Assembly (NCBI GenBank): GCA_003137095.1
Contig: PLET01000070.1
Location: forward strand, 585-64,584
Origin: Gammaproteobacteria bacterium
GTDB lineage: Bacteria; Pseudomonadota; Gammaproteobacteria; Steroidobacterales; Steroidobacteraceae
Direction of reading: 5' to 3'
Length of the DNA stretch: 64,000 bases
This document shows, in pieces, positions 1 to 64,000 of the stretch. The position numbers were made by a program, and so were the translations under genes. The notes under the pieces are model-generated. The model had not been told where the DNA came from and ran no database searches. It saw only the letters and a list, made by a program, of their open reading frames with translations. Within the stretch, counting starts at the first letter, position 1. Every line of letters begins with the position of its first letter.

Positions 1-1208
1 AGGACCGGCGCAGCGCGCGCATTCCGAGGCTCGCCATACCGACACCGCCTGCGGGGGATTCCGGCGCCGTCCTCGAGGCGGCGCGCCTGCTGGTGAACGC
101 GGAGCATCCGCTCATCATCTGCGGCCGATCCGCGCGCACGCCGGCGGGCATCGATCTCGTGGTCGAGCTCGCCGAGACCCTGCAGGCACCGGTGCAGGAT
201 CGGCACTTCCGGATGAACTTCCCGACCCGCCACCCATTGGCCGGCGGCAGCATCGGCGAGGCCGACGTCATCCTGGCGCTCGAAGTGGGCGATCTGTGGA
301 TGGCAACCCATGCGCAGACGCCGGTGAACCGTTTGGGAATGGACTCGAAGCCGCTCACCAAGGCCGGCGCGAAGCTCATCAGCATTTTCTCCGGCGACCT
401 GTACGGCAAGAGCAACTATCAGGACTTCGGGCGCTACTGCGAGATCGATCTGTCGATCGCCGCGGATGCCGAGGCGACGCTGCCCGCGCTGATCGAGGCT
501 TGCAAACGCCTGCTCACGACGGGACGCCGCCAGTTGCTCAAGCAGCGAGGCGGCATGCTGGCGGACGCCGCGAAGCGCCGACGCGCGGCGGATCTGGAAC
601 TCGCAGCGGCCGGCTGGGACGCCTCGCCCATCAGCACGGCGCGCGTCACCCTGGAGTTGTGGAATCAGATCAAGCACGAGGATTGGTCGCTGGTCTCCGA
701 AACCTTTCCCTTCTTCAGCGGCTGGCCGCTGCGATTGTGGGACATGACCAAGGCCTATCATTATATCGGCGGCCACGGCGCCTATGGCATCGGCTACGGC
801 GCGCCCGCGGCCGTCGGCGCCGCGCTCGCCAATCGTAGGCATGGGCGCCTCACCGTCAACATCCAGTGCGACGGCGATTTGAACTATGCGCCGGCCGTGC
901 TGTGGACCGCGGCGCATCACCGCATCCCGATACTCAACATCATGCACAACAACCGGGCCTATCATCAGGAGCTCATGTTTCTCACCGATATGGCGGCGCG
1001 CGCGAATCGCGGCATCGACACCGCACGCATCGGCACCGGAATCGACGACCCCAACATCGATTATGCAACCCTCGCCAAGGCCTACGGCGTGTTCAGCATC
1101 GGACCGATCAGCGATCCGAAGGAATTGGCGCCCGCGATCAAGCGGGCGATCGAGGTCGTCAAGCGCGGTGAGCCGGCCCTGGTCGATGTGATCACCCAAC
1201 CTCGCTGA
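1..1208 (+). CDS. Thiamine-diphosphate-dependent enzyme (acetolactate synthase/benzoylformate decarboxylase superfamily); 5' end outside window
   Basis: Frame of listed ORF 93..1208 stays open back to nt 3 (..AVLEAARLLVNAEHPLIICG, central domain). C-terminal PP domain has ThDP/Mg motif 'CDGDLNY...IMHNN'. Confidence 0.85.
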   Translation, partial: DRRSARIPRLAIPTPPAGDSGAVLEAARLLVNAEHPLIICGRSARTPAGIDLVVELAETLQAPVQDRHFRMNFPTRHPLAGGSIGEADVILALEVGDLWMATHAQTPVNRLGMDSKPLTKAGAKLISIFSGDLYGKSNYQDFGRYCEIDLSIAADAEATLPALIEACKRLLTTGRRQLLKQRGGMLADAAKRRRAADLELAAAGWDASPISTARVTLELWNQIKHEDWSLVSETFPFFSGWPLRLWDMTKAYHYIGGHGAYGIGYGAPAAVGAALANRRHGRLTVNIQCDGDLNYAPAVLWTAAHHRIPILNIMHNNRAYHQELMFLTDMAARANRGIDTARIGTGIDDPNIDYATLAKAYGVFSIGPISDPKELAPAIKRAIEVVKRGEPALVDVITQPR

Positions 1209-1219
1209 CTGGGCGCGCC

Positions 1220-1579
1220 ATGCATCGATTCATCACACCGTTACTGCTGCCGCTGCTGATGCTCGTACCGGGCCTCGCCGGCTCCGAGGATCGGGCCGGT
1301 GATCCACAGGCGGGTCAGGTCCGCTTCATGCGGGTCGGTTGCTACGAATGCCATGGCACGGTGGGGCAGGGCGGCGCCGGCATGCGGCTCGTGCCGCTGC
1401 CGCTGCCCTGGATTGGATTTCAGATCTACGTGAGACGTCCCGGCGGACAGATGCCGGCCTACTCGGACAAGGTGCTCGGCGATGCCGACCTCGCCGACAT
1501 CTACGCCTATCTGAAATCCATTCCCGAAGGTCCGCGCGCCAAGGACATTGCGCTCATTGAGGATGCGGCGGATAAATAG
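1220..1579 (+). CDS. Small periplasmic c-type cytochrome
   Basis: Signal peptide MHRFITPLLLPLLMLVPGLAG, single haem motif CYECH, 'GGQMPAY' distal-Met region. 11-nt gap after the ThDP enzyme gene. Confidence 0.8.
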   Translation: MHRFITPLLLPLLMLVPGLAGSEDRAGDPQAGQVRFMRVGCYECHGTVGQGGAGMRLVPLPLPWIGFQIYVRRPGGQMPAYSDKVLGDADLADIYAYLKSIPEGPRAKDIALIEDAADK

Positions 1580-1582
1580 CGC

Positions 1583-1933
1583 ATGAAGCGCCGTTCGTAC
1601 TGGTTTGAATCCGCGGCGATCCTCGCAGCGCTCGCACTGCCGCCGTCATGCGCATCGGCGCAGGTGCCGCTGGCTCAGCTCAAAAGCGGCAAGGACGTGT
1701 ATGCGGCCGTCTGTTCCAGCTGTCATGACACCGGGCTTGCCGGTGCACCCAAGACCGGGGACAAGGCGGCCTGGGCGGGCCGGCTCGCGGAAGGGATGGG
1801 CCTGCTCTATCTGCACAGCCTCAAGGGCTACACCGGCAAGTCGGGGGTCATGCCCGCCCGCGGCGGGCGCGCGGATCTGCCGGTGGAACTCGTGAAACAG
1901 AGCGTGGATTACATGGTCTCGCGGTCGGACTGA
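1583..1933 (+). CDS. Cytochrome c5-family protein
   Basis: Signal peptide, haem motif CSSCH followed by 'GAPKTGD', 'GVMPARGG', C-terminal 'VDYMV'. 3-nt gap after previous gene. Paralogue of 54596..54934. Confidence 0.85.
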   Translation: MKRRSYWFESAAILAALALPPSCASAQVPLAQLKSGKDVYAAVCSSCHDTGLAGAPKTGDKAAWAGRLAEGMGLLYLHSLKGYTGKSGVMPARGGRADLPVELVKQSVDYMVSRSD

Positions 1934-1954
1934 CCGTCTTTAAGACCGTTCAGC

Positions 1955-1989
1955 CGGGCAACTCCCGACGACCTGCCGGGAGTTGCCCG
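1955..1989. terminator. Bidirectional hairpin between convergent genes
   Basis: Perfect 13-bp stem CGGGCAACTCCCG (1955-1967) / CGGGAGTTGCCCG (1977-1989) with a 9-nt loop. No clear U-tract. Confidence 0.45.
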
Positions 1990-2021
1990 CGCGGTTCACC
2001 GGCGCGCGGAGTCCGCGCCGA

Positions 2022-4319
2022 TCATGGATTCCCGACCTTCGCCGTGACCGTGATGCCGTAGGTGCGCGGCGGATTGAGCGTTCCGGTCACGATCCCATTG
2101 TTGGCGGTGCCCTGATAAATCGCGGCATTCCACACGATCTTGTCGGTGAAGTTGCGGCACCAGACGCTGACCGACCAGCGATCATTGCCGGGGGCATATC
2201 GCAGGAGCCAATCGCCCTGAACGTAGCTCGGGCGCTCGACGTCCTCGATGGTGCCGGGATCCGCGTCGGCCATCGGGGTCCTGCCGGCGAACTGGCCATT
2301 CAGCCTGAAGGACATGGTACCGTCGAACGCATGCCAATCATGTGAGTAGCCGGCGGTTCCGGCCCATCCCGGCACTGCACTGACCGGATCGCCTGAAAAG
2401 TCACCGACGGGCTGTCCGGTCGGGACGCCGAGCATGTTGACCGGCAGCGAGTTCTTGAAGATGGGTGGCAGCACGAAATCCACGTACTTGGCGTCGATGT
2501 ACTGCACCGACAGACTCAGGCGGTCGGCCTGCGTGACCGCCGCATTCACATCGAAACTCACACCCTTGAATCGGATGTGCCCGGTGCTGAAGCTGGTGAT
2601 GTCGCCGAAGGGCAGGAACGGCAGGAAGGCCGGCGGATAGGTCTGCTCGCTGCGCTCGGAACCATAGTACTCGTACTCGAACGCATCGAGGTTGACCTGC
2701 AGCCGCCGGTCGAGGAATTCGTTCTTGCTGCCGATGTCCCAGGCATGAATGGTTTCCGGGGGTACGTAGGGGTTGGCGCCATACTGGTAGTTGAACGCCC
2801 GGTAGCCGGTGGAATTGCTGATGTACAACAAATTGTCACGCGTCAGATCGTAGTTGATGCCGACCTTGTACGTGCCCTTCTCCGCGGTCTTGTTCAGATA
2901 GGGCCGGTAGATATTGCCGTTGGCCAGGGGGAACACGGCCTTCTCGAAATCGCTCGAGGTGACCTCATCGTTGTTGTAGCGGGCGCCCAGCACCACATGG
3001 ATCCGATCGTCATCCACCGCTGGGGTGTAGATCCCCTGTGCGAAGAGCGCGTAGGAGATCGAATCGTTGTTCGGTCCCTCGTTGAACACGCACAGCGGGC
3101 TGCTGTAAGTCGCCTGCACGCAGATCGGGCCGACGGTGGTTTCCTTGAACCCGTACACGCCGGTTACCCATTGCAGCGGTGTGGTGGACGTGGACGCCAG
3201 GCGGATCTCGGCTGAATAGCTGTTGGACTTTGCCGGAAAATCCTGGGTGCCGATCGCCCCGCCCACCAGCGGCGAAGGCGGCTCCAGGAACTCGGCATAG
3301 GCCTTCACCGAGCGATAGCCGGCTATCGCCGTGAGAGCGGCAAAATCCATATCGTAGTCGAACTGCAGTTTCGCGCCGTACAGCTCCGAGTTGTTGGTCG
3401 AATTGAGGCGTCCCTTCGGGTAGAGCACGGACGTGTCGCTGAAGGGGTCCGAGGGCACGGTGACGTTGGGCGCCGGTGCCACGCTGACCAAGCCGGCCGG
3501 CGTCGTGGTGACGGCCGGGCGCACGCCGAGCAACCCCAGGCCATTGCCGTGGTCGTTGCTGGTCTCGTAGTCGACGCTCCCCAACAGTCTCGCCTTGTCG
3601 CTGATATTGAGCAGGGCGGAGAAGCGCCCGCCATCCTCATGCGCATCGTTCAGCCCGTTGTTGAAATAGCCCTGATGTTGATATTCGCGACCCGCGAACC
3701 GCAGCGAGAGTGCGTCCGACACGGGAAGGTTCAGGGCGCCTTCGACACGGGATTCGCCGTAATTGCCGGCTTCGAATTCGCCGTAGGCGCCGAATTCCTT
3801 GCCTGGCAGATTCGTGATGACGTTGATGGCGCCGCCCGTGGCGTTGCGTCCGTACAAGGTGCCCTGCGGGCCGGCCAGCACTTCCATGCGCGTCACGTCG
3901 TAGAACATGCCCGTCAAACCCGTCATGCGGGCCAGATACACTCCGTCCAGGTTGATGGCAATCGGTGACTGGGTTGCCTGATCCAGGTTATAGGCGCGGA
4001 TGCCGTTGATCGCGACGACCGTCGCGCCGATGCCGCCGGTGGCGCCGCTATTGACGTTCACGTTGGGAGCAATTTTGTACAAGGTGCCGAAGTCTTCGAC
4101 ACCACTGTCCTTCAGCGCGGCGGCGCTGAATACCGCAATGTCGAGCGCGGTGTGCTGTACGGTGGATTCGCGCTTCTCCGCGGTGATCACGATCTCCTCG
4201 AGACCCTGGGCCTCGGAGGCTGCCGCCGCTTCGACGGCATTTGCGGTCCGGCTCGCAGCCAAGCCCGCACCGAGCAGGACGCCAATACAACAGGCAGTAC
4301 CTTTTGATACGAAGGACAT
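2022..4319 (-). CDS. TonB-dependent outer-membrane receptor
   Basis: Signal peptide, plug motifs 'LEEIVITAEKRES', 'RMEVLAGPQGTLYGRNATGGAINVIT', long beta-barrel region, C-terminal 'RTYGITVTAKV'. Start taken at ATG 4319 (MSFVSK..) behind GGGGAGGGGG rather than listed 4382. Confidence 0.9.
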   Translation of the reverse strand: MSFVSKGTACCIGVLLGAGLAASRTANAVEAAAASEAQGLEEIVITAEKRESTVQHTALDIAVFSAAALKDSGVEDFGTLYKIAPNVNVNSGATGGIGATVVAINGIRAYNLDQATQSPIAINLDGVYLARMTGLTGMFYDVTRMEVLAGPQGTLYGRNATGGAINVITNLPGKEFGAYGEFEAGNYGESRVEGALNLPVSDALSLRFAGREYQHQGYFNNGLNDAHEDGGRFSALLNISDKARLLGSVDYETSNDHGNGLGLLGVRPAVTTTPAGLVSVAPAPNVTVPSDPFSDTSVLYPKGRLNSTNNSELYGAKLQFDYDMDFAALTAIAGYRSVKAYAEFLEPPSPLVGGAIGTQDFPAKSNSYSAEIRLASTSTTPLQWVTGVYGFKETTVGPICVQATYSSPLCVFNEGPNNDSISYALFAQGIYTPAVDDDRIHVVLGARYNNDEVTSSDFEKAVFPLANGNIYRPYLNKTAEKGTYKVGINYDLTRDNLLYISNSTGYRAFNYQYGANPYVPPETIHAWDIGSKNEFLDRRLQVNLDAFEYEYYGSERSEQTYPPAFLPFLPFGDITSFSTGHIRFKGVSFDVNAAVTQADRLSLSVQYIDAKYVDFVLPPIFKNSLPVNMLGVPTGQPVGDFSGDPVSAVPGWAGTAGYSHDWHAFDGTMSFRLNGQFAGRTPMADADPGTIEDVERPSYVQGDWLLRYAPGNDRWSVSVWCRNFTDKIVWNAAIYQGTANNGIVTGTLNPPRTYGITVTAKVGNP

Positions 4320-4521
4320 AGACCCCCTCCCCTGAAAACGACGCTGCGTGTGGGTGGCGCGGCGCCAGTAGTTTTTCTTCAAACCAGCATGTCAGTCGGC
4401 ACGCCAGCGTGGTGCGCCGACCGTCACATTAGTTGGCGCCAAAACATTTCGCTTGTCAATACGTATCAGTATGGTCGACGGTACGACCGTGGCACTAACG
4501 CAACTCCGGCGAGCCCGGCGA

Positions 4522-4551
4522 TTGACAATTTTTTGGCATGCCGAATAACAT
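4522..4551 (+). promoter_or_regulatory. Possible sigma70-type promoter for the MFS gene
   Basis: TTGACA (4522-4527), 18-nt spacer, TAACAT (4546-4551). It overlaps the listed ATG 4538, which argues for the downstream start at 4598. Confidence 0.25.
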
Positions 4552-4597
4552 CCCAGAACAAGACACAAGCCGGCACAGGCCGTTCGCCAGGGGGAAT

Positions 4598-5815
4598 ATG
4601 GGCGCTGACACAGTTGCCGGCCGGCCCGGGTTCATGCACGGCCTCGTCATCGTTGCGCTCGCCTGGGTGGGGCCGGCAGCCGGCGTGGTCATCGCCCCGA
4701 TCCTACCCACGCTGGTGCAGGTGTTTCGCGCCGATCCGCACGTCGACGTCAAGATAGCGCTGGTGGCCACGGGTCCCGCGCTGCTGGTGGCGCTCAGCTC
4801 CCTGACCTATGGGTTCCTGCTTGACCATTTCGGCCGGCGCAGGATCCTGATCGCGGCGCTGATCTACTACGGCCTCGCCGGTACGGCGCCGTTCCTGCTC
4901 GATTCCCTCGATTGGATCGTGGCCACCCGCCTGGCGGTGGGGCTGGGTGAAGGCGCCGTGATCACGGCCGGTACGGCGCTCATCGCCGACTATTTCACGG
5001 GTGCCGAGCGTGAGCGCTGGATGGCCGCGCAGACCGGTGCGGCGCCGCTTGCCGCGGTGGGACTGGTAGTCCTGGGCGGCGCGCTCGGGGCCATCGACTG
5101 GCATGCGCCGTTTCTGATCTATACCGGCGGCTGGTTGCTGGTGCTGCCGGTGTTCATGCTGATATTCGAGCCGGCGGAAAGCGCGGCGCAGAGCGGCCAG
5201 GCCCCGGCGCCTCCGACGGATTTCAAGTGGACCCAGTCCATCTGGATCTCGATCGCACTGGCGCTGTCCATGCTGTGCTTCATGATACCCATCATCCAAT
5301 TCAGCTTTCTCGCCACCGAGCGCGGCATGACCTCGCCGAGTACCATCGGCCTGTTCTCCGCCCTGGTGACCCTGGGCAATCCCTTGGGTTCCCTGATCTT
5401 CGTGTTCCTGCCGTTTTTGTCGGCGCCACGCAAGCTCGTCATTGCCTATGTGCTGTTTGCGGCCGGGTTTCTGCTCATGGGCGCGGTGGCGACCACAGCG
5501 GCCGCCATCGTGGGCTCGCTGCTGGCCAACATCGGTGCCGGCATCATGTTCCCGGCACTCGCCACGTGGCTGCTGGCGACACTGCCGGCGACGGTTCGCG
5601 GCCGCGGCTCGGGGCTGTTCACCACGGCCACCTTCCTGGGCCAGTTTGCGAGCCCGCTGGTGATTCTGGGCTGCCAACGGCTCACGGGCAGCTTGAGCCA
5701 CGCGGTGTTCACCGTCGGCTGCGTGTGCGCAGTGGTGGCCGCGGTGGCGGGCTACCGTTCCTTCGGCACGCGGATCAGTCCGGCTGCAGCGGCGGCTGGC
5801 GCCAGGCGAGGATGA
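4598..5815 (+). CDS. MFS transporter (paralogue of 29572..30804)
   Basis: About 12 hydrophobic helices, 'LLDHFGRRRIL' loop 2-3 motif. Start chosen at ATG 4598 (MGADTVAGRPGF..) by alignment with the paralogue N-terminus (MAISSSREPGF..). Listed ORF starts at 4538. Confidence 0.8.
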   Translation: MGADTVAGRPGFMHGLVIVALAWVGPAAGVVIAPILPTLVQVFRADPHVDVKIALVATGPALLVALSSLTYGFLLDHFGRRRILIAALIYYGLAGTAPFLLDSLDWIVATRLAVGLGEGAVITAGTALIADYFTGAERERWMAAQTGAAPLAAVGLVVLGGALGAIDWHAPFLIYTGGWLLVLPVFMLIFEPAESAAQSGQAPAPPTDFKWTQSIWISIALALSMLCFMIPIIQFSFLATERGMTSPSTIGLFSALVTLGNPLGSLIFVFLPFLSAPRKLVIAYVLFAAGFLLMGAVATTAAAIVGSLLANIGAGIMFPALATWLLATLPATVRGRGSGLFTTATFLGQFASPLVILGCQRLTGSLSHAVFTVGCVCAVVAAVAGYRSFGTRISPAAAAAGARRG

Positions 5816-6995
5816 TGGCGCACAGGCTGCCGACGCAGACGATGGGCAGCAACCCTGTCAGCACTGCGGACGGCGAGCGGCCGGAACCCACCAGCAGACC
5901 ACCGAGCAGGGGTCCCACGATGGAACCGATGCGTCCCATGGCCACGGCAAAACCCACGCCGGTGCCGCGCATGCGGGTGGGATAGCACAGCGGCGCATAC
6001 GAATACAGGATGGCCTGCGCCGCCAGGACCGCGACGCCGAGCACGGCGGTTACCAGCGCGAGCAGCGCGGCCAATTTGGCCCCTTGAGCCAGCACCAGCA
6101 GCAACAGCGGCATGCCGACAAAAGCCAGAATCACGCCACGATGCCGCAGCCGCGTTTCCAGATGGCTGCCGATATACAGCGCCGACAAGAACCCCCCGAA
6201 ATTGAAGCCGAACATCGCGATGCCAACCTGGGATTTGCCGAAGCCGCTGCTCGCGAGCAGGGTGGGCAGCCAGTTGAGCAGCAGATACAACGTGAGCAGC
6301 GCCAGGAAAAAACTCACCCACAAGAGAAGTGTGCGGCCGGCCCGCCCCTCCTGCAGGAATTCGAACACGCCGCCGCCGCCGCGCGCGTCCGCCTGGCTCT
6401 TGAGCCGGCTGAAGGCCCGCGACTCCTGCAGCCAGATGCCGATGATGGGTGCAACGATGAGCGGCACCACCCCGCCGACGATGAAAATCCAGCTCCACTG
6501 CGTGGCCGTGGTGAACAGGCTCACCAGGCTGGCGATCGCGCCGCCCAAGGGCGTGCCCGAGTAAATCATGGCCACGCTGGCACTGCGCCGATTCAGCGGC
6601 GCATTCTCCGAACCCAGGGACACGAGATTCGGCAGGGCACCGCCCAACCCCAGGCCGGTCAACAGACGTGCCCAAGTCAGCGAGGCGATGTCCCAGGCCA
6701 GCGGCGTGGCCAGCGAGAACACCCCGAAAATCACGATGGACGCGACCAGCACGCCCTTGCGGCCGATGCGGTCCGCCAGGCGCCCGCCGATGATGGCGCC
6801 GATGAACAGACCGACGGTGCTGGCGCTGAAAAAATATGACAGCAACTGGCTGTCGGGGTGGAATTGTTGCCGTATCCCGGCGGCCGCCACGCCGGCGGTC
6901 TGCAGATCGATGCCCTCGCAAAGCGTGGCCAGGAAGCACAGCAGGATGGTCCGGCCGGCCCCGCCGCGCGCCGCCGCTGGTTGCGAATTCGTCAT
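5775..6995 (-). CDS. MFS transporter, aromatic-acid/H+ symporter-like (MhpT/PcaK-type)
   Basis: 'GGRLADRIGRKGVL', 'LLTGLGLGGALPN', 12 TM pattern. Start at ATG 6995 (MTNSQ..). 3' end overlaps the convergent MFS gene by 41 nt. Confidence 0.85.
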   Translation of the reverse strand: MTNSQPAAARGGAGRTILLCFLATLCEGIDLQTAGVAAAGIRQQFHPDSQLLSYFFSASTVGLFIGAIIGGRLADRIGRKGVLVASIVIFGVFSLATPLAWDIASLTWARLLTGLGLGGALPNLVSLGSENAPLNRRSASVAMIYSGTPLGGAIASLVSLFTTATQWSWIFIVGGVVPLIVAPIIGIWLQESRAFSRLKSQADARGGGGVFEFLQEGRAGRTLLLWVSFFLALLTLYLLLNWLPTLLASSGFGKSQVGIAMFGFNFGGFLSALYIGSHLETRLRHRGVILAFVGMPLLLLVLAQGAKLAALLALVTAVLGVAVLAAQAILYSYAPLCYPTRMRGTGVGFAVAMGRIGSIVGPLLGGLLVGSGRSPSAVLTGLLPIVCVGSLCAIILAWRQPPLQPD

Positions 6996-7046
6996 GCGCG
7001 CCAAGATTACGCGCAATGAGGTTATTCGGGTAGGTTGATCCCCGCC

Positions 7047-7062
7047 AATACGCAAGCGTATT
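7047..7062. promoter_or_regulatory. 16-bp palindrome (candidate operator) in divergent promoter region
   Basis: AATACGC-AA-GCGTATT, a perfect 7-bp inverted repeat. It abuts/overlaps a TTGACA hexamer (7061-7066) between the MFS (-) and SSS (+) genes. Confidence 0.3.
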
Positions 7063-7108
7063 GACAGTGGGTAATGCAGGGGTTAAACGATAGCTCGACA
7101 AACGGGGG

Positions 7109-8629
7109 TTGGCCTTGAAGCTCGGAATTCTCGTGGCGGTGCTGCTGTACCTGCTGGTGCTGGTCGTGGGCGTCGGCACGTGGCTCGCGCGGCGCGCCCG
7201 CGGGCGCGCCGCCGTTCAGGGCGAATTCGCGCTCGCCGGACGCAGTCTCTCGACGCTCGAAGTCGCCGCGACGCTGGCCTTCTCGGTACTCGGCACCGCC
7301 CATATTCTCGGCGTGTTCGAATTGTCCTGGACACTGGGTGCCGCCGCCGTCTGGTTCTCGCTGGCGCACGTCGTGCTGCTCGTCGTGGTCTGCCTGTCGA
7401 CCGGCCTGTGGGTGCGGCGCCTCGGGGTCTCCACGGTGCCGGAAATCCTGGAGCTGCTGTACGGCGAGAAAATGCGGGTGGTGGTGAGTTGCGTGATGGC
7501 CGGCGTGGTGACCGGCCTGCTCACCGTGGAAACCCAGGGTTTGGGCATCCTGATGGCCACCATGACCGGCTGGTCCCTGCACCAAGGCGCGGTGGCCGGT
7601 GGGCTCATCGGCATCCTCTATGTGATCGTCGCGGGGATGAAGGAGGTCGGCTATCTCAACGTGATCAACGCCACGGTGAAATACGGCGGGCTGATCCTCG
7701 CCACCCTGTTCCTCGCCGCGAGTCTGCCGGGCGGCAACTTCGAGAGCGTGCGCAGCTTCTACCTTCATCGCGGCGAACCGCAGATGCTGAGCATCTACGG
7801 CACGCCGCAGATCCTGCTGAGCTTTGCACTGGCGAGCATCATTGCGGTGCTGTTCAGCCAGGGCATCAGCCAGAATCTTCTGCAGCCGGCCATGGGTGCG
7901 CGCGACGAGGCCACCATCCGCCGAGCGCTGTGGATCGCGGCGCCGCTCAATGGCATGTTCGGGGTGTTCGCCGTGGTGATCGGCCTCACCGCGAGGTCCT
8001 TGCCCCAGTTCCAGGCGCTCGGCCCCAAGGTGGCGGCGACCAGCATGCTGGTCGCGCTGCTGCCGCCGTGGCTCGCGGCGCTGCTGCTCGCGTCCTTTCT
8101 CACGGCGGTGCTGTCCACCTTTGCCATGGCCTGCCTCGCGCCGGCGACGCTGTTCAGCGTCGACATCTTTCAGCGGCTGTACCGGCCGGACGCCACCGAG
8201 GCCGAGGTCAAACGCGCCACGCGCGTCGCGATCCTGGCGGTCGGCGGCAGCGCCATCGGCGTGGCCTCCGCGCTGCCGCCGATACTCGCCGCCGTGAACT
8301 GGCTGTTCTCGTGGCTGGTGCCGGTGTTCTGGGTGGTGGTCTTCGGGCTGTGCTGGAAGCGCAGCGCCGGGGTGGCCGCGCTCACCCTGGGATCCGCCTG
8401 GGTGGTCAACAGCGCCTGGTCCTTCACCTCGCTGCCCGCGCTGCTCGGCGTGTCGGCGCTGCCGAACGTGTACGTCACGCTGGCCGTGACGCTGGCGGTC
8501 AGCGTAGTGGGCAACGCCTGCTCGACGGGGAGCGAAGCGTACTTCAGCTCGGGCGCGTACCGCACGCGGCGCGCATCGATTTCGCTGCGCCTGCCGGAGA
8601 CCGTGCGGATGACTGCGAAGTCGGGCTGA
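7109..8629 (+). CDS. Sodium:solute symporter (SSS) family transporter
   Basis: About 13 TM helices. N-terminal 'LAGRSLSTLEVAATLAFSVLGTAHILG' is typical of the SSS family. Confidence 0.85.
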   Translation: MALKLGILVAVLLYLLVLVVGVGTWLARRARGRAAVQGEFALAGRSLSTLEVAATLAFSVLGTAHILGVFELSWTLGAAAVWFSLAHVVLLVVVCLSTGLWVRRLGVSTVPEILELLYGEKMRVVVSCVMAGVVTGLLTVETQGLGILMATMTGWSLHQGAVAGGLIGILYVIVAGMKEVGYLNVINATVKYGGLILATLFLAASLPGGNFESVRSFYLHRGEPQMLSIYGTPQILLSFALASIIAVLFSQGISQNLLQPAMGARDEATIRRALWIAAPLNGMFGVFAVVIGLTARSLPQFQALGPKVAATSMLVALLPPWLAALLLASFLTAVLSTFAMACLAPATLFSVDIFQRLYRPDATEAEVKRATRVAILAVGGSAIGVASALPPILAAVNWLFSWLVPVFWVVVFGLCWKRSAGVAALTLGSAWVVNSAWSFTSLPALLGVSALPNVYVTLAVTLAVSVVGNACSTGSEAYFSSGAYRTRRASISLRLPETVRMTAKSG

Positions 8630-8733
8630 TGTTCTGGCACATTTTCATTCAATCCTCGCTGTTCATCGCAGCCGGGACCCTGCTCGGCGGCCTGATCAAC
8701 TGGTTGACCCGCGGCCGGGGCCCGGGCGCCTGA
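8629..8733 (+). CDS. Hypothetical 34-aa single-TM miniprotein (not in ORF track as its own ORF)
   Basis: ATG 8629 overlaps the symporter stop (TGATG). MFWHIFIQSSLFIAAGTLLGGLINWLTRGRGPGA = TM helix plus basic tail. Confidence 0.45.
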   Translation: MFWHIFIQSSLFIAAGTLLGGLINWLTRGRGPGA

Positions 8734-8777
8734 CTCGGGAGCACCTCGTGCGGGACACCTTGGCAACTCAGATCTGG

Positions 8778-8879
8778 ATGGGCGGGGTCATGGCGATCAT
8801 GGCGATCTATGGCGCCATCGCATGGTTCGGTTTTCTCAGGCGGCGGCGGAGCAGGTCATCGCGGCGGGTCGGCCCATGA
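8778..8879 (+). CDS. Hypothetical 33-aa single-TM miniprotein (not in ORF track)
   Basis: MGGVMAIMAIYGAIAWFGFLRRRRSRSSRRVGP. Its stop overlaps the ADH start (ATGA at 8876-8879). GC-rich third positions. No clear SD. Confidence 0.3.
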   Translation: MGGVMAIMAIYGAIAWFGFLRRRRSRSSRRVGP

Positions 8880-9979
8880 AGGCCCACGCCATGGTGCAGG
8901 TTGCGGATCGCGAGCTCGAGATGCGCGACATCGAGATCCCGGCCGTCGGCGCCGATGAAGGATTGCTGCGCGTGCAGGCCTGCGGCTTGTGTGGCAGCGA
9001 CGTCGAGCAATATGCCGGCGGCACGGTGTCGCGCGGATTGGGCAGCTATCCGATGATTCCCGGTCACGAACCGGTGGGAGTGATCGAGGCGGTGGGCGCC
9101 GCGGCCGGCGCGCGGTGGGGGGTCCGGGTTGGCGATCGCGTCGCGCTCGAGCCGCATCTGTCCTGCGGCGCCTGTGCGAACTGTCTGGCGGGGCGCTATC
9201 ACCTGTGCCGCATTCTGCGGCCGTCGGGGATCTCATCCTACGGCTACCTGCCCATGGAATTCGGACATGGCCTGTGGGGAGGCTATGCCAGCCATATTCA
9301 TCTGCACCCGCGCAGCGTGCTGCACCGGCTGCCGGATTCCCTGCCCCTGAAGCTCGCCACGATGTATCAGGCGATCGCCGGCGGCGTGCGCTGGTCCGTG
9401 TATCTGCCCGAAACGGCTCTCGGCGACACCGTGCTGGTGCAAGGCTGCGGCCAGCGCGGCCTGGGCGCGGTGATCGCCTGCCGCGAGGCGGGCGTGAGCC
9501 GCATCATCGTCACGGGCCTGGCGCGCGATGCCTTCAAGCTGGATCTGGCGCTCGCCCTGGGCGCGCAGCACGCCATCGTCGCGGATCGGGAGGACACCGT
9601 GGCGCGCGTGCTGCAGATCACCGGCGGCCGCGGCGCGGATGTGGTGGTGGATCTGGCGCCCGGCGCGCCGCAGACCGTGAGCCATGCCATCGATGCCGTG
9701 AAGGTCGGCGGCACGGTGGTGCTGGCCGGTCTGAAGGGCGGCCGGGCGGCGTCGATCGACACCGATCGGGTGATCTTCAAGGAGATCGCCCTGCGCGGCG
9801 CCTTCTCCCAGGGCTGGCAGGCGTATGAACAGGCGCTGCGCATTCTGGACGAGAACCGCCATGACCTGGCGCGCCTGAAGACCCATGAATTTCCGCTCGC
9901 ACAGGCGGCCCACGCCATCGGGATTCTGGCCGGTGACGTGCCGGGCGAGGAAGGCATCTGCCTGTCGCTGTACCCGTGA
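8876..9979 (+). CDS. Zinc-dependent alcohol dehydrogenase (MDR family)
   Basis: 'ACGLCGSDVEQY', 'GHEPVGVIEAVG', structural-Zn Cys cluster 'CGACANCLAGRYHLC', Rossmann 'VQGCGQRGLG'. Start at MKAHAMV.. (family-typical) rather than listed 8822. Confidence 0.85.
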   Translation: MKAHAMVQVADRELEMRDIEIPAVGADEGLLRVQACGLCGSDVEQYAGGTVSRGLGSYPMIPGHEPVGVIEAVGAAAGARWGVRVGDRVALEPHLSCGACANCLAGRYHLCRILRPSGISSYGYLPMEFGHGLWGGYASHIHLHPRSVLHRLPDSLPLKLATMYQAIAGGVRWSVYLPETALGDTVLVQGCGQRGLGAVIACREAGVSRIIVTGLARDAFKLDLALALGAQHAIVADREDTVARVLQITGGRGADVVVDLAPGAPQTVSHAIDAVKVGGTVVLAGLKGGRAASIDTDRVIFKEIALRGAFSQGWQAYEQALRILDENRHDLARLKTHEFPLAQAAHAIGILAGDVPGEEGICLSLYP

Positions 9980-11262
9980 GCACGCCGGTGCACCCCGTGA
10001 GCACCTCGGCTGCACCCGGGAACACGCCGCAGGGCGAATTTCGCCGCGGCTGGCGGGTGGTGCTCGCCGGATTGATCGGCAACGGCCTGAGCGCGGGCAC
10101 CCTCGGCTTCTACACCATCGGGGTGTTCGGACCGGAGATCGGCCGGGAGTTCCACTGGAGTTCGGGCCAGATAACCGCCGGCTTGCTGCTCAACACGTTG
10201 GTGGTGATGATTGCGGTGCCCATCGCCGGCATGCTGTCGGATCGCTTCGGCGTGCGCCGGGTGGTGCTCGCCTGCACGGCGCTGGTGATGCCGGCCTACG
10301 TGGGCTTTGCACTCATCGACGGATCGCTCTGGCGCTACTACCTGTCGTGGGCGCTGGTCGGCCTGCTGGGTGCAGGCACGTTTCCGCCCACCTGGTCGCG
10401 CGCCATCAACAGCCGCTTTCAGGTGCACAAGGGTCTGGCCCTGGGCATTTCGCTGTGCGGTACCGGCATCTCGGGTGCCATGCTCAAGCCCTTCGGATTC
10501 ATGATGCTGGCGCACTTCGGGTGGCGGACGGGCTATGTGGCGCTCGGCTGCCTGTCGCTGATCAGCTTTCTGGTGGCGCTCATGTTCCTGTTCGACGTGC
10601 CGAAGGCGGCGCACCCCGGCGCAGCGGCAATGCCGGCTACGCCGGCCGATTCGGCGGCGGCGCAGGGACCCACGCTGGCCATGGCCACCCGTCAATGGAG
10701 ATTCTGGGTGCTGGCGCTGGCGATCGGCGCCGCGGCGCTGGCGGTGGGCGGACCGTTGCCCAGCGTGGAAAGCATCTTGCGCGAAGCGGGATTTTCGCGA
10801 GAACAGATCATCAGCCTCGCCTCGATGGTGGGCCTGTCCATCATTCTGGGACGGCTCGGCAGCAGCTATCTGATCGATCGGCTGTGGGCACCGTTGGTCG
10901 CCATCGTCATGGTCGCGGCTGCCTCGCTCGCCATGCTGGCGCTCAGCTGGCTGAAGCCGAGCTTCGAAATTGCGGCGCTCACGCTGATATTCATCGGTGC
11001 CACCACCGGGATGGAAGTGGACATGGCACCGTTCCTGGTGGCCCGCTACTTCGGCAGCCGCCACTTTGCGGGCATCTACGGCGCCCTGTACGGCGTGTTC
11101 TCGATCTGCACCGGATCCGGCGCCGTGCTCTTTGCCGTGGGGCATGACCGGCTGGGTGCCTACAAGAGCGTGCTGCCGCTCTTTTCCGCCCTGCTGTTGG
11201 GCAGCGGCATTTTGCTGCTGTTGCTCGGGAGCTATGTCTATCCCTCGAAGGCTTCCCGATGA
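9976..11262 (+). CDS. MFS transporter
   Basis: 12 TM pattern, 'GMLSDRFGVRRVVL' motif. GTG start overlaps ADH stop (GTGA). Confidence 0.85.
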   Translation: MSTPVHPVSTSAAPGNTPQGEFRRGWRVVLAGLIGNGLSAGTLGFYTIGVFGPEIGREFHWSSGQITAGLLLNTLVVMIAVPIAGMLSDRFGVRRVVLACTALVMPAYVGFALIDGSLWRYYLSWALVGLLGAGTFPPTWSRAINSRFQVHKGLALGISLCGTGISGAMLKPFGFMMLAHFGWRTGYVALGCLSLISFLVALMFLFDVPKAAHPGAAAMPATPADSAAAQGPTLAMATRQWRFWVLALAIGAAALAVGGPLPSVESILREAGFSREQIISLASMVGLSIILGRLGSSYLIDRLWAPLVAIVMVAAASLAMLALSWLKPSFEIAALTLIFIGATTGMEVDMAPFLVARYFGSRHFAGIYGALYGVFSICTGSGAVLFAVGHDRLGAYKSVLPLFSALLLGSGILLLLLGSYVYPSKASR

Positions 11263-12119
11263 GAGCCGACGATCTTGCCGGCACCGTCGCCATCGTCACC
11301 GGCGCGGGCAGCGTCTCGGACCTGGCGCTCGGCATGGGTACCGTGATCGTGCAGCATCTGCTCGATGCCGGCGCCACGGTGGCGGGATTCGACTGGAATG
11401 CCGAAGGACTCGAGCGCTTCGCGGAGCGCAATCCCGCCGCGGTGAAGGAGGGCCGTTTCCTGCCGGTGGTCTGCGATGTGTCCGCGCCGGCGGATTGCGC
11501 CGCGGCAGTCAAGCGGGTGATCGCCGAACTCGGCGTGCCCAACGTCCTGTTCAATCATGCGGGCATCGGTGAAACCGATATCGGGCAGACGGGCCAGACC
11601 CGCTTTTGGGAGACCGATTATGGTCGTTGGGAAAAGGTGCAGCGGGTGAATGCCTTCGGGCCGTTCGTGATGGCGCGCCTGGTACTGCCGGGCATGCTCC
11701 AAAAGCACTGGGGCCGCATCATCAACACGTCGACGAGCTTCCAAACCATGCTCGACAAATTCCGCTCGGGCTATGGCCCCTCGAAGGCGGCCCTCGAGGC
11801 CCATTCCGCCATCTGGGCCAAGGAACTTCAGGGAACCGGGGTCACGGTCAATTGCCTGCTGCCCGGGGGAATGGTGGCGACCAATGCCACGGCGCGCCTC
11901 GGCGTGGACTTGAGCAAGCTGCTCAAGGCCGAGATCATGGGGCCGCCGGCGCGCTGGCTCGCCTCGCGGGCTTCCGACGGAGTCACCGGCCGGCGCTTCA
12001 TCGCCCGCGAGTGGGATGCCAGTCTCGAGCCGTCGGCCGCCGCGCTGCGCCAGCAATATCCCATCGGCTGGCCAAACCTCGGGCCGGGTCGCACCGTCGA
12101 TCCCTTGCTCGGGACCTAG
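11259..12119 (+). CDS. Short-chain dehydrogenase/reductase (SDR)
   Basis: 'VAIVTGAGS' glycine motif, 'YGPSKAAL' catalytic YxxxK. ATGA overlap with upstream MFS. Confidence 0.85.
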   Translation: MRADDLAGTVAIVTGAGSVSDLALGMGTVIVQHLLDAGATVAGFDWNAEGLERFAERNPAAVKEGRFLPVVCDVSAPADCAAAVKRVIAELGVPNVLFNHAGIGETDIGQTGQTRFWETDYGRWEKVQRVNAFGPFVMARLVLPGMLQKHWGRIINTSTSFQTMLDKFRSGYGPSKAALEAHSAIWAKELQGTGVTVNCLLPGGMVATNATARLGVDLSKLLKAEIMGPPARWLASRASDGVTGRRFIAREWDASLEPSAAALRQQYPIGWPNLGPGRTVDPLLGT

Positions 12120-12128
12120 AGGCGCCGG

Positions 12129-13739
12129 CTATTTCGCCTCGGCAATCCGCTTCATGTTCTGCAGTGCCCCCTCGAAGCGGGTGCGGCGCATCGCGACGTC
12201 CGCGTCTTTCGCCGCCTGATCGGGCTTGTCCGATTCGTCGAGGAACAAGGTGTAGAGGATCCGCGAGGTCCCGCGCGTCACGGGCCGCGCTTCCAAGAAG
12301 CCGTGGTAGAGGTTGTAGAAGCGGCCTTCGACGGCTGGCTGGGTGTAACCATAGGACAGCCCGGTCCGGGCGATGAGGATCTCGGTGACCGCTCCGCCCC
12401 TGAGCGAACGCACGGTGCCGATGTCGCCGTCACCCGCGGTGACCCTGCAGTCGACTCCGAGCCACGCGCTGATGTCGCAAAATTTGCCCACCCTGGCCCA
12501 CACCGCCCCGGCCGGCCGCGCGACGTCGATTTGCATCCGGATGGCGGTGTAGTCGGGCGCAGCCTGCGGCTGATAATCCCGCCACACCCACTCGAGGGCC
12601 TCGGGCAGCACCTGGAATTTCGCCTCGCCCAGGCCGTGGCCCACGCCGAGCGCAAACACGTATTGATAGCGGTAGCCCTTGGCCGCGAGCACGGATGCCA
12701 TGCGATGGTTGGCCTCGACCCAGTCGTGCATGCCGTCGCGGATGACGCCTGGATTCAGCAGATCGGCATCGCCCACGCCCATCCACAGGCGGATGGGCTT
12801 CCGCGGACTTTCGGGGATGAGTTTTTCATGAAGTTCCCAGGCGCCATCGGGCAGGTCGGGGTTGAACGGCCACTGTTGATTCACGAAGGTGCCGGAAGTC
12901 GTTATCACGCGCCGATACAGATCCGGGTGATACCAGGCCATGATGAACGCCGCAGCACCGCCGGAGCTGTTGCCCATCACGGCACGCCCCTCCGGGTCCT
13001 TGGTGAGCCGCACGCCGTAATTCTTCTCCACCAGCGGCAGGACCTCGGCCTCGATGAACTCGGCATATTTGCCGGACACGGTGTCGTATTCGCGGCCGCG
13101 CTCGCTGCCCATGCCATCGCCGCCGCCATGCGCGATCAGGATCGCGATCTGCACCGGCACGCGCTTCTGGGCGATCAGGTTATCGAGGACATGTGCGAGG
13201 GGGACGTCCGTCTGGCCGAGCGCGGGGCCGTCGTGCTGCACGATGAAGGGTGCCGCGGTGCCCGGTACGTATTGCGCGGGGATGTATACGGTGATGGTGC
13301 GGGTGTAATCGGTGGTATGGGTCGGAACGATCAGCGTCTTCGGATTGGCCGGATCCAGCACGCCGAATTGATCGCGGGCGGTGCCCATGGGGTAGAACTT
13401 GCTGTCCTTCGAATCCATGGTGAACTGCTTCACCTGGCCCTGCGGAACCCCCGCGACCACGCTGAATTCGGGAGACCGCAGGTACGTGGGTCCGATCACG
13501 TAATTGCCCGTGGCATCGACGGGTGGATTCACTCCGGGCGTGCTGATCCGCGTGAACCGCGGCGCACCCGGGGCGTCCGGCGAGCGCGTCGGCGGAATCG
13601 GCCGCGGCGGCGGAGTGACCGTGGCCGGCGGCGCGGCGGCCGGTTGCACGGCGGCTTCGGCGGCAAGCAATTGCGGGCAAACGGCGGTGCCGGCCACGCA
13701 CGCCATCAGCAGCGCCGAGCGCAAGCGGGTTGCTTTCAT
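12129..13739 (-). CDS. Secreted esterase (enterochelin-esterase/'putative esterase' alpha/beta hydrolase) fused to a C-terminal SRPBCC-like domain
   Basis: Signal peptide MKATRLRSALLMACVAG, Pro-rich linker, 'VMGNSSGGAAAF' nucleophile elbow (GxSxG). C-terminal ~150 aa resemble polyketide-cyclase/SRPBCC. Start taken at ATG 13739 (listed TTG 13769). Confidence 0.8.
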   Translation of the reverse strand: MKATRLRSALLMACVAGTAVCPQLLAAEAAVQPAAAPPATVTPPPRPIPPTRSPDAPGAPRFTRISTPGVNPPVDATGNYVIGPTYLRSPEFSVVAGVPQGQVKQFTMDSKDSKFYPMGTARDQFGVLDPANPKTLIVPTHTTDYTRTITVYIPAQYVPGTAAPFIVQHDGPALGQTDVPLAHVLDNLIAQKRVPVQIAILIAHGGGDGMGSERGREYDTVSGKYAEFIEAEVLPLVEKNYGVRLTKDPEGRAVMGNSSGGAAAFIMAWYHPDLYRRVITTSGTFVNQQWPFNPDLPDGAWELHEKLIPESPRKPIRLWMGVGDADLLNPGVIRDGMHDWVEANHRMASVLAAKGYRYQYVFALGVGHGLGEAKFQVLPEALEWVWRDYQPQAAPDYTAIRMQIDVARPAGAVWARVGKFCDISAWLGVDCRVTAGDGDIGTVRSLRGGAVTEILIARTGLSYGYTQPAVEGRFYNLYHGFLEARPVTRGTSRILYTLFLDESDKPDQAAKDADVAMRRTRFEGALQNMKRIAEAK

Positions 13740-13765
13740 CGATGGAAACCCCTTGTTGTTGGAAT

Positions 13766-15136
13766 TCAACTCATGACGCCGGAGCGTCCGGTGGAATCTC
13801 CATGCTGTGCGATGCCCTTGGTGCCCATCGCATCGGCCATGGTGAGGAACAGATTGGTGACCGGCTCGGCGTTGGTCGTCACGTAGCGGCCTGATCGGAA
13901 TGCGCCGCCGCCCGAACCGGCCACGAGGATGGGCAGGTTCTGGTGGGTATGGCGGTTGCCGTCGCCGATGCCGGAGCCATAGAGGATCATCGAATGATGC
14001 AGCAAGGAGCGGCCGTCGATCTCCTTGATCGATTCCATGTTCTGCAGAAACCGGGCGAGGCGCTGCACGTACCAGCGGTCGATCTGCTTGACCTTGTCGA
14101 TCATCTCCGGCTGGTTGCGGTGATGCGTGAGATTGTGATGCCCCTCGGAGATGCCGATTTCCGTGAAATTGCGGTTGCTGCCTTCACGCGCGATCAGCAC
14201 CGTGGCCACGCGGGTGGTGTCGGTTTGAAACGCGAGCAGCAGCAGATCGAACATCAGCGCAATATGCTCATCATAGCGGGCCGGAACGGCGCCCGGCGTC
14301 TCCATGCCGGGATTGGCCACCGGCATGCGCTCGGAGTTCTCGATGCGCGCCTCGATTTCGCGGATGCTGGTCAGGTACTGGTCCATCTTCTGCCGGTCGC
14401 GGCCGTCAAGGGTGCGTTCCAGGCTGCGCGCGTCAGTCAGCACATAGTCGAGGATCGATTGCTGCTCCTTCTGGCGACGCTTGAGATTTGCAACGCGCTC
14501 GCCGCGCGGGCCGGCTCCGAACAGCCGCTCGAACACCAGACGCGGATTCGCCTCGGCCGACAGGGGTTGCGTCGGCGTGCGCCAGGAGAGGTTGTATACG
14601 TAGGCGCAGGCGTAGCCCGAATCGCAATTGCCCGACTTGGTCTCGGCATCGCAGGTCAGCTCGAGCGATGCGAACCGCGTGAGATGCCCGATCTGACCTG
14701 CCACGACCTGGTCGATCGAGATCCCGGCGCGCAGATCCGAACCCGCCGTCTTCTTCACGCGCACCCCGGTGAGAAACGTGCCGCCTGCCCGCGCATGATC
14801 ACCGGGTCCGTCGAGGCCGGGATCGGCGGACAGATCCTGCAGTCCGGAGATCACCTGCAGCCGGTGGCGCACCCCGGCGAGCGGCTCGAGCGTGGGAGGC
14901 AGCGCAAAGTCGCTGCCGCCGTCTCCGGCCGGCCACCACGCCGAGGGTATGGTGCCGTTCGGTACATAGAGAAATGCCATGCGCGTGGGCACGGTGATCG
15001 CGGCGCCGGCGGCGTGGGCCGATTCGAGGGCCGGCAGTGCGATGCAGGCACCGAGGCCGCGCATGAATTGGCGACGGTCCAGACTCAGACGGCGTTCGGC
15101 GGCGAAATTGCGGTTCATCATGGGGTTGTCGCTCAT
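13766..15136 (-). CDS. DUF1552-family protein with Tat-type signal
   Basis: 'SLDRRQFMRGLGACIALPALES' twin-Arg leader and family-typical 'FLYVPNG', 'SEGHHNLTHH'. 4-nt gap after the DUF1592-type gene. Confidence 0.85.
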   Translation of the reverse strand: MSDNPMMNRNFAAERRLSLDRRQFMRGLGACIALPALESAHAAGAAITVPTRMAFLYVPNGTIPSAWWPAGDGGSDFALPPTLEPLAGVRHRLQVISGLQDLSADPGLDGPGDHARAGGTFLTGVRVKKTAGSDLRAGISIDQVVAGQIGHLTRFASLELTCDAETKSGNCDSGYACAYVYNLSWRTPTQPLSAEANPRLVFERLFGAGPRGERVANLKRRQKEQQSILDYVLTDARSLERTLDGRDRQKMDQYLTSIREIEARIENSERMPVANPGMETPGAVPARYDEHIALMFDLLLLAFQTDTTRVATVLIAREGSNRNFTEIGISEGHHNLTHHRNQPEMIDKVKQIDRWYVQRLARFLQNMESIKEIDGRSLLHHSMILYGSGIGDGNRHTHQNLPILVAGSGGGAFRSGRYVTTNAEPVTNLFLTMADAMGTKGIAQHGDSTGRSGVMS

Positions 15137-15140
15137 ATGG

Positions 15141-17603
15141 TCAGTTGGCGGCCGTGGCGGTTGCGCTGGTTCTCATCTTCTCGAACGGGGCGGACTCGAT
15201 GACGCCCATCAACAGGGCGGAAAAACGTCCGTCATTCTCCTGCAGCCGCTGCACGATCCGGTCGATGGTCTCCGTATCGTAGTACTCCGTGCCGCGTCCG
15301 AGCGCATAGGTGAGCAGTTTGTCCGTCAGAGTGCGGTAGAAATCCAGGCGATGCTGGGTGGCGAGAATGTGCTTGAGCTCGTTGACGCTGTTGAACGTTT
15401 CCCCCGTCACCAAGGTGCCCTGCGCAATGATGGGCTGCTTGCGCTCCTGATCGCGCCACATGCCCATGGCGTTGAAATTCTCGAACGCCAGCCCGATCGG
15501 ATCCATGCGGCTGTGGCAGGACTGGCACAGAGGCTTGTCGCGATGCATCTGCAGCGATTCGCGCAAGGTGGGCTCGTGATCCTTGAAGTCCTTCTCGCTG
15601 GCCTCCAGGGCCGGCACGTTCGGCGGCGGCGGCGGGGTCGGCGTTCCGAGAATGTTGTCGAGCACGAACAGCCCGCGCTTCACGGGCGAGGTGCGGTCCG
15701 GATTCGACGTCACCACCAGCGCGCTGGCCTGCGTGAGCACGCCGCCGCGAACACTGCCGGGCGGCAGGGTCACACGGCGCATGTCGGCGCCGGTCACGTC
15801 GGGAATGCCATAGAGTTTGGCCAGTTTGTCATTCAGGAAGGTGTAATTGCCGTCGATCAGCTCGGTGACCGGACGGTCCTCGTGGATGATGCTGGAGAAG
15901 AACATTTCCGTTTCGCGCTGCATCGCCGCGCGCGTGTCGTCGTCGAGCTGCATCCTGGGCCGGCCGAACTTGTTGCGCAGTTGGGGTGCCTTCGAGAAGT
16001 CCCCCTGGTTGCGCACGGCGTCGAACACCGCGTGCAGTTCCTTCTCCTCGCCATCGTCGCGGGCCAGGATCGCCAGGGCGTCATTCGCGATTCCCTTGAC
16101 GTCGCGGGTCTGCAGCCACTGGCCCGAGAAATTTCGGGCGAGCTGTTCCGAGCGCGGATCGGCCAGCATGCGCTTCACCTGCGCCGCCAGGCTGCTGCGC
16201 AGCTCGCCGCGTGCCGCCAGATCGGACAATTCTTGATCCGGCATGGTCGACCAGAGAAAGTATGACAGCCGGGAAGCGAGCGAGTATTCGTCGATCAGCG
16301 CCGTGCGGGCCAAGGGCGACGCGGCGCCCGCGGGCGATTCCAGGCGGAACAAGAAGCGCGGAGAGGCCAGCACCGCCGCCATGGCGTGGGCGACGCCCGT
16401 CTCGAACGTCTGCCCGCGCTGATGATAGGTGCTCTCGGCGAGCGCCGCGAGGCGCTGTGCCGTGTCGTCGTCGAGCGGCCGCCGATACGCCCTGGCCGCG
16501 AATGCGCCGAGCAGCTCGCGCGCATAGGCGCGCCGCTTCGCACCGCCGAAGGGGACGGGTCTCGGGAAGAAGCGCCGGTAGTTCGGCTGTTCCACCCATT
16601 TGCCCCGCTCGAGCGGACCCTGGATCAGCACCTTGGCGATCACCAGATCGACGCGGTTCTTCTTTTGAGCAACCGGCGTCAGCGGCTGCAGATCGAAGCT
16701 CATGCGATGCCCGGCCGCAGCCAATCGATGCGTGGATTCCAGACTGAACGTTTTGTCGCTGTAGTAGCCGAATTCCTGATCGAGGATTGGCTTTCCATCC
16801 AGCTTCACGGTGAGGCGGCAGCGTCCCGGGTCGAATTCGAAGCTGCCGTTGACGTCGAGGTCGAGCACCACCAGATAGGTTCCCGGGCCATCCAAGGTGA
16901 TCGATTTTTCCACCGCCGCCGGTTCGTAGTACGAGAGCCGCAACCGGCCGTCCTTGCGGGAGGCATCCGTGCCGCTGCCCTTGCCGGTGAACTCGGCGCC
17001 CGGCACGCTGCGTTCACCGATCTTCTTCTCCACGGTCGGCACGGCCTCGGCGATGATCGCCTGGGCCGCCGCGACGTACTTCTCCATCAGCATCGGCGAG
17101 ACCGAAAGCGCATCGCCGATGTTGTCGAAACCGTAGCCCGCGTCATCGGGCGGGAATTCGATCTGCGTGTCGAAATCCACACCGAGCAGATCCCGGACGG
17201 TGTTGCGATACTCGACGCGGTTCAGCCGGCGCACGGTAACGCGGCCCGGATCGGGGTTGCGCGGATCGATGGCGAAGACCTCGTACTTGATCCAGTGTTC
17301 GAGCTTCTGCTGCTCCTCGGGGGTGGGCCGCGGCTTGTGCTCTGCGGGCATGAGGCCGGCGCGGGTGTTCTTCAGGACCTTGAGCCACAGATCGCGATTC
17401 AGGATGTCCTCATCCGAGCTCAACTCATCGAAGGCGACCCGGCCCTTGTCATTGCCGTCGCCGTGACATTCGTAGCAACGGTCCTCGAGAATGGGGCTGA
17501 TTTCATTGCGGTAATCGCTGACGGCAGATCTCTGCGCGACCTGTGCGGAGGCCACAGTTGTCATAATCAGTCCAGCCAGGAATGGTGCAATGCGAAGCGT
17601 CAA
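15141..17603 (-). CDS. DUF1592/DUF1585/DUF1587/DUF1588/DUF1595-type protein with N-terminal cytochrome-like CxxCH
   Basis: Signal peptide, 'CYECHGDGNDKG', 'RRLNRVEYRNTVRDLLGV', C-terminal 'CQSCHSRMDPIGLAFENF'. This is the usual partner of DUF1552. Confidence 0.85.
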   Translation of the reverse strand: MTLRIAPFLAGLIMTTVASAQVAQRSAVSDYRNEISPILEDRCYECHGDGNDKGRVAFDELSSDEDILNRDLWLKVLKNTRAGLMPAEHKPRPTPEEQQKLEHWIKYEVFAIDPRNPDPGRVTVRRLNRVEYRNTVRDLLGVDFDTQIEFPPDDAGYGFDNIGDALSVSPMLMEKYVAAAQAIIAEAVPTVEKKIGERSVPGAEFTGKGSGTDASRKDGRLRLSYYEPAAVEKSITLDGPGTYLVVLDLDVNGSFEFDPGRCRLTVKLDGKPILDQEFGYYSDKTFSLESTHRLAAAGHRMSFDLQPLTPVAQKKNRVDLVIAKVLIQGPLERGKWVEQPNYRRFFPRPVPFGGAKRRAYARELLGAFAARAYRRPLDDDTAQRLAALAESTYHQRGQTFETGVAHAMAAVLASPRFLFRLESPAGAASPLARTALIDEYSLASRLSYFLWSTMPDQELSDLAARGELRSSLAAQVKRMLADPRSEQLARNFSGQWLQTRDVKGIANDALAILARDDGEEKELHAVFDAVRNQGDFSKAPQLRNKFGRPRMQLDDDTRAAMQRETEMFFSSIIHEDRPVTELIDGNYTFLNDKLAKLYGIPDVTGADMRRVTLPPGSVRGGVLTQASALVVTSNPDRTSPVKRGLFVLDNILGTPTPPPPPNVPALEASEKDFKDHEPTLRESLQMHRDKPLCQSCHSRMDPIGLAFENFNAMGMWRDQERKQPIIAQGTLVTGETFNSVNELKHILATQHRLDFYRTLTDKLLTYALGRGTEYYDTETIDRIVQRLQENDGRFSALLMGVIESAPFEKMRTSATATAAN

Positions 17604-17713
17604 TCGTCGACTCCTGCCTGCGGTAGCGCCAACAGCCAGAGTCTAGTCGACACCCAGCCTCCACCGCCATACTGGCGCAAGGGAGGCGGGCATGATGAGT
17701 CAGGGTTCGTGGA

Positions 17714-18868
17714 ATGGAAGAGGGGTCTCGAACCGACGTGCAAGCCAGCTGTCCACACCGCCCGCCGTGCCCGGGCTGCCCGCGCTTCGGTGAACCGGGC
17801 ATCGCCCCGGCCGCCCGCGGCACTCTCGATGCGCTGGCGCATGCCCATGGGCTGCCCGCAGTTCCGGTGATCTGCGGCAAGTCCGCCGGGTTTCGACTGC
17901 GGGCGCGGTTGGCCATCCGCGGCCGGCTGGGCTCGCCCAAGCTTGGGCTGTTCGAACTCGGCACGCATCGCGTGGTCCACATCCCCCGCTGCAGCGTGCA
18001 GCATCCCTTGATCAACCGGGTTGCCGCGATCGTGCGGCGCGCGCTGGTGGAGACCGGGGTGACCTGCTACTCGGACCGGGCCCACCTCGGCCTCGCGCGC
18101 CACCTGCAGGTGGTGGTGGAGCGCAGCACGCAGACCGCGCAGGTGGTGCTGGTGGCCAACAGCGCCACGCCCGATCCCCTGGCCGGCTGCCTGGACATGA
18201 TCGGCGAGCGTTTGGGACCCGAATTGCACAGCCTGTGGTTCAACTCCAACGTCGAGCGCTCCAATGTCATCATGGGTCCGCGCTTCGAGCTGTGGTGCGG
18301 GCCGGCCAGCGTGGTGGAGCGCTTCGGCGGGGCCGCCGTGCACTATCCGCCGGGCGCCTTCGGACAGAACAATCTGGACATCGCCGAGGCCATGATCGGA
18401 GAGGTGCGCGGCCAGATTCCGCAGGGCGCGCGCGTTGCCGAATTCTATGCGGGCGTCGGCGCCATCGGCCTGTCGGTGCTCGACAGGGCCGGCGGGATCA
18501 CGATGAACGAGGCCAGCCCGCATGCACTGCAAGGACTGCAATCGGGGCTGGCCGAACTCGATGCCGCGAGCCGCGCGCGGATCGAGGTCGTTCCAGGGCC
18601 GGCCGGTGCGGCGTGCGCCGCCGCCTCCGGCGCCGACGTGGTGATCGCCGACCCGCCACGCAAGGGGCTCGATCCCGAACTGACCCGGTATCTGCTCGAG
18701 AATCCGCCCGAGCGCTTCATCTACGTGAGCTGCAGCCTGCCGTCATTTGACCTGGACGCGCGGCGCCTGACGGCGGATGGTCGGCTGCGTCTGGCCGCAC
18801 TCAGCGTCTTCGATCTGATGCCGTTCACCGAGCACGTGGAAATCCTCGCCCGCTTCGAACGGGTTTGA
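17714..18868 (+). CDS. SAM-dependent RNA (uracil-5)-methyltransferase, RumB/RlmC-like
   Basis: N-terminal Fe-S Cys cluster 'CPHRPPCPGCPRFG', no TRAM domain, 'FYAGVGAIG' SAM motif, 'DPPRKG', 'YVSCS' catalytic Cys region. Confidence 0.8.
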   Translation: MEEGSRTDVQASCPHRPPCPGCPRFGEPGIAPAARGTLDALAHAHGLPAVPVICGKSAGFRLRARLAIRGRLGSPKLGLFELGTHRVVHIPRCSVQHPLINRVAAIVRRALVETGVTCYSDRAHLGLARHLQVVVERSTQTAQVVLVANSATPDPLAGCLDMIGERLGPELHSLWFNSNVERSNVIMGPRFELWCGPASVVERFGGAAVHYPPGAFGQNNLDIAEAMIGEVRGQIPQGARVAEFYAGVGAIGLSVLDRAGGITMNEASPHALQGLQSGLAELDAASRARIEVVPGPAGAACAAASGADVVIADPPRKGLDPELTRYLLENPPERFIYVSCSLPSFDLDARRLTADGRLRLAALSVFDLMPFTEHVEILARFERV

Positions 18869-19105
18869 TCCGCGTCACTGCGAACGCGACATTCGCAGGC
18901 ATCACGATTGACGATGCTCGCGATCGCCACAAACCGTTGTACAGGCATGACGGCACGCTCGTAACCTGCCCCCCGATCAAGACCTACGCCGCGCCCTGCG
19001 TGGCGAAGGTACAACAAAAAATGGACGTCGGAGACGATCGCGTCTCGAGCCGGGTTGGATCGAATCGGTTCATGTGCCGATGAAAACGACGGGGGGTGGG
19101 CTGGC

Positions 19106-21409
19106 ATGCGCAATCATAAACTATCGTTGGCTTGTGCCGTGTTGGGACTCGCTGCGGGTACGGCATCGACCCCGGTCATGAGTGAGCCGGCGGCCAATGC
19201 CGCGCCCGAACTGGAGGAAATCGTCATCACGGCGCAGAAGCGGCCCGAAAAACTGCAGGACGTGCCGGTGGCTGCAGACGTGCTGTCCGCCCGGACCCTC
19301 GCCAATGCGAACATCGCCGACCTGTCTGACCTGAACAACCTCGTGCCGTCCGTGCAGCTCAACGGCACCATCAACGGCCGCGTGCCGACGGGAATACGCG
19401 GCATCTCCAGCGTCTCGAACGAGCAGACCGTCGGCATTTCATCGGGCGTCGCGATTACCATCGACGGGGTTCCGGTGCCGTCCGACTCCTTCGATGCGAA
19501 CAACGTCGCCGGCGTGCAGAGCGTCGAAGTGCTGCTCGGCCCCCAGTCGACCCTGGGCGGGCGGACGGCGGCTTCGGGCCTCATAAATTTCACGACCCGC
19601 GGACCGAGCGATGTCGCCCAGGGATTCGCCACGACCACGGTGACCGACGACGGCGAATACCGCATCGAAGCGTTTCTGTCCGGACCGATCACGAGCCGCC
19701 TGGAGGGCAGCCTGTCTCTCTACAAGAACACCACGCCTTACCCGATCACCAATCTGGCGACGGGCGACAAGACCACGCAGGACGTGTCCGGCGGCCGCGG
19801 AAAACTGCGTTTCAACGTCACCGACGATCTGGATGTGACCTTGATGGTTCACAGCGAACTCACGCAGGGACACGGCTTCAATTTCGTGTACACCTACATC
19901 ACGCCGGGCAACGATCTGCTGTTCACGCCCGGCCCCTTCACCCAGGCGAAGCTGCTGCCGGGCATCACGCCCTCGTGGAACAATCTGGCCTACGCGAGCC
20001 CGGTAACCACGGCCGGCGCGGACCACCGCGACGGGGATTACAGCGTCATCATCGAGGATCGACTGGGCGGCGGCTACACGCTGACCTCGACCACGGCCTA
20101 CGAACAGGAGAACCAGGATCAGACCCAGGACCTGTTCGCCGTCGACAACTTCTTCTGGAATACGTTGACCGGCCAAACCGTGTTCTTCAACACGCAAAAT
20201 CAGGTGACCACCGTGAAACAGGAAAGCGAGGAGATCAAGATCACCTCGCCCACGGATCAGACGCTGAGCTGGCTGGCCGGTGTGTTTTACTCGGATGTCA
20301 ATGTGGATGAAACCTACAATCGAACCCTGCCGCCCGCGCTGATCGGCGTGCACGTGATTCCGGACACGAAGACCTACGATGTCTATGCGCGCTCGACCTG
20401 GCGGTTCACCGATGCGACGTCTCTGGTGGCGGGTCTGCGGTTCAATCACGATGCAATTTCCAACAATTACACGCAGTATGCCGACGCCGGCGTCTCGCCG
20501 CCGGTTTACACCAGCGTGAGCAGCGCCTCGTCCAACAACCTGGTCGGCGACATCGCGTTGAAGCAGCAGTTCACCGAGAATGTGATGGGATATGTGAGCT
20601 ATTCGCGCGGCTATTCGCCCATTGCGTACAACACCTCGCAGGTGCTCACCAGCAACGCGTCACAGACGCCGGTCGGCACCGAATCCATCAACAGCTTCGA
20701 GATCGGCACCAAGGGCTCGTACCTCGACCATACCCTGAACTTCAACGCCGACATATTCGACACGATTTACAACAATTACCAGATTCAAAGCTACGCCTAT
20801 GCACCCGGCGAGCTGACGCCGCCGCTCAATTTGAGTTCGGTCGGAAAGGCTCAGACCCGCGGCGCCGAGTTCTCGACCGAGTGGCTGGCGACGACCCTGA
20901 CCCGCCTCAGTCTGAGCGCGGCCTATATTGACGCCAAATTCGTCGATTACGACAACGCACCCTGCTACGGATTGCAGACGGCCGCGCAGGGCTGCGTGAC
21001 GCCGCTCAGCGGCGCAAGCCCTGCGCAGAACGTCTCCGGCGACGCCATGCCGAATTCACCCAAGTTCAAATTCGCGCTGGGCGGCGAACAGCGCGTGCCG
21101 GTGGTGGACCACCGCTTCGAGTGGGTGCTGGGCGGTACCTACACCTATCGGAGCTCGGCACAGATGCTGCCCGATCAGAACCCCTATGCGATCCAATCCG
21201 GATTCGGCCTGCTCAACCTGAGCGCGGGATTCGGCAGCAGCGACGGCCGGTATTCGGCGACGGCCTTCGTCAAGAACGTCACCAATCACCATTACTTCAG
21301 CGACGTCGAGGATTTCTGGAGCGGGCCGTGGAACGGCAATGCCGTCATTGGTCAGCCGGCGCGCGATTCGCAGCGCTACGCAGGCCTGCGCCTATCGGTG
21401 AGCTTCTGA
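19106..21409 (+). CDS. TonB-dependent outer-membrane receptor
   Basis: Signal peptide, 'LEEIVITAQKRPEKLQDVP', 'VEVLLGPQSTLGGRTAASGLINFTT', terminal '..GLRLSVSF' aromatic residue. Start at ATG 19106 (MRNHK..). Confidence 0.9.
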   Translation: MRNHKLSLACAVLGLAAGTASTPVMSEPAANAAPELEEIVITAQKRPEKLQDVPVAADVLSARTLANANIADLSDLNNLVPSVQLNGTINGRVPTGIRGISSVSNEQTVGISSGVAITIDGVPVPSDSFDANNVAGVQSVEVLLGPQSTLGGRTAASGLINFTTRGPSDVAQGFATTTVTDDGEYRIEAFLSGPITSRLEGSLSLYKNTTPYPITNLATGDKTTQDVSGGRGKLRFNVTDDLDVTLMVHSELTQGHGFNFVYTYITPGNDLLFTPGPFTQAKLLPGITPSWNNLAYASPVTTAGADHRDGDYSVIIEDRLGGGYTLTSTTAYEQENQDQTQDLFAVDNFFWNTLTGQTVFFNTQNQVTTVKQESEEIKITSPTDQTLSWLAGVFYSDVNVDETYNRTLPPALIGVHVIPDTKTYDVYARSTWRFTDATSLVAGLRFNHDAISNNYTQYADAGVSPPVYTSVSSASSNNLVGDIALKQQFTENVMGYVSYSRGYSPIAYNTSQVLTSNASQTPVGTESINSFEIGTKGSYLDHTLNFNADIFDTIYNNYQIQSYAYAPGELTPPLNLSSVGKAQTRGAEFSTEWLATTLTRLSLSAAYIDAKFVDYDNAPCYGLQTAAQGCVTPLSGASPAQNVSGDAMPNSPKFKFALGGEQRVPVVDHRFEWVLGGTYTYRSSAQMLPDQNPYAIQSGFGLLNLSAGFGSSDGRYSATAFVKNVTNHHYFSDVEDFWSGPWNGNAVIGQPARDSQRYAGLRLSVSF

Positions 21410-22035
21410 TGAAACGCGTTGGTGGGTTTCTGATGAAGCGCGCGGTCCTGGCGTCGGCCGTGATGGTGGCCTGCGCGGCCGTTGCGCAGTCACCGGCGCC
21501 GGCACCGGGGCCGGCCCAGGGCCCTGCGCCGGGTTCGGGATTCCCGGGGGATCACGGACGGCCCTTCGATGGTCTGCCGTTACCCGCCGGACCCCTGCCG
21601 CCGCGGCCGCCGGAGCGGCCGCTGCCGCGTGCGCCGTCCTTGGACCTGTCGCTGGAGGCGGCGATGGCGATCGTCGAGGCCTGCAAGGGTTATCATGTGG
21701 GAGTCAGCGTGATCGACTCCGCGGGAACACCGAAGCTGTACTACATTCCCGACGGCACGGATGGATCGCATGCCTACACGGGATTTCGAAAAGCGTACAC
21801 GGCGCTGGTGTTCAAGATGCCCACCTCACAGGTCGGTGCCTTGACGAGGACGGATCCGACCGTGGTCGCGCGCATCCGGGCGGACAAGAACCTTCTGAGC
21901 TTTGCCGGCGGACTTGTGCTCATGGCCGGCGGACAGGCGATCGGCGCGATCGGCGTGAGCGGCGCGGAGCCGAGCGCCAAGGACGAGGAGTGCGGGCTCG
22001 CCGGCATTGCCAAGATCCGCGACCGTCTCAAGTAA
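21409..22035 (+). CDS. Exported GlcG/HbpS-like (DUF336) haem/corrinoid-binding-domain protein
   Basis: ATG overlaps receptor stop (TGATG). Signal peptide, Pro-rich linker, then 'GVSVIDSAGTPK..', 'FAGGLVLMAGGQAIGAIGVSGA'. It is the C-terminal part of listed ORF 21121..22035. Confidence 0.8.
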   Translation: MKRVGGFLMKRAVLASAVMVACAAVAQSPAPAPGPAQGPAPGSGFPGDHGRPFDGLPLPAGPLPPRPPERPLPRAPSLDLSLEAAMAIVEACKGYHVGVSVIDSAGTPKLYYIPDGTDGSHAYTGFRKAYTALVFKMPTSQVGALTRTDPTVVARIRADKNLLSFAGGLVLMAGGQAIGAIGVSGAEPSAKDEECGLAGIAKIRDRLK

Positions 22036-22161
22036 GGCTCGAACTGAACCGCCTCGAATCGATAAGTTTTCCTCGATTTGACTTATCCGTCAAAATATCT
22101 GCGTTTCGAGACAACATTGGATATCAATATCGGCAAAGGCGCTGTAGAACCTGTCCACGAC

Positions 22162-22245
22162 TGACTGATACAGAGACCCAAGCAATACGCGAAGCTCTTG
22201 GACTGCACGGACCGCACTATAAGAGGAGTCGGCGCGAGTGACTGA
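22162..22245 (+). pseudogene. Decayed fragment homologous to an internal segment of the downstream CHAT gene
   Basis: 22174-22214 matches 22584-22624 at 37/41 nt. It reads ..IQRPKQYAKLLDCTDRT.. versus gene ..YSRLKQYAKLFDCTDRL... It is bounded by in-frame stops at 22162 and 22243. Confidence 0.5.
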
Positions 22246-22367
22246 CCGCAGCGGAGTGAAAACGATCACCGGCGCGTTGCGCGACACCCCTGCCAAATCC
22301 ATCGGCGCCGCGAATTATCGTCGAAATCCCGCACTGACGGGAAATCTTGAAATCTTGTGGGAGGCAC

Positions 22368-24770
22368 ATGACTTTGCGGTCGCTGTCAAGATTAATACTA
22401 TTCGTGGCCGTGCTTGCTGCCAGTCCTTCCTCTTTCTGCGGCGCCGCGAGTGCGGAGGAAAGCCTGACCTACCTGGAAACTGCGGGAAGGTATGCAGACC
22501 TGCAAGCAGAGGCGGAACACAGGCTGTCGAGTGGGCAAAAGGCCAATGCGACATTGCTGAGCTATCTGTGCATCTCATACAGCAGACTCAAGCAATACGC
22601 GAAACTATTCGACTGCACGGACCGACTGGACGAGGAAACGCGGCGCGGCGATTTCGAGATGGCGCTCGACAGCAAATGGATGTTCGTGGCCTCGTCGGAT
22701 GCCCGTCCGATGTCGGAGGTGCTCCGAGCGCGGGCCTATTTTGAACTGGGCGATTATCCAAAGGCCATCGCTTCCGGCAACCGGGCATTGGATCAACTCG
22801 GGGCCATTCCGAATACCGGTGGCCTGTCCCTGTATCCAAAGGTGAGATACGAAATAATGGCTCTTGCGGTCATCGGCGTTTGTGCGGTTCAAATCGGCGA
22901 TCAGCAGATGGCCAAGAGCATGGAGCGTCGGCTGCAGAAGGTGTCCCTTCCAATGCTCGGTTTGCGCATGTGGTTATGGACGAAAAACGCCGCCCTTACA
23001 CAGGTGTATATGGCAATGCATCAGTATAACGACGCCCTCAAACATATTCCGGACGAGCTGCCGGCGGTAATGAGTCTGATGATCAGCGGACTCGGACCGT
23101 ACGCCTACCACGGCGACGACGTCAACACGATACTCGACATACCCAACCAACTGATGCGCGGGAAAGCGCTTTCCGAAATTGGCAGGAAGTCAGAGGCAAA
23201 AGCGGTATTCGACAAGATTCTCTCTTCGCCACGTATCCGAGACGTGGGCGATCTGTACTGGCTCGCCCTATTCGAACGTGGCCGCATCGCGGAAAGCGAG
23301 AATAATCCCGAGCAGGCGTCGGATCTTTACCGCAATGCAGTGGATGTGGTCGAACTGCAGCGCTCCAGCGTTACTACCGAGGCCAGCAAGATCGGATTCG
23401 TGGGTGACAAGCAGATTCTCTACGCCAAGTTGATTGCGGCACTCATCGCCCAGGGGCACACGGCCGAGGCGTTCGACTACATAGAGCGCTCCAAATCGCG
23501 GGCTCTCGTAGACACGCTTGCCTCGAAGAAGGATTTTTATTTGGCGCCGGGGAATACGACGCAGATTCACGAGTTGCTGGTCAAGGTGGAGCAAGCGGAA
23601 ATGGAAGCGCCGAATACCGCTTCCGATTTAGTTGCGCAAAAAGACGAGTCTGCGACGTCTCCGTCCGCGGCGGTCTCCGGCCCTCGCAACCTCAGGATCT
23701 CAGCCGCAAGACAGGCTGCTGCCAGCATCCCCCCCGAAATCGCTTCGCTGGTGTCGGTCGCCTCGACACCTATCGAGGAAATCCGCGCTCTCATTCCAGC
23801 CGACGAAGTTCTGATCGAGTATTACTACGACGATAGGTCCCTTTTCACTTTCCTGCTTTCGCAAAAGGGGCTGCAGATGGTGCGCGGCGAGGTCGGTGAC
23901 CTGGTCGCGGATGCGCTGGCACTGCGCGATGCGATACAAAGCCAGGACGCGGACGCCTACCTGATCCCGGCGCAAAGGCTCTACAAGCGACTCGTTCTGC
24001 CAATCGATCCCCTGCTTAGCGGGGGCTCGAAATTGATTATCGTCCCACAAGGCGTGCTGCATTACGTGCCGTTCGCGGCCCTGCACGATGGCCGGGGCTA
24101 TCTGATCGACAAATATGCCTTTCGCGTATTGCCCAGCGCCAGCGTGATGAAGTACCTGCGCGGTAAGCACGAACTCAAGGAGGGCGGCATCCTCGCTTTC
24201 GGCAACCCCGACCTTGGCGACACGAGGTACGATCTTAAATTCGCTGAAGAAGAGGCAAGGGCAATCGTCCAGACAGTTGCAGGATCCCGCCTCTTCGTGG
24301 GCAAGGAAGCCACCGAAGCGGCGCTGCGGGAGAACGCGACGGCCTTCACCTACCTTCACTTTGCGACGCACGGGGAATTCGATGCCGACCACCCGCTGGA
24401 CTCGGCGCTCATCCTGGCGAAGGATGCTTCCAGCGACGGCTTTCTGACGGTCAGCAAGCTCTATTCGATGCACCTTGACGTCGACCTGGCAACGCTATCC
24501 GCCTGTGATACAGGGTTGGGCAAAATCGCCAACGGCGATGAGGTCGTCGGCCTGACACGAGGTTTCCTTTTTGCCGGAACCTCGACCGTCGTCGCGAGTT
24601 TGTGGCATGTGGACGACCAGGCTACCTCGACACTGATGCGACTGTTCTACGATCAGATAAAAGACAAGGGCAAACGTGAAGCTCTTCGTGAGGCCCAGAT
24701 AGTCACACGCCAATCATTTCCCAGTCCCTATTTTTGGGCGGGCTTCCAGCTCACCGGAAATGCGAACTGA
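22368..24770 (+). CDS. Exported TPR-repeat / CHAT-domain (caspase-like) peptidase
   Basis: Signal peptide MTLRSLSRLILFVAVLAASPSSFCGAASA, TPR-like helical repeats. C-terminal CHAT has 'LHFATHG' (His 24369-24371) and 'LSACDTG' (Cys 24504-24506), and ends 'PYFWAGFQLTG'. ATG 22368 sits behind GGGAGG. Confidence 0.85.
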   Translation: MTLRSLSRLILFVAVLAASPSSFCGAASAEESLTYLETAGRYADLQAEAEHRLSSGQKANATLLSYLCISYSRLKQYAKLFDCTDRLDEETRRGDFEMALDSKWMFVASSDARPMSEVLRARAYFELGDYPKAIASGNRALDQLGAIPNTGGLSLYPKVRYEIMALAVIGVCAVQIGDQQMAKSMERRLQKVSLPMLGLRMWLWTKNAALTQVYMAMHQYNDALKHIPDELPAVMSLMISGLGPYAYHGDDVNTILDIPNQLMRGKALSEIGRKSEAKAVFDKILSSPRIRDVGDLYWLALFERGRIAESENNPEQASDLYRNAVDVVELQRSSVTTEASKIGFVGDKQILYAKLIAALIAQGHTAEAFDYIERSKSRALVDTLASKKDFYLAPGNTTQIHELLVKVEQAEMEAPNTASDLVAQKDESATSPSAAVSGPRNLRISAARQAAASIPPEIASLVSVASTPIEEIRALIPADEVLIEYYYDDRSLFTFLLSQKGLQMVRGEVGDLVADALALRDAIQSQDADAYLIPAQRLYKRLVLPIDPLLSGGSKLIIVPQGVLHYVPFAALHDGRGYLIDKYAFRVLPSASVMKYLRGKHELKEGGILAFGNPDLGDTRYDLKFAEEEARAIVQTVAGSRLFVGKEATEAALRENATAFTYLHFATHGEFDADHPLDSALILAKDASSDGFLTVSKLYSMHLDVDLATLSACDTGLGKIANGDEVVGLTRGFLFAGTSTVVASLWHVDDQATSTLMRLFYDQIKDKGKREALREAQIVTRQSFPSPYFWAGFQLTGNAN

Positions 24771-24940
24771 GAGCGGGAAGATGGTCTGGCGCGGCGAATG
24801 AACTCATATGCCGTTTTGCACGGCAATCCAAGCGTGATGCGAACGGTGCTCGCAGTGATCCTGTGCACCGCCGCCACCTCAAGAACCCGCAGCCGGGTCT
24901 CGTGCCGCACCCGGTGGATCTCACGCTGCGGCGCGCTCAT
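24728..24940 (-). pseudogene. Possible relic of an IS3-type OrfA (HTH) transposase N-terminus
   Basis: 'RLRVLEVAAVHRITASTVR' resembles the IS3/IS911 OrfA HTH ('VAEVCREHGISQATFYRW'). The rest is non-homologous and runs antisense into the CHAT 3' end. Confidence 0.25.
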
Positions 24941-24977
24941 GCAATCTCGTGCGAAATCAAAGCCTGCATCAGCGCCT

Positions 24978-26030
24978 TCAAGCCTTCAGCTTGATCATCT
25001 CGGACGGCGGCGGACCCATGGAGCCTTTCTGCCGGATGCCCCGAAAGGGTTCGAGTGAACTGCGATCCTTGTCGAATTTCATGTCCCATTCGATGTTGGC
25101 ACCGCGCCAGAAGCTCGGCGTATAGGTGGCCCAGAGCAGCGAGCCGAATTTCCAGTCCCAGACGCGTGGCACCCAGTTGTCGTCGAGGTAATCGGTGTCG
25201 GCGTGGTATTCGGCCTCGCCGCCGTTCGGGTTGTCGAAATAGTAGTAGATCGCCGATGAAATCCGGTGCCGCGATAATCCGCCGAGCGTGTTCAGCCCCG
25301 AGTTCTTCCAACCCTTCATGTCCATCTGATTGACGCCGAGCATCAATTCGTCGATGTCCTCCAGGCCGAAGGCGATGTGCATGAAGCCGGGCTCATCGGG
25401 CGCCATGGGCAGCGCCGTCGACACGAAGAAAATGCTGTGATGTTCGTTGGTGCCGTCGGCGCGCGCGAATGCGCCGGCTCCGCGCGAATGGTCCGTGTAG
25501 CGGAATCCGAGGCGGTCGACGAAGAACTCGAGCGATGCGACATAGTCGCGCGCGAAAAACACCACATGATTGATGGTCTTCGGAATGGCGCGCTGGCGCC
25601 ATTTGCGATGCAGATTGAGCCGTTGAATGCGCCCCGGCGCATTGACCGCGTCGGGTTGACTGACCACGGCGCGCTTGTTCCAGACGCGCAATCCCAGGGG
25701 CATGCCGTCATCGGCGAGAAAGTGCGCCGTGCCGTCGGCATCGCGATGTATCGGCCGGTCGCGACCCAGGTCGGCGAGCAGCCGATCGAGCGCCTCCGCG
25801 GTGTCGACACCCCAAATGGTTTCCCGGATGCCCGGTTTGTCGGCATAGGCCGATGGCAATGACGCATCGTCGCGACGCCGCACCACTACCTTGGAACCGC
25901 TGGCCACCTCGAACACCGCTTGCGCGGCGCTGCGGGAAACGCCTGTCAGGCCGAAATCCGTCCAGAATTTGCTGCAAAGTTCGATGTCGTCGACGCCGAA
26001 AATCGCGCTCTCAACGCCCAATATCGCCAT
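24978..26030 (-). CDS. Two-domain VOC (glyoxalase/extradiol dioxygenase) family protein
   Basis: 'MAILGVESAIFGVDDIE..' and a second module 'INHVVFFARDYVASLEFFVDRLGF', 'FMHIAFGLEDIDE'. Confidence 0.8.
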   Translation of the reverse strand: MAILGVESAIFGVDDIELCSKFWTDFGLTGVSRSAAQAVFEVASGSKVVVRRRDDASLPSAYADKPGIRETIWGVDTAEALDRLLADLGRDRPIHRDADGTAHFLADDGMPLGLRVWNKRAVVSQPDAVNAPGRIQRLNLHRKWRQRAIPKTINHVVFFARDYVASLEFFVDRLGFRYTDHSRGAGAFARADGTNEHHSIFFVSTALPMAPDEPGFMHIAFGLEDIDELMLGVNQMDMKGWKNSGLNTLGGLSRHRISSAIYYYFDNPNGGEAEYHADTDYLDDNWVPRVWDWKFGSLLWATYTPSFWRGANIEWDMKFDKDRSSLEPFRGIRQKGSMGPPPSEMIKLKA

Positions 26031-26166
26031 AGGGTTGTTCCATTGTCCTGTGTGTGGTCAAGCATCCGGAAAGAGCCTACCGCTGCGGGCCGCGCCCTGT
26101 AAAAGCAATTGTCCGGATTGCCGACATCAGCAAAGGCGATGCGCGATCCCGACGGCGGCGCGCCCT

Positions 26167-27240
26167 TCACGAAGGGGTGTGCGTATGCAGCAAACGTTGC
26201 GCATTGCCGCTCAAAATCGCCGCGCGATCCTCCGCGGTGAGGCCCGCCGTGCCGCCGACCAGGGCATGCACGTCGTAATGCCCCATGTCGAAGGGGTAGT
26301 CGGTGCCGACGATCACCTGGCTCACCCCCACCTGATCGATCAGATGGCGCAACGCCGGCGCCGAATACACCAGGGTGTCGAACCAGATGCGGCGCAGGTA
26401 GGTGCCCGGCGGTTCGGCCATGCTGTGGGCGTCTGGACGCACATGGTAGGCGTGGTCCGAGCGTCCGATGTAGGTGGGCAGGTAGCCGCCGCCGTGCGCC
26501 GCGCAGATCTTGAGTTCCGGATGACGGTCGAGTACGCCCCCGAAAATCAGATGCGATAGCGCGACCGCGGTCTCCACCGGCTGACCGACGCTGTTCGAGA
26601 GGTAGGCGGGCGCGAGCCGCTCGCCGAGCGAGCAGCCCATCGGATGGATGAACACCACGCAGCCGAGTTCCTGCGCCTTGGCCCAGACGGGCTCGAGGAC
26701 GGGGTCGGACAGCTCGCGCTCATTGACCGCGGTCGAGAGCTCGAAGCCGTGCAGGCCGAGGCGCCGCACGGCGGTCTCGAGCTGCATCACTGCGAGGTCC
26801 GGATGCTGCAGAGCGAGCGTGCCGAGACCCGCGAGCCGCTCCGGGTGCTGCGCGCACAGTGCTGCGATGTGCTCGTTCTGCAGACCGACGATCTGCTCCG
26901 CGAGGTCCCGGCCGGCCCAGTAATAGTACTGGGTGGGCAGCGGGCTGATGACCTGCATGTCGACGCCCAGGTGGTCCATGTCGGCCAGCCGCACGGCCAG
27001 ATCGGTGAGCGCGGCCGCCGCTTGCGGCAGCATGACCGCATTGTTGTGCGCCACCGAAGCAGCCCCCATGGTGCGCAGCCTCAAGTCCGGCTCCGCCTTC
27101 TTCTGCGGACAGTCGGCCACCAGGCGTTCGACCGTCGGCGTCACCACGTGCGCGTGCATGTCGACGGTGCGCACCCGCCGGCCCGCCGCATCGCGCACCC
27201 AGGTAGCCGGATCCGTACGAAAGCGTTGTTCCGGATGCAT
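26167..27240 (-). CDS. Amidohydrolase-2 family enzyme (ACMSD/LigW-type decarboxylase or hydratase)
   Basis: 'VDMHAHVV' metal motif, 'VFIHP', 'ICAAHGGGYLP', 'VGTDYPFD'. Confidence 0.85.
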   Translation of the reverse strand: MHPEQRFRTDPATWVRDAAGRRVRTVDMHAHVVTPTVERLVADCPQKKAEPDLRLRTMGAASVAHNNAVMLPQAAAALTDLAVRLADMDHLGVDMQVISPLPTQYYYWAGRDLAEQIVGLQNEHIAALCAQHPERLAGLGTLALQHPDLAVMQLETAVRRLGLHGFELSTAVNERELSDPVLEPVWAKAQELGCVVFIHPMGCSLGERLAPAYLSNSVGQPVETAVALSHLIFGGVLDRHPELKICAAHGGGYLPTYIGRSDHAYHVRPDAHSMAEPPGTYLRRIWFDTLVYSAPALRHLIDQVGVSQVIVGTDYPFDMGHYDVHALVGGTAGLTAEDRAAILSGNAQRLLHTHTPS

Positions 27241-27246
27241 GGACCT

Positions 27247-27693
27247 TCAGCCTGTCATCAGCGTCGCATGGTCTTCGGTCGGCTTGGGCGCTTCCACGAA
27301 CTCGACCAGATTGCCGACATTGTCGCGAATGAAGATGTTTGAGCCGTGCGCCATCTGCCTGGCCCACACGATGTCGGCGCCGCGCCGGCGCAATTCCTCG
27401 GCGAACTCGGGGACGCTGTGTATCGCGAACGACACGTGCTTGTTGCCGATGGTCTGCACATCCGTGTCCGGCATGCGCCGTTCCGGCGGCAGCGGCCTCG
27501 CTCCCGGCACCTGGAACAATTCGATGTGCAAAGGACCGTTGCGCAGCATCGCCACCTCGGCGGGGATTGCCGCAATGGGAAAGCGGCTCGCCAGTTCGAA
27601 GCCCAGCACCTCGCGCCACCAGGCGATGGCGGCATTCAGATCCGGCACGCTCAAGCCGCCATGGTGATGCCAGAATTCGAGTGCCTTAGCCAC
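27247..27693 (-). CDS. VOC/glyoxalase family protein
   Basis: 'HHHGGLSVPDLNAAIAWWREVLGF', 'KHVSFAI', 'IRDNVGNLVEFVE'. Start overlaps upstream gene stop by 8 nt. Confidence 0.8.
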   Translation of the reverse strand: MAKALEFWHHHGGLSVPDLNAAIAWWREVLGFELASRFPIAAIPAEVAMLRNGPLHIELFQVPGARPLPPERRMPDTDVQTIGNKHVSFAIHSVPEFAEELRRRGADIVWARQMAHGSNIFIRDNVGNLVEFVEAPKPTEDHATLMTG

Positions 27694-29575
27694 GGTTGCC
27701 GCTCCCGGAATGCTTCGAACGCCGAAAGATGAGGCGAAACAGAAAAGGAATCAGCGAGGATCGCATCATTTTGAACAGGCGGCGCGCCTGCTCGGGGCGC
27801 AGCGTCACCACCATCGGCATCGTACCGTAGGCTTGGCCCTTGACCACCAGATCATCGCCGCTGCGCTCGATCGTGCGGATGGTGAGCAGATTCTCGTCGG
27901 CGGCGCCGAACAGCGTGGCGCCGGTCGAATCGCCGTCCGCTGAGCCGCCGTCGCCGCCCAGACTCGTCACAGCGCCGCCGGCGGCGCTATCCGAACCTCC
28001 CGCGACCTTGTCGAAATCGAGACCCAGGTGTTCGAACATGCGCATGGCGGTTGCGCGGCCGGCGCCGTAAACGCCGCCGCCGGGGTGCTGGAACGGCCCC
28101 ACCAGATAGAACCGCGAGACGCCCGGAACCGTGTACTGCGCCAGATCCGGCGTCGGCCGATGACCGCCGGTCTGGTAGAAGTACGGCGCCACGCCGTGCA
28201 CGTCGCCGCCGACCATGCTGTTCGGCATGTTGCGGGCATGATCCAACGGCGTGACGATGGTGCGCTTGATGATGTTCTCCGCGGTGAGATTCCCGATGAA
28301 CTTGCGATAAGCGGCGAGGCTGCGGTCGCCCATCTGCTCTGCGATGTCATCCCAGCGCGCGGCACCCCCGTCCTCGAGGTTGTACGGCGCAAAGGTGATG
28401 CCGTGGAACATCCCGCGGCCGGGCGGCACCCGCGAGGGATCGGTGATGCTCTCATCGCCGCCCGCGATCAGCACCCGCTCTGAAATGCGGCCGCGCTTCA
28501 GCGCGTCGAAATCATCGAGCATCTCGCCCAGGGTATGACTGCTCATGAATTCGAGCATGATCGCCCGCGAGACCTCCTCACCGGCGATGAACTGCGCCTG
28601 CTGCTTGAGGTCGTAGTGGCTGACCATGATGCTGAACGCCGCCAGGCTGGTACGCTCGGCGCGCCCGAGCACGGGCCCCGGGACGCCGTCCAGGAACGCC
28701 CGCAGGCGGTGCGGATGGATCGCGCCGATGACGGCATCGTTCGCCGTGATTTCTTCGCCGTCGGCGAGACGTACGCCGGTGGCCCGTCCCGACGCGGTGA
28801 GGATCCGGGTGACCTCGCAGTTGCAGCGGACTTCACCGCCGTAATGCTCGATGCAGCGCACCAGAGACTCCGACAATTTGCCGCTGCCGCCCAGCGGCTG
28901 CGACACGCCATAACCGTGCATCAGGCCGGGCATGAGATAAATGCCGAAACCGGTGCCGAGCTCGTCCGGCAATTGCAGATTCTCGGATACCAGCCGCAAC
29001 AGCCAGATCTTGACCTTTTCGCTTTCGAATTCCTGATTGCAGATGTCGAGCGAACTGCGCTGCATCGCATCGAGAATCTCCCGTCCCTCCGGCGTCCCGT
29101 CGAGCATGCCGACCATCGCGCCCATCGGCGTCGGCGGAACGTACATGCCGGCGCCGATCATGGGCAGCATGCGGATGGCCCGCTGCGCGAAGCGCCGATA
29201 GGTGTCGGCGTCCTTTTGCGAGATCCTGGCGATGCCTTCGCAGGTCTTGTCCAAATCCTGGTAGGCGATCAGGGTGCTCTGATCGGGAAACACCATGGCG
29301 TAGGGAATGCCATATTTGTATTGCAGGCCAAATTGGCTTTGCAGCCCGAGTTCGTCCCGACGGATCATGGGGTTGCCCTGGATCATGATGTGCACACTGG
29401 AGTGCTCGTCATGCCAATAGCCGGGGGTGTTGATTTCACGGGTCACGACTCCGCCGCCCGGCCACGCCTTGCGCTCCAGCACCAGGACCTTCTTGCCCGC
29501 CTTGGCAAGGTAGGCGGCCGCCACCAGCCCGTTGTGGCCGGCCCCCATTGCCACGATGTCGTAGGCCGCGCTCAC
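27686..29575 (-). CDS. FAD/NAD(P)-dependent oxidoreductase (phytoene-desaturase/CrtI-like) with unassigned C-terminal extension
   Basis: 'YDIVAMGAGHNGLVAAAYLAKAGKKVLVLERKAWPGGG' dinucleotide fold. GTG 29575 overlaps the MFS stop (GTGA). The listed 815-aa ORF extends spuriously across the MFS gene. Confidence 0.8.
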   Translation of the reverse strand: MSAAYDIVAMGAGHNGLVAAAYLAKAGKKVLVLERKAWPGGGVVTREINTPGYWHDEHSSVHIMIQGNPMIRRDELGLQSQFGLQYKYGIPYAMVFPDQSTLIAYQDLDKTCEGIARISQKDADTYRRFAQRAIRMLPMIGAGMYVPPTPMGAMVGMLDGTPEGREILDAMQRSSLDICNQEFESEKVKIWLLRLVSENLQLPDELGTGFGIYLMPGLMHGYGVSQPLGGSGKLSESLVRCIEHYGGEVRCNCEVTRILTASGRATGVRLADGEEITANDAVIGAIHPHRLRAFLDGVPGPVLGRAERTSLAAFSIMVSHYDLKQQAQFIAGEEVSRAIMLEFMSSHTLGEMLDDFDALKRGRISERVLIAGGDESITDPSRVPPGRGMFHGITFAPYNLEDGGAARWDDIAEQMGDRSLAAYRKFIGNLTAENIIKRTIVTPLDHARNMPNSMVGGDVHGVAPYFYQTGGHRPTPDLAQYTVPGVSRFYLVGPFQHPGGGVYGAGRATAMRMFEHLGLDFDKVAGGSDSAAGGAVTSLGGDGGSADGDSTGATLFGAADENLLTIRTIERSGDDLVVKGQAYGTMPMVVTLRPEQARRLFKMMRSSLIPFLFRLIFRRSKHSGSGNRG

Positions 29576-30804
29576 GTCGTGCTCGCGGCGACCGGCGGCA
29601 CCACCCGGCGCCAGAGGATTCCCGCCACGCCGGCGATGACGGCAAATATCAGCGCCGCCCTGCCCATCAGCCCCAAGGTCGGCAGCAACCCGCCGAGCTG
29701 CTTGCTGAGCAGCGTGACCACCATGCCGCTCACGAACTGGCCGATTGCGAACGAGGCCTGCCACATGCCGTTGCCGCGTCCGCGTATCGAAAAGGCGAGG
29801 CCGCGGGTCGCCCAAACCAGCATGGTCGGCAGGACGATGCCGCAGCCGATTTGATTGACGAACGAACCCCAGGCGTAGCCGGTAGGTTCGGTGGCGCGGC
29901 CCATCAAGGTGAAGCCCGCGCCGATCAAGGCAAAGTCGACGAGCAGCAGCCAGCCGATCGGCAGGCGCGCCAGGCCCCAGAATAGGAAGGTTCCCAGCGG
30001 CACCCCGATGCTCGCCAGCATGGTGTACTCGCCGATCACCGCCGGATCCGATACACCGAGCGACACCATCGCCTCGGCATTCTTGGTGATCACCGTGTAG
30101 AAGCTGACCGAGGCCAGCACGGTCAGGGCGCAAATGCCGAGGGTGCGCGCCCAGGGAAACGCCACCGGCGCCGCCGGCCGCGCATCCGACGCAGAGCGGC
30201 TCTGCGCGGCGGCAGGTTCCCAGATGAACCAGTAGACGCCGACCGCCAGCAACAGACTATATAAATAGAGATAGAAAGGCCCGCGCCAACCGAGCGCGGC
30301 GCCGAGCCGTCCCCCCAGATAGATGATGCCGAGCGCCGACACGGACGCGACCGCCGTCTGGCTCGCCAGCCATCGCTCGCGTGCGCGACCCTTGAAATAA
30401 TCGCTGATCAAGGTCGTCGATACGGTCATCAGCACGGCTTCGCAAATTCCCACGCCGACGCGCGACAGGATGATCAGGTACAGGTTGTCGAGAAACGTGG
30501 GCATCACGCCGACAAAGGCGTAGACCACCATGGACAGCAGCAGCAGATTGCGCCGGCCGTACCGGTCCGCCAGCCAGCCCGCGACCGGCGAGAACAGCAG
30601 GATCCAGATCGCCGGCATGGTGAGAATGCCGCCGATGACCCAGTACTCGTGATGGGGCACATCCTTGAACTGATCGAGCATCAGATGCACGACGGGGGTG
30701 AGCACGGTGATTCCCATGACCGACAGGGTGATCGGCAGCAGCAGCATGATGCCCTGCCAGAATCCGGGTTCGCGGGAGCTCGATATCGCCATTCGGGTAC
30801 TCAT
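29572..30804 (-). CDS. MFS transporter (paralogue of 4598..5815)
   Basis: 'GWLADRYGRRNLLL', 12 TM pattern. Start ATG 30804 or 30792 (listed 30849 would overlap the SDR gene). Confidence 0.8.
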   Translation of the reverse strand: MSTRMAISSSREPGFWQGIMLLLPITLSVMGITVLTPVVHLMLDQFKDVPHHEYWVIGGILTMPAIWILLFSPVAGWLADRYGRRNLLLLSMVVYAFVGVMPTFLDNLYLIILSRVGVGICEAVLMTVSTTLISDYFKGRARERWLASQTAVASVSALGIIYLGGRLGAALGWRGPFYLYLYSLLLAVGVYWFIWEPAAAQSRSASDARPAAPVAFPWARTLGICALTVLASVSFYTVITKNAEAMVSLGVSDPAVIGEYTMLASIGVPLGTFLFWGLARLPIGWLLLVDFALIGAGFTLMGRATEPTGYAWGSFVNQIGCGIVLPTMLVWATRGLAFSIRGRGNGMWQASFAIGQFVSGMVVTLLSKQLGGLLPTLGLMGRAALIFAVIAGVAGILWRRVVPPVAASTT

Positions 30805-30824
30805 TGCGGGCGCCGGGGCCGCGT

Positions 30825-31634
30825 TCAGTGCTGCTCGAACAGGTTGCAAAATTGGGCAAAACCCGGCACGTGCGCCACGGTGCCGCCGTCGACCACCAGG
30901 TTGTGGCCGGTCAGGTAGCGCGCCTCATCGGAGGCGAGAAACGCCACGGCATGGGCGACGTCCAGGGGCTCTCCCAGATGCGGTGTCAGGGTCTCGCCGG
31001 CCACGATCTCGAGCAGCCGCGGCGGCAAATTGTCGCGGGCGGCCTGGGTCAACACCAGCCCGGGAGAGACCGTGTTGCAGCGGATTCCGCGCCGGCCGTG
31101 CGAAGTCGCGATGGAGCGGGTCAATTGAATCACTGCGGCCTTCGAGGCGGCGTAGGCGGCCTGGCCGAGGTTGCCCTGCATCCCCAAATTCGACGCCGTA
31201 TTGATGATGGATCCCGCACCCCGGCTCACCATGTGCGGCAGCACGTGCTTGCAGCACAGCATGGTACCCCGCAAGTTGACGTGGAAGGTGCGATCCCAGA
31301 CCTCCGTCGGCATGGTTTCGATGTCGTGATCGCGGCCTGCGGTGGCCGGCGTGAGATCAGCGGCGTTGTTGTGCAGCACGTCGATCGATCCGAAGTGCGC
31401 GAGCGACGCCCGAACCATGGCCTCGATGCTGCCCTCATCGGCCAGATCCAGATACAGGGCCAGCACCGCTCCGCCGGCGCGGCGCAGCGGCAGGGCGGCC
31501 GCTTCCGCGGCCGCGAGGTTCATGTCCGCCAGCACCACGCTGGCTCCGCGGTCGACCATCAGGCGCGCGGTTGCCGTCCCGATCCCGCCGGCGGCGCCCG
31601 TGATGATCGCTACCTTGTGGTCGAGTAGCCTCAT
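30825..31634 (-). CDS. Short-chain dehydrogenase/reductase (SDR)
   Basis: 'VAIITGAAGGIG', 'NNAA', 'YAASKAAV'. 4-nt overlap with upstream FAH gene. Confidence 0.85.
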   Translation of the reverse strand: MRLLDHKVAIITGAAGGIGTATARLMVDRGASVVLADMNLAAAEAAALPLRRAGGAVLALYLDLADEGSIEAMVRASLAHFGSIDVLHNNAADLTPATAGRDHDIETMPTEVWDRTFHVNLRGTMLCCKHVLPHMVSRGAGSIINTASNLGMQGNLGQAAYAASKAAVIQLTRSIATSHGRRGIRCNTVSPGLVLTQAARDNLPPRLLEIVAGETLTPHLGEPLDVAHAVAFLASDEARYLTGHNLVVDGGTVAHVPGFAQFCNLFEQH

Positions 31635-32668
31635 ACATCCCCGTCAACGGCGGCGATGCAGGGGCTGCGCTGCGCACCCAGACCCTCGATGGAGGCGTCC
31701 ATGACGTCGCCCGGGCGCAGGAAACGTCCGTAATGCGAACCATTGCCGGAGGGTGAGCCGGTCAGCAGCAGATCACCGGGAAACAGCCGCACGTGACTCG
31801 TCAGGTACTCGATCAGCCGCGGGATGCCGAAAATCATGTCCGCGGTGCTTTCGTCTTGTTTGACCTCGCCATTCAGCTTCAGCACGATCCGCAGGTCCTG
31901 GGGCACCGGCACGAACGCCGCCGGCACCACGTACGGTCCCATCGGCAGATAGCCGGGTGCGCACTTGCCCATGACCCAATCGCTGCCGATGGCCTTCAGG
32001 TCGGGGCGATGCACCAGCTCACGATTGGTGATGTCATTGCAAATCGTGTAGCCAGCGACGTGGTCGTAGGCGGCCGCGCGGGTCACGTGAAACGCCGGCT
32101 TGCCGATGACCACCGCCAGCTCCAATTCCCAATCCGGCTGCTCGACGTTCGCCGGAATCCCGATGGGATCGTAGGGACCGCTTATCGACGAGCAGACGCG
32201 CGAGAAGACATAGGGCGTGCCGGTGGCCGCCCGCTCATCCATCAATTTCACCGCATAGGCCACGCGTTCGTCCCGGCTCATCGACTGGGTCGCCGGATCG
32301 CGGGCCTGGTCGACGATCAGATCGATGACGTGCTTGCGGTAATTCGCACCGGCGCAGAATATCTGGCGCGGCTCCACGGGCGCATGCGTTTTCAACTGCG
32401 ACAGAGGCGCGGACAGCACGTGGAAGCGGCCCGCCGCCAGGTGCGCGACCACCGAGCGCAGGGCGCGCTCGTTGATCGCCCAATCCTCGAACAGCGAGCG
32501 CAGGGATTCGGTGCGGCGCAAATCCAGGCCCAGCCGCCGGCATTCCGGAACCAGCGCATGCAGCGCCAGCACACGGCTGTCCATGACGATCCCGGGAAAT
32601 GCCGGTGAACCCGCCGCGGAGAAGGTACCCAGGGCATACGGAATGTTCGCTGATTCGGCCATCGGCAT
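31631..32668 (-). CDS. Fumarylacetoacetate hydrolase (FAH) family protein
   Basis: 'WELELAVVIGK', 'GYTICNDITNRE', 'FPGDLLLTGSPSG'. Confidence 0.85.
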   Translation of the reverse strand: MPMAESANIPYALGTFSAAGSPAFPGIVMDSRVLALHALVPECRRLGLDLRRTESLRSLFEDWAINERALRSVVAHLAAGRFHVLSAPLSQLKTHAPVEPRQIFCAGANYRKHVIDLIVDQARDPATQSMSRDERVAYAVKLMDERAATGTPYVFSRVCSSISGPYDPIGIPANVEQPDWELELAVVIGKPAFHVTRAAAYDHVAGYTICNDITNRELVHRPDLKAIGSDWVMGKCAPGYLPMGPYVVPAAFVPVPQDLRIVLKLNGEVKQDESTADMIFGIPRLIEYLTSHVRLFPGDLLLTGSPSGNGSHYGRFLRPGDVMDASIEGLGAQRSPCIAAVDGDV

Positions 32669-32675
32669 TCTCCGG

Positions 32676-33428
32676 TCAATTGAGCGGGCGGCCGCCGTCG
32701 AGGCCGAGCACGCACCCGGTCGTGAAGGTCAGATCGCGCACCGCGGCCACTACCGCCCGGGCGACTTCGACCGGCTGCGCCAGGCGGCCGAGCGGAGTGC
32801 GTGCGGCCTGCTCTTCGCGCCAAGCCGGATCCAAGGATTTGACGAACTCCGTGTCGACCAATCCCGGTGAGACGGACACCACGCGCACCTGCGGTGCCAG
32901 TGCGCGGGCGAGCGATTGCGTCATGTTGTCCAGGGCCGCCTTGGAGGCGCAGTACATGATGTTGCTGCCCATGGCGGTGCGGGCCGCGATGGAGGAAATA
33001 TTGACCACGGTGCCGCCGCCGGGCCAGACGCTCGCCCGCAGCAGCGGCGCCAGGGCGCGCGTCGCCGCGAAGCTGCCGCGCACGTTGGTCGCCAGGATGT
33101 CGTCGATCAAGGCGTCGTCGAGACCGTCGAGGTCGCGATGGGCGACGAAGCGCGTGGTACCGGCACAATTCACCAGCACGTCGCACCGTCCATGCCGCTC
33201 CTGAACGACGCCCGCGAGCGCCCGCAGCGCCGCGCTGTCGGTGACCGGCGAGTGCACGGCCATATGCCCGGTTCGCGGCAGGCTGTGCGCCAGGCTATGC
33301 GCGGCGGCGGCCGAGCTGCGGTATCCGGCCACGATCGAAAAACCGCTTTCCGCCAGCGCATGGCAGATCGCGGTGCCGATTCCGCCGGTCGCGCCGGTGA
33401 TGACGGCCACCGGATCAGCGGACGGCAT
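32676..33428 (-). CDS. Short-chain dehydrogenase/reductase (SDR)
   Basis: '[12 protein letters not shown]', 'YCASKAAL'. Start at ATG 33428, overlapping the HisD-like stop by 14 nt (listed 33524 is an upstream extension). Confidence 0.8.
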
Positions 33429-34719
33429 TCGCGCGCGCTTCCGGGCTGCCATAGCGACGGACACGCAGGTCGGCCTGTTCCTTGTGTCCGGCGAATCCCT
33501 CGAGCTCGCACAGCCGCGAACCATAGCTGCCGATCAGCGCACTGGCCGCGTCGGTGGTCACCCGCTGATAGGTGCAGGTCTTGATGAACTTGCCGACCCA
33601 AAGTCCCCCGGTGTAGCGCGCCGCCCGCATGGTCGGCAGGGTGTGATTGGTGCCGATCACCTTGTCGCCGAACGATACATTGGTGCGCGGACCGAGGAAC
33701 AGGGCCCCGAAGTTCGTCAGATGGTGCAGGAAGAAATCCGGGTCGCGGGTGAGCACCTGGACGTGCTCCGAGGCGATGCGGTCGGCCTCCTGCACCAGTT
33801 CATCGACGGTGTCGACCAGAATGATCTCGCCGCAATTCTGCCACGCCTGGCGTGCCACATCGGCGGTGGGCAGCCACGTGAGCAGGGCCTCGACCGCGGA
33901 CGGCACTTCGTGCGCCAGCCGCTCACAGTTCGTCAGCAGCACCGCGGGGCTGCCGGGTCCATGTTCGGCCTGGCCGATGAGGTCCACGGCGGCCATTTCC
34001 GCATCGCAGGTCTCGTCCGCGATGATCAAGGTCTCCGTCGGACCGGCCAACAGATCGATGCCCACCCGGCCGAACAGCTGACGTTTTGCCTCGGCGACGT
34101 AGGCGTTGCCGGGGCCCACGATCATGTCGACCGGCGCGAGCTCGTCGGTGCCGAGCGCCATAGCGCCGATGGCTTGGACCCCGCCGAAGGCGAATATCTC
34201 GTCCGCGCCGCCGAGATGCATGGCCGCAACGATGGCCGGATGCGGCTTGCCGCCGAACGGCGGCGCGCAGGATACGACACGCCTCACCCCGGCTGCCTTG
34301 GCCGTGACCACGCTCATGTGCGCCGAGGCGACCATGGGATAGCGGCCGCCCGGAATGTAGCAGCCCACGCTGTCCACCGGCACATTGCGGTGGCCGAGCA
34401 CGACCCCGGGCAGCGTCTCGATCTCCAGATCCTTGAGGCAATTGCGCTGCGCGACCGCGAAGTTGCGGATCTGGGTCTGCGCGAACCGGATGTCCTCGAG
34501 GGTTCCCGGCGGCACGGCGCGGACGCAGTCGGCGATCTCATCGGCGGTCAGGCGAAACTGCGGCGGCGACCACCGGTCGAATTTGGCCGAAAACTCGCGC
34601 ACGGCCACCGCGCCCCGTGCGGCGATGTCGCCGAGTATGCCCTCCACCGTGGCGCGCACCTGGCCGCTGTTTTCCGCCTTGGCCGCGGCACTCTGGCCGG
34701 TCTTGATGCGCCGAATCAT
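33415..34719 (-). CDS. Histidinol-dehydrogenase-family (HisD-like) NAD-dependent dehydrogenase
   Basis: 'MIRRIKTG..', '[10 protein letters not shown]', '[21 protein letters not shown]', 'GQAEHGP'. ATG 34719 sits behind GAGGGGG. It lies in a catabolic operon, not a his operon. Confidence 0.85.
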
Positions 34720-34730
34720 GGGTGACCCCC

Positions 34731-35018
34731 TCAAAGATCGCGATAGTGTTCCACCGCCGGCGGCACGGCAAAAAACGGCCCGAGCAGCGCGCGCCAGGAG
34801 GCGAAGGCCGGGGAGCCGCGAAATCCGACGGTATGGTCCTCGAGCGTATCCCACCGTACGGTCAACAGGTAGCGATTGGGCGCCTCGATGGAACGGCGCA
34901 GCTCATGGCCAAGATGCCCGACGCTGCCCGCCAGATGGCTACGGGCCTTCGCATAGGCGGCTTCGAAGTCCGTCTCCCGGCCCGGATGAATCGTGAGCAA
35001 CGCGGATTCGACGATCAT
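34731..35018 (-). CDS. Antibiotic-biosynthesis-monooxygenase (ABM) domain protein
   Basis: 95 aa, '[13 protein letters not shown]', '[13 protein letters not shown]'. 4-nt overlap with upstream FAH gene. Confidence 0.75.
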
Positions 35019-35992
35019 GACCGCACATACCGCTGGTCGATCGCGCCGAAAATCGAGCGCCCGCCGGCGTCCAGCATTTCGAAGCGCACGCGCTCGCCGA
35101 AACGCATGAACGGCGTCTTGGCACCGCCCTGCTCCAGCGTCTCGATGGCGCGCCGCTCGGCGATGCAGGCGGAGCCGGCCGTTCGCGCAGCGTTCGACAT
35201 GGTTCCGGAGCCGAGGATCGTGCCAGCCCGCAGGGTGCGCGAGTAGGCCGTGTGCTCGATCAGGCGGAAGAAACTGAACGTCATTTCACCGCCGTGCGGG
35301 TGCCCGAACCATTCACCGTTGCGCTGCACCTGCAGCGACAGCTGGACGCGGCCGTCCTGCCAGGCGGCGCCGAGTTCATCCGGAGTCACCGCCACGGGCG
35401 AGAACGCGGTCGAGGGTTTGGCCTGTATCCAGCCGAAGCCGGTTTTCATCTCGCGGTTCGCGAGAGCGCGCAGACTGACGTCGTTGACCAGCATGAGCAG
35501 CTTGATGTGGCCGGCTGCATCGAGGAGCGAGGTCCCCATCGGCACCTCATCGACGACCACGGCTACCTCGCCCTCGAAATCCATGTTGTCCGATTCGCTC
35601 GGTAGACGCACATCGTCCAGAGGTCCGATGAAATCGTCCGAAGCCCCCTGGTAGACCAGCGGGTAGCGCTGGTATTCGTTCTTGATGCCGTTATCGAAGG
35701 CGCGCTCCATGAGGCCGCCGTGGTTGGCGAACATCGATCCGTCGAGCCATTGATAGCAGCGGGGAATCGGCGACATGGCCTGAGCCGGATCGAAGGCAAC
35801 GATGCCCCGACAGTCGCCCCTCGCGAGTTCCGCGGCGAGAATCCGCAGACGCGGCTCCGCGACGGACCAGCCCTCCAGCGCTTCCAGGAGCGTACCGGCG
35901 ATGTCGGATGCCGGCACGGCCCGCGTAAGGTCCGTCGAAACCACGGCCAGTCGTCCGTCGCGCGTGCCGTTCTTGAGCGTCGCAAGTTTCAT
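35015..35992 (-). CDS. Fumarylacetoacetate hydrolase (FAH) family protein
   Basis: 'MKLATLKNGTRDGRL', 'DFEGEVAVVV', 'GTILGSGT'. Confidence 0.85.
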   Translation of the reverse strand: MKLATLKNGTRDGRLAVVSTDLTRAVPASDIAGTLLEALEGWSVAEPRLRILAAELARGDCRGIVAFDPAQAMSPIPRCYQWLDGSMFANHGGLMERAFDNGIKNEYQRYPLVYQGASDDFIGPLDDVRLPSESDNMDFEGEVAVVVDEVPMGTSLLDAAGHIKLLMLVNDVSLRALANREMKTGFGWIQAKPSTAFSPVAVTPDELGAAWQDGRVQLSLQVQRNGEWFGHPHGGEMTFSFFRLIEHTAYSRTLRAGTILGSGTMSNAARTAGSACIAERRAIETLEQGGAKTPFMRFGERVRFEMLDAGGRSIFGAIDQRYVRS

Positions 35993-36011
35993 GTGTTCAG
36001 CCTCGGGTCGT

Positions 36012-37031
36012 TCAGCGCCAGTGCGTCATCGGCAAGCCCGGCACCGGCGATTCGAAATACGGGATCCACGTGCCGCGCAGGCTGCCAAGATACACCGTGC
36101 GCAGGTCGGGTCCGCCAAACGTCACGCTCGCCATCCACGGCGCAATGCTGCCCTGTGTCGCCGCCATGATTTCCGGCGTCATCGTGCCGGCGTAGAAGTG
36201 CTCATCGTAAATGCGCCTCTGGAGCGGGTCGCAATCGTCGAGCAACGTGAGCACCTCGCCCTCCGGGGTCAGGGCGATCAGCCGGTCCGTCTGCACGATG
36301 GTGGTCCACAGATTGCCCAGGGCGTCGAATGCAAAGCCGTCGGGCGTGCCGCGCAGGTCCGCCGGCCCGAATATCTCCCGGCCGAACAGGCTGCCGTCGG
36401 CGCGCAAGCGCAGGCGCGAGATGCGCCGCGCATTGGATTCGACGACGTACAGCCACTCTTCGGCGGCATCGAAGCGAATCTCGTTGGTGCCGACGAAGCC
36501 GTCGGCGACGATCCGAATTCCGTGGCCGTCGATCAGTCCGACGTAGCCATCCGCCGCTTTTTCGTTGATCGAGCGCGTCCACGGGACGAGACGCGTGGTG
36601 ACCGTGAACCAGATCCGGTCGTGCGAGTCGCACAGCACGAAATTGGTCTTGCCGAGCGGCTTGCCGTCGATTTCGGTGTACAGCGTCTCGGAGCGGCCGT
36701 CCCGATGCATCAGTTCGATCGCATCGGTGCCGAAATTGGCGATCAGGAAGTCTCCGGCACGGTTCAGGGCGATGCCGTTCGGCAGCGTCGCGCCGCCCAG
36801 AATGAGGCTGCTGGGGTCGCCGGCGTCGACGCCGGTGTGCTGCACCTGGGCGATCAATTCCTGGGCGCCGTCGGGCCGGATGCACATCACGCCGCCGCGG
36901 GCATCTGCGCTCCACAGCGTGCCGTCGCGTTCCGCCAGGATGCATTCCGGACGCTGCAGGCCCGCGCCGACGGTGCGTATCGCCGCACGGTCCACGGACC
37001 AGCCGATGAGGGGATTGGACCGGGGACTCAT
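36012..37031 (-). CDS. SMP-30/gluconolactonase/LRE-like beta-propeller lactonase
   Basis: 'PECILAERDGTLWSAD', repeated 'PNG/PDG' blade motifs, 'TNEIRFD'. 4-nt overlap with upstream gene. Confidence 0.8.
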   Translation of the reverse strand: MSPRSNPLIGWSVDRAAIRTVGAGLQRPECILAERDGTLWSADARGGVMCIRPDGAQELIAQVQHTGVDAGDPSSLILGGATLPNGIALNRAGDFLIANFGTDAIELMHRDGRSETLYTEIDGKPLGKTNFVLCDSHDRIWFTVTTRLVPWTRSINEKAADGYVGLIDGHGIRIVADGFVGTNEIRFDAAEEWLYVVESNARRISRLRLRADGSLFGREIFGPADLRGTPDGFAFDALGNLWTTIVQTDRLIALTPEGEVLTLLDDCDPLQRRIYDEHFYAGTMTPEIMAATQGSIAPWMASVTFGGPDLRTVYLGSLRGTWIPYFESPVPGLPMTHWR

Positions 37032-38002
37032 GTGATCGGCAGCAGCGCGCGGCGCACGAGGGTCGGCAGATCGCCGTCGTGGCGAAAACCGGCCGCGTCC
37101 GCCGCCGGGGTGGACAACGGCGGATAGCGGCCGAAATTCGCCTCGAGGGCGGCATTGGATACATAACTGACGAGGCCCAGCCGGTCGCTGCCGTGCACCG
37201 CCGCGATGGCGGCCACCAGCTCGGTCATGGAGGAGCGCAGCGCGGGCAGCGTCCAGACGCGGGCATCGCCCCGCTGCTGCGCCGCCATCGAGGCCGCATG
37301 CAGCAGATTATCGACGATGCCATGCACCGACATCAGCCAGGTGGTCGAGCCGGCCGCGACCGGGCAGACGTACGGCCGGCCCTCCGCCAACTCGCGGATG
37401 ATGTCGCTCAAAAAGGCCGACATCTGGCCCGTGCGCTGCGGCGGTCTCGCCACGATGCCCGGCAATCGGACACAGCGTGCATCGATCCAGCCGCGCCGGT
37501 CGAAATCCGCCGCCAGGATCTCGCCGATGAGTTTGTGCGCGCCGTAGGTCAATTTCGGTTGCGGGGGCGTCGAGTCATCCACTGCAGCGGGCAGCGGCGA
37601 ACCCAGCGCCGCGATGGAGCTGGCGAACACGAAGACCGGCGCCTTGCCGCAGGACAGCGACTGCGCACGGGCCTTCTCCAGCAGCTCCAGGGTTGCATCC
37701 AGATTGACCTCGCGTCCCAGTTCATAATGTTGTTCGGCGGTTCCCCCCGGCACACTTGCCAGGTGAAAGACCACGTCGACGGGTGTGTCGAACGCCCGTG
37801 CGAGCAGGGACGGATCCGAAATGCTGCCCGGCAGCCGCCTGACCAGCGGTGTTTCGGGACCGTCGAAATTCAAATCGACGAGGGTCAGACGGCCGAGCCG
37901 GCCGAGAGCCCGGGGCGCCGCCGCCTGGCCCAGCAGCCGCGCGGTCAGCGCCTTGCCGATAAAGCCGTTTGCCCCCGTCATCAGCAGATTCATGCTTGCC
38001 AC
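37028..38002 (-). CDS. NAD-dependent epimerase/dehydratase (extended SDR)
   Basis: 'LLMTGANGFIGKAL', 'YGAHK' catalytic YxxxK. First gene of the long minus-strand operon. Confidence 0.8.
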   Translation of the reverse strand: MASMNLLMTGANGFIGKALTARLLGQAAAPRALGRLGRLTLVDLNFDGPETPLVRRLPGSISDPSLLARAFDTPVDVVFHLASVPGGTAEQHYELGREVNLDATLELLEKARAQSLSCGKAPVFVFASSIAALGSPLPAAVDDSTPPQPKLTYGAHKLIGEILAADFDRRGWIDARCVRLPGIVARPPQRTGQMSAFLSDIIRELAEGRPYVCPVAAGSTTWLMSVHGIVDNLLHAASMAAQQRGDARVWTLPALRSSMTELVAAIAAVHGSDRLGLVSYVSNAALEANFGRYPPLSTPAADAAGFRHDGDLPTLVRRALLPIT

Positions 38003-38062
38003 TCGCCCGTCGCCGGCCGACGGCCCCTATTTTGCCGGTGCAATCATGTCGGCATCGGCCAC

Positions 38063-38077
38063 TGCGCGGAAATCGAA
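38063..38077. promoter_or_regulatory. Candidate LysR/NodD-type binding site (ATC-N9-GAT, T-N11-A)
   Basis: ATCGAACCTTCCGAT dyad in the 187-nt divergent intergenic region between the operon and the LysR gene. Confidence 0.35.
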
Positions 38078-38189
38078 CCTTCCGATGATACGCATCACAT
38101 TCGGCCATGTGGGGCAATTGTGCCGGTTATGCGAGGCGTACAATTCCGCCGGCGGCCACGCACCGTCATCAGGGGGAGAGGCGCCAGCG

Positions 38190-39113
38190 ATGCGGTATCA
38201 CAAGCTCGATCTCAATTTATTGACCGCACTCAAGGCCTTGTTGGCGGAGAAGAACGTGACCCGCGCCGGTGAAACGGTTCATGTGACCCAATCGGCCATG
38301 AGCGGCATCCTGTCGCGATTGCGGGAGTATTTCGGCGATCCGCTGATCGTGCAGGTGGGCCGCAGGATGGAATTGACGCCGCTCGCCGAAAGTCTGGTCG
38401 AACCGATCAACGATGTCCTGCTGCGCATCGATGCCACGATCGCCACGCGGCCGGAATTCGACCCGCAAACCACGCGGCGTCATTTTTCGATCGTCGCCTC
38501 GGACTACGTGATCCATGTGCTGCTGCTGCAGGTCTTGCGCCGCGTTCACCGGGAATCGCCCGGCATGTCCCTGGAATTTCGCGGCCCGAGCGAAGCCTCG
38601 GCGTCGGAGCTCGAGGCCGGCGAGGTCGATTTCATCGTCCATCCCGAAGGCCAGTCGTCGCCGACGCAATCGACTGCCGTGCTGTTCGAGGACACGTACA
38701 CCATCGTTGTCGATGCGCAGAACTCCGAGGTCGGAGATTCGGTGGGCATCGAACAATACTTGAGCCTGCGCCATGTGACCTTCATGAGCGGCAGGCACGG
38801 CCTGCCGCAACTGGAGAGCTGGCTGGTCAATCGCTACGGCGACCAGCGCAGCGTGGAGGTCGTCACGCACACCTTCTCCCTGCTGCCCCAACTAGTGGTC
38901 GGGACGGCGCGCGTGGCCACCATGCATACCCGGCTCGCCCGTAAACTGGCGGCAGGCATGCCGGTGCGCCTGGTCAAGCCGGCATTCGACATCCCGCGGC
39001 TCGTCGAAGTGCTTCAATGGCACACATACCGCGATTTGGATCCCGGTAGCATGTGGCTGCGCGAATGCATCATACGGGCGGCCGGCGAGATGCCGGCGGT
39101 CGAAGCGCAGTGA
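38190..39113 (+). CDS. LysR-family transcriptional regulator (NodD-like)
   Basis: 'LDLNLLTALKALLAEKNVTRAGETVHVTQSAMSGILSRLREYFGDPL' wHTH. ATG 38190 sits behind AGGGGGAG. It is the C-terminal part of listed ORF 37785..39113. Confidence 0.85.
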   Translation: MRYHKLDLNLLTALKALLAEKNVTRAGETVHVTQSAMSGILSRLREYFGDPLIVQVGRRMELTPLAESLVEPINDVLLRIDATIATRPEFDPQTTRRHFSIVASDYVIHVLLLQVLRRVHRESPGMSLEFRGPSEASASELEAGEVDFIVHPEGQSSPTQSTAVLFEDTYTIVVDAQNSEVGDSVGIEQYLSLRHVTFMSGRHGLPQLESWLVNRYGDQRSVEVVTHTFSLLPQLVVGTARVATMHTRLARKLAAGMPVRLVKPAFDIPRLVEVLQWHTYRDLDPGSMWLRECIIRAAGEMPAVEAQ

Positions 39114-39118
39114 GCGCG

Positions 39119-39161
39119 CGGATCGGGGGCGGTGAACACCCGGATCGGTGGCGGTGAACAC
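39119..39161. repeat. Tandem 21-nt direct repeat (period 22)
   Basis: CGGATCGGGGGCGGTGAACAC / CGGATCGGTGGCGGTGAACAC, one mismatch, immediately after the LysR stop and upstream of the monooxygenase gene. Confidence 0.8.
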
Positions 39162-39254
39162 GCGGCTGGCGCACTGATCGCGAACGCCGATGCGGCCAAT
39201 TGCCACAAACGATTGTGCCTGGCGGCGTGCGGTGCCTAACCTGGGGCCGTCGAG

Positions 39255-40409
39255 GTGCGTGCATCGGGGGAGGGCGTTGGCGTGGCTGCGATCGACAAGG
39301 TGCTGATCGTCGGCGGCGGGGTGGCCGGGATGTCATGTGCCATCCAGATGCGCAAGCGCGGCATCGAGGTCGATCTGATCGACATCGATGCGAATTGGCG
39401 CAGCTACGGCGCGGGAATCACCGTCACGGGCCCGACCTTGCGCGCGTTGCAGACGATCGGCGTGCTGAACGAGGTGACCGCCGCGGGTGCGACCTGGAAC
39501 AACATGAAAGTGCTCAACCAGGCGGGTGAATACCTCACCGATGTTCAATTGGCGCCGCTCGCCGCCGATCTTCCGGCCACCGGAGGCATCATGCGGCCCG
39601 TGCTGCACCGGATCCTGTCGGCCAAAACGGTGGCCCTGGGAGCCCGCGTGCGCCTCGCCACGACACTCACGGATCTGACGGATGCCGGCGACCAGGTGCA
39701 GGCGTCATTCAGTGACGGATCGACGTCGCGCTACGACCTGGTGGTGGGCGCCGATGGGATCTTCTCGCGGCTGCGCGAGCGCATCTTCCCCCAGGCGCCG
39801 AAGCCCACGTTCACCGGCCAGGTGATCTACCGCGTCGTTGCCGAACGACCGCCAGGGTTCGATTGCACGCATTTCTTCATGGGTGCGGATTCCAAGGTGG
39901 GTTTCAATCCGGTATCGCCGACCCACATGTACATGTTCCTGCTGCATCGGGCCGAAGGGGATCCCAGAATCGATCCTGCCAGGCAGCCCGAGGCGCTATA
40001 CGCCGCGATGCAGGGATTCGGCGGCTTCGTGCCGCAGGTTCGCGAGACGGTGCGCACCACGAATGCCCACAGCGTCAACTACCGTCTGTTGGAGGTGCTG
40101 CTGATGCCATCCCCGTGGTTCGAGGGACGCGTCGTGCTGATCGGCGATGCCGCGCACGCGACCACGCCGCATCTGGCCTCCGGCGCCGGCATGGCGATCG
40201 AAGATGGCCTCGTCCTGGTCGAGGAGCTCGCCGCCCAAGCCACGGTACCGGAGGCACTTGACCGCTTCATGCAGCGCCGCTTCGAGCGCTGCCGTCTGGT
40301 CATTGAAAATTCCGTGGAACTCGGCCGGCTCGAAATGGAACACGGATCGCCGATGGTGCATGCAAACCTGATGGCATCGACCATGCAAACCCTGCGCCAG
40401 CCCATCTGA
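39255..40409 (+). CDS. FAD-dependent aromatic-ring monooxygenase (salicylate hydroxylase/UbiH-like)
   Basis: 'VLIVGGGVAGMSCA', 'DLVVGADGIFSRLR', 'VLIGDAAHATTPHLASGAGMAIEDG'. Exact start uncertain. Confidence 0.85.
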   Translation: MRASGEGVGVAAIDKVLIVGGGVAGMSCAIQMRKRGIEVDLIDIDANWRSYGAGITVTGPTLRALQTIGVLNEVTAAGATWNNMKVLNQAGEYLTDVQLAPLAADLPATGGIMRPVLHRILSAKTVALGARVRLATTLTDLTDAGDQVQASFSDGSTSRYDLVVGADGIFSRLRERIFPQAPKPTFTGQVIYRVVAERPPGFDCTHFFMGADSKVGFNPVSPTHMYMFLLHRAEGDPRIDPARQPEALYAAMQGFGGFVPQVRETVRTTNAHSVNYRLLEVLLMPSPWFEGRVVLIGDAAHATTPHLASGAGMAIEDGLVLVEELAAQATVPEALDRFMQRRFERCRLVIENSVELGRLEMEHGSPMVHANLMASTMQTLRQPI

Positions 40410-40440
40410 GCCGCGTGCATCGATGAAGGGCAATTTCGCC

Positions 40441-41208
40441 TCACCAGGCGGTGGCGCCTCCGTCCACGGCAAAGTCGGCAGCGGTGATCCAGGAGGACTC
40501 ATCCGATGCCAGGAAGGTGGCGCACCAGGCGACGTCCTCAGGCTGTCCCAGGCGCTTCAACATGAGCTTCCTCAGGACGTTCTCCTTGAACCCGGGTATC
40601 TCCAACACCGGTTTGGTCGCACCCGTCACGATCATCGCCGGTGAGATCGTGTTGGCGCGCAGGCCGTACGGCGCGCCCTCCATCGCCAGCTGTCGCGTCA
40701 TCGCCAACACGCCGCCCTTTCCGGCACAGTGGGCCAATGCGCCGGATCCTTCGAGCGCGACGAATGCGTTGGCCGAGGCAAAATTGATGATGGAGCCGCC
40801 GCGCCTGATCAGATGCGGCCAGGCGGCCTTGCAGGCCAGGAACACGATGTCCAATTCACCGGTCAGCGTCGCCTTCCAATGGGACAGATAGTCCATTTCG
40901 TGGATCCAGGCGAATGCACCGAACGCCGCCGCGTTGACCAACACGTCCAGGCGTCCATAGCGCTCCACGGTGGCTTCCACGACCCGTCGCACCGCCTCGG
41001 GATCGGTCAAATCGCAGGGATGCACGCTCGCCAACGCCAGACTCTGCGCCTGCCCGGCGCTCAAGGTCGCCTCGGCGGCTGCGGCGTCGATGTCGCACCC
41101 CATCACCTGCGCCCCATGCCGCGCGAACATCAGCGCGCACCCCTGGCCGATGCCGCTGCCGATGCCCGTGACGAGCGCCACCTTGCCGGCCAGCCGATTC
41201 GATAGCAT
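40441..41208 (-). CDS. Short-chain dehydrogenase/reductase (SDR)
   Basis: 'VALVTGIGSGIG', 'HCAGKGGV' (YxxxK variant region), C-terminal 'DGGATAW'. Confidence 0.85.
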   Translation of the reverse strand: MLSNRLAGKVALVTGIGSGIGQGCALMFARHGAQVMGCDIDAAAAEATLSAGQAQSLALASVHPCDLTDPEAVRRVVEATVERYGRLDVLVNAAAFGAFAWIHEMDYLSHWKATLTGELDIVFLACKAAWPHLIRRGGSIINFASANAFVALEGSGALAHCAGKGGVLAMTRQLAMEGAPYGLRANTISPAMIVTGATKPVLEIPGFKENVLRKLMLKRLGQPEDVAWCATFLASDESSWITAADFAVDGGATAW

Positions 41209-41361
41209 GGTTTCAGTTTATTGCGCAGCGGCGGTTCCGGCCAATCAATTCGCCGAATGTCACCTATCGCGCAAGCCGGGACGTGGTGCCCGGCCGCTCC
41301 GGTACCGCTTCGCTATGTGCGCTACCAGACTGTCGCGCATTGAATCCGCGCGTAAGTTCGC

Positions 41362-42081
41362 ATGTTGGCAATCACTGGGAAATGCCTCTTGCCCCGGATT
41401 CAGAATCAGATCATCGCTCGGCTGCCGCGACGTGATTGCGCGCATTTTATCGGCCTGTGCGACGAGGCGGATCTGGTCATGTCCGAGGTGCTGTGCGAAA
41501 GCGGTGCCGTCACCCGCTACGTGTATTTCCCGATCAGCGGATTCATCTCGCTGGTCACCGCGACCGATGGCAAACCCGTACTCGAGGTGGGCATGGTGGG
41601 CAGTGAAGGCATGCTGGGCGCGCAGCTGGTGCTGGGCGTGGTCACGGCGCCGATGCATGCGCTGGTGCAGGGGTCCGGCAGCGCGCTGCGGATCGCGGCG
41701 GCGCCATTTCGCAAGGAACTTGCGCACAGCAAGGCGCTGCGGGCGAGTCTGGAACGATACGTCTACGTCCTGATGAATCAAATGGCGGTTTCAGCGGCCT
41801 GTCTTCGCTTCCACGAAATCGGGCCGCGGCTCGCACGCTGGCTGCTGATGACCCAGGACCGTGCCCGGGCGGACTCCTTCCATGTCACCCACGAGTTCCT
41901 CGCCTACATGCTCGGGGTGCGCCGGGTGGGCATCACGGTGGCCGCGGTGGGTCTGCAACGCCGAGGTCTGATCCGATATCACCGCGGCAACGTCACCATC
42001 ATGAACCGCCGCGGCCTCGAGGCGGCGGCATGCAGCTGTTATGCAGCGAACAACAAGGCCTATGCCGACCTGATGAAATAA
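41362..42081 (+). CDS. CRP/FNR-family transcriptional regulator (paralogue A)
   Basis: cNMP-binding-like barrel 'YVYFPISGFISLV..GMVGSEGMLG', HTH 'HEFLAYMLGVRRVGITVAAVGLQRRGLIRYHRG', terminal 'CSCY' motif. Confidence 0.8.
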   Translation: MLAITGKCLLPRIQNQIIARLPRRDCAHFIGLCDEADLVMSEVLCESGAVTRYVYFPISGFISLVTATDGKPVLEVGMVGSEGMLGAQLVLGVVTAPMHALVQGSGSALRIAAAPFRKELAHSKALRASLERYVYVLMNQMAVSAACLRFHEIGPRLARWLLMTQDRARADSFHVTHEFLAYMLGVRRVGITVAAVGLQRRGLIRYHRGNVTIMNRRGLEAAACSCYAANNKAYADLMK

Positions 42082-42106
42082 CGGGACGGCGGGCGCCAAA
42101 CAGAGC

Positions 42107-42128
42107 AGCCGCCCCGCACGGGGCGGCT
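42107..42128. terminator. Hairpin between convergent genes
   Basis: AGCCGCCCCG-CA-CGGGGCGGCT (about 9-bp stem with a 4-nt loop), followed by CTTTC. Confidence 0.45.
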
Positions 42129-42173
42129 CTTTCAGCCTCGAATCTACGAAATTTTCGACTCCGCGAAGTTCGT

Positions 42174-42752
42174 TCAGGTTCCGCGGCGCGCCGTATAGGA
42201 GAACTTCTCGCCCTCGAGGGACGCGCTGGCCATCAGGCCGCCTTTGACGATGGTGAACACCGCCATGCCGTGGTTGTAGGCACCCACGACGGCCGCGTCC
42301 TTCATGCCCGCGCTCGCCCCCGCACCGGCGCCCATGGTGCCGACGCCCGCTCCGGCACCCGAGGAAATCGCCACGACGCTGGCGCCCGCCCCGAATTGAA
42401 AGTTGCCCGATTCGAATTCGTCAAGCGCACGCTTATCCTGGAAGAAGATGATTTCGCTGTAGGCTGCGCCGCCCGCCTGCCAACCGACGCTCAACTGGGT
42501 CACCGCCGTATCGCCGACCCGGATGCCCCGCGAATAAACTCGTCCCCTGCCGTGGGCCGCGCCGACGACGAAGCCGCCCTCTCCGACGGTTGGGAAAATG
42601 GCGTAGGCGTAGCTGTTCTTGAAGAAATCCGCGCTTTGCGCGGCATTCTTGAACAGCAGCGTCGCGTCCTGATATTTGCCGGCGTAGGCGGCTCCCGTGG
42701 CCAGTCCCAGCGTGGTCGCGAGAACGGCGGTCAATTTGGTCGAATGCTTCAT
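42174..42752 (-). CDS. Secreted SYLF (Ysc84/DUF500) lipid-binding-domain protein
   Basis: Signal peptide MKHSTKLTAVLATTLGLATGAAYA. 'AIFPTVGEGGFVVGAAHGRG', 'FQFGAGASV', 'GLMASASLEGEKF' fit the SYLF pattern. Confidence 0.75.
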   Translation of the reverse strand: MKHSTKLTAVLATTLGLATGAAYAGKYQDATLLFKNAAQSADFFKNSYAYAIFPTVGEGGFVVGAAHGRGRVYSRGIRVGDTAVTQLSVGWQAGGAAYSEIIFFQDKRALDEFESGNFQFGAGASVVAISSGAGAGVGTMGAGAGASAGMKDAAVVGAYNHGMAVFTIVKGGLMASASLEGEKFSYTARRGT

Positions 42753-42904
42753 GAGAATTCCTTGTAGCGAGTGATCAGTGGTTCATTGCCACCGCAGCAA
42801 CGCGAAATTGCGATGCTTCCCGGTGACGATTCCTACAACGCCAGAATGCGCGCAATGCGGCCGGACATCTGTACGCCAGCGCGCTTTGGCGTCGCCGTGG
42901 TTGC

Positions 42905-43645
42905 TCAGCCCATCCAGTGCACCGGCTCGACCGGGGCGGCCAGCTGCTTTGGCAGCAGCCGGTTCATCTCGCTCTTGACGGCGGCGTAACACTCGCAGGA
43001 GCGCGATTGCAGGCCGATCCGATCCACGACGTCGATGTGCCCGCGTCGATAGCGGATGAATCCGCCCTCCTGCAGCCGGCCCGCGGCCTCTGTGATGCTC
43101 TCGCGGCGCACCCCGAGCAGATTCGCGACCAGCTCCTGGGTCATGGTCAATTCCTGCGCCGGCAGCCGATCCAGGGTCCACAGCAGCCAGCGGCTGAGCT
43201 GCTGTTCGACCGAGTGGTGGCGGTTGCAGGCCGCCGTTTGGCACATCTGGGTGATGAGCGCCTGGGTGTAGCGCAGCAGCAGGCGCTGAACCGCGCCGCC
43301 GCGCGTGAATTCCACGCCGAGCGCGCGGCGCGACAGCCGGTAGGCGTGTCCTCCCGCACGTACCACGGCCGAGCTCGAGGTGGTGTCGCCGCCCATGAAC
43401 AGCGGCACGCCGACCATGCCCTCAGGACCCACCCCGGCAATCTCCGAAGACGCGCCGGAGCGGGTCACGTAGTGCAGCGAGACGATGGCGGTGACCGGGA
43501 AGTAGGCGTGTTCCAGCTGCCGGTCCGGTTCGTACATCGCGTCGCCCAGACGCATCGACAGCAATTCCAAATTCGGCGACAGGCGCTCGAAATCTCCGGG
43601 CGGCAGCGCCGCCAGCAGTTGATTTTGAGTGGGATGAGGGGCCAC
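42905..43645 (-). CDS. CRP/FNR-family transcriptional regulator (paralogue B)
   Basis: 'NQLLAALPPGDFERL', 'AYFPVTAIVSL', HTH 'QELVANLLGVRRESITEAAGRLQEGGFIRYRRG', 'CECY' motif. 21 nt after the REC-PAS gene. Confidence 0.85.
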   Translation of the reverse strand: MAPHPTQNQLLAALPPGDFERLSPNLELLSMRLGDAMYEPDRQLEHAYFPVTAIVSLHYVTRSGASSEIAGVGPEGMVGVPLFMGGDTTSSSAVVRAGGHAYRLSRRALGVEFTRGGAVQRLLLRYTQALITQMCQTAACNRHHSVEQQLSRWLLWTLDRLPAQELTMTQELVANLLGVRRESITEAAGRLQEGGFIRYRRGHIDVVDRIGLQSRSCECYAAVKSEMNRLLPKQLAAPVEPVHWMG

Positions 43646-43666
43646 GGGATGGGTCCGGGTAACCGT

Positions 43667-44488
43667 CTAATGCTGGCCGTTGATTTCGACGCCGATGCCG
43701 CGGTAACCGAGAAAGCGGCAGGCGGCGCTGAACATGGGCTCGCCGCTGACGCGGTAGCGATGCACCGAGCCGTCGGAACCCGCGCAGCTCATGCTGAGAT
43801 CGAGAAACGGCTGGCGCAACTCGATTTTCGACTGCAGCGCCCGCCGCTGTCCCTCGTCCCAGCCGGGACTCGACGCCGGATGCGCATCCTCCGCGAGCGT
43901 GCCGACGCGCATCCCGAGCATCTCGAGGACGGGCCCGGACACCTTGGTGAATGCGCCGCGCTCGTCCTGTTCCCAGTACCAGTCCGAGGCCAGCTCCGTC
44001 AGACTGCGGTAGCGCGCCTCGCTTTCGCGCAACTCCGCGGTGCGCTCCTGCACGATCCGTTCGAGATCGGCGTTGAACCGCTCGATCTGCCGGTACAGCA
44101 GGCGTACCTCGAGCATGTTGTGGATGCGGGCTCTCACTTCCGCCAGGTCGAAGGGCTTGCTGATGAAATCCCTGGCGCCCGCCTGCAGCGCCCGCAGCTT
44201 GTGTCCCGGCTGCGCGGTGAGCACGATGACCGGCATATAGCCGTCCGCAGTATTCGTTTTCAGACCTTCCATCACCTGGAAGCCGTCCATGCCGGGCATC
44301 TGCAGATCAAGAAGTATCAGGTCATAGAGATTTCGGCGATTCAGCGAACACACCTCGGCCGGATTCATGGTGGCGCTGACGCCGCGATAACCGGCCTCCG
44401 CGAGCAAGTGTGTGAGCAGCTGCACATTGGCGCATTGATCATCGACGATCAAAATGCTCGAGCCGAGAATGTCGCCGGTATCGATCAT
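43667..44488 (-). CDS. Response-regulator receiver fused to coiled-coil + PAS domain (no DNA-binding/enzymatic output)
   Basis: 'ILIVDDQCANV', 'LILLDLQMPGMDG', 'VIVLTA', 'KP' receiver motifs, then PAS-like 'YRSLTELASDWYWEQDERG'. ATG 44488 overlaps the kinase stop (ATGA). Listed ORF start 44884 is spurious. Confidence 0.85.
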   Translation of the reverse strand: MIDTGDILGSSILIVDDQCANVQLLTHLLAEAGYRGVSATMNPAEVCSLNRRNLYDLILLDLQMPGMDGFQVMEGLKTNTADGYMPVIVLTAQPGHKLRALQAGARDFISKPFDLAEVRARIHNMLEVRLLYRQIERFNADLERIVQERTAELRESEARYRSLTELASDWYWEQDERGAFTKVSGPVLEMLGMRVGTLAEDAHPASSPGWDEGQRRALQSKIELRQPFLDLSMSCAGSDGSVHRYRVSGEPMFSAACRFLGYRGIGVEINGQH

Positions 44489-46284
44489 GGTGCACCTGCC
44501 GCGGCATCCAGAGTGCACGGAAGGGCATGCGCGGATGCCAGTGCGCCGTCCAATGTGTCCATGAACCGGCCGACGTTGATCGGCTTGGTCAAATAGCTGA
44601 AGAATCCGGCGGCCAGGCCCTTTTCGATGTCGCCCGGCATGGCATTGGCGCTCAGCGCAATCACGGGAATGTGCGCGGTGTCCCGGTCCCGCGCCAGGAC
44701 GCCGAGCGCCGTCTGGCCGCTGATGCCGGGCAGATTGATGTCCATGAGAATGACATCGGGCCGCGTCGCCCGCGCCAGCTCGATGCCGCTGCTGCCGTCC
44801 TTCGCCACCAGCAGACGGATGTCCGGCCGTCTTTCGAGAAGCTTCTCGACCAGCAGCAGATTGGCCGGATTGTCCTCGACGCACAGCAGGGTGTGCAGCG
44901 GCTCCTGCGCAAGGGCAATCGAGGCCGCGACCGGCTTGCGCACCGCGGCTGCGGCCGGTAGGCGCGGGGCATGCGCCGCCTGCAGATCAATCCAGAAGAC
45001 GCTGCCCGCGCCCACGGTGCTTTGCGCGCCGAGGGTGCCGCCCATCATTTCCACGAGCCGTTTGCTCACCACCAGGCCGATGCCGGTGCCTTCCTCGCTA
45101 CCGGCCTCGCGCCCCAGGCGATTGAACGGCTGAAACAGCTGCGCGAGCTTCTCCGGAGGCAGTCCCTCGCCGGTGTCATGCACGGCGATGCGGGTGCGAT
45201 TTGCGTCGCTCAGATCGCAGATCACCTCGACCGCTCCGCCGGCGCGATTGTATTTGATGGCGTTCGACAGCAGATTGATGAGCACCTGTTTAAGGCGGGT
45301 TCGATCCGCCTTGACGTAGGCAGCCCGCTCGAATTGCGGAAACGTCAGGCCGATGCCGCTCTTCTGCGCCACGGGTTCGATCATGCCGTGACAATCGCCG
45401 AGCACCTCCGCGAGCGAGATGGGTTCGGGAGACAGGGACAGGCGGCCTGATTCGATCAACGCGAGATCGAGAATCTCATTGATGAGCTCCAACAGGTACC
45501 ATCCGGCCTGCAGGATCTGTTCGATGCTCTGGAGTTGCACCGGCGATGGCGGCGGCGTGCCCGATTCCATGAGCTGGGCGAATCCCAGGATGGCATTCAG
45601 CGGCGAGCGCAGCTCGTGGCTCATGCTCGACAAGAAATCCGATTTTGCGAGATTGGCCTTTTCGGCCGCCAGCTTGGCACCCTGCAGCGCCAGGTTGCTC
45701 TCCTGCAGAGCCTGGTCGAGCACGCGCCGCTCGATCTCGAACCGATTGCGCAGGGTATTGTCGGTGCCGATGAGCAGGTAGCCAATGATGGCATCGTGCG
45801 GGTCGCGCAGCGCGGTCACGGAGACCATGGCCGGGAAGCGGCTGCCGTCCCTGCGGATGTAGGTGAGTTCGTAGATGTCTTCGATGCCGCGCGAAGCCTT
45901 GAAGAAGAGGGCGTCGACGCCGGGCTGTATGGCGGTCGCCAATTCCGCACTCAGCAAGCGCGCCCGGGCGATGATTTCCAGCGGATCGGAGATGTCCGCC
46001 GGGGTGATCCGGTTGATGACTTCGTCGGCTGCGTAGCCGAGCATGCGTTCGGCGCCGACGTTGAAGATCTGGATCACGCCGCCCGCGTCGGTGGCGATGC
46101 AGGAAAAATCGGCGCTGTTGAATATGGCCTGCTGCAGAGCCGGCGCCACATCGGGGCGGATGGCGGCCGCCGGTCTTACCAGACCGGGCCGCGCGGACCT
46201 GCCGCGCTCTTGCGGCTCTCCCGATTTTTCCATGCACCCGATCATGGCCGCAACGGCGCCGCGTGTCCGTACGCTAGCGAACAA
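44485..46284 (-). CDS. PAS-domain hybrid sensor histidine kinase/response regulator
   Basis: PAS 'FSCIATDAGGVIQIFNVGAERMLGY', H-box 'SHELRSPLNAILGFAQL', 'DTGEGLP', 'GTGIGL', receiver 'LLCVEDNPANL..ILMDINLPGISG'. Start uncertain (TTG 46284; ATG 46245 or 46233). Confidence 0.85.
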   Translation of the reverse strand: MFASVRTRGAVAAMIGCMEKSGEPQERGRSARPGLVRPAAAIRPDVAPALQQAIFNSADFSCIATDAGGVIQIFNVGAERMLGYAADEVINRITPADISDPLEIIARARLLSAELATAIQPGVDALFFKASRGIEDIYELTYIRRDGSRFPAMVSVTALRDPHDAIIGYLLIGTDNTLRNRFEIERRVLDQALQESNLALQGAKLAAEKANLAKSDFLSSMSHELRSPLNAILGFAQLMESGTPPPSPVQLQSIEQILQAGWYLLELINEILDLALIESGRLSLSPEPISLAEVLGDCHGMIEPVAQKSGIGLTFPQFERAAYVKADRTRLKQVLINLLSNAIKYNRAGGAVEVICDLSDANRTRIAVHDTGEGLPPEKLAQLFQPFNRLGREAGSEEGTGIGLVVSKRLVEMMGGTLGAQSTVGAGSVFWIDLQAAHAPRLPAAAAVRKPVAASIALAQEPLHTLLCVEDNPANLLLVEKLLERRPDIRLLVAKDGSSGIELARATRPDVILMDINLPGISGQTALGVLARDRDTAHIPVIALSANAMPGDIEKGLAAGFFSYLTKPINVGRFMDTLDGALASAHALPCTLDAAAGAP

Positions 46285-46314
46285 TACCCGGCGCCGTGTC
46301 GCGGATTCACCCGC

Positions 46315-46548
46315 TCAGGCGGATATTTCGGATTTCAGCCGGACGTATTCGTCACGGGCGATCTCGCCCTTGGCGTAGCGTTCGTCGAGAATGTCGAGCG
46401 CCGGCTTGCGCGGCAGCCGGCCGTACTTCGAATGGGCGCGATAGGTGTAGCCCCAGTTGCCGATGCTCGAAAAGAACAGCAGAAAGACGCCGAACCACAG
46501 GAACCAGCCCCAACCGAAATACCAATCGTTCCAATACGTGTGAGCCAC
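46315..46548 (-). CDS. Trp-rich membrane miniprotein with C-terminal SHOCT domain
   Basis: GTG 46548 sits 7 nt after GGAG. VAHTYWNDWYFGWGWFLWFGVFLLFF.. TM segment, then 'ALDILDERYAKGEIARDEYVRLKSEI' (SHOCT signature). The listed 134-aa ORF is an upstream extension. Confidence 0.6.
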   Translation of the reverse strand: MAHTYWNDWYFGWGWFLWFGVFLLFFSSIGNWGYTYRAHSKYGRLPRKPALDILDERYAKGEIARDEYVRLKSEISA

Positions 46549-46747
46549 GATAATTCTCCGATGATGAACCAGGCCGCCAGTATGCGGCACACATCGCGCG
46601 CGTTCTGTACGCTGCCCCACGCGCGGCCGACGGACCGGGCGAACCCGCCCATGGGCCGGCGGGCGCAAAAAGTGACTGTACGCCAACGAACATAGAGTAG
46701 GATTGGGACAGGCCGGCATGGCCGGCCGTACGGACGGCAGCTATTCC

Positions 46748-47464
46748 ATGGCACAGGATCTGCGCAAGAATCACCTGCTGGCGGCGTTACCCGAGGGCGA
46801 ATGGACGCGTTGGTCGCCGTTGCTGGAACACGTGGAGATGCCCCTGGGCGAGGTGCTGTATGAGTCCGGCGTCGCACTGAAATACGTCTATTTTCCACTG
46901 ACTTCGATCGTATCCCTGCTCTACGTGATGGAAAATGGCGCCTCCGCGGAAATCGCCGTGGTAGGCAATGAGGGCATCGTCGGGGTCTCGCTGTTCATGG
47001 GAGGCGAGTCCACGCCGAGCCGGGCGGTGGTGCAAAGCGCGGGATCGGGTTGCCGGCTGACCGCCAAGGCCATGAAGGATGAGTTCGACCGGGCGGGCCC
47101 GGTCCTGCATCTGCTGCTGCGCTATACCCAGGCCCTGCTGACCCAAATGGCGCAAACAGCGGTCTGCAATCGACATCACTCGCTCGACCAGCAGCTGTGC
47201 CGCTGGTTGCTGCTGAGTCTGGACCGGCTGCAGGGCGATGAGCTCGTGATGACCCAGGAGCTGATCGCCAACATGCTGGGCGTGCGCCGCGAGGGGGTGA
47301 CGGAAGCAGCGCTTAAGCTGCAAAAGGCCGGGCTGATCCGTTACACCCGTGGCCACATGACGGTGCTGGATCGCAAAGGTCTCGAAGTGCGCACCTGCGA
47401 GTGCTATGCGGTAGTCAAAAAGGAGTACGACCGTCTACTGCCGCTGGGAGTGGCCGCGGCGTAG
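46748..47464 (+). CDS. CRP/FNR-family transcriptional regulator (paralogue C)
   Basis: Close paralogue of B ('NHLLAALPEGEW', 'VYFPLTSIVSL', 'QELIANMLGVRREGVTEAALKLQKAGLIRYTRG', 'CECY'). Start at ATG 46748 (MAQDL..). Confidence 0.85.
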   Translation: MAQDLRKNHLLAALPEGEWTRWSPLLEHVEMPLGEVLYESGVALKYVYFPLTSIVSLLYVMENGASAEIAVVGNEGIVGVSLFMGGESTPSRAVVQSAGSGCRLTAKAMKDEFDRAGPVLHLLLRYTQALLTQMAQTAVCNRHHSLDQQLCRWLLLSLDRLQGDELVMTQELIANMLGVRREGVTEAALKLQKAGLIRYTRGHMTVLDRKGLEVRTCECYAVVKKEYDRLLPLGVAAA

Positions 47465-47504
47465 CCTGGTCTTTTTTCGCGCACCGCCGCAACAGGGTCC
47501 TTCG

Positions 47505-48458
47505 ATGAATTTCACCCCCAACGCCCCCGGTGCGGCGGCGATATCCACCGCCGATGCCCTGTATGGCGCCATCGAGGCCGGCGGCACGAAGTTCGTCGTT
47601 GCCGTGGCGCATGCCACGGGTGCGATCCTCAATCAGTCACGCATTGAAACGCGCGATCCGGCCGCCACCCTGGCGGACGTGTTCGATTTTTTTCGGGCGG
47701 CGGAGCGGGCGGCGGGTGCCGTCGAGGCGTTCGGCGTGGGCAGCTTCGGTCCCCTGGAGCTGCGACGCGGCGCGCCGGGCTATGGATTCATCACCAACAC
47801 GCCGAAGCCAGGCTGGCGGAACACCGATCTGCTCGGCACCCTGCAACGCGGCTTCGCGCGGCCGGTGGGCTTCGACACCGACGTCAATGCCGCAGCGCTC
47901 GCGGAATTGCGCTGGGGCGGCGGCCGCCATCTGCAAAGCCTCGCCTATGTGACGGTGGGGACCGGCATCGGCGGCGGCATGATCCATCACGGCCAACCCG
48001 TGCATGGGTTGATGCACCCGGAGATTGGGCATGTGCGGGTGCTCCGCCACCCCACCGACAGCCTGTTTGCCGGCGTATGCCCGTTTCACGGCGACTGTCT
48101 CGAGGGCCTGGCCTCTGGTCCGGCGATCCTGGCGCGCACCGGCAGATCGCTCGCCGATACGCGGCCGAATGATCCGATCTGGGGAATCGAGGCGGACTAC
48201 CTCGGCCAATTGTGCGCCCAACTCGTGCTCATGCATTCGCCGCAGCGGATCTTCCTCGGCGGCGGGGTCATGCAGCACCAGCGCCTGTATGGCGAGATCG
48301 CGGATCGGATGCGGCACTGGCTGGGAGGGTATCTGCCGCACGAGGAGCTGCAATCGGAAAACTACGTCGTCCCGCCGGCACTCGGCGCCAATGTCGGCGT
48401 CATGGGGGCGCTGGCACTCGCCGTCGAAGCCGCCGCCGGCTTCGGTGCGCCAGGCTGA
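47505..48458 (+). CDS. ROK-family sugar kinase (fructokinase/Mak-like)
   Basis: 'YGAIEAGGTKFVVAV', 'VTVGTGIGGG', Zn motif 'HVRV..CPFHGDCLEG'. Confidence 0.85.
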   Translation: MNFTPNAPGAAAISTADALYGAIEAGGTKFVVAVAHATGAILNQSRIETRDPAATLADVFDFFRAAERAAGAVEAFGVGSFGPLELRRGAPGYGFITNTPKPGWRNTDLLGTLQRGFARPVGFDTDVNAAALAELRWGGGRHLQSLAYVTVGTGIGGGMIHHGQPVHGLMHPEIGHVRVLRHPTDSLFAGVCPFHGDCLEGLASGPAILARTGRSLADTRPNDPIWGIEADYLGQLCAQLVLMHSPQRIFLGGGVMQHQRLYGEIADRMRHWLGGYLPHEELQSENYVVPPALGANVGVMGALALAVEAAAGFGAPG

Positions 48459-49706
48459 TCAGGCGTCGATGAGCACGATGCGGATGTCATTGACGTTGGT
48501 GAGCGTCGGCCCGGTGATCACCAGGTCATCGAGCGCTGAGAACAGTGCATAGGTGTCGTTGGCGTCGAGCAGCGTGCCGACGTCAATACCCTTGGCGGCA
48601 GCGCGTGCCAGCGTGTCCGGCGACACGTAGCCGCCGGCATTGTCCTCGGATCCATCGATGCCATCGCTGTCGCAGGCCAGCGCCTCGATGCCCGCGGCGC
48701 CGTTCAGTCCGAGCGCGAGCGCCGCGAGGTACTCGAGATTCGGTCCGCCGTGTCCGTGCGGGTTGCGCACCTCGACGGTGAGCTCGCCGCCGGATATGAG
48801 CGCGCTGCGCCCGCCGGCTGCGGCATGCTTGAGCGCCTCGCGCGCATGGCGGCGTCCGACGTCACGGGCCATGCCATCGAGCCCGCCCTGCACGACCGGC
48901 GTGTAGCCGCGGGCCGCGACCGCGTGCGCGATCGCACCCAACGCATCATCATTGTTGGCGAGAACGTGAATCGGATGCGACACGGGACGCACCCGCGCAT
49001 TCGCGAGCACGCTGAGCCGCAGTTCCGGAGTGACCGCAAAGCCGTATCTTTCCAGCACGGACAGCGCCGATTCCGGATCCGGGGGGCTGAAAATCGACGG
49101 ACCGGAGGCGACCACCGATGGGTCATCGCCGACCACGTCGGAAATGATGAAGGTATGAAGCTCGGCGGCGCCGGCCGCCGCCGCCAGCCGGCCGCCTTTG
49201 ACCTTGGACAGGCTCCGGCGCACCAGATTGATGTCCGCAATGGGAGCGCCACTTCGCAGCAGATGCCCGGTGATCGACTGCTTCTGTTCGAGGCTGACGC
49301 CCTCGCACGGCAGGCACAGCAGCGAGGAGCCGCCGCCCGAGATCAGAAAGATCACGCGGTCGGCGGCGCCGGCGGCGCGCGCCAGCTCATGGATCTCCTG
49401 CGCGGCGGCACGGCCGTTCTCGTCGGGCACCGGGTGCGAGGCTTCAACCACCCGGATGGCCCCCGTGGAGGACTTCGTCACGTGACCAAATCGCGTCACC
49501 ACGCAGCCCGACACGTCGCCTTCGAGATGGGCGGCGGCCACCCCCGCCATCGCCGCCGCCGCCTTGCCGGCACCGAGCACCAGGGTGCGCCCGCGCGGCG
49601 CGCCCCGCGGCAGCAATCCGGGCAATGCCGCCTCGGCGCTGCAGCGTGCCACGCCGAGGGCAAACAGCGCGCGCAACCACGCCTCGTGCGAGGACGGTGC
49701 GCTCAT
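48459..49706 (-). CDS. Glycerate 2-kinase / hydroxypyruvate-reductase-like (DUF4147 + MOFRL)
   Basis: 'LVLGAGKAAAAMA', 'FLISGGGSSLL', 'LISGGELTVEV..GHGGPNLEY'. ATG 49706 overlaps the AKR stop (ATGA). Listed start 50054 is spurious. It abuts the convergent ROK gene with no gap. Confidence 0.85.
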   Translation of the reverse strand: MSAPSSHEAWLRALFALGVARCSAEAALPGLLPRGAPRGRTLVLGAGKAAAAMAGVAAAHLEGDVSGCVVTRFGHVTKSSTGAIRVVEASHPVPDENGRAAAQEIHELARAAGAADRVIFLISGGGSSLLCLPCEGVSLEQKQSITGHLLRSGAPIADINLVRRSLSKVKGGRLAAAAGAAELHTFIISDVVGDDPSVVASGPSIFSPPDPESALSVLERYGFAVTPELRLSVLANARVRPVSHPIHVLANNDDALGAIAHAVAARGYTPVVQGGLDGMARDVGRRHAREALKHAAAGGRSALISGGELTVEVRNPHGHGGPNLEYLAALALGLNGAAGIEALACDSDGIDGSEDNAGGYVSPDTLARAAAKGIDVGTLLDANDTYALFSALDDLVITGPTLTNVNDIRIVLIDA

Positions 49707-50653
49707 GCGCTCGCGGCGTTCAATTGTGCGAGCGCTGCCGGATCCAGCGCCAGGCGCGTGGCGGCGGCCAAATCGCCGAGCTGGGCCACGGTCGTCGCGC
49801 TCGCGATCGGTGCCGTGATGCCCGGTCGCGCAATCTGCCAGGCGAGCGCCACGCTCGCAGCCGAAGCGCCCAGGCGCAGCGCCACTGCATCGAGTGACGC
49901 CAGGATTCGCCTGCCGCGATCGTTCAGGTATTTGTCGACGACACCCTTGCCGCGCGCGCTCTTGGCGGCATCCGCCGTACTGCGATACTTGCCGCTCAGA
50001 AATCCGGAGGCGAGGGCGGAGTAGCTCACGACGCCGACCTGGCGCTGCAGGCAAAGCGGTTCCAGTGCGGATTCGTAACCGGCGCGCTCGTACAGGTTGT
50101 ATTGCGGCTGCAGCGCCTCATAGCGCGGCAGGCCGTGCCGGCCGCTTGCGTCGAGCGCCTCGGCGAGGCGGGCCGCGGTGAAATTGGAGGCGCCGATGGC
50201 GCGCACCTTGCCCGCGGCGATCAACCGTTGATAGGCGCCGAGCGTCTCCTCCATGGGTACGCTCGCGTCATCGCAGTGCGAGAAATACAGGTCGATATAG
50301 TCGGTTCGCAGCCGCCGCAGGGAGTCCTCGGCCGAACGCGTGATATGAGCCGCTGACAGTCCCTTGCGGCCGGGCGCGATTTCCATGCCCACCTTGGTCG
50401 CGATCACCACATCCGCGCGCTTGGCGCCGCGCTGCAGCCAATGGCCGATGATGGTTTCCGATTCGCCGCCGCGGTGGCCCGCCACCCACACCGAATAGAT
50501 GTCCGCGGTGTCGATGAAATTGAGTCCGGCGGCCACGGCCGCATCCAATACCGAGAAGGACACGGCCTGGTCGGCGGTCCACCCGAACACGTTGCCGCCG
50601 AGGCACAGGGGCGGCACCTGCAAACTGGAACGGCCAAGGTGACGCAGCGGCAA
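49703..50653 (-). CDS. Aldo/keto reductase
   Basis: 'LPLRHLGRSSLQVPPLCLGGNVFG', 'FIDTADIYS', 'ATKVG', 'GASNF'. Start proposed at TTG 50653, 6 nt after GGAGG. The listed 503-aa ORF is an upstream extension. Confidence 0.8.
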   Translation of the reverse strand: MPLRHLGRSSLQVPPLCLGGNVFGWTADQAVSFSVLDAAVAAGLNFIDTADIYSVWVAGHRGGESETIIGHWLQRGAKRADVVIATKVGMEIAPGRKGLSAAHITRSAEDSLRRLRTDYIDLYFSHCDDASVPMEETLGAYQRLIAAGKVRAIGASNFTAARLAEALDASGRHGLPRYEALQPQYNLYERAGYESALEPLCLQRQVGVVSYSALASGFLSGKYRSTADAAKSARGKGVVDKYLNDRGRRILASLDAVALRLGASAASVALAWQIARPGITAPIASATTVAQLGDLAAATRLALDPAALAQLNAASA

Positions 50654-50711
50654 GACGACCTCCGGATCCGGGTGGCGGAAATGGCGATTGTCTCCGATAT
50701 TGCGGCGGCGG

Positions 50712-51611
50712 TCATGCTCCCGGGGCGGCCAGCAGCTGCACCCAGTACAGGCCGTGCCGGCTGACCGGACCTGCGACATAGGCAATGCCCATTTCGGCAA
50801 ACCGGGGATCCATGATGTTCTCGCAATGACCGGGGCTGTCGAGCCAGCCTTGTACCACTTCCTCCGCCGACTTCGGCCCATAGGCGATGTTCTCGCCCAC
50901 CAGCTTCTCCCGGTATCCCACCGCGCGCACCCGCTGCGCCGGCGAGCGACCGGAGCGATCTTCGTGTTCGAAATAATTATGCGTAGCCATGTCGGCGGCG
51001 TGACCCCGCGCGACGTCCTCCAGGGTCGGCGACAGCCGCACGGGCGGCGCCGGTCCGAAGGCGCGTTCACCGCAGCGAACGCCGCGGGCCCGCGCCTGGT
51101 TGACGAGCTGCAGGGCACGGCTTGCCAGCACCGGCGCCTGCGCGGCGGCGGGCGCGACATAGGCGGAAGCCAGGATGAGCCACGATTCGGAGCCGCGATG
51201 ATAGATTCCCACATCGCGCAGGCTGCGCTGCGCTACCGAGTGGCAGCGATCACGCCGCAGCAGCTGCAGGGCGGAGGATTCCGTGCCGCGGAGGTGCACC
51301 GCCTGGGTCGCCTCCACGGGGTAGCCGCTGCGCTGTGCCGCTTCAGCGGGTCCGGAGCCGGCGGCCCACCGTTCGGCAGCCCGATCGAGCAGGGCATTGC
51401 GGCGCAGGGGCTGCACGGCCGGAAGCAGGCCGCCGCAGCCCCCCTCGCGCAGATACTGCACGGCCGAGAGCACGTCGGATGATGCGGTCACGCCGGCCGA
51501 CGCGGTCACGCCGGCCGACGCGGCTACGCCGGCCGACGCGGCTACGCCGGCCGATATCCCCCCGGCGAGGATCAGCCAGCCTGCAAGTTGCGCAATAGAA
51601 ATGCCATTCAC
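50712..51611 (-). CDS. Secreted CAP/SCP (YkwD-like) domain protein with N-terminal hexapeptide repeats
   Basis: C-terminal 'ATHNYFEHEDRSGRSP..GENIAYG..VVQGWLDSPGHCENIM'. (SAGV[AT]A)x4 repeat. Start proposed at GTG 51611, 7 nt after GGCGGAG. Confidence 0.7.
   Translation of the reverse strand: MNGISIAQLAGWLILAGGISAGVAASAGVAASAGVTASAGVTASSDVLSAVQYLREGGCGGLLPAVQPLRRNALLDRAAERWAAGSGPAEAAQRSGYPVEATQAVHLRGTESSALQLLRRDRCHSVAQRSLRDVGIYHRGSESWLILASAYVAPAAAQAPVLASRALQLVNQARARGVRCGERAFGPAPPVRLSPTLEDVARGHAADMATHNYFEHEDRSGRSPAQRVRAVGYREKLVGENIAYGPKSAEEVVQGWLDSPGHCENIMDPRFAEMGIAYVAGPVSRHGLYWVQLLAAPGA
51484..51555. repeat. 4 x 18-nt perfect-register tandem repeat inside the CAP gene
   Basis: gcggtcacgccggccgac x2, gcggctacgccggccgac, gcggctacgccggccgat. 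Encodes SAGVAA/SAGVTA on the minus strand. Confidence 0.9.
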
Positions 51612-51795
51612 GCCGTGACTCCGCCGCCCGTTACCAGGGGTATCCCTACAGGCAACGCACGGCCCGCGCATCGGATGACGCGCAGCGGCGGCGGTGGTCA
51701 CCGTGGGGTGTGTGCGACAGCGAACAGACCCGCCACCGGCGCGCCTGTAGCCTCGCGCATCGAACCCTCACCGCATGCACCCGGAGGCCCTCGTC

Positions 51796-52290
51796 ATGCC
51801 AAGACCCCCCGTCGCGTTCCGCCGATCGTTCGCCTGTTTGCTGATCGCCGCGGCCGCCGCAGTGGCAACGGCGCAGGCGGATCCTGCTTACGTGCAACAG
51901 CAGCTGTACGACGCGCTCGCCAAGGGGGACGTGGGCGGGGCGCTTGCGCTGTTCACCGACGACGCGGTGGTCGATACGGAGAGCGGCCTGTGCGCGCAGG
52001 CGCCGTGCGTGGGCAAGACCGCCATCCGCAAGGACTTCGAGCGCTACGTCAAGGACACGAGTCGACGGGTCACCGCACTCAGCACCTATGTCTCGGGAAA
52101 CGTGCTGGTGACGCGCTTCGAGGCCCGCAGTGCCACCATTCAGAAGGCCGGCGTCGATCGCATCATCCTTTGGGGGATCCGCGAAATGCGCGGCGATCTG
52201 ATCGCCTCGTCGCGCTGCTGCCTGCCGGATCGCACCGACGCGCAGACGGCCCGCTTCCTCGAATGGGATTATGCGCATCCGGGCCACTAG
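51796..52290 (+). CDS. Secreted NTF2/SnoaL-like protein
   Basis: Signal peptide MPRPPVAFRRSFACLLIAAAAAVATAQA, then 'LYDALAKGDVGGALALFTDDAVV' typical of the SnoaL/NTF2 fold. Confidence 0.6.
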   Translation: MPRPPVAFRRSFACLLIAAAAAVATAQADPAYVQQQLYDALAKGDVGGALALFTDDAVVDTESGLCAQAPCVGKTAIRKDFERYVKDTSRRVTALSTYVSGNVLVTRFEARSATIQKAGVDRIILWGIREMRGDLIASSRCCLPDRTDAQTARFLEWDYAHPGH

Positions 52291-52308
52291 CGGCCGATGC
52301 AACGAAAC

Positions 52309-54456
52309 TCAAGGAGTATTGTGATGCGTAGATACGCCATGGCGATCTTGATCCTCAGCAGCCTGCTGGGTGGGTGTGTGGTTGGATGGGGAGGCGGCGG
52401 GTTTCGCGGGGGTGGCGGCGGGTTCTATCACCATCACGATTGGCGCTGAGGGGGCCACGGGTTCCCCGAGCAGCTGATCCAGCTCCTCCGGTCGGATGGG
52501 CTTGGCGAGATAGCCGTCCATGCCGGCCGCGAGACAGCGCTCACGGTCATCGGTCATGGCATGCGCCGTCAAGGCGATGATTCTGAGGCGGGGACCGCCG
52601 TTCGCCTCCTTGGCGCGAATGGCCGCGGTGGTCTGCCATCCATCGACTTCAGGCATCTGCAAGTCCATGAAGACGACGTCGAATGACTCCTCCGCCAGGA
52701 CCTGCAGCGCCAGCAGGCCGTTGGCGGCAATCCGCACCGAATGCCCGCGCTTCTCGAGCAGACGTTTGGCGACGAGCTGATTCACTGGGTTGTCCTCGGC
52801 TACCAGTATGCGCAGCGGCCGGCCCGGCGCAGCCGCCGGCGGGGCGGATGCCGCTGCGGTATCGCCGGCGGAGCCGTGTGCGGCTCCCAGCACCTGCAGG
52901 ATGGAGTTGCGCAACTCCAGCTGACGTATCGGCTTGAGCAGATAGGCGGCGACGCCGAGCTGCTTGCAACGCTCCAGGTCGCCGCGCTGCCCTCCCGAGG
53001 TCAGCATCATGATGGCCGCGGTCCGCAGTTCCGGATTGTCCTGAATGCGCTCGATGAGGTCGAATCCGTCCATGTCCGGCATGTGCATGTCGGTGAGGAT
53101 GAGGGCGAACGGATCCTGGTCGTGATGCGCCTTGATGAGTGCCCGGATGGCCCCGGGGCCATCCTCGACCGCCGCCGATCGCATGCCCCATAGATTCAGC
53201 ATTCCGATCAGGATCCGTCGATTGCTGAGATTATCGTCGACGATCAAGGCCTTCACGCCACGCAGGGCTTCCGGGGCCGCGCTGGCGACCGGTTCGTGCG
53301 ACTGCAGATGCGCCCGCGGCAGCATCACCGCAAAGTGGAAGCAGGAGCCCTGGCCGGGTTCGCTCTCGACCCAAAGCCGGCCGCCCATGAGCCGCGCCAG
53401 CCGCGCGCAGATGGTCAATCCGAGTCCGGTGCCCCCGTAATTGCGCGTGGTCGCGCTGTCGACCTGCGTGAAGGCGTCGAAAATCAGCTCGTGCTTGTCC
53501 TTCGGGATGCCGATGCCGGTGTCAGACACGGTGAACTGGAGCGGACATGCCGCACCCTGCGCCGTGCCCGCCTCAACCCGGACGGCGACCTCGCCCTTGG
53601 CGGTGAACTTGATGGCGTTGCCCACCAGATTGATGATGATCTGCCGCAGTCGGTTGGGATCGCCCCGCACGAACTGGGGTATGTCGCGCCCCAAATCGCA
53701 CAGCAGCTCGAGGCCCTTCTGGTTGGCCCGCAGCGCGAGGGTCCTCAAGGTCGAATGCAGGCATTCCGGCAGATCGAAATCGACGATGTCGAGCTCGTAT
53801 CGGCCCGCCTCGATCTTGGAAAAATCGAGCACATCGTTGATGACGCAGAGCAGGCTGTCCGCAGACAGCTTCACGGTATCGAGCATTTCCCGCTGCTCCA
53901 GGGTCAGCGTCGTTTCCAGCGCGAGATCGGTCATGCCGATGATGCCGTTGAGCGGGGTGCGCATTTCATGGCTCATGTTCGCCAGGAATTCGCTCTTTGC
54001 GCGATTCGCCGCCTCGGCCGTCTCCTTGGCGTCGCGCAGGATCTTTTGGGCCTCGATGCGCTCGCCCACATCGAGGAAGGTCACCACCGAGCCGATGATG
54101 GCGTCGCCGCGGTGGATCGGCCGCGACCAGCATTCCGCCAGAATGCGCATGCCGTCCTTGCGCCACATCGCATCGCAGTCCATGTGGGTGGCTTCGCCGC
54201 TGTGCAGCGCCGCGTAGATCTGGCATTCCTCCACGGGATAGGGCGAGCCGTCGGCCTTGCTGTGGTGGACCATGGTGTGCATGTTCCGGCCGAGCAGTTC
54301 ATCGGCGGACGCGTAGCCGAGCATCTGCAGGCAGGCGGCGTTGCAGAAAGTGGCGTTGCCCTGGTCGTCGATCCCGTAGATCGCCTCCGGCGCCCCCTCC
54401 AGCAGCAGCCGCACCAGCTCGCCGTGGTCCGCAGATTGCAGATGGGGAGTGTGCAT
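52309..54456 (-). CDS. PAS hybrid sensor histidine kinase with two receiver domains
   Basis: PAS 'IYGIDDQGNATFCNAACLQMLGY', H-box 'SHEMRTPLNGIIGMTDL', 'DTGIGIP', 'GTGLGL'. Receivers 'ALIVDDNLSN..ILTDMHMPDMDG' and 'ILVAEDNPVN..VFMDLQMPEVDG'. Confidence 0.85.
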   Translation of the reverse strand: MHTPHLQSADHGELVRLLLEGAPEAIYGIDDQGNATFCNAACLQMLGYASADELLGRNMHTMVHHSKADGSPYPVEECQIYAALHSGEATHMDCDAMWRKDGMRILAECWSRPIHRGDAIIGSVVTFLDVGERIEAQKILRDAKETAEAANRAKSEFLANMSHEMRTPLNGIIGMTDLALETTLTLEQREMLDTVKLSADSLLCVINDVLDFSKIEAGRYELDIVDFDLPECLHSTLRTLALRANQKGLELLCDLGRDIPQFVRGDPNRLRQIIINLVGNAIKFTAKGEVAVRVEAGTAQGAACPLQFTVSDTGIGIPKDKHELIFDAFTQVDSATTRNYGGTGLGLTICARLARLMGGRLWVESEPGQGSCFHFAVMLPRAHLQSHEPVASAAPEALRGVKALIVDDNLSNRRILIGMLNLWGMRSAAVEDGPGAIRALIKAHHDQDPFALILTDMHMPDMDGFDLIERIQDNPELRTAAIMMLTSGGQRGDLERCKQLGVAAYLLKPIRQLELRNSILQVLGAAHGSAGDTAAASAPPAAAPGRPLRILVAEDNPVNQLVAKRLLEKRGHSVRIAANGLLALQVLAEESFDVVFMDLQMPEVDGWQTTAAIRAKEANGGPRLRIIALTAHAMTDDRERCLAAGMDGYLAKPIRPEELDQLLGEPVAPSAPIVMVIEPAATPAKPAASPSNHTPTQQAAEDQDRHGVSTHHNTP
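52324..52449 (+). CDS. Hypothetical 41-aa Gly-rich lipoprotein (not in ORF track)
   Basis: AAGGAG (52311-52316) 7 nt before the ATG. MRRYAMAILILSSLLGGC|VVGWGGGGFRGGGGGFYHHHDWR with lipobox-like LGGC. It lies antisense to the 3' tail of the kinase ORF. Confidence 0.45.
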   Translation: MRRYAMAILILSSLLGGCVVGWGGGGFRGGGGGFYHHHDWR

Positions 54457-54595
54457 CAGGTTCCCGCGCGTGTAGGACTCGAACTGAATCCGGGTTATCG
54501 GCGGCCGCGGGACTTTTTGTAGGCATGAACCCCGATATTCCAGACATTATATAATGCGGGCGGACGAGTCGGTCGTTTGACGACTGTAGGAGCTG

Positions 54596-54934
54596 ATGAA
54601 ATTGACGAACCTTACCGGTCATCGAGGACTGCACATGCTTCTTTGCATCGCGGCGCTGGGTCTTGCGGCCGCGCGTTGCCCGGCCGACGAGCTGCCGCAG
54701 AACGGCAAGGAGGCCTACCTCAAGGGCTGCGCGTCCTGCCACGCCACGGGCATCGACGGAGCTCCCCGGGTCGGCGACCATGCCCAGTGGGGCCTGCTCA
54801 TCGGCATGGGCAAGCGCACTTTGTACAAGTACACCATCCAGGGTCGCGGCACCATGGCGCCGCGCGGCGGCACCAATTGGCCCGACGCCACCTTGCGCGC
54901 GGCGGTCGATTACATGGTGGAACTCAACAAGTAG
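54596..54934 (+). CDS. Cytochrome c5-family protein
   Basis: Haem motif CASCH, 'GAPRVGD', 'GTMAPRGG', 'VDYMV'. Paralogue of 1583..1933. Start may be the internal ATG (MLLCIAALG..). Confidence 0.85.
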   Translation: MKLTNLTGHRGLHMLLCIAALGLAAARCPADELPQNGKEAYLKGCASCHATGIDGAPRVGDHAQWGLLIGMGKRTLYKYTIQGRGTMAPRGGTNWPDATLRAAVDYMVELNK

Positions 54935-55109
54935 CCGGGTCGGGAGAGAACCGGCGGGTACGTCCGGATGCCCAGACCGGCGCCTGAAGGTATCGTGGCT
55001 TGTGCCTACGCCGCGGGCCGCCGGCAGCAGGTATAGTTCGCGGCGCAATGGCGCCGTGCGCGTTGCCGAATCTTTGGGCGCGTTGCCGCTTTTTTTTGGG
55101 AGAACTAAC

Positions 55110-55409
55110 ATGCGAAACACGATTTCACGGCGCAGCATCCTCAAGAGCGGCGTCATTGCCGGCGTCTTGATCCCCGCCGGCTTCAGGTTCAATTCCGCCC
55201 TCGCCGATGTGCCCGCCTTGGATCCGGCGGATCCGGTGGCGAAGGCGCTGCAGTACACCACCAAGTCGGCCAAGCCCGATCAGACGTGCGCCAATTGCAT
55301 CCAGTACACCCAGCGTAGCGGCGCCACCGGCAGCTGCAACATCTTCGCCGGCAAGACCGTGGCATCGGGCGGCTGGTGCCTGTCGTGGGTGAACAAGCCG
55401 GCGGGCTGA
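55110..55409 (+). CDS. High-potential iron-sulfur protein (HiPIP) with Tat signal
   Basis: 'SRRSILKSGV' twin-Arg leader. Four cluster Cys 'CANCIQY..GSCNIF..GGWCLSW'. ATG 55110 sits behind GGGAGAA. It is the C-terminal part of listed ORF 54663..55409. Confidence 0.9.
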   Translation: MRNTISRRSILKSGVIAGVLIPAGFRFNSALADVPALDPADPVAKALQYTTKSAKPDQTCANCIQYTQRSGATGSCNIFAGKTVASGGWCLSWVNKPAG

Positions 55410-55467
55410 GCGGCAAGCGGGAATGTGAACCAGTCGTTATTCCGAACCGGAAATTCTCGAATTAGGT

Positions 55468-55498
55468 GATGGCCCTTCGTGGCCGCGGGAAGGCCATC
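55468..55498 (+). terminator. Hairpin downstream of HiPIP gene
   Basis: GATGGCC(C)TTC ... GAAGGCCATC stem (7+3 bp with one bulge). No U-tract. Confidence 0.3.
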
Positions 55499-55575
55499 TG
55501 CTAGTCTCCGCGCATGACCGCGAATGCATCAAAACCGCACTGCAGGCCCGCGGGCCAACGGCACGGCATTCCGTC

Positions 55576-57786
55576 ATGACGAAGGCCGTGGCGCCGCCGG
55601 CAGGCGATGCGATGTTCAAGTCCTACGCGCAATTGGCGGGCAGTCTGCTGGCGGATCTGAGCGGCTTGTGCCTGCTCGGGGCCAACCTGAAGCCGCTCGG
55701 CCAGTCACGCACCGTCAAGTCGGAATCCGTCGCCACCTGGTTGCGCTCGCTCGGCTGGGACGGTGAGTGCGAGCGTGCCGCCGTCGGCACCCCGCACGGG
55801 CCCGGCCAATGGCTGACCGCCATTCCCGTGGAGCAATCGGACGGCAGCCTGCTCGGGGTATTTTGCGTGGTGCAATCCCTGAAGTCCGCACCGACCGAGG
55901 CGAAGCGTCACGCAGAGCAGTTGGCGCGCACGCTCAAGCCTCTGCTCGATTGCATCCACCGCGAGCTGGCGGCCGCGGTGCCGGCCCGTTCGCGCGTGCA
56001 GGCGCTGACCGAACGCACCGCCGAACTCGAGTGGCTGTTCCAGGTGACCGGCAATCTGAAAGGATCGACCGACGACCGGCGGCTGGTGGAGGAACTGCTG
56101 ATCGCCTCGACCAAGCGGCTGCAAAGCGCCTTCGGCGTGATGTGCATCCCCGAGAAGCGCATGTTCATCGAGCATGAGGGCGATATCATGACCGCGGGGC
56201 CGCTGCGTGCAGCCTGGAAGAAAACCCAGACCCACCTGCTGACCTGGGCGCAGCGCCGGCATCGTCCGCTGGTGGTCAACGGCGCGGGCAGCGACGGCAA
56301 GAAAATCACGCGCTGCAAGATCCTCTCGGTGCCGGTGGTGCGCGATTCGGGGCGGGTGCTCGGGGTGCTGGCGTTCTTCAATCCGCCCGAGGCCCCCGAC
56401 TTCGCCAGCCGGCACGTGTTCCTGGCGCGCCATCTCGGACGCCAGACCGCAAGCCTGGTCGACGCGCAATTCGATCTGATGACCGGTTTGTACACGCGCG
56501 GCGGCATCGAGCAGATGTACGGCGCGCACGCGGACGATGCGGATGCCGACCGCAGCATCCTCTACATCGATGTCGATCACATGCACGTGGTCAACGAGCT
56601 GCACGGCTTCGAACTCGGCAACGAACTGATCGTGCGGGTCGCGGAGCTTCTCGGGCCGCCGCTGCTGCCGGAAGGCGCGCTGGCGGCACGCATCTCGGGA
56701 GATCGCTTCGCGGTCATCCTGCCCGAATCCGATCCGCGGGCCGCCGCGAAAATCGCCGAGGAGATCCAGGGCGCCGCGCGCCGGCTGGTGATCGGACCGG
56801 CGCAGAACGTGGTCGACGTATCGATCAGCTGCGGTGTTGCGGCGCTGGTGACGATGCCCCAGGGCCTGGCACGCGCCATGGCGGCGGCGGAGCTTGCCTG
56901 CAAGACCGCCAAGAACCGCGGCCGCAACCGGGTGGAGCTGTACGCCTGCGAAGACAACAGCATGATGCGCCGCCACGATGACGCGCTGGCCGTCGGCCAG
57001 CTGCGCGCCGCCCTCAAGGCGGACCGGCTGATGCTGTATGCGCAGCGCATCGCCCCGCTTCAGGACCCGAGCCTTCCGGGCGGCTACGAGCTGCTCATGC
57101 GGCTGCGCGAGGAGGACGGAACCATCATCGCGCCGGGCCCGCTGATCGTGGCCGCACAGCGCTATCAGCTTCTGCCCACCGTCGACCGCTGGGTGATCAC
57201 GCGCGCGTTGCAGATGCTCGGCTCGTACCGCAGCATGCTGAAGACCCGCGGCGTGAGCATGTCGATCAACGTCTCCGGCCAATCGATCGGCGATGAGACC
57301 TGCATCCAGACGTTCAAGGAACACCTGAAGAGCGCGAACCTGCCGCCGGACTGCCTCACCATCGAGATCACCGAGCAGGCGGCCGTGACCAATCTCGCGC
57401 GGGCGAATTCCATGATCAAACAGCTGAAGGCGCTCGGCTGCCGCTTCGCGCTGGATGATTTCGGCACCGGCGCGAATTCGCTCACCTCGCTCAAGAACCT
57501 GCAGATATCGCGCGTCAAGATCGACGGCAGCTTCGTGCGCGACATCCTCACCGACCGCAACTCGCTGGCGACGGTCAAGGCCATCGTCGAGCTCGCCAGG
57601 GGTCTGCGCATGGACACGGTCGCCGAATACGTGGAAAACGAGGACATCGCGAACGCGGTGCGCCGCCTGGGCGTCGACTATGCCCAGGGCTACGCTTTCG
57701 GCATGCCGGAGCCGCTCGACGGCGTGTTGGAGAGCCTGAGCCGCGACGAATCGCGCCGCCTGCAGAGGATGTTCCTAGAATTGTAG
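55576..57786 (+). CDS. Signalling protein: N-terminal sensory (GAF-like) region + degenerate GGDEF + EAL phosphodiesterase domain
   Basis: GGDEF position reads SGDRF (56695-56709). EAL domain has 'ELL' (57088-57096), 'IEITE', 'DDFGTG', 'EYVE', 'QGY'. Confidence 0.85.
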
Positions 57787-57823
57787 TCCTTGGGATACAG
57801 TAGGGTATCCGAAGGAGCAATGC

Positions 57824-58456
57824 ATGGGTTCATCTGTCCGGGAAGAGGTGTTGCGGTTGGGCGTCGGCGGACCCGTCGGTTCGGGCAAGACCGCGCTGGT
57901 CGATGCGCTGTGCAAGCGACTGCGCCACAGCCTCGACATCGCGGTGGTCACCAACGACATTTACACGCGCGAGGACGCCGAATTCCTGATCCGCAGCCAG
58001 GCGCTGCCCGCGGAACGCATCCGCGGAGTGGAGACCGGCGGCTGCCCGCACACGGCGATCCGCGAGGACGCCTCGATGAATCTCGCCGCCATCGACGGAC
58101 TGATGAGCGAATTCCGCGATCTCGACATGATCATCGTCGAGAGCGGCGGCGACAATCTGGCGGCCACCTTCAGCCCGGAACTCTCGGATTTGACGCTGTA
58201 CGTGATCGACGTCGCCGCCGGCGACAAGATTCCGCGCAAGGGCGGTCCCGGGATCATCAAGTCGGACCTGCTCATCATCAACAAGATCGATCTCGCGCCG
58301 CACGTCGGCGCCTCGCTCGAGGTCATGGACCGTGACGCGCGTAAAATGCGCGGCGAGCGGCCGTTCGTCTTCACCAATCTGAAGACCGGCCACGGCCTCG
58401 ACACGGTGATCGACTTCATCCTGCGCGAGGGGCTGCTGCAGGCCGCTAGCGCGTGA
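57824..58456 (+). CDS. ureG: Urease accessory GTPase UreG
   Basis: P-loop 'GPVGSGKT', Ni-binding '[11 protein letters not shown]', 'ESGGDNL', 'INKIDL'. SD GAAGGAG 6 nt upstream. Confidence 0.9.
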
Positions 58457-59375
58457 GGGCGCGCACCGCCACGCAGGCGGCGGCGGCCCGATTCTCCACC
58501 CCGAGCTTCACGAACACCTGTTCGAGGTGCTTGTTCACGGTGCGCGGGCTGATGTTGAGGATCTCACCGATGTCGCGGTTCGGCTTGCCGCGGCTCAGCC
58601 ACAGCAACACCTCCGCCTCGCGCGAGGTCAACGAGAATTCCTTCTGCAGAGCGGCGCGGTCGTGGTCGGGATCCGCCGCCTCGGCCAGCCTGAACAGCAG
58701 TTCGTCCGGACCGAGGGTGCTGACGAACCAGCATTCGAGACGCCGGCCGGCGATCATCACCGAGCACCTGGCCGTGGCCTGGGTGTCGACGCGGCGCAAC
58801 CGCAGCAGCTGCTCGATCACCTCGCCGGGCAGTATCGCCGGCTCGTCGCGCGCACCGTTGGCGCCGCAGAGCAGCTGGCGGGCCTTTGGCGTGCACCACA
58901 ACAGCCGGCCTTCGCGGTTGGTCGCGAACAGGAAGCGGCCGCTGGCATCCAGCGCCACATGGGTCTCATGGGCGAGACGCGCGTTGCCGAGATGCACCCG
59001 CATGCGCGCGAGCAGTTCGTCGAGGATGATGGGCTTGGTGACGTAGTCGACCCCGCCGCACTCGAGACCCTGTACCACGTGCTCGGTCTGGGACAGCCCG
59101 GTCATGAATATCACCGGCAGATGAGCCAGCATCCGGTCGCGTTTCAGCCGCCTGCAGGTCTCGAAGCCGCTGATGCCGGGCATCAGGGCATCCATCAGCA
59201 CCAGATCCGGCGTGATCTGCCCGAGCAGCTCGAGCGCCGCCTCGCCATCGGTCGCGATCAGCACCGTGAAGCCGGCACGGTCCAGCGTGTTGGTGAGCAG
59301 GCTCAGGGTATCGGGCGTGTCGTCGACCACCAGAACCGTGTCGCGCCGACAGGCAATCGCTTCAGGCCTCTGCAC
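58446..59375 (-). CDS. Response regulator: receiver + PAS-like middle domain + LuxR-type HTH
   Basis: '[24 protein letters not shown]', C-terminal '[40 protein letters not shown]'. Start overlaps the upstream kinase stop by 14 nt. Confidence 0.85.
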
Positions 59376-62300
59376 GCATCGTCTCCAGTACGCTCATGTA
59401 GCGCTTCAGATCGAATTTCGACACCAGTGCGCGCAGATTCGCGGCGAAATCCTCGTTCGCGGGGTCCTCGAGTTCGAGTTCGCGCAGTTTCGCTTCGATA
59501 CCGCGCACGTGGCCGATGCTTCCCAGACGGTACAGATCGTCCAGGTGATGACGCGAGCGTCCGCTCGGCGCGGTTGCCGCCGCGCGTGCCCGCGCCGGCG
59601 CCGCAGCGGCGGACGGCTCCGGCTGATGGATCCATTTGAGATTCAGCAGCGAGCCCACCTGTTCGAGGAGCCGCTGCAGCCGGATCGGCTTCATCACGAA
59701 GGCGTCGTGAGCGGCGTCCGCGGCTGGCGAATATTCATGGGCATTGGCCGACACGATCATGATCTTCAAGCCGGGCAGGCGCCCGCCGGCGCGCAGCTCC
59801 TGCGCGACGCTCCAGCCGGACATGTCCGGCAGCGTCAAATCGATCATCGCCAGATCCGGCTGGCATTGTCCCGCGAGCTGCAGGCAGGTCTTGCCGTCGC
59901 GCGCGATGAACAAGGTGAAGCCGAGCGGGCGCAGCAGGCTCTGCACCAGATCGAGGTGCAGCGGATCATCGTCGGTGACCAGTATTCTCTGGCGCGGACC
60001 GGCGTAATCGCAGATGCGCTGCGTCGCCGCCGGCGGGGAGATCTGCTCGCGCACGTCGGACAGCAGCAGCCTGACGAGAAAGGTGGTGCCGGACGGCGAG
60101 CTGCGCTGCACCTGCAGCTCGCCCCCCATGATGTGGGTCAGCAGCTTGGAGATCGTCAGCCCCAGTCCGGTGCCGGGAATCGAGCGCACTCCATAATGGC
60201 TGCCGCGCTCGAAGGGGTCGAAGATCTTCTCCAGATCGGTGGCGGGAATGCCGACGCCGGTGTCGGCGACCTCGAACTCCGCAACCTGGCCGCGATAGCG
60301 CACGACGAGGCTCACGGAGCCGCGTTCGGTGTACTTGATCGCGTTCGACAGCAGATTGATCAGTATCTGGCCGAGGCGTTTCTGATCGGCGTGGACGTGC
60401 GAGGGTAGATTGGGCGAGTGCTCGTAATAAAAATCCAGGCCCTTCGCCAGCGCCTGCAGGCGGAACATGTCCACCAACTCGCCGAGAAACTCGCGCAGCT
60501 GCACCACGTCGCGGTTCAGGCGCAGCATGCCGTTTTCGATCTTCGACACATCGAGCAGACCGTCGATCAGATTCGACAGATGCTCGGTGCTGCGACGGAT
60601 CACGCGCACCGCGTTCTCCGGCGAATCCGCGCTGCCGCGCTCGAGCAGCTGCGCGTAGCCGAAGATGGAGTTGAGCGGCGTGCGGATCTCATGGCTGATG
60701 CCGACGATGTAGCGGGTCTTGGCGAGATTGGCCGCCTCGGCGATCTCCTTGGCCTGTTGCAGGGCGGCGTCGGTGCGCCGATGCGCCTCGATCTCATCCA
60801 TGAGCATCGCGGTCTGGCGCGAGGACTCCGCCTCGGCCGTGCGGCGGCTCTCGTGCGCCAGCACGACCAGCCACGCGCCGATGCCCGACAGCAGCAGCAG
60901 ACTCAGGAAAACCACCCACAAGGTGGCGGCCACGTCTTCGCGGCCGGCCGCCGAAATCCCGCCGAACTGGCGGTAAATGAACGACAGCAAAAGCCCGGTG
61001 GCGAGATTGCAGACGATGAGGATGCCGGCGAAGTGGCCGGCGCGGGTGTTGAGCGCGGCGGCGGCGCGTGCCGGCAGCACCCGCGTCAGGAACGCCGCCA
61101 ACTGATGGGCCACCCGGCCCTGCGGCTTGCAGGCGTCGTGGCAGCGCGACTCGAGCGTGCAGCACAGAGAACAGATCGGGCCGGAATAGGCCGGACAGAG
61201 TGCCATGTCGGCGCGCTCGAACACGTTTTCGCAGATCGTGCAGCGCAGCTCCTCGATGTCCGGCGGCAGTCCGCCGTCGCTGCGCGCGAGATAGTAGCGC
61301 CCGCCAGTGACCCAGGCGATGAGCGGTGCGGCCGCGAACGCCACCAGCAGCGCCACGAAGGGCGAGAGGATCTGCGCCATGGTGCCGAAAACGCCAAGAT
61401 ACGCGAGGCTCGAGGCGCCGATCGACAGCAGCAGGGCGCCGACGCCCACCGGATTGATGTCGTACAGATGCGCGCGGCGGAATTCGATGTAGGGCGGACT
61501 CAAGCCGAGCGGCTTGTTGATCACCAGATCCGCCGTCAGTGCGCCGATCCAGCCGGCGGCGAAATTGGCATAAATACGCAGAATGCCGTCGATGGCGTGA
61601 AATATGCCGATTTCCATCAGCAGCAGCGCCAGTACCACGTTGAACACCAGCCAGACCACGCGTCCCGGATGGCTGTGCGTCAGCCGGGAGAAGAAATTGG
61701 ACCAGGCGATCGAGCCCGCATAGGCGTTCGTCACGTTGATCTTCAGCTGGCACACGATCACGAACAGGCCGGTCAGGGCGAGCGCCACCGCCGGTGAGCC
61801 CAGCGCCTCCCGGAAGGCGACGAAGTACATCCGCGTCGGCTGGCTCGCCTCCTCGGCGGACACCCCCTGGTGCAGCGCGAGCACCGTGAGCAGCGACCCG
61901 GCGAGCAACTTGAATCCGCCGATCAGAATCCATCCCGGGCCGGTGGACAGCAGTGCGGTCCACCAGCTGAAGGGGCGCCGGCGGTCGCGGGCAGGCAGGA
62001 ATCGCAGATAATCGACCTGTTCGCCGATCTGCGGCAGCAGCGACAGCAGCATCGAGGCCGCCATGCCGAGCATGGGCAGATTGACGGTCTCCCCGCCGCC
62101 CGCGGCGCCGCCGTAGTGCGTCCATTGCGACAGCTGCGAGGGCTGCCAGCCCACGATGTAGATGATGGGCAGGAACTGCAGCGCCAGCCAGACCGGCTGG
62201 GTGACGAGCTGCACCCGGCTGATCAGGCTGATGCCGTACACCGCGATCGGAATCACCACCAGGGAACTCAGCAGATGCGCCACGGCGAGCGGAATGCCGA

Positions 62301-62736
62301 ACAGGAATTGCAGCGCGACGGACAGGATGCTCGCCTCGATCGAGAACAGCAGGAAGGTGAATGAGGCATAGATCAGCGAGGTGAGCGTCGAGCCGAGATA
62401 GCCGAACCCCGCACCCCGCGTCAGCAGATCGATGTCGACGCCGTAGGTGGCCGCGTAGTACGCGATCGGCAGCCCGATCAGGAACATGAGCACCATGAAG
62501 CCGACGATCGCCCAGACGGTGTTCGGAAAGCCGTAGGAGAGCGTCATGGCCCCGCCGATCGCCTCGCACGCGAGGAACGCGATCGGTCCCAGCGCCGTGT
62601 TGCCGACGCGAAACGAGGACTTGCGCGCGCCCGCCGCGGTGTAGCGCAGCGCGTAATCCTCGAGAGTCTGGCTGGCGACCCATTGGTTGTACTGGCGTCG
62701 TTCGCGGACGATTCGTTGCGGCGCGCTGCTGCTCAT
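59362..62736 (-). CDS. Hybrid sensor histidine kinase with N-terminal NCS1/purine-cytosine-permease-like 12-TM domain and Cys-rich module
   Basis: Permease-like 'GNTALGPIAFLACEAIGG', 'YGVDIDLLTRGAGFGYLGS'. Cys-rich 'RCTICENVF..CPAYSGPICSLCCTLESRCHDACK'. H-box 'SHEIRTPLNSIFGYAQL', 'DTGVGIP', receiver 'ILVTDDDPLH..AMIDLTLPDMSG'. Start at ATG 62736 (MSSSAPQ..). Confidence 0.85.
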   Translation of the reverse strand: MSSSAPQRIVRERRQYNQWVASQTLEDYALRYTAAGARKSSFRVGNTALGPIAFLACEAIGGAMTLSYGFPNTVWAIVGFMVLMFLIGLPIAYYAATYGVDIDLLTRGAGFGYLGSTLTSLIYASFTFLLFSIEASILSVALQFLFGIPLAVAHLLSSLVVIPIAVYGISLISRVQLVTQPVWLALQFLPIIYIVGWQPSQLSQWTHYGGAAGGGETVNLPMLGMAASMLLSLLPQIGEQVDYLRFLPARDRRRPFSWWTALLSTGPGWILIGGFKLLAGSLLTVLALHQGVSAEEASQPTRMYFVAFREALGSPAVALALTGLFVIVCQLKINVTNAYAGSIAWSNFFSRLTHSHPGRVVWLVFNVVLALLLMEIGIFHAIDGILRIYANFAAGWIGALTADLVINKPLGLSPPYIEFRRAHLYDINPVGVGALLLSIGASSLAYLGVFGTMAQILSPFVALLVAFAAAPLIAWVTGGRYYLARSDGGLPPDIEELRCTICENVFERADMALCPAYSGPICSLCCTLESRCHDACKPQGRVAHQLAAFLTRVLPARAAAALNTRAGHFAGILIVCNLATGLLLSFIYRQFGGISAAGREDVAATLWVVFLSLLLLSGIGAWLVVLAHESRRTAEAESSRQTAMLMDEIEAHRRTDAALQQAKEIAEAANLAKTRYIVGISHEIRTPLNSIFGYAQLLERGSADSPENAVRVIRRSTEHLSNLIDGLLDVSKIENGMLRLNRDVVQLREFLGELVDMFRLQALAKGLDFYYEHSPNLPSHVHADQKRLGQILINLLSNAIKYTERGSVSLVVRYRGQVAEFEVADTGVGIPATDLEKIFDPFERGSHYGVRSIPGTGLGLTISKLLTHIMGGELQVQRSSPSGTTFLVRLLLSDVREQISPPAATQRICDYAGPRQRILVTDDDPLHLDLVQSLLRPLGFTLFIARDGKTCLQLAGQCQPDLAMIDLTLPDMSGWSVAQELRAGGRLPGLKIMIVSANAHEYSPAADAAHDAFVMKPIRLQRLLEQVGSLLNLKWIHQPEPSAAAAPARARAAATAPSGRSRHHLDDLYRLGSIGHVRGIEAKLRELELEDPANEDFAANLRALVSKFDLKRYMSVLETMRAEA

Positions 62737-63049
62737 CGTCGCGTGTCGTTCTGCATGGGAAAATGCCGTGGCGTTTTTCCTACGGAGACCAGCAATTAAT
62801 GTGCCATCCATTCCGCTGCGACGTTGCCTCATGTAGCCGCGGCGCCACATACGTCAAACGACTCATTCAGCGCGCCGCTGCTCTCCGTTAGCGTAGATCC
62901 AACGAATGAGCGCGCAGGCAGCGCGACGGATGGGGATGCGGGCGACGAGGGCGGCGGCACCAAAACAGGGAAGCCGCGGCTGCTTGCCGCACCAATACCG
63001 TGCCCCGCCGCGACGAGGACCGGCTTTTCAACACGTGAGGAAACGAGTC

Positions 63050-64000
63050 ATGGATCCCAAGCAACGAACGAACCGCACCGTGAAGCGCGCGCTGCTGGCC
63101 GGCGCCCTGGGCGCCGCGGCTTTCACGGCCTGCATCGGCAGCGCGGCGGCGGATGATTCACTGCCGCCGGTGACGGTCGGCGCGGGCATGCAGACCAGCT
63201 TCTACAACTGCAGCACGGGCTGCATCTACAGTCCCGGCACCATTCCCACCGGGGATTCCAGCGTGCAGGGCTTCGCGCTCGACACCATTCGGCTATACGT
63301 CAACGGCAACGTGACCAACAACATCAAGTTCACCTTCAACACCGAGTACACCGGCAGCAGCACCGACACCGTCATCGTGATGGATGCGATCGGCCGCTTC
63401 GAATTCTCGGATCAGTTCAACATCTGGGCCGGCCGCTTCCTGCCGCCGAGCGATCGCGCCAACCTGTACGGGCCCTACTATGCCAACGACTGGGCGCCAT
63501 ATGCCGACGGAGTCGCCGACTTTTATCCCGACGTCGCCATCGGCCGCGACAACGGCATCGCCTACTGGGGCCAGTTCGGCATCCTCAAGGTGCAGGTGGG
63601 GGCGTTCGACGGCGAATCGGTCAACAGCGCGGTGGCGGACAAGAGCAAGCTGGTCACCGCGGCGCGGCTGACCCTGGATTTCTGGGACCCCGAGCCCGGC
63701 TACTATTTCAACGGCACCTACTACGGCGAGAAGGATCTGCTCGCGGTGGGCATTGCCGCCCAGAACCAGGACAGCAAGAGCACCTACAGCGTCGATGGAT
63801 TGATGGAGAAGAAGCTCGCCGGTCTGGGCACGGTGACGGTGGAGGCCGAATACAACAAGGACAACGGTCTCACCGGTACGACCGACAGCGACGGCTGGTA
63901 CGGACTCGGCAGCTATCTGTTTCCGCAGGTCATCGGCTACGGAAAGATCCAGGTGCTCGGCAAATACAGCCAGAAGACCGTCGACTCGGTGCCGTTCGAG
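63050..64000 (+). CDS. Putative outer-membrane porin-like protein; 3' end outside window (not in ORF track)
   Basis: ATG 63050 sits behind GAGGA. The frame is open for all 317 codons to the window end. Signal peptide ..ALLAGALGAAAFTACIGSAAA, beta-strand-like alternating pattern, Tyr/Gly/Asn-rich ('GRFEFSDQFNIWAGRF', 'VTVEAEYNKDNG'). Confidence 0.6.
   Translation, partial: MDPKQRTNRTVKRALLAGALGAAAFTACIGSAAADDSLPPVTVGAGMQTSFYNCSTGCIYSPGTIPTGDSSVQGFALDTIRLYVNGNVTNNIKFTFNTEYTGSSTDTVIVMDAIGRFEFSDQFNIWAGRFLPPSDRANLYGPYYANDWAPYADGVADFYPDVAIGRDNGIAYWGQFGILKVQVGAFDGESVNSAVADKSKLVTAARLTLDFWDPEPGYYFNGTYYGEKDLLAVGIAAQNQDSKSTYSVDGLMEKKLAGLGTVTVEAEYNKDNGLTGTTDSDGWYGLGSYLFPQVIGYGKIQVLGKYSQKTVDSVPFE

What the first reader, a model, noticed from the sequence alone, without database searches (positions are those of the whole stretch)
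22036..24977. AT-richer ~2.9-kb islet carrying a lone, exported TPR-CHAT (caspase-like) protease
Seen: G+C drops sharply across this segment. 21421-21480 is 45/60 G+C, 22081-22140 is 24/60, and 23041-23100 inside the gene is 34/60; it recovers by about 24.8 kb. The islet holds one 800-aa ORF with four parts: a Sec-type signal peptide, about 400 aa of TPR-like helical repeats, a low-complexity linker, and a C-terminal CHAT domain. The caspase-type dyad is intact (His in 'LHFATHG', 24369-24371; Cys in 'LSACDTG', 24504-24506). Established: CHAT is a caspase-fold peptidase domain, and the TPR-CHAT architecture is that of Csx29, the protease partner in type III-E CRISPR systems, which acts in the cytoplasm. 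Inference: no CRISPR, NTPase or other partner gene is nearby, and the protein looks exported. It is therefore a horizontally acquired, extracytoplasmic TPR-CHAT protease of unknown substrate. The left flank holds a decayed copy of part of the gene and the right flank a possible IS-type HTH relic, which fits acquisition or rearrangement by mobile DNA.
Basis: partly seen in the sequence, partly recalled or inferred. Interest (0 to 1): 0.72.

Follow-up and report, generated by a model that had tools for sequence, protein, structure and literature searches.

The report
Solitary exported TPR-CHAT protease on acquired islet
A 2.9-kb stretch of foreign-looking DNA in a soil or freshwater gammaproteobacterium carries one intact gene for a caspase-like (CHAT) protease that is sent out of the cytoplasm; it belongs to a large, uncharacterised family of such exported proteases, so it is a moderately interesting, not unique, find.

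Summary
Window 22036-24977 is the lowest-G+C 2.9-kb stretch of the 64 kb (0.573 vs 0.652) and the strongest tetranucleotide outlier (z=4.5). It carries one 800-aa ORF (22368-24770, +).

The ORF has four parts:
- a Sec-type signal peptide (predicted cleavage ASA|EE after residue 29);
- about 380 aa of TPR-like solenoid;
- a disordered linker;
- a full-length CHAT domain (Pfam E=1e-71) with an invariant His668/Cys713 dyad.

The two closest reference genomes lack the gene at this site, and nucleotide homology breaks exactly at the islet's edges. An 83%-identical homologue sits in an unrelated context and shares only the CDS. Recent horizontal acquisition is well supported, but no vehicle was found: no IS, integrase, tRNA or flanking repeats. 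The left-flank relic of the gene's 5' end is real (22066-22242). The right-flank "HTH relic" has no support.

The protein is not Csx29 (38.5 bits vs a cut-off of 300). It belongs to a large family with a fixed architecture (152 clusters at 50% identity with E<=1e-30). Its export signals are conserved, either Sec-type or lipobox, and it is usually solitary (34 of 38 loci).

A periplasmic TPR-CHAT has a published precedent, the M. xanthus anti-sigma factor DdvA. A soluble, stand-alone exported one is uncharacterised. The substrate remains unknown.

The parts
22036..24977 (.). Low-G+C islet between the HbpS/GlcG-like gene (stop at 22035) and the VOC/glyoxalase-fold gene (24978-26030, minus strand). 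It sits at a synteny breakpoint.
   Evidence: G+C is 0.573 against 0.652, the lowest 2.9-kb stretch in the window; tetranucleotide z=4.5. Nucleotide homology to the closest MAGs, L009 and L010, ends at 22037/22042 and resumes at 25039/25025.
22066..22242 (+). Decayed, stop-containing relic of the 5' part of a family gene, equivalent to residues about 31-95. The best-conserved core is 22165-22236.
   Evidence: Direct repeat D1, 41 nt at 90%. blastn gives 81% over 73 nt, E=3e-13. blastx gives 12/14 aa against residues 73-86. The alignment extends further against P0083 and P0049.
22359..22364 (+). Shine-Dalgarno-like GGGAGG, 3 nt upstream of the ATG.
   Evidence: Read directly from the sequence.
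22368..24770 (+). Gene for the 800-aa exported TPR-CHAT protein, including the stop codon.
   Evidence: ORF list. Pfam CHAT E=1.1e-71 plus TPR hits. dN/dS=0.17 against the 83% homologue. AF2 model pLDDT 82, pTM 0.79.
22368..22454 (+). Sec-type signal peptide, residues 1-29 (MTLRSLSRLILFVAVLAASPSSFCGAASA|EE).
   Evidence: R4 and R8; a 10-residue hydrophobic run with mean Kyte-Doolittle value 3.25; A-S-A at positions -3 to -1. The pattern is conserved in 96 of 117 homologues, and 19 have a lipobox instead. In the model it is an isolated, low-confidence helix at residues 4-18.
22455..23606 (+). TPR-like alpha-solenoid, residues 30-413. It holds the invariant Cys68 (22569-22571) and Cys83 (22614-22616) on adjacent antiparallel helices.
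   Evidence: TPR_2 E=3.5e-10. About 20 helices in the model. Foldseek matches to the Csx29 TPR and to LGN, OGT and CTPR. C68 and C83 are invariant in 56 of 56 sequences, and family members typically have just 3 Cys in the mature protein. The N-domain alone finds 152 clusters at E<=1e-30, nearly all 760-800 aa.
23607..23711 (+). Disordered low-complexity linker, residues 414-448. It ends in the conserved motif G-x-R440-(N/S)-L; the Arg440 codon is 23685-23687.
   Evidence: pLDDT<50 over residues 414-448. Length and sequence vary across the family, but R440 is invariant.
23799..24767 (+). CHAT caspase-fold peptidase domain, structural residues about 478-800. The Pfam match covers residues 534-798 (23967-24761).
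   Evidence: PF12770 scores 242 bits against a cut-off of 24 and covers profile positions 3-289 of 289. Foldseek top hits are Csx29 (E=1.5e-16), DdvA (7e-13) and separases (3e-11).
24369..24371 (+). Catalytic His668 (CAC) in LHFATHG.
   Evidence: Invariant in 56 of 56 sequences. It aligns to the dyad His of DdvA and Csx29 in the PDB profile alignment.
24504..24506 (+). Catalytic Cys713 (TGT) in LSACDTG.
   Evidence: Invariant in 56 of 56 sequences. It aligns to the ACE motif of DdvA and Csx29.
24771..24977 (.). Right-flank spacer between the convergent CHAT and VOC genes. No recognisable feature.
   Evidence: No Pfam hit at E<=10. No similarity to the gene family. No terminator-like site.

Best explanation
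The islet is a recently acquired accessory gene, sitting at a rearrangement-prone junction of a Steroidobacteraceae-like gammaproteobacterial chromosome. It encodes a stand-alone, Sec-exported cysteine endopeptidase of the TPR-CHAT type.

Proposed working:
1. The precursor is exported, and signal peptidase I cuts after Ala29.
2. The mature protein of about 771 aa folds in the periplasm. A Cys68-Cys83 disulfide probably braces the first helical hairpins.
3. The N-terminal TPR solenoid serves as the ligand/substrate-docking and regulatory module. This is its role in Csx29 and separase, and the role proposed for DdvA.
4. The C-terminal CHAT domain uses His668/Cys713 for limited, site-specific cleavage of a periplasmic or envelope protein.
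5. The flexible linker, with its invariant Arg440, is a candidate hinge, pseudosubstrate or autoprocessing site.

Shown: architecture, fold, dyad invariance, purifying selection, conservation of the export signal, compositional anomaly, absence from the syntenic site in relatives, and solitary context.

Inferred: actual export, the disulfide, allosteric gating, proteolytic activity, and the identity of the target (unknown).
For: Protein identity:
- CHAT E=1.1e-71, full-length.
- H668 and C713 are invariant.
- AF2 pLDDT 82.
- Whole-length Foldseek matches to Csx29, DdvA and separase.
- dN/dS=0.17.

Export:
- A signal peptide with an AxA site lies directly before a conserved mature N-terminus in most homologues. 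An orthologous subgroup has a lipobox instead, so two different export signals occupy the same position.
- The mature protein has just three Cys, two of them invariant and on adjacent helices.
- A periplasmic TPR-CHAT is already published, in DdvA (PMC11506125).

Fixed architecture: the N-domain alone retrieves 152 clusters at 50% identity with E<=1e-30. Nearly all are 760-800 aa, with the domain starting 30-60 residues in.

Stand-alone:
- 34 of 38 metagenome loci of >=10 kb have a single copy and none of the partner types.
- No neighbour family recurs in more than 8 of 60 loci.
- No partner is encoded in the window.

Acquisition:
- The G+C, GC3 and tetranucleotide anomaly is not intrinsic to the family. 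In 7 of 9 other loci the gene is within about 2 G+C points of its flanks; L007 and L092 are 3 and 5.5 points lower.
- L009 has TonB-HbpS-VOC adjacent with no CHAT gene. L010 has two different genes at the same junction.
- The 83% homologue in L001 shares only the CDS and has other neighbours.
- Both junctions are confirmed in independent assemblies.
Against: - No signal-peptide predictor or experiment was available. Location beyond 'not cytoplasmic' (periplasm, outer membrane or secreted) is open.
- A thiol protease in the oxidising periplasm needs its catalytic Cys kept reduced.
- No substrate, partner or regulatory gene is linked, so the physiological role is a guess.
- No mobile-element hallmark flanks the islet: no integrase, IS, tRNA, target-site duplication or terminal inverted repeats. 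No full-length family member is on PLSDB plasmids.
- The site is also rearranged, with VOC inverted. The gene could therefore have been relocated within the genome rather than freshly imported.
- It was not tested whether the genomes behind L009 and L010 carry the gene elsewhere.
Confidence: 0.6

Rival explanations
1. The N-terminal hydrophobic helix is an uncleaved signal-anchor. The TPR-CHAT body faces the periplasm but stays tethered to the inner membrane. There it acts mainly as a sensor, like the DdvA periplasmic module, with proteolysis directed at itself or at a membrane partner.
For: DdvA is a membrane-tethered periplasmic TPR-CHAT, and is the second-best structural relative after Csx29. 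The disordered linker has an invariant Arg. A lipobox subgroup shows that membrane attachment occurs in the family.
Against: There is a canonical A-x-A site, and the conserved mature N-terminus begins immediately after it. There is no cytoplasmic domain: only 8 residues precede the h-region. No ECF sigma or anti-sigma was detected in the window by a crude tblastn or by Pfam in the +-12 kb neighbourhood.
Confidence: 0.12
2. It is a secreted extracellular protease, exported beyond the outer membrane. It would serve nutrient acquisition or antagonism against neighbouring cells, not an intracellular-envelope function.
For: It has a signal peptide and lies among catabolic and TonB-receptor genes. 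Caspase-fold secreted proteases exist, for example gingipains (own knowledge). Its distribution is accessory and patchy.
Against: The neighbouring genes are not co-acquired; they are syntenic in relatives that lack the gene. A large TPR regulatory module and limited-proteolysis relatives argue against a bulk digestive enzyme. The lipobox orthologues are cell-bound. No secretion-system gene is linked.
Confidence: 0.12
3. It is a cytoplasmic, Csx29-like defence protease whose apparent signal peptide is an artefact of start-codon choice.
For: The best structural matches are Csx29 chains. There is a weak NCBIfam Csx29 hit.
Against: The Csx29 model scores 38.5 bits against a cut-off of 300. PADLOC gives nothing significant. 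No cas gene, CRISPR array, Csx30/31 or sigma factor is present. The export signal and the residues after it are conserved in the great majority of homologues, with lipobox variants. There is no alternative downstream start with a ribosome-binding site.
Confidence: 0.03
4. The gene is an old resident of the lineage that was moved by the local rearrangement. Its low G+C reflects gene-specific constraints or low expression, not recent import.
For: The junction is a rearrangement breakpoint with VOC inverted and blocks reordered. The 5' relic indicates a local duplication or recombination history. No vehicle was found. The 83% identity to L001 is similar to the 75-84% identity of flanking genes to L009.
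Against: In 7 of 9 other loci the homologue is within about 2 G+C points of its flanks (L007 and L092 are 3 and 5.5 points lower), so the deficit is not intrinsic to the family. GC3 is 9-17 points below the neighbours. L009 and L010 lack the gene at this site. L001 shares no flanking gene.
Confidence: 0.15
5. The CHAT domain is catalytically silent and the protein acts only as a TPR scaffold or binding protein.
For: DdvA dyad mutants showed no phenotype under the conditions tested, and its proteolysis is unproven (PMC11506125).
Against: His668, Cys713 and many surrounding residues (G669, S711, A712, T715, G716, D724, D750) are invariant across sequences only 43-56% identical. The Pfam match covers the whole CHAT profile, positions 3-289 of 289.
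Confidence: 0.05

Closest known systems
DdvA of Myxococcus xanthus (PDB 8ROT/8RW5; Sci Adv 2024, PMC11506125)
   Same: Its TPR-CHAT module lies on the periplasmic side, with a canonical His-Cys dyad. It is the best sequence-level PDB match (E=0.005) and a strong fold match (E=7e-13). For both proteins the trigger and the substrate are unknown.
   Different: DdvA is a 991-aa single-pass transmembrane anti-sigma factor. It has a cytoplasmic zinc-binding domain, an ECF sigma partner, an extra scaffold region and a dimeric arrowhead shape, and it lacks a three-helix active-site motif. The window protein has only a cleavable signal peptide, no TM or ZASD region and no sigma partner, and it matches the full CHAT profile. 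Whole-chain TM-score is low (0.3).
Csx29 (TPR-CHAT) of type III-E CRISPR Craspase (e.g. PDB 8EEY, 8D9F)
   Same: Same two-module architecture, an N-terminal TPR followed by a C-terminal CHAT, and similar size. It is the best whole-length structural match (E=1.5e-16, TM about 0.5). It is an allosterically gated, site-specific protease.
   Different: Identity is 13-14%. The NCBIfam Csx29 model scores 38.5 bits against a cut-off of 300. Csx29 is cytoplasmic, is bound to Cas7-11, and cleaves Csx30. None of those genes, and no CRISPR array, is present here.
Separase (eukaryotic CHAT/C50 protease; PDB 7NJ1, 5U1T)
   Same: A helical-repeat N-terminal region plus a caspase-fold C-terminal protease, joined by an unstructured segment (Foldseek E about 3e-11). 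Separase cleaves after Arg and autocleaves in a disordered loop (own knowledge; specificity as cited in PMC11506125). This gives an analogy for the invariant Arg440 in the linker.
   Different: Separase is eukaryotic, cytoplasmic/nuclear and 1100-2100 aa, and is regulated by securin and Cdk1. There is no sequence-level relationship beyond the CHAT core.
Orthocaspases/metacaspase-like Peptidase_C14 proteins with DUF4384 in bacteria
   Same: They are caspase-fold His-Cys proteases. Exported C14-DUF4384 proteins are encoded next to TPR-CHAT family members in a minority of genomes (L002, L005, L007, L130).
   Different: The window protein has no PF00656 hit, and no such gene is in the window.

Membership tests
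CHAT domain peptidases (Pfam PF12770; MEROPS clan CD) | Significant match to the CHAT profile above the gathering score | tested here: met
   242 bits against a cut-off of 24, E=1.1e-71, profile positions 3-289 of 289.
CHAT domain peptidases (Pfam PF12770; MEROPS clan CD) | Intact His-Cys catalytic dyad at the aligned positions | tested here: met
   H668 and C713 are invariant in 56 of 56 sequences. They align to the HG / AC(E) motifs of DdvA and Csx29.
CHAT domain peptidases (Pfam PF12770; MEROPS clan CD) | Caspase-haemoglobinase fold | tested here: met
   The AF2 model has pLDDT>85 over most of residues 478-800. Foldseek probability is 1.00 to Csx29, DdvA and separase.
CHAT domain peptidases (Pfam PF12770; MEROPS clan CD) | Peptidase activity | not testable with these tools
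   Requires biochemistry.
Csx29 / type III-E Craspase protease | Score at or above the NCBIfam NF041237 cut-off | tested here: not met
   38.5 bits against a cut-off of 300; only the CHAT core aligns.
Csx29 / type III-E Craspase protease | Genomic association with Cas7-11/gRAMP, Csx30/Csx31/RpoE and a CRISPR array | tested here: not met
   The neighbourhood within +-12 kb is catabolic or transport genes. No repeat array. No RNA families or tRNAs.
Csx29 / type III-E Craspase protease | Cytoplasmic location | tested here: not met
   A conserved Sec or lipoprotein signal is present. This rests on sequence inference only.
DdvA-like TPR-CHAT anti-sigma factors | N-terminal cytoplasmic zinc-binding anti-sigma domain plus a transmembrane helix | tested here: not met
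   Only a 29-residue signal peptide precedes the TPR domain.
DdvA-like TPR-CHAT anti-sigma factors | Adjacent cognate ECF sigma gene | tested here: not met
   No sigma-70 family hit among the annotated neighbours. This is a weak test.
DdvA-like TPR-CHAT anti-sigma factors | Periplasmic TPR-CHAT module | tested here: met
   Export signal. Fold match to 8ROT/8RW5. Location is inferred.
Genomic island / mobile element insertion | Compositional deviation, and absence from the syntenic site in relatives | tested here: met
Genomic island / mobile element insertion | Mobility genes, a tRNA target, or flanking direct or inverted repeats | tested here: not met
   No integrase, transposase or HTH hit. 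No tRNA. No repeats bracketing the islet. No full-length plasmid-borne copies.
Peptidase_C14 (orthocaspase/metacaspase) | PF00656 match | tested here: not met
   Not among the Pfam hits at E<=0.01.

The most novel reading that the evidence does not exclude
The family may be a stand-alone extracytoplasmic 'sentinel' caspase. On this reading the TPR solenoid recognises a foreign or damage-associated protein in the periplasm, such as a phage or competitor protein. The CHAT domain then cleaves an envelope target to trigger a response.

In a minority of genomes the same proteins are wired into an entirely exported gene cluster. It contains paired TPR-CHAT lipoproteins, C14 caspase-DUF4384 proteins, MlaD/MlaE-like proteins and CHASE2 or other nucleotide cyclases. 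That would amount to a periplasmic caspase cascade feeding cyclic-nucleotide signalling, which the literature searched here does not describe.
Probability: 0.15. Interest if true: 0.8.

Novelty: new variant of a known kind. Interest (0 to 1): 0.45.

Why it matters
The TPR-CHAT proteases studied so far are cytoplasmic (separase, Csx29/Craspase), apart from the membrane-anchored anti-sigma factor DdvA. DdvA's periplasmic CHAT activity and trigger are still unknown.

A soluble or lipid-anchored, self-contained exported TPR-CHAT family is widespread in Pseudomonadota and Deltaproteobacteria-like MAGs. It would extend caspase-type regulated proteolysis to the bacterial envelope. It would also offer a simpler, single-gene system for asking what a periplasmic CHAT senses and cleaves.

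The window's copy is a clean example: one gene, clearly intact, under purifying selection and recently moved. However, it is one member of an already large, if unstudied, family, so its value is as an entry point and not as a singular discovery.

Tried and rejected
1. Csx29 membership: rejected (38.5 vs 300 bits; no cas context).
2. Known defence system: PADLOC gave only an insignificant BovA hit (E=0.0011, 16 bits).
3. Right-flank HTH/IS relic: no Pfam hit at E<=10 in any frame's ORF, and no family similarity.
4. Mobile-element boundaries: no bracketing direct or inverted repeats, tRNA or Rfam feature.
5. Plasmid carriage: tblastn against PLSDB found only partial CHAT-domain relatives, none covering >=80% of the query.
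6. A conserved partner for solitary copies: all-vs-all clustering of flanking ORFs from 60 loci found nothing in more than 8 loci. The immediate unknown neighbours of the lone copies are unrelated to each other.
7. Cluster partners elsewhere in the 64 kb (C14, DUF4384, MlaD/E, cyclases): none.
8. Sigma-70 promoter and intrinsic terminator scans around the gene: uninformative, no more sites than in shuffles.
9. Low G+C as a family-intrinsic property: rejected. In 7 of 9 other loci the homologue is within about 2 G+C points of its flanks; L007 and L092 are 3 and 5.5 points lower.
10. Assembly chimera: rejected, because both junctions recur in independent assemblies.
11. Literature searches for exported or soluble TPR-CHAT proteins and for a CHASE2-CHAT association found nothing beyond DdvA.
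The C68-C83 distance, the dyad geometry and the position of the linker relative to the active site could not be measured.

Full report
**1. Observation**

The segment 22036-24977 has 57.3% G+C against 65.2% for the 64-kb window.
- Among all 2942-nt windows the minimum (57.1%) starts at 22057. The next-lowest non-overlapping stretch is 62.0%.
- Tetranucleotide distance from the window mean peaks at 22001-25000 (z=4.5).
- GC3 of the gene is 0.688, against 0.78-0.855 for five neighbouring genes.
The third is 43/60, not 45/60.

The segment holds a single long ORF. It begins at ATG 22368, preceded by GGGAGG at 22359-22364, and ends at 24770, giving 800 aa.

**2. The protein**

Pfam gives a full-length CHAT match (PF12770, 242 bits, E=1.1e-71, residues 534-798). 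It also gives several TPR-clan hits at residues 119-143 and 261-286.

An AlphaFold2 model built on 56 homologues (pLDDT 82, pTM 0.79) shows:
- an isolated N-terminal helix (residues 4-18);
- about 20 helices forming a solenoid (33-413);
- a disordered stretch (414-448);
- an alpha/beta domain (478-800).

Foldseek against the PDB puts Csx29 chains first (E=1.5e-16, TM about 0.5, 13-14% identity). The M. xanthus anti-sigma factor DdvA follows (E=7e-13), then separases (E about 3e-11). Plain TPR proteins match the N-terminal half. At sequence level only DdvA (E=0.005) and Csx29 (E=0.01) are detectable in the PDB, and only through the CHAT core.

His668 (24369-24371, CAC) and Cys713 (24504-24506, TGT) are invariant in the 56-sequence alignment. 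So are Cys68, Cys83, Arg440 and many residues around the active site.

The gene is under purifying selection relative to its 83% homologue (dN/dS=0.17, dS=0.55).

**3. Export**

Residues 1-29 (MTLRSLSRLILFVAVLAASPSSFCGAASA) have two Arg, a 10-residue hydrophobic core and A-S-A before Glu30. There is no twin-arginine motif and no lipobox.

No signal-peptide predictor was available, so conservation served as the test:
- 96 of 117 full-length homologues have the same n-region and h-region layout.
- The conserved mature sequence (E)ESLTYLETAGRYADL begins right after an AxA-type site.
- 19 members instead carry a lipoprotein box (LSGC|ASEF) at the same place.
- The exceptions look like truncated or over-extended gene calls.

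Two different export signals at the same position, in front of a conserved mature N-terminus, are hard to explain unless the family works outside the cytoplasm.

Mature family members also typically contain just three cysteines. These are the catalytic one and the invariant pair C68/C83, which lie on adjacent antiparallel helices (61-73 and 77-92). This is the pattern expected for a structural disulfide in an exported protein (the disulfide itself is inferred).

**4. The family**

The full-length search returned 348 hits. Two are close: 100% from another metagenome, and 83%. The rest form a broad cloud at 43-56% identity over the whole length, nearly all about 760-840 aa. Where annotated at all, they are named 'CHAT domain-containing protein'. 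They come from Burkholderiales, Syntrophorhabdaceae, Syntrophales and unnamed MAGs.

The N-terminal domain alone (residues 30-410) was searched against 1.84 billion representatives.
- It found 1787 proteins at E<=1e-3, 419 at E<=1e-10 and 152 at E<=1e-30.
- Nearly all are 760-800 aa, with the domain starting 30-60 residues from the N-terminus.
- The architecture 'signal + this solenoid + CHAT' is therefore fixed and diverse.

**5. Genomic context in the window and in relatives**

The flanking genes are:
- left: a TonB-dependent receptor (19055-21409) and an HbpS/GlcG-like protein (to 22035);
- right, on the minus strand: a VOC/glyoxalase-fold protein (24978-26030), an amidohydrolase_2, a glyoxalase and an amine-oxidase-like flavoprotein.

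Further out lie an esterase, DUF1552/DUF1592-type proteins, SDRs, FAA hydrolases and a histidinol-dehydrogenase-like protein. The window contains none of the following:
- a CRISPR-like array;
- a tRNA or an Rfam match;
- a PADLOC match of any weight;
- a detectable ECF sigma factor, by a crude test.

A genome-collection scan with the VOC protein found the closest references. They are two uncultured Gammaproteobacteria MAGs (83% and 80% identity), then a Caulobacter sp. MAG (81%) and a Sphingomonas sp. (75%), then SAR86 and Steroidobacteraceae MAGs at about 70%.
- In L009, TonB, HbpS and VOC are directly adjacent on one strand, with a 163-nt spacer and no CHAT gene.
- In L010, two unrelated genes occupy that junction: a 202-aa NAD(P)-binding-type protein and a cytochrome b561-like protein (identified by reading their translations; no family search was run).
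- Nucleotide homology of both loci to the window stops at 22037/22042 and resumes at 25039/25025.
- In the window, VOC is inverted and the block to its right is reordered relative to L009. The site is a rearrangement breakpoint as well as an insertion point.

The 83% homologue (L001) shares only the CDS with the window (22368-24772, 83.9% nt identity). It sits between GntR/PhyH genes on one side and M19 dipeptidase/beta-lactamase/TonB genes on the other. Its G+C (0.603) equals that of its own flanks.

In nine other loci the homologue's G+C mostly tracks the host: seven lie within about 2 points of their flanks, while L007 and L092 are 3 and 5.5 points lower. The 8-point deficit here is therefore not a family property.

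Independent assemblies reproduce both junctions. L008 is 99.3% identical over 20607-24877, and L154 is 100% identical over 23907-25070.

Together these results support recent acquisition, or at least recent relocation from a lower-G+C background. No vehicle was found: no bracketing repeats, integrase or IS remnants, and no full-length plasmid-borne copies.

**6. Flanks**

The left flank contains a genuine relic of the gene's 5' part.
- The core, 22165-22236, is 81% identical to gene nt 207-278 (E=3e-13).
- Its translation is RPKQYAKLLDCTDR, against RLKQYAKLFDCTDR in the gene.
- Against other family members the similarity extends over 22066-22242, equivalent to residues about 31-95, and is interrupted by a stop codon.
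- It is closest to the resident gene, then to L001. It therefore records a local partial duplication or recombination, not a lost divergent paralogue.

The right flank (24771-24977) has no detectable feature. The proposed HTH relic is unsupported.

**7. Is there a conserved partner?**

Four of the ten long contigs inspected through gene-call tables show tandem TPR-CHAT paralogues (L002, L005/L006, L007, L089). Three of these (L002, L005/L006, L007) also carry exported Peptidase_C14(-DUF4384) and DUF4384 proteins. L005/L006 and L007 add MlaE/MlaD-like proteins and nucleotide cyclases, and L005/L006 also a CHASE2 cyclase. Almost every product in these clusters has a signal peptide, lipobox or TM segment.

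That arrangement is a minority.
- Six of those ten loci were solitary.
- In an unbiased metagenome scan, 34 of 38 loci of >=10 kb had a single copy and none of the partner types. One locus (L130) had the full cluster.
- All-vs-all clustering of flanking ORFs from 60 loci found no family in more than 8 loci. The top family was DUF4384; HigBA toxin-antitoxin pairs occurred in 3.
- None of the partners is encoded in the 64-kb window.

The protein is therefore most likely self-sufficient.

**8. Mechanism (best estimate, confidence about 0.6)**

The proposal is a Sec-exported, signal-peptidase-I-processed cysteine endopeptidase, soluble in the periplasm. Its TPR solenoid docks a protein ligand or substrate and gates the CHAT active site, which then performs limited proteolysis.

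The gating idea is borrowed from the three TPR-CHAT systems with structures. Craspase and separase are allosterically controlled, and the DdvA dyad was seen in a resting geometry (PMC11506125).

The disordered linker ends in a conserved G-x-R-(N/S)-L motif with an invariant Arg. By analogy with separase, which cleaves after Arg and autocleaves in a disordered loop, this could be a pseudosubstrate or autoprocessing site. That is speculation.

The substrate and the physiological role are unknown. An accessory, patchily distributed, frequently relocated gene is compatible with a conflict or defence role, or with niche adaptation, but nothing here demonstrates either.

**9. Comparison and novelty**

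- It is a bona fide CHAT-domain protein with TPR-CHAT architecture.
- It is not a member of the Csx29 family.
- It is not a DdvA-type anti-sigma factor: it has no ZASD, no TM helix and no sigma partner.
- It is not a C14 orthocaspase.
- Searches of the held literature found no description of soluble or lipoprotein stand-alone exported TPR-CHAT proteins, or of the exported CHAT/C14/DUF4384/Mla/CHASE2 clusters.

I rate it a new variant of a known kind, represented here by one ordinary member of a large uncharacterised family. Interest is 0.45.

Noticed in passing
L005 4033-18220; L007 1560-18349; L130 7434-18040; L002 1-10373: A minority of family members sit in a conserved gene cluster that appears to be entirely exported. 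It comprises a nucleotide cyclase, an unknown 292-aa signal-peptide protein, MlaE, a DUF4384 protein, one or two TPR-CHAT lipoproteins, Peptidase_C14-DUF4384, a 146-aa protein, MlaD, a TPR lipoprotein and a CHASE2-cyclase. No paper in the held library links CHASE2 with CHAT. This could be an undescribed periplasmic caspase/cyclic-nucleotide signalling system.
   Followed up: partly
window 21499-21522 and 24423-24425 (vs L008): The near-identical metagenome contig L008 differs from the window in three ways: a 24-nt in-frame indel in the Pro/Gly-rich N-terminal region of the HbpS-like gene, a 3-nt indel removing Asp686 of the CHAT protein, and one substitution (Met->Arg at about residue 181). 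These are population-level polymorphisms in the same lineage.
   Followed up: partly
window 21397-21442: A 24-nt tandem duplication (1.9 copies) spans the TonB-receptor stop and the HbpS-like start, duplicating the 'F*MKR' start region (LLMKRVGGFLMKRAV). It creates two possible in-frame starts for the HbpS-like gene.
   Followed up: no
window 24978-40351 vs L009/L010: Relative to the closest MAGs, the window shows a multi-step rearrangement. VOC is inverted. An amidohydrolase and a glyoxalase (26167-27693) are inserted. The block 28015-39064 corresponds to L009 21044-11151 in reverse, and is followed by 39296-40351 = L009 5353-4298. The HbpS-VOC junction also differs between L009 and L010, so it is a hotspot for gene-content change.
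   Followed up: partly
L004 10580-11062; also L131, L138: HigB/HigA-type toxin-antitoxin pairs lie next to solitary family members in 3 of 60 loci. In L004 the gene is embedded among heavy-metal resistance genes. This suggests that some copies ride on accessory or mobile islands.
   Followed up: no
window 13766-17603 (minus strand): A DUF1552 (HXXSHH) protein and a DUF1592/1588/1587/1585/1595 multi-domain protein, a pair typical of Planctomycetes-type genomes, occur upstream of the TonB receptor in this gammaproteobacterial window.
   Followed up: no
window 5501-8500: This is the second-strongest tetranucleotide outlier region of the window (z=2.1). It was not examined.
   Followed up: no
L002 1-1386 (minus strand): A third, apparently frameshifted or split TPR-CHAT paralogue lies beside the tandem pair. 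It gives two tblastn pieces at 45-50% identity, and gene calls on both strands overlap it. TPR-CHAT paralogues appear to decay as well as duplicate.
   Followed up: no

What the first reader, a model, noticed from the sequence alone, without database searches (positions are those of the whole stretch)
41362..47464. Three CRP/FNR-like paralogues with a C-terminal CxCY motif around a SHOCT / hybrid kinase / REC-PAS operon
Seen: three CRP/FNR-type proteins of about 240 aa lie within 6 kb: A 41362-42081 (+), B 42905-43645 (-) and C 46748-47464 (+). B and C share long identical runs ('NRHHS', 'MTQEL.AN.LGVRRE..TEAA', 'IRY.RGH'). All three carry Cys-x-Cys-Tyr just after the HTH (CSCYAA, CECYAA, CECYAV). 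B is the last gene of an apparent four-gene minus-strand operon. The operon order is: Trp-rich SHOCT miniprotein (46548-46315), PAS hybrid kinase, REC-coiled-coil-PAS protein with no output domain (ATGA overlap at 44485-44488), then CRP-like B after a 21-nt gap. A secreted SYLF-domain protein follows, and C is transcribed divergently from the operon. None of these genes encodes an Hpt domain, although the kinase is a hybrid. Inference: this looks like a phosphorelay coupled to CRP-like regulators that may sense redox state or metal through the Cys pair. I do not recognise it as a characterised system.
Basis: partly seen in the sequence, partly recalled or inferred. Interest (0 to 1): 0.6.

Follow-up and report, generated by a model that had tools for sequence, protein, structure and literature searches.

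The report
Kinase-linked Crp regulators with Cys3-His site
Three related Crp/Fnr-type gene switches sit around a sensor kinase and an output-less response regulator; together with a DNA box I found no paper on, they appear to switch on about ninety stress and low-energy promoters in this soil bacterium, and the same unstudied module recurs in hundreds of other genomes.

Summary
All seven genes, their domains, the ATGA overlap, the 21-nt gap and the CxCY motifs are as described.

**What is conserved**
- The core is three genes: soluble PAS hybrid kinase, REC-coiled-coil-PAS, Crp 'B'. At least 594 beta- and gammaproteobacterial stretches encode a REC-PAS relative.
- In the 80 loci fetched, a Crp gene follows REC-PAS directly in 59 of 76 with room.
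- SHOCT (0/80) and SYLF (1/80) are not conserved neighbours.
- A, B and C are three old lineages. Only the B clade is tied to REC-PAS.

**Candidate metal site**
- CxCY is invariant, together with a Cys and a His at the hinge (C140, H144, C217, C219).
- This Cys3-His set is a candidate metal or Fe-S site. I could not test it.

**New here**
- A 20-bp palindrome, T-m-TGTGCG-N4-CGCACA-k-A, lies before crpA, SYLF, the kinase, crpC/SHOCT and a SnoaL-like gene.
- The genome holds 93 sites against 5 in a control.
- At 37 of 92 scored sites a -10-like hexamer lies at class II activator spacing.
- Predicted targets are stress, central-carbon and anaerobic-energy genes.

**Limits**
- The kinase's signal, the REC-PAS-to-Crp link and metal binding are all inferred.
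- I found no paper on this.
- Earlier reports of this scan describe the same operon, box and Cys3-His site on other DNA.

The parts
41312..41335 (.). Operator box 1 (GCTATGTGCGCTACCAGACTGTCG) upstream of crpA. A -10-like TAAGTT lies at 41353-41358, which is class II spacing.
   Evidence: PWM scan of the window, 18.7 bits; spacing.
41362..42081 (+). crpA: Crp/Fnr-type regulator of the divergent A clade. Carries C-x3-H at the hinge and CSCY after the HTH.
42108..42127 (.). GC-rich hairpin (GCCGCCCCGCACGGGGCGGC) between the convergent crpA and SYLF genes. Probably a two-way terminator.
   Evidence: Inverted-repeat listing. Function is inferred.
42174..42752 (-). Secreted SYLF/Ysc84-domain protein. 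Predicted target of the box at 42866-42889.
   Evidence: Pfam Ysc84 and NCBIfam BPSL1445-like; box.
42866..42889 (.). Operator box 2 (weak, 12.5 bits), 3' of crpB and about 125 nt upstream of SYLF. CATTCT lies at class II spacing towards SYLF.
42905..43645 (-). crpB: Crp/Fnr-type regulator of the B clade, the clade found directly downstream of REC-PAS across genomes. Carries CNRHH and CECY.
43667..44488 (-). Response regulator made of receiver, coiled coil and PAS, with no DNA-binding or enzymatic output. The receiver Asp, Thr and Lys contexts are intact.
   Evidence: Pfam; 594 related stretches. Residues read from the translation.
44485..46233 (-). Soluble PAS / HisKA / HATPase / REC hybrid histidine kinase. 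The start is revised to ATG 46233; the ORF is open up to TTG 46284. No TM segment and no Hpt.
46264..46287 (.). Operator box 3 (GTATTGTTCGCTAGCGTACGGACA on the minus strand), between the SHOCT stop and the kinase start. CATGAT lies at class II spacing, which puts the predicted transcript start at about the kinase ATG.
   Evidence: 15.7 bits; sequence; spacing. Equivalent boxes lie upstream of the kinase in 20 of 53 related loci.
46315..46548 (-). Trp-rich SHOCT miniprotein (77 aa). Not a conserved neighbour. Its two paralogues elsewhere in this genome each have a box upstream.
46673..46696 (.). Operator box 4 (TGACTGTACGCCAACGAACATAGA) in the divergent SHOCT/crpC intergenic region. No -10 hexamer at class II spacing on either side.
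   Evidence: 22.4 bits.
46748..47464 (+). crpC: Crp/Fnr-type regulator of the C lineage. This is the most conserved type: more than 120 clusters share at least 84% identity with it.
51707..51730 (.). Operator box 5, outside the finding. TAGCCT lies at class II spacing towards the secreted SnoaL_2 gene (51775-52290).
   Evidence: 25.5 bits; Pfam SnoaL_2.

Best explanation
The locus is a regulatory hub built from an unstudied branch of the Crp/Fnr family.

**DNA binding (well supported).** The three Crp-like proteins are most likely dimeric activators. They bind a 20-bp palindrome, T-m-TGTGCG-N4-CGCACA-k-A, centred about 41.5 bp upstream of transcript starts (class II position). Through this box they appear to switch on roughly ninety promoters. 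The targets are small envelope and stress proteins, sugar-phosphate enzymes, KaiBC homologues, hydrogenase maturation genes and multihaem cytochromes. They also include the kinase operon and at least crpA.

**Input through the kinase (inferred).** The soluble PAS hybrid kinase senses an unknown cytoplasmic cue and phosphorylates the REC-PAS protein. REC-PAS has no output domain, so it would act by protein contact. Its most likely partner is the co-transcribed B-clade Crp.

**Input through the cysteines (inferred).** The invariant Cys140, His144, Cys217 and Cys219 link the hinge to a C-terminal helix. They probably hold a metal or an iron-sulfur centre, which would give every paralogue a redox or metal input.

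**Shown versus inferred.** Shown: gene order, family membership, residue conservation, the box and its promoter geometry. Inferred: which protein binds the box, the phosphotransfer, the REC-PAS-to-Crp contact and metal binding.
For: **Synteny**
- At least 594 stretches encode a REC-PAS relative.
- In the 80 loci fetched, a Crp gene follows on the same strand in 59 of 76 loci with room. The median gap is about 27 nt.
- The kinase precedes REC-PAS in 50 of 64 loci, mostly overlapping by 1-4 nt.

**Phylogeny**
- The tree gives an A clade (100/100) and a B clade (100/99, 60 rows) that holds all 48 rows labelled as REC-PAS-linked.
- C-type copies lie outside the B clade.
- B differs from C at seven positions. 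Five are in the sensor domain, including Arg92 to Ser.

**Conserved residues and fold**
- C140, H144, C217, C219 and Y220 are invariant in 87 sequences.
- They are 88-99% conserved in the 150 best 50%-identity representatives of a family with 4144 representative clusters at E<=1e-30.
- The AlphaFold model (pLDDT 92) has the standard Crp fold. It places C140/H144 at the end of the dimer helix and C217/C219 at the start of an extra C-terminal helix.

**The box**
- It lies upstream of the kinase in 20 of 53 loci, of crpC in 9 of 27 and of crpA in 9-11 of 11. It occurs in 0 of 57 control stretches.
- The 64-kb window has five hits, four of them in this locus's intergenic regions.
- The genome has 93 sites at 14 bits or more, against 5 in the reversed genome.
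- The exact core occurs 28 times here, against 0-7 in 80 other genomes of the class.
- A TANNNT hexamer starts 29.5-30.5 nt from the box centre at 37 of 92 sites. The background is about 1 per offset.

**Targets**
- Target functions come from Pfam.
Against:
- That the Crp proteins bind the box rests on association and on its CRP-like geometry only.
- Family members exist without the kinase and REC-PAS. B. cenocepacia chromosome 2 has four copies and no REC-PAS orthologue. The kinase module is therefore an accessory input, not a requirement.
- The crpC box and the boxes near several other paralogues lack a -10 at class II spacing. Autoregulation of those copies may be negative or may work differently.
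- The hybrid kinase has no Hpt partner in the locus, so the phosphotransfer route is uncertain.
- Only 20 of 53 related loci show a box within 300 nt of the kinase start as I placed it.
Confidence: 0.6

Rival explanations
1. The gene order reflects co-expression only. REC-PAS does not act on the Crp proteins. It could be a feedback inhibitor or phosphate sink for the kinase, as the single-domain receiver FixT is for FixL. Or it could act on an unrelated partner. The Crp proteins would then respond only to their own ligand or metal.
For: - Crp family members work without REC-PAS in other genomes.
- The operon carries a box of its own, so it could simply be one more target of the regulon.
- Variant loci add a REC-GGDEF paralogue, which shows that the kinase can feed outputs other than a Crp.
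Against: - The pairing of REC-PAS with one particular Crp clade is very stable across two proteobacterial classes, with gaps of about 27 nt.
- The B clade has diverged specifically in its sensor domain.
Confidence: 0.3
2. The Cys3-His set is a purely structural zinc site, or an incidental disulfide. It holds the C-terminal helix against the hinge and senses nothing. Signal input would come only from a small ligand in the beta-roll domain and, for B, from the kinase.
For: - Cys3-His is a common structural zinc ligand set (general knowledge).
- The four residues are invariant even between paralogues that otherwise differ by 60%, as expected for a fold-critical site.
Against: - The site lies at the hinge that couples the sensor domain to the DNA-binding domain in Crp proteins.
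- The predicted regulon is rich in anaerobic, redox and low-energy functions.
- From memory, the same ligand set (CxC plus Cx3H) holds labile [2Fe-2S] clusters in NEET proteins, and three Cys plus one His do so in IscR.
Confidence: 0.3
3. These are ordinary cAMP- or cGMP-responsive CRP proteins that control catabolite-type genes.
For: Pfam finds a cNMP_binding-like domain, and the box has CRP-like spacing (TGTG-N8-CACA).
Against: - The cNMP score is below Pfam's cut-off for A and B.
- No NCBIfam model reaches its cut-off; the only hit is a marginal NtcA match for C, 16 bits against a cut-off of 245.
- The closest solved structures share only 14-21% identity.
- The stretch between the conserved Glu and the candidate Arg is about 17 residues instead of about 10. 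That Arg is Ser in the B clade.
- The box differs from TGTGA-N6-TCACA at the fifth base of each half-site.
- The targets are stress genes, not catabolic operons.
Confidence: 0.05

Closest known systems
FixL-FixJ-FixK cascade (rhizobia, Caulobacter; Burkholderia FixLJ-FixK, PMC5234846)
   Same: A PAS histidine kinase and a response regulator are linked to a Crp/Fnr-family activator that controls a low-oxygen or stress regulon.
   Different: - The kinase PAS has no conserved haem-binding His.
- The response regulator has a PAS domain in place of FixJ's LuxR-type DNA-binding domain, so it cannot activate the Crp gene as FixJ does.
- The Crp protein carries a Cys3-His set, and its box is not the FixK/FNR box.
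E. coli CRP (CAP) at class II promoters, box TGTGA-N6-TCACA
   Same: Same fold, same 16-bp core spacing, an Arg-Glu pair kept in the recognition helix (read from the alignment), and the box centred about 41.5 bp from the predicted start.
   Different: - No sign of a canonical cAMP pocket.
- The half-site is TGTGCG with extra flanking conservation.
- An extra C-terminal helix carries CxCY.
- The genome has about eight paralogues.
FNR / ANR [4Fe-4S] oxygen sensors, including B. cenocepacia Anr/BCAM0049 (PMC9104464, PMC3721108)
   Same: Crp/Fnr-family activators that use cysteine ligands and control anaerobic or low-oxygen survival genes.
   Different: - FNR's ligands are an N-terminal Cx2Cx5C plus one central Cys. 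These proteins have none of them.
- The Burkholderia Anr-type genes are separate loci with that N-terminal cluster.
- The FNR box is TTGAT-N4-ATCAA.
CprK and FixK2 (Crp/Fnr members with redox-sensitive cysteines) and YeiL (predicted Fe-S); recalled from memory
   Same: Cysteines in or near the DNA-binding domain modulate activity.
   Different: Those cysteines are at other positions and are not a conserved Cys3-His set. None of these proteins is coupled to a REC-PAS protein.
IscR and NEET proteins (3Cys-1His [2Fe-2S] ligation); recalled from memory
   Same: The same ligand set. NEET proteins also use a CxC plus Cx3H pattern.
   Different: Unrelated folds. Here the two halves of the pattern are 73 residues apart, and cluster binding is untested.

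Membership tests
Crp/Fnr superfamily | C-terminal Crp-type winged helix-turn-helix | tested here: met
   PF13545 at E 3e-14 to 5e-11 for A, B and C.
Crp/Fnr superfamily | N-terminal beta-roll (cNMP-binding-like) domain plus a long dimer helix; overall fold | tested here: met
   PF00027 matches, above the cut-off only for C. The AlphaFold model has pLDDT 92. Foldseek matches M. tuberculosis CRP, GlxR and FNR with TM about 0.75.
CRP proper (cAMP receptor) | Canonical phosphate-binding cassette and cAMP contacts | tested here: inconclusive
   Pfam scores for A and B are below the cut-off, and no NCBIfam model reaches its cut-off. The Glu-to-Arg spacing is longer, and the Arg is replaced by Ser in clade B.
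CRP proper (cAMP receptor) | Operator TGTGA-N6-TCACA | tested here: not met
   The consensus is TGTGCG-N4-CGCACA with conserved flanks.
FNR / ANR | N-terminal Cys cluster (Cx2Cx5C) plus a central Cys that ligate [4Fe-4S] | tested here: not met
   C and B have no Cys in their first 100 residues. A has only scattered Cys and no Cx2Cx5C pattern. The true Anr-type genes of B. cenocepacia show the cluster and are different loci.
FNR / ANR | FNR box TTGAT-N4-ATCAA | tested here: not met
FixLJ-FixK cascade | Haem-binding PAS in the kinase (proximal His) | tested here: not met
   Only a weak match to the first 40 residues of FixL PAS (E 0.005). No His or Cys is conserved at 95% in the PAS domain across 44 orthologues.
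FixLJ-FixK cascade | Response regulator with a LuxR/FixJ DNA-binding domain | tested here: not met
   REC plus PAS only.
Multistep His-Asp-His-Asp phosphorelay | An Hpt domain or protein that partners the hybrid kinase | tested here: not met
   None in the locus or on the contig. The extra gene in variant loci is REC-GGDEF, not Hpt. Hpt domains exist elsewhere in the genome, so a remote partner is not excluded.
3Cys-1His metal or Fe-S regulators (IscR-like ligand set) | Four conserved ligands, close in space, that bind a metal or cluster | not testable with these tools
   The ligand set is invariant. Model coordinates are not returned, so distances could not be measured. Metal content needs the protein.

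The most novel reading that the evidence does not exclude
This branch of the Crp/Fnr family holds a 3Cys-1His iron-sulfur (or other redox-active metal) centre that bridges the hinge and a C-terminal helix. That would be a second, independent way of building a redox or oxygen sensor in this superfamily. In addition, the B-clade member would be controlled by direct contact with a phosphorylated REC-PAS protein. This would be a two-component system whose output is a Crp-type transcription factor rather than the response regulator's own DNA-binding domain.
Probability: 0.2. Interest if true: 0.8.

Novelty: new variant of a known kind. Interest (0 to 1): 0.6.

Why it matters
The Crp branch is very large. 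It has 4144 representative clusters at E<=1e-30 and occurs on chromosomes, chromids and plasmids of Burkholderia, Ralstonia, Cupriavidus, rhizobia and on P. aeruginosa pKLC102. Even so, it has no curated family model, and I found no paper on it.

In this genome it appears to control about ninety promoters for stress, storage-carbon and anaerobic-energy functions. That would make it a main regulator of survival states in common soil and wastewater bacteria such as Accumulibacter, Thiobacillus, Rhodoferax and Nitrosospira.

If the REC-PAS-to-Crp link and the Cys3-His site work as proposed, both would be new mechanisms in two of the best-studied regulator families. The box gives an immediate handle for predicting regulons in any genome that carries the family.

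Tried and rejected
1. **Burkholderia lxa/Anr link.** The B. cenocepacia genes called Anr-related (BCAM0049/anr2, anr1) are true FNR-type proteins with the N-terminal Cys cluster. They are loci distinct from the four CxCY-family copies on the same chromosome. That literature is therefore not about this family. I could not decide whether BCAM0287 is a member.
2. **SHOCT and SYLF as part of a conserved neighbourhood.** Rejected: 0 of 80 and 1 of 80 loci.
3. **An Hpt gene hidden in variant loci** with an extra gene between the kinase and REC-PAS. The extra gene is REC-GGDEF.
4. **FixL-type haem or LOV sensing** in the kinase PAS. There is no conserved His or Cys.
5. **Sequence search of solved structures.** It gave only one remote Crp/Fnr hit for crpC and nothing useful for the REC-PAS PAS domain. 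One search used the wrong reading frame and was repeated.
6. **First attempt at B-versus-C specific positions.** It failed because grouping by identity to the window's copies mixed the clades. Grouping by gene position worked.
7. **A strict TGTGA-N6-TCACA scan** found nothing.
8. **Box scan of three Burkholderia loci** found none at 12 bits or more. The box may differ in that genus.
10. **Literature searches.** Five searches on the domain and neighbour combinations and on the box sequence found nothing relevant.
Full report
**1. The observation**

All seven genes are at the stated coordinates. Pfam confirms their domains:
- Three Crp/Fnr-type proteins with HTH_Crp_2 and a cNMP_binding-like domain. 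The latter scores below the cut-off for A and B.
- A secreted Ysc84/SYLF protein.
- A receiver-plus-PAS protein of 273 residues.
- A PAS / HisKA / HATPase_c / receiver hybrid kinase.
- A 77-residue SHOCT miniprotein, with a GTG start behind GGAG.

The ATGA overlap and the 21-nt gap follow from the coordinates. The alignment shows the quoted shared runs and CSCY / CECY / CECY. No Hpt domain lies in the locus or on the contig, although the genome has twelve elsewhere. NCBIfam has no model that reaches its cut-off for any of the three Crp proteins.

**2. The genome and the family**

The window lies on contig C63 of a 4.7-Mb, 129-contig assembly. The closest relatives of crpC are named Steroidobacteraceae. 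The genome holds about eight copies of this Crp branch: three here, and others on C48, C99, C28, C40 and C21, some of them broken.

The branch is very large:
- crpC has more than 120 clusters at 84% identity or more.
- There are 4144 representative clusters (one per 50%-identity cluster) at E<=1e-30.
- It occurs on replicons of Burkholderia, Ralstonia, Cupriavidus, rhizobia and P. aeruginosa pKLC102.

It is patchy, though. In an even sample of the class, one genome per family, 4 of 81 genomes had it.

**3. What is conserved around it**

I used REC-PAS as the anchor. At least 594 genome stretches encode a relative at 60-74% identity. The 80 best loci include Accumulibacter, Thiobacillus, Rhodoferax, Hydrogenophaga, Cellvibrio, Arenimonas and Nitrosospira.

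In those 80 loci:
- A Crp-family gene follows REC-PAS on the same strand in 59 of 76 loci with room. The median gap is about 27 nt.
- The kinase precedes REC-PAS in 50 of 64 loci, mostly overlapping by 1-4 nt.
- Extra C-type and A-type copies often lie within 10 kb.
- SHOCT was never found. SYLF was found once.
- Other recurrent neighbours are a protein I read as a BON-domain lipoprotein, small CsbD-like and DUF883-like proteins, and a large protein that looks like a glucan synthase (read by eye).

A maximum-likelihood tree of 89 copies gives an A clade (100/100) and a B clade of 60 rows (100/99). The B clade contains all 48 rows labelled as REC-PAS-linked. C-type copies lie outside it. So the three window genes are old paralogues, not a local duplication, and only B is tied to the kinase.

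Clade B differs from C at seven well-conserved positions. Five are in the sensor domain, including Arg92 to Ser at the place where CRP has its phosphate-binding Arg. This fits a different input for B.

**4. The cysteines**

In 87 sequences from the window and the related loci, C140, H144, C217, C219 and Y220 (crpC numbering) are invariant. In the 150 best representatives they are 88-99% conserved, and 125 of 153 rows show the complete pattern. C151 is conserved in C-type copies only.

The AlphaFold model (pLDDT 92, pTM 0.88) has the standard Crp fold. It places C140 and H144 at the end of the dimer helix (118-143), that is, at the hinge. It places C217 and C219 at the start of an extra C-terminal helix (218-230). 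The nearest solved structures are M. tuberculosis CRP, GlxR and FNR, at 14-21% identity.

Coordinates are not returned, so I could not check whether the four residues meet. From memory, three Cys plus one His ligate [2Fe-2S] in IscR, and NEET proteins use a CxC plus Cx3H pattern. This is a lead, not a test.

**5. The DNA box**

A dyad search on the regions upstream of the kinase in the related loci found TGTG-N8-CACA in 9 of 53, where 0.1 was expected.

The refined model is a 20-bp palindrome, T-(C/A)-TGTGCG-yTAr-CGCACA-(G/T)-A. Its occurrence is:
- Upstream of the kinase in 20 of 53 loci.
- Upstream of crpC in 9 of 27 loci.
- Upstream of crpA in 9-11 of 11 loci.
- In none of 57 control stretches (REC-PAS coding sequence).

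The 64-kb window has only five hits. Four lie in this locus's intergenic regions: before crpA, before SYLF, between SHOCT and the kinase, and between SHOCT and crpC. The fifth lies before a secreted SnoaL_2 gene.

Genome-wide figures:
- 93 sites at 14 bits or more, against 5 in the reversed genome.
- The exact core occurs 28 times, against 1 for the backwards control.
- The 80 other genomes of the class have 0-7. The second highest count (7) is in a genome with four family copies.

A TANNNT hexamer starts 29.5 or 30.5 nt from the box centre at 37 of 92 sites, against about one per offset elsewhere. This is the geometry of class II activation by CRP-type proteins.

In the window:
- The crpA box has TAAGTT at that spacing, and the SnoaL_2 box has TAGCCT.
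- The SYLF box has the weaker CATTCT.
- The kinase box has CATGAT. This puts the predicted start at about the kinase ATG (46233), so the mRNA may be leaderless.
- The crpC/SHOCT box has no such hexamer.

**6. The predicted regulon**

These Pfam families were found among genes behind strong boxes:
- Stress and envelope: PRC-barrel (three proteins), BON, DUF5670, YjbR, PqiA, SnoaL_2, Cupin_5 and a WXXGXW lipoprotein.
- Clock-like: KaiC and KaiB.
- Anaerobic energy: an MtrC/OmcA-like cytochrome with a divergent NapC/NirT cytochrome, and the divergent hydrogenase maturation genes HycI and HypA.
- Central carbon: phosphoglucomutase, glucose-6-phosphate dehydrogenase and triosephosphate isomerase.
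- Others: a heavy-metal P-type ATPase, a phytochrome and further signalling proteins.

A second phosphoglucomutase gene behind a box was judged by eye only.

Both SHOCT paralogues elsewhere in the genome have a box, with a -10-like hexamer at class II spacing. The paralogous Crp genes have boxes nearby.

On a B. multivorans plasmid, a family member sits among BON, DUF3309, Spy/CpxP, YSC84, PRC-barrel and CsbD genes. On pKLC102, a member is flanked by four boxes.

**7. The kinase and REC-PAS**

- The kinase has no membrane segment. Its PAS domain is well conserved but has no invariant His or Cys across 44 orthologues.
- It matches FixL PAS only weakly, so its cue is unknown.
- The H-box, both receiver aspartates, and the Thr and Lys of REC-PAS are present (read).
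- Some loci carry a REC-GGDEF paralogue between the kinase and REC-PAS, and not an Hpt.
- Among the 50%-identity representatives are predicted fusions of this Crp branch with PAS-GGDEF, histidine kinase and CheB modules. If these are real proteins, they tie the branch to signalling domains.

**8. Reading**

*Well supported.* This is a distinct, widespread Crp/Fnr branch with a Cys3-His signature. It has its own operator at class II position, a large stress and low-energy regulon in this genome, and a conserved three-gene operon that joins one clade of it to a PAS hybrid kinase and an output-less REC-PAS protein.

*Inferred.* The Crp proteins are what binds the box. The kinase phosphorylates REC-PAS. 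REC-PAS acts on Crp B by contact. The Cys3-His set binds a metal or an Fe-S centre.

*Main rival.* REC-PAS acts elsewhere and the gene order reflects co-expression only.

**9. Novelty and earlier notes**

I found no paper on this. The Burkholderia Anr and lxa literature concerns true FNR-type genes.

Earlier reports of this scan, on other genomes, describe:
- the same operon (e1-2129772),
- the same box (e1-4230755, e1-5261594, e1-5231302),
- the same Cys3-His site (e1-2102983).

I read them after deriving the synteny, the box and the residue set here, so they agree with my results but are not independent evidence.

Noticed in passing
window 51707-52290: A strong box (25.5 bits), with TAGCCT at class II spacing, precedes a secreted SnoaL_2 protein gene (51775-52290). 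Both may belong to the same regulon.
   Followed up: partly
L015:8837-9793; by tblastn pattern also L029, L043, L047, L064, L088: In some related loci a REC-GGDEF protein lies between the kinase and REC-PAS. Its receiver is 64-69% identical to the REC-PAS receiver. The same kinase may therefore also drive c-di-GMP synthesis. The GGDEF domain was confirmed only in L015, by reading the translation, not by Pfam.
   Followed up: partly
proteins P0133, P0150, P0178, P0181, P0182, P0188, P0143: Among the 50%-identity representatives of the family are predicted fusions of the CxCY Crp module with PAS-GGDEF (four), histidine kinase modules (two) and a CheB methylesterase. I did not check whether they are real proteins or gene-calling artefacts.
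   Followed up: no
G000 contigs C28:66836-67468, C40:2429-3001, C21:10079-10480: Further paralogues of the Crp branch appear split across reading frames (C28, C40, one with a TAG) or match only the C-terminal half (C21). They are possible pseudogenes or assembly errors.
   Followed up: no
window 46233-46287 and 41353-41367: The box-to-hexamer spacing puts the predicted transcript starts of the kinase and of crpA at or within a few bases of their start codons. Neither has a clear Shine-Dalgarno sequence, so the mRNAs may be leaderless.
   Followed up: partly
G000 C127:11727/12044, C1:11234, C75:24449, C75:31446: Strong boxes precede KaiC-like and KaiB-like genes, the divergent hydrogenase maturation genes HycI and HypA, and a divergent pair made of an MtrC/OmcA-like multihaem cytochrome and a NapC/NirT cytochrome.
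   Followed up: partly
L094 (P. aeruginosa pKLC102, NC_019202.1) 8098-10786: The Crp-family gene of pKLC102 lies next to the giant GH94 glucan synthase-like gene. It is surrounded by four boxes in front of small hypothetical genes and a SAM methyltransferase gene.
   Followed up: partly
window 42108-42127: A perfect 6-bp GC stem (extendable to 8 bp) followed by TCTTT lies between the convergent crpA and SYLF genes. It is probably a bidirectional terminator.
   Followed up: no
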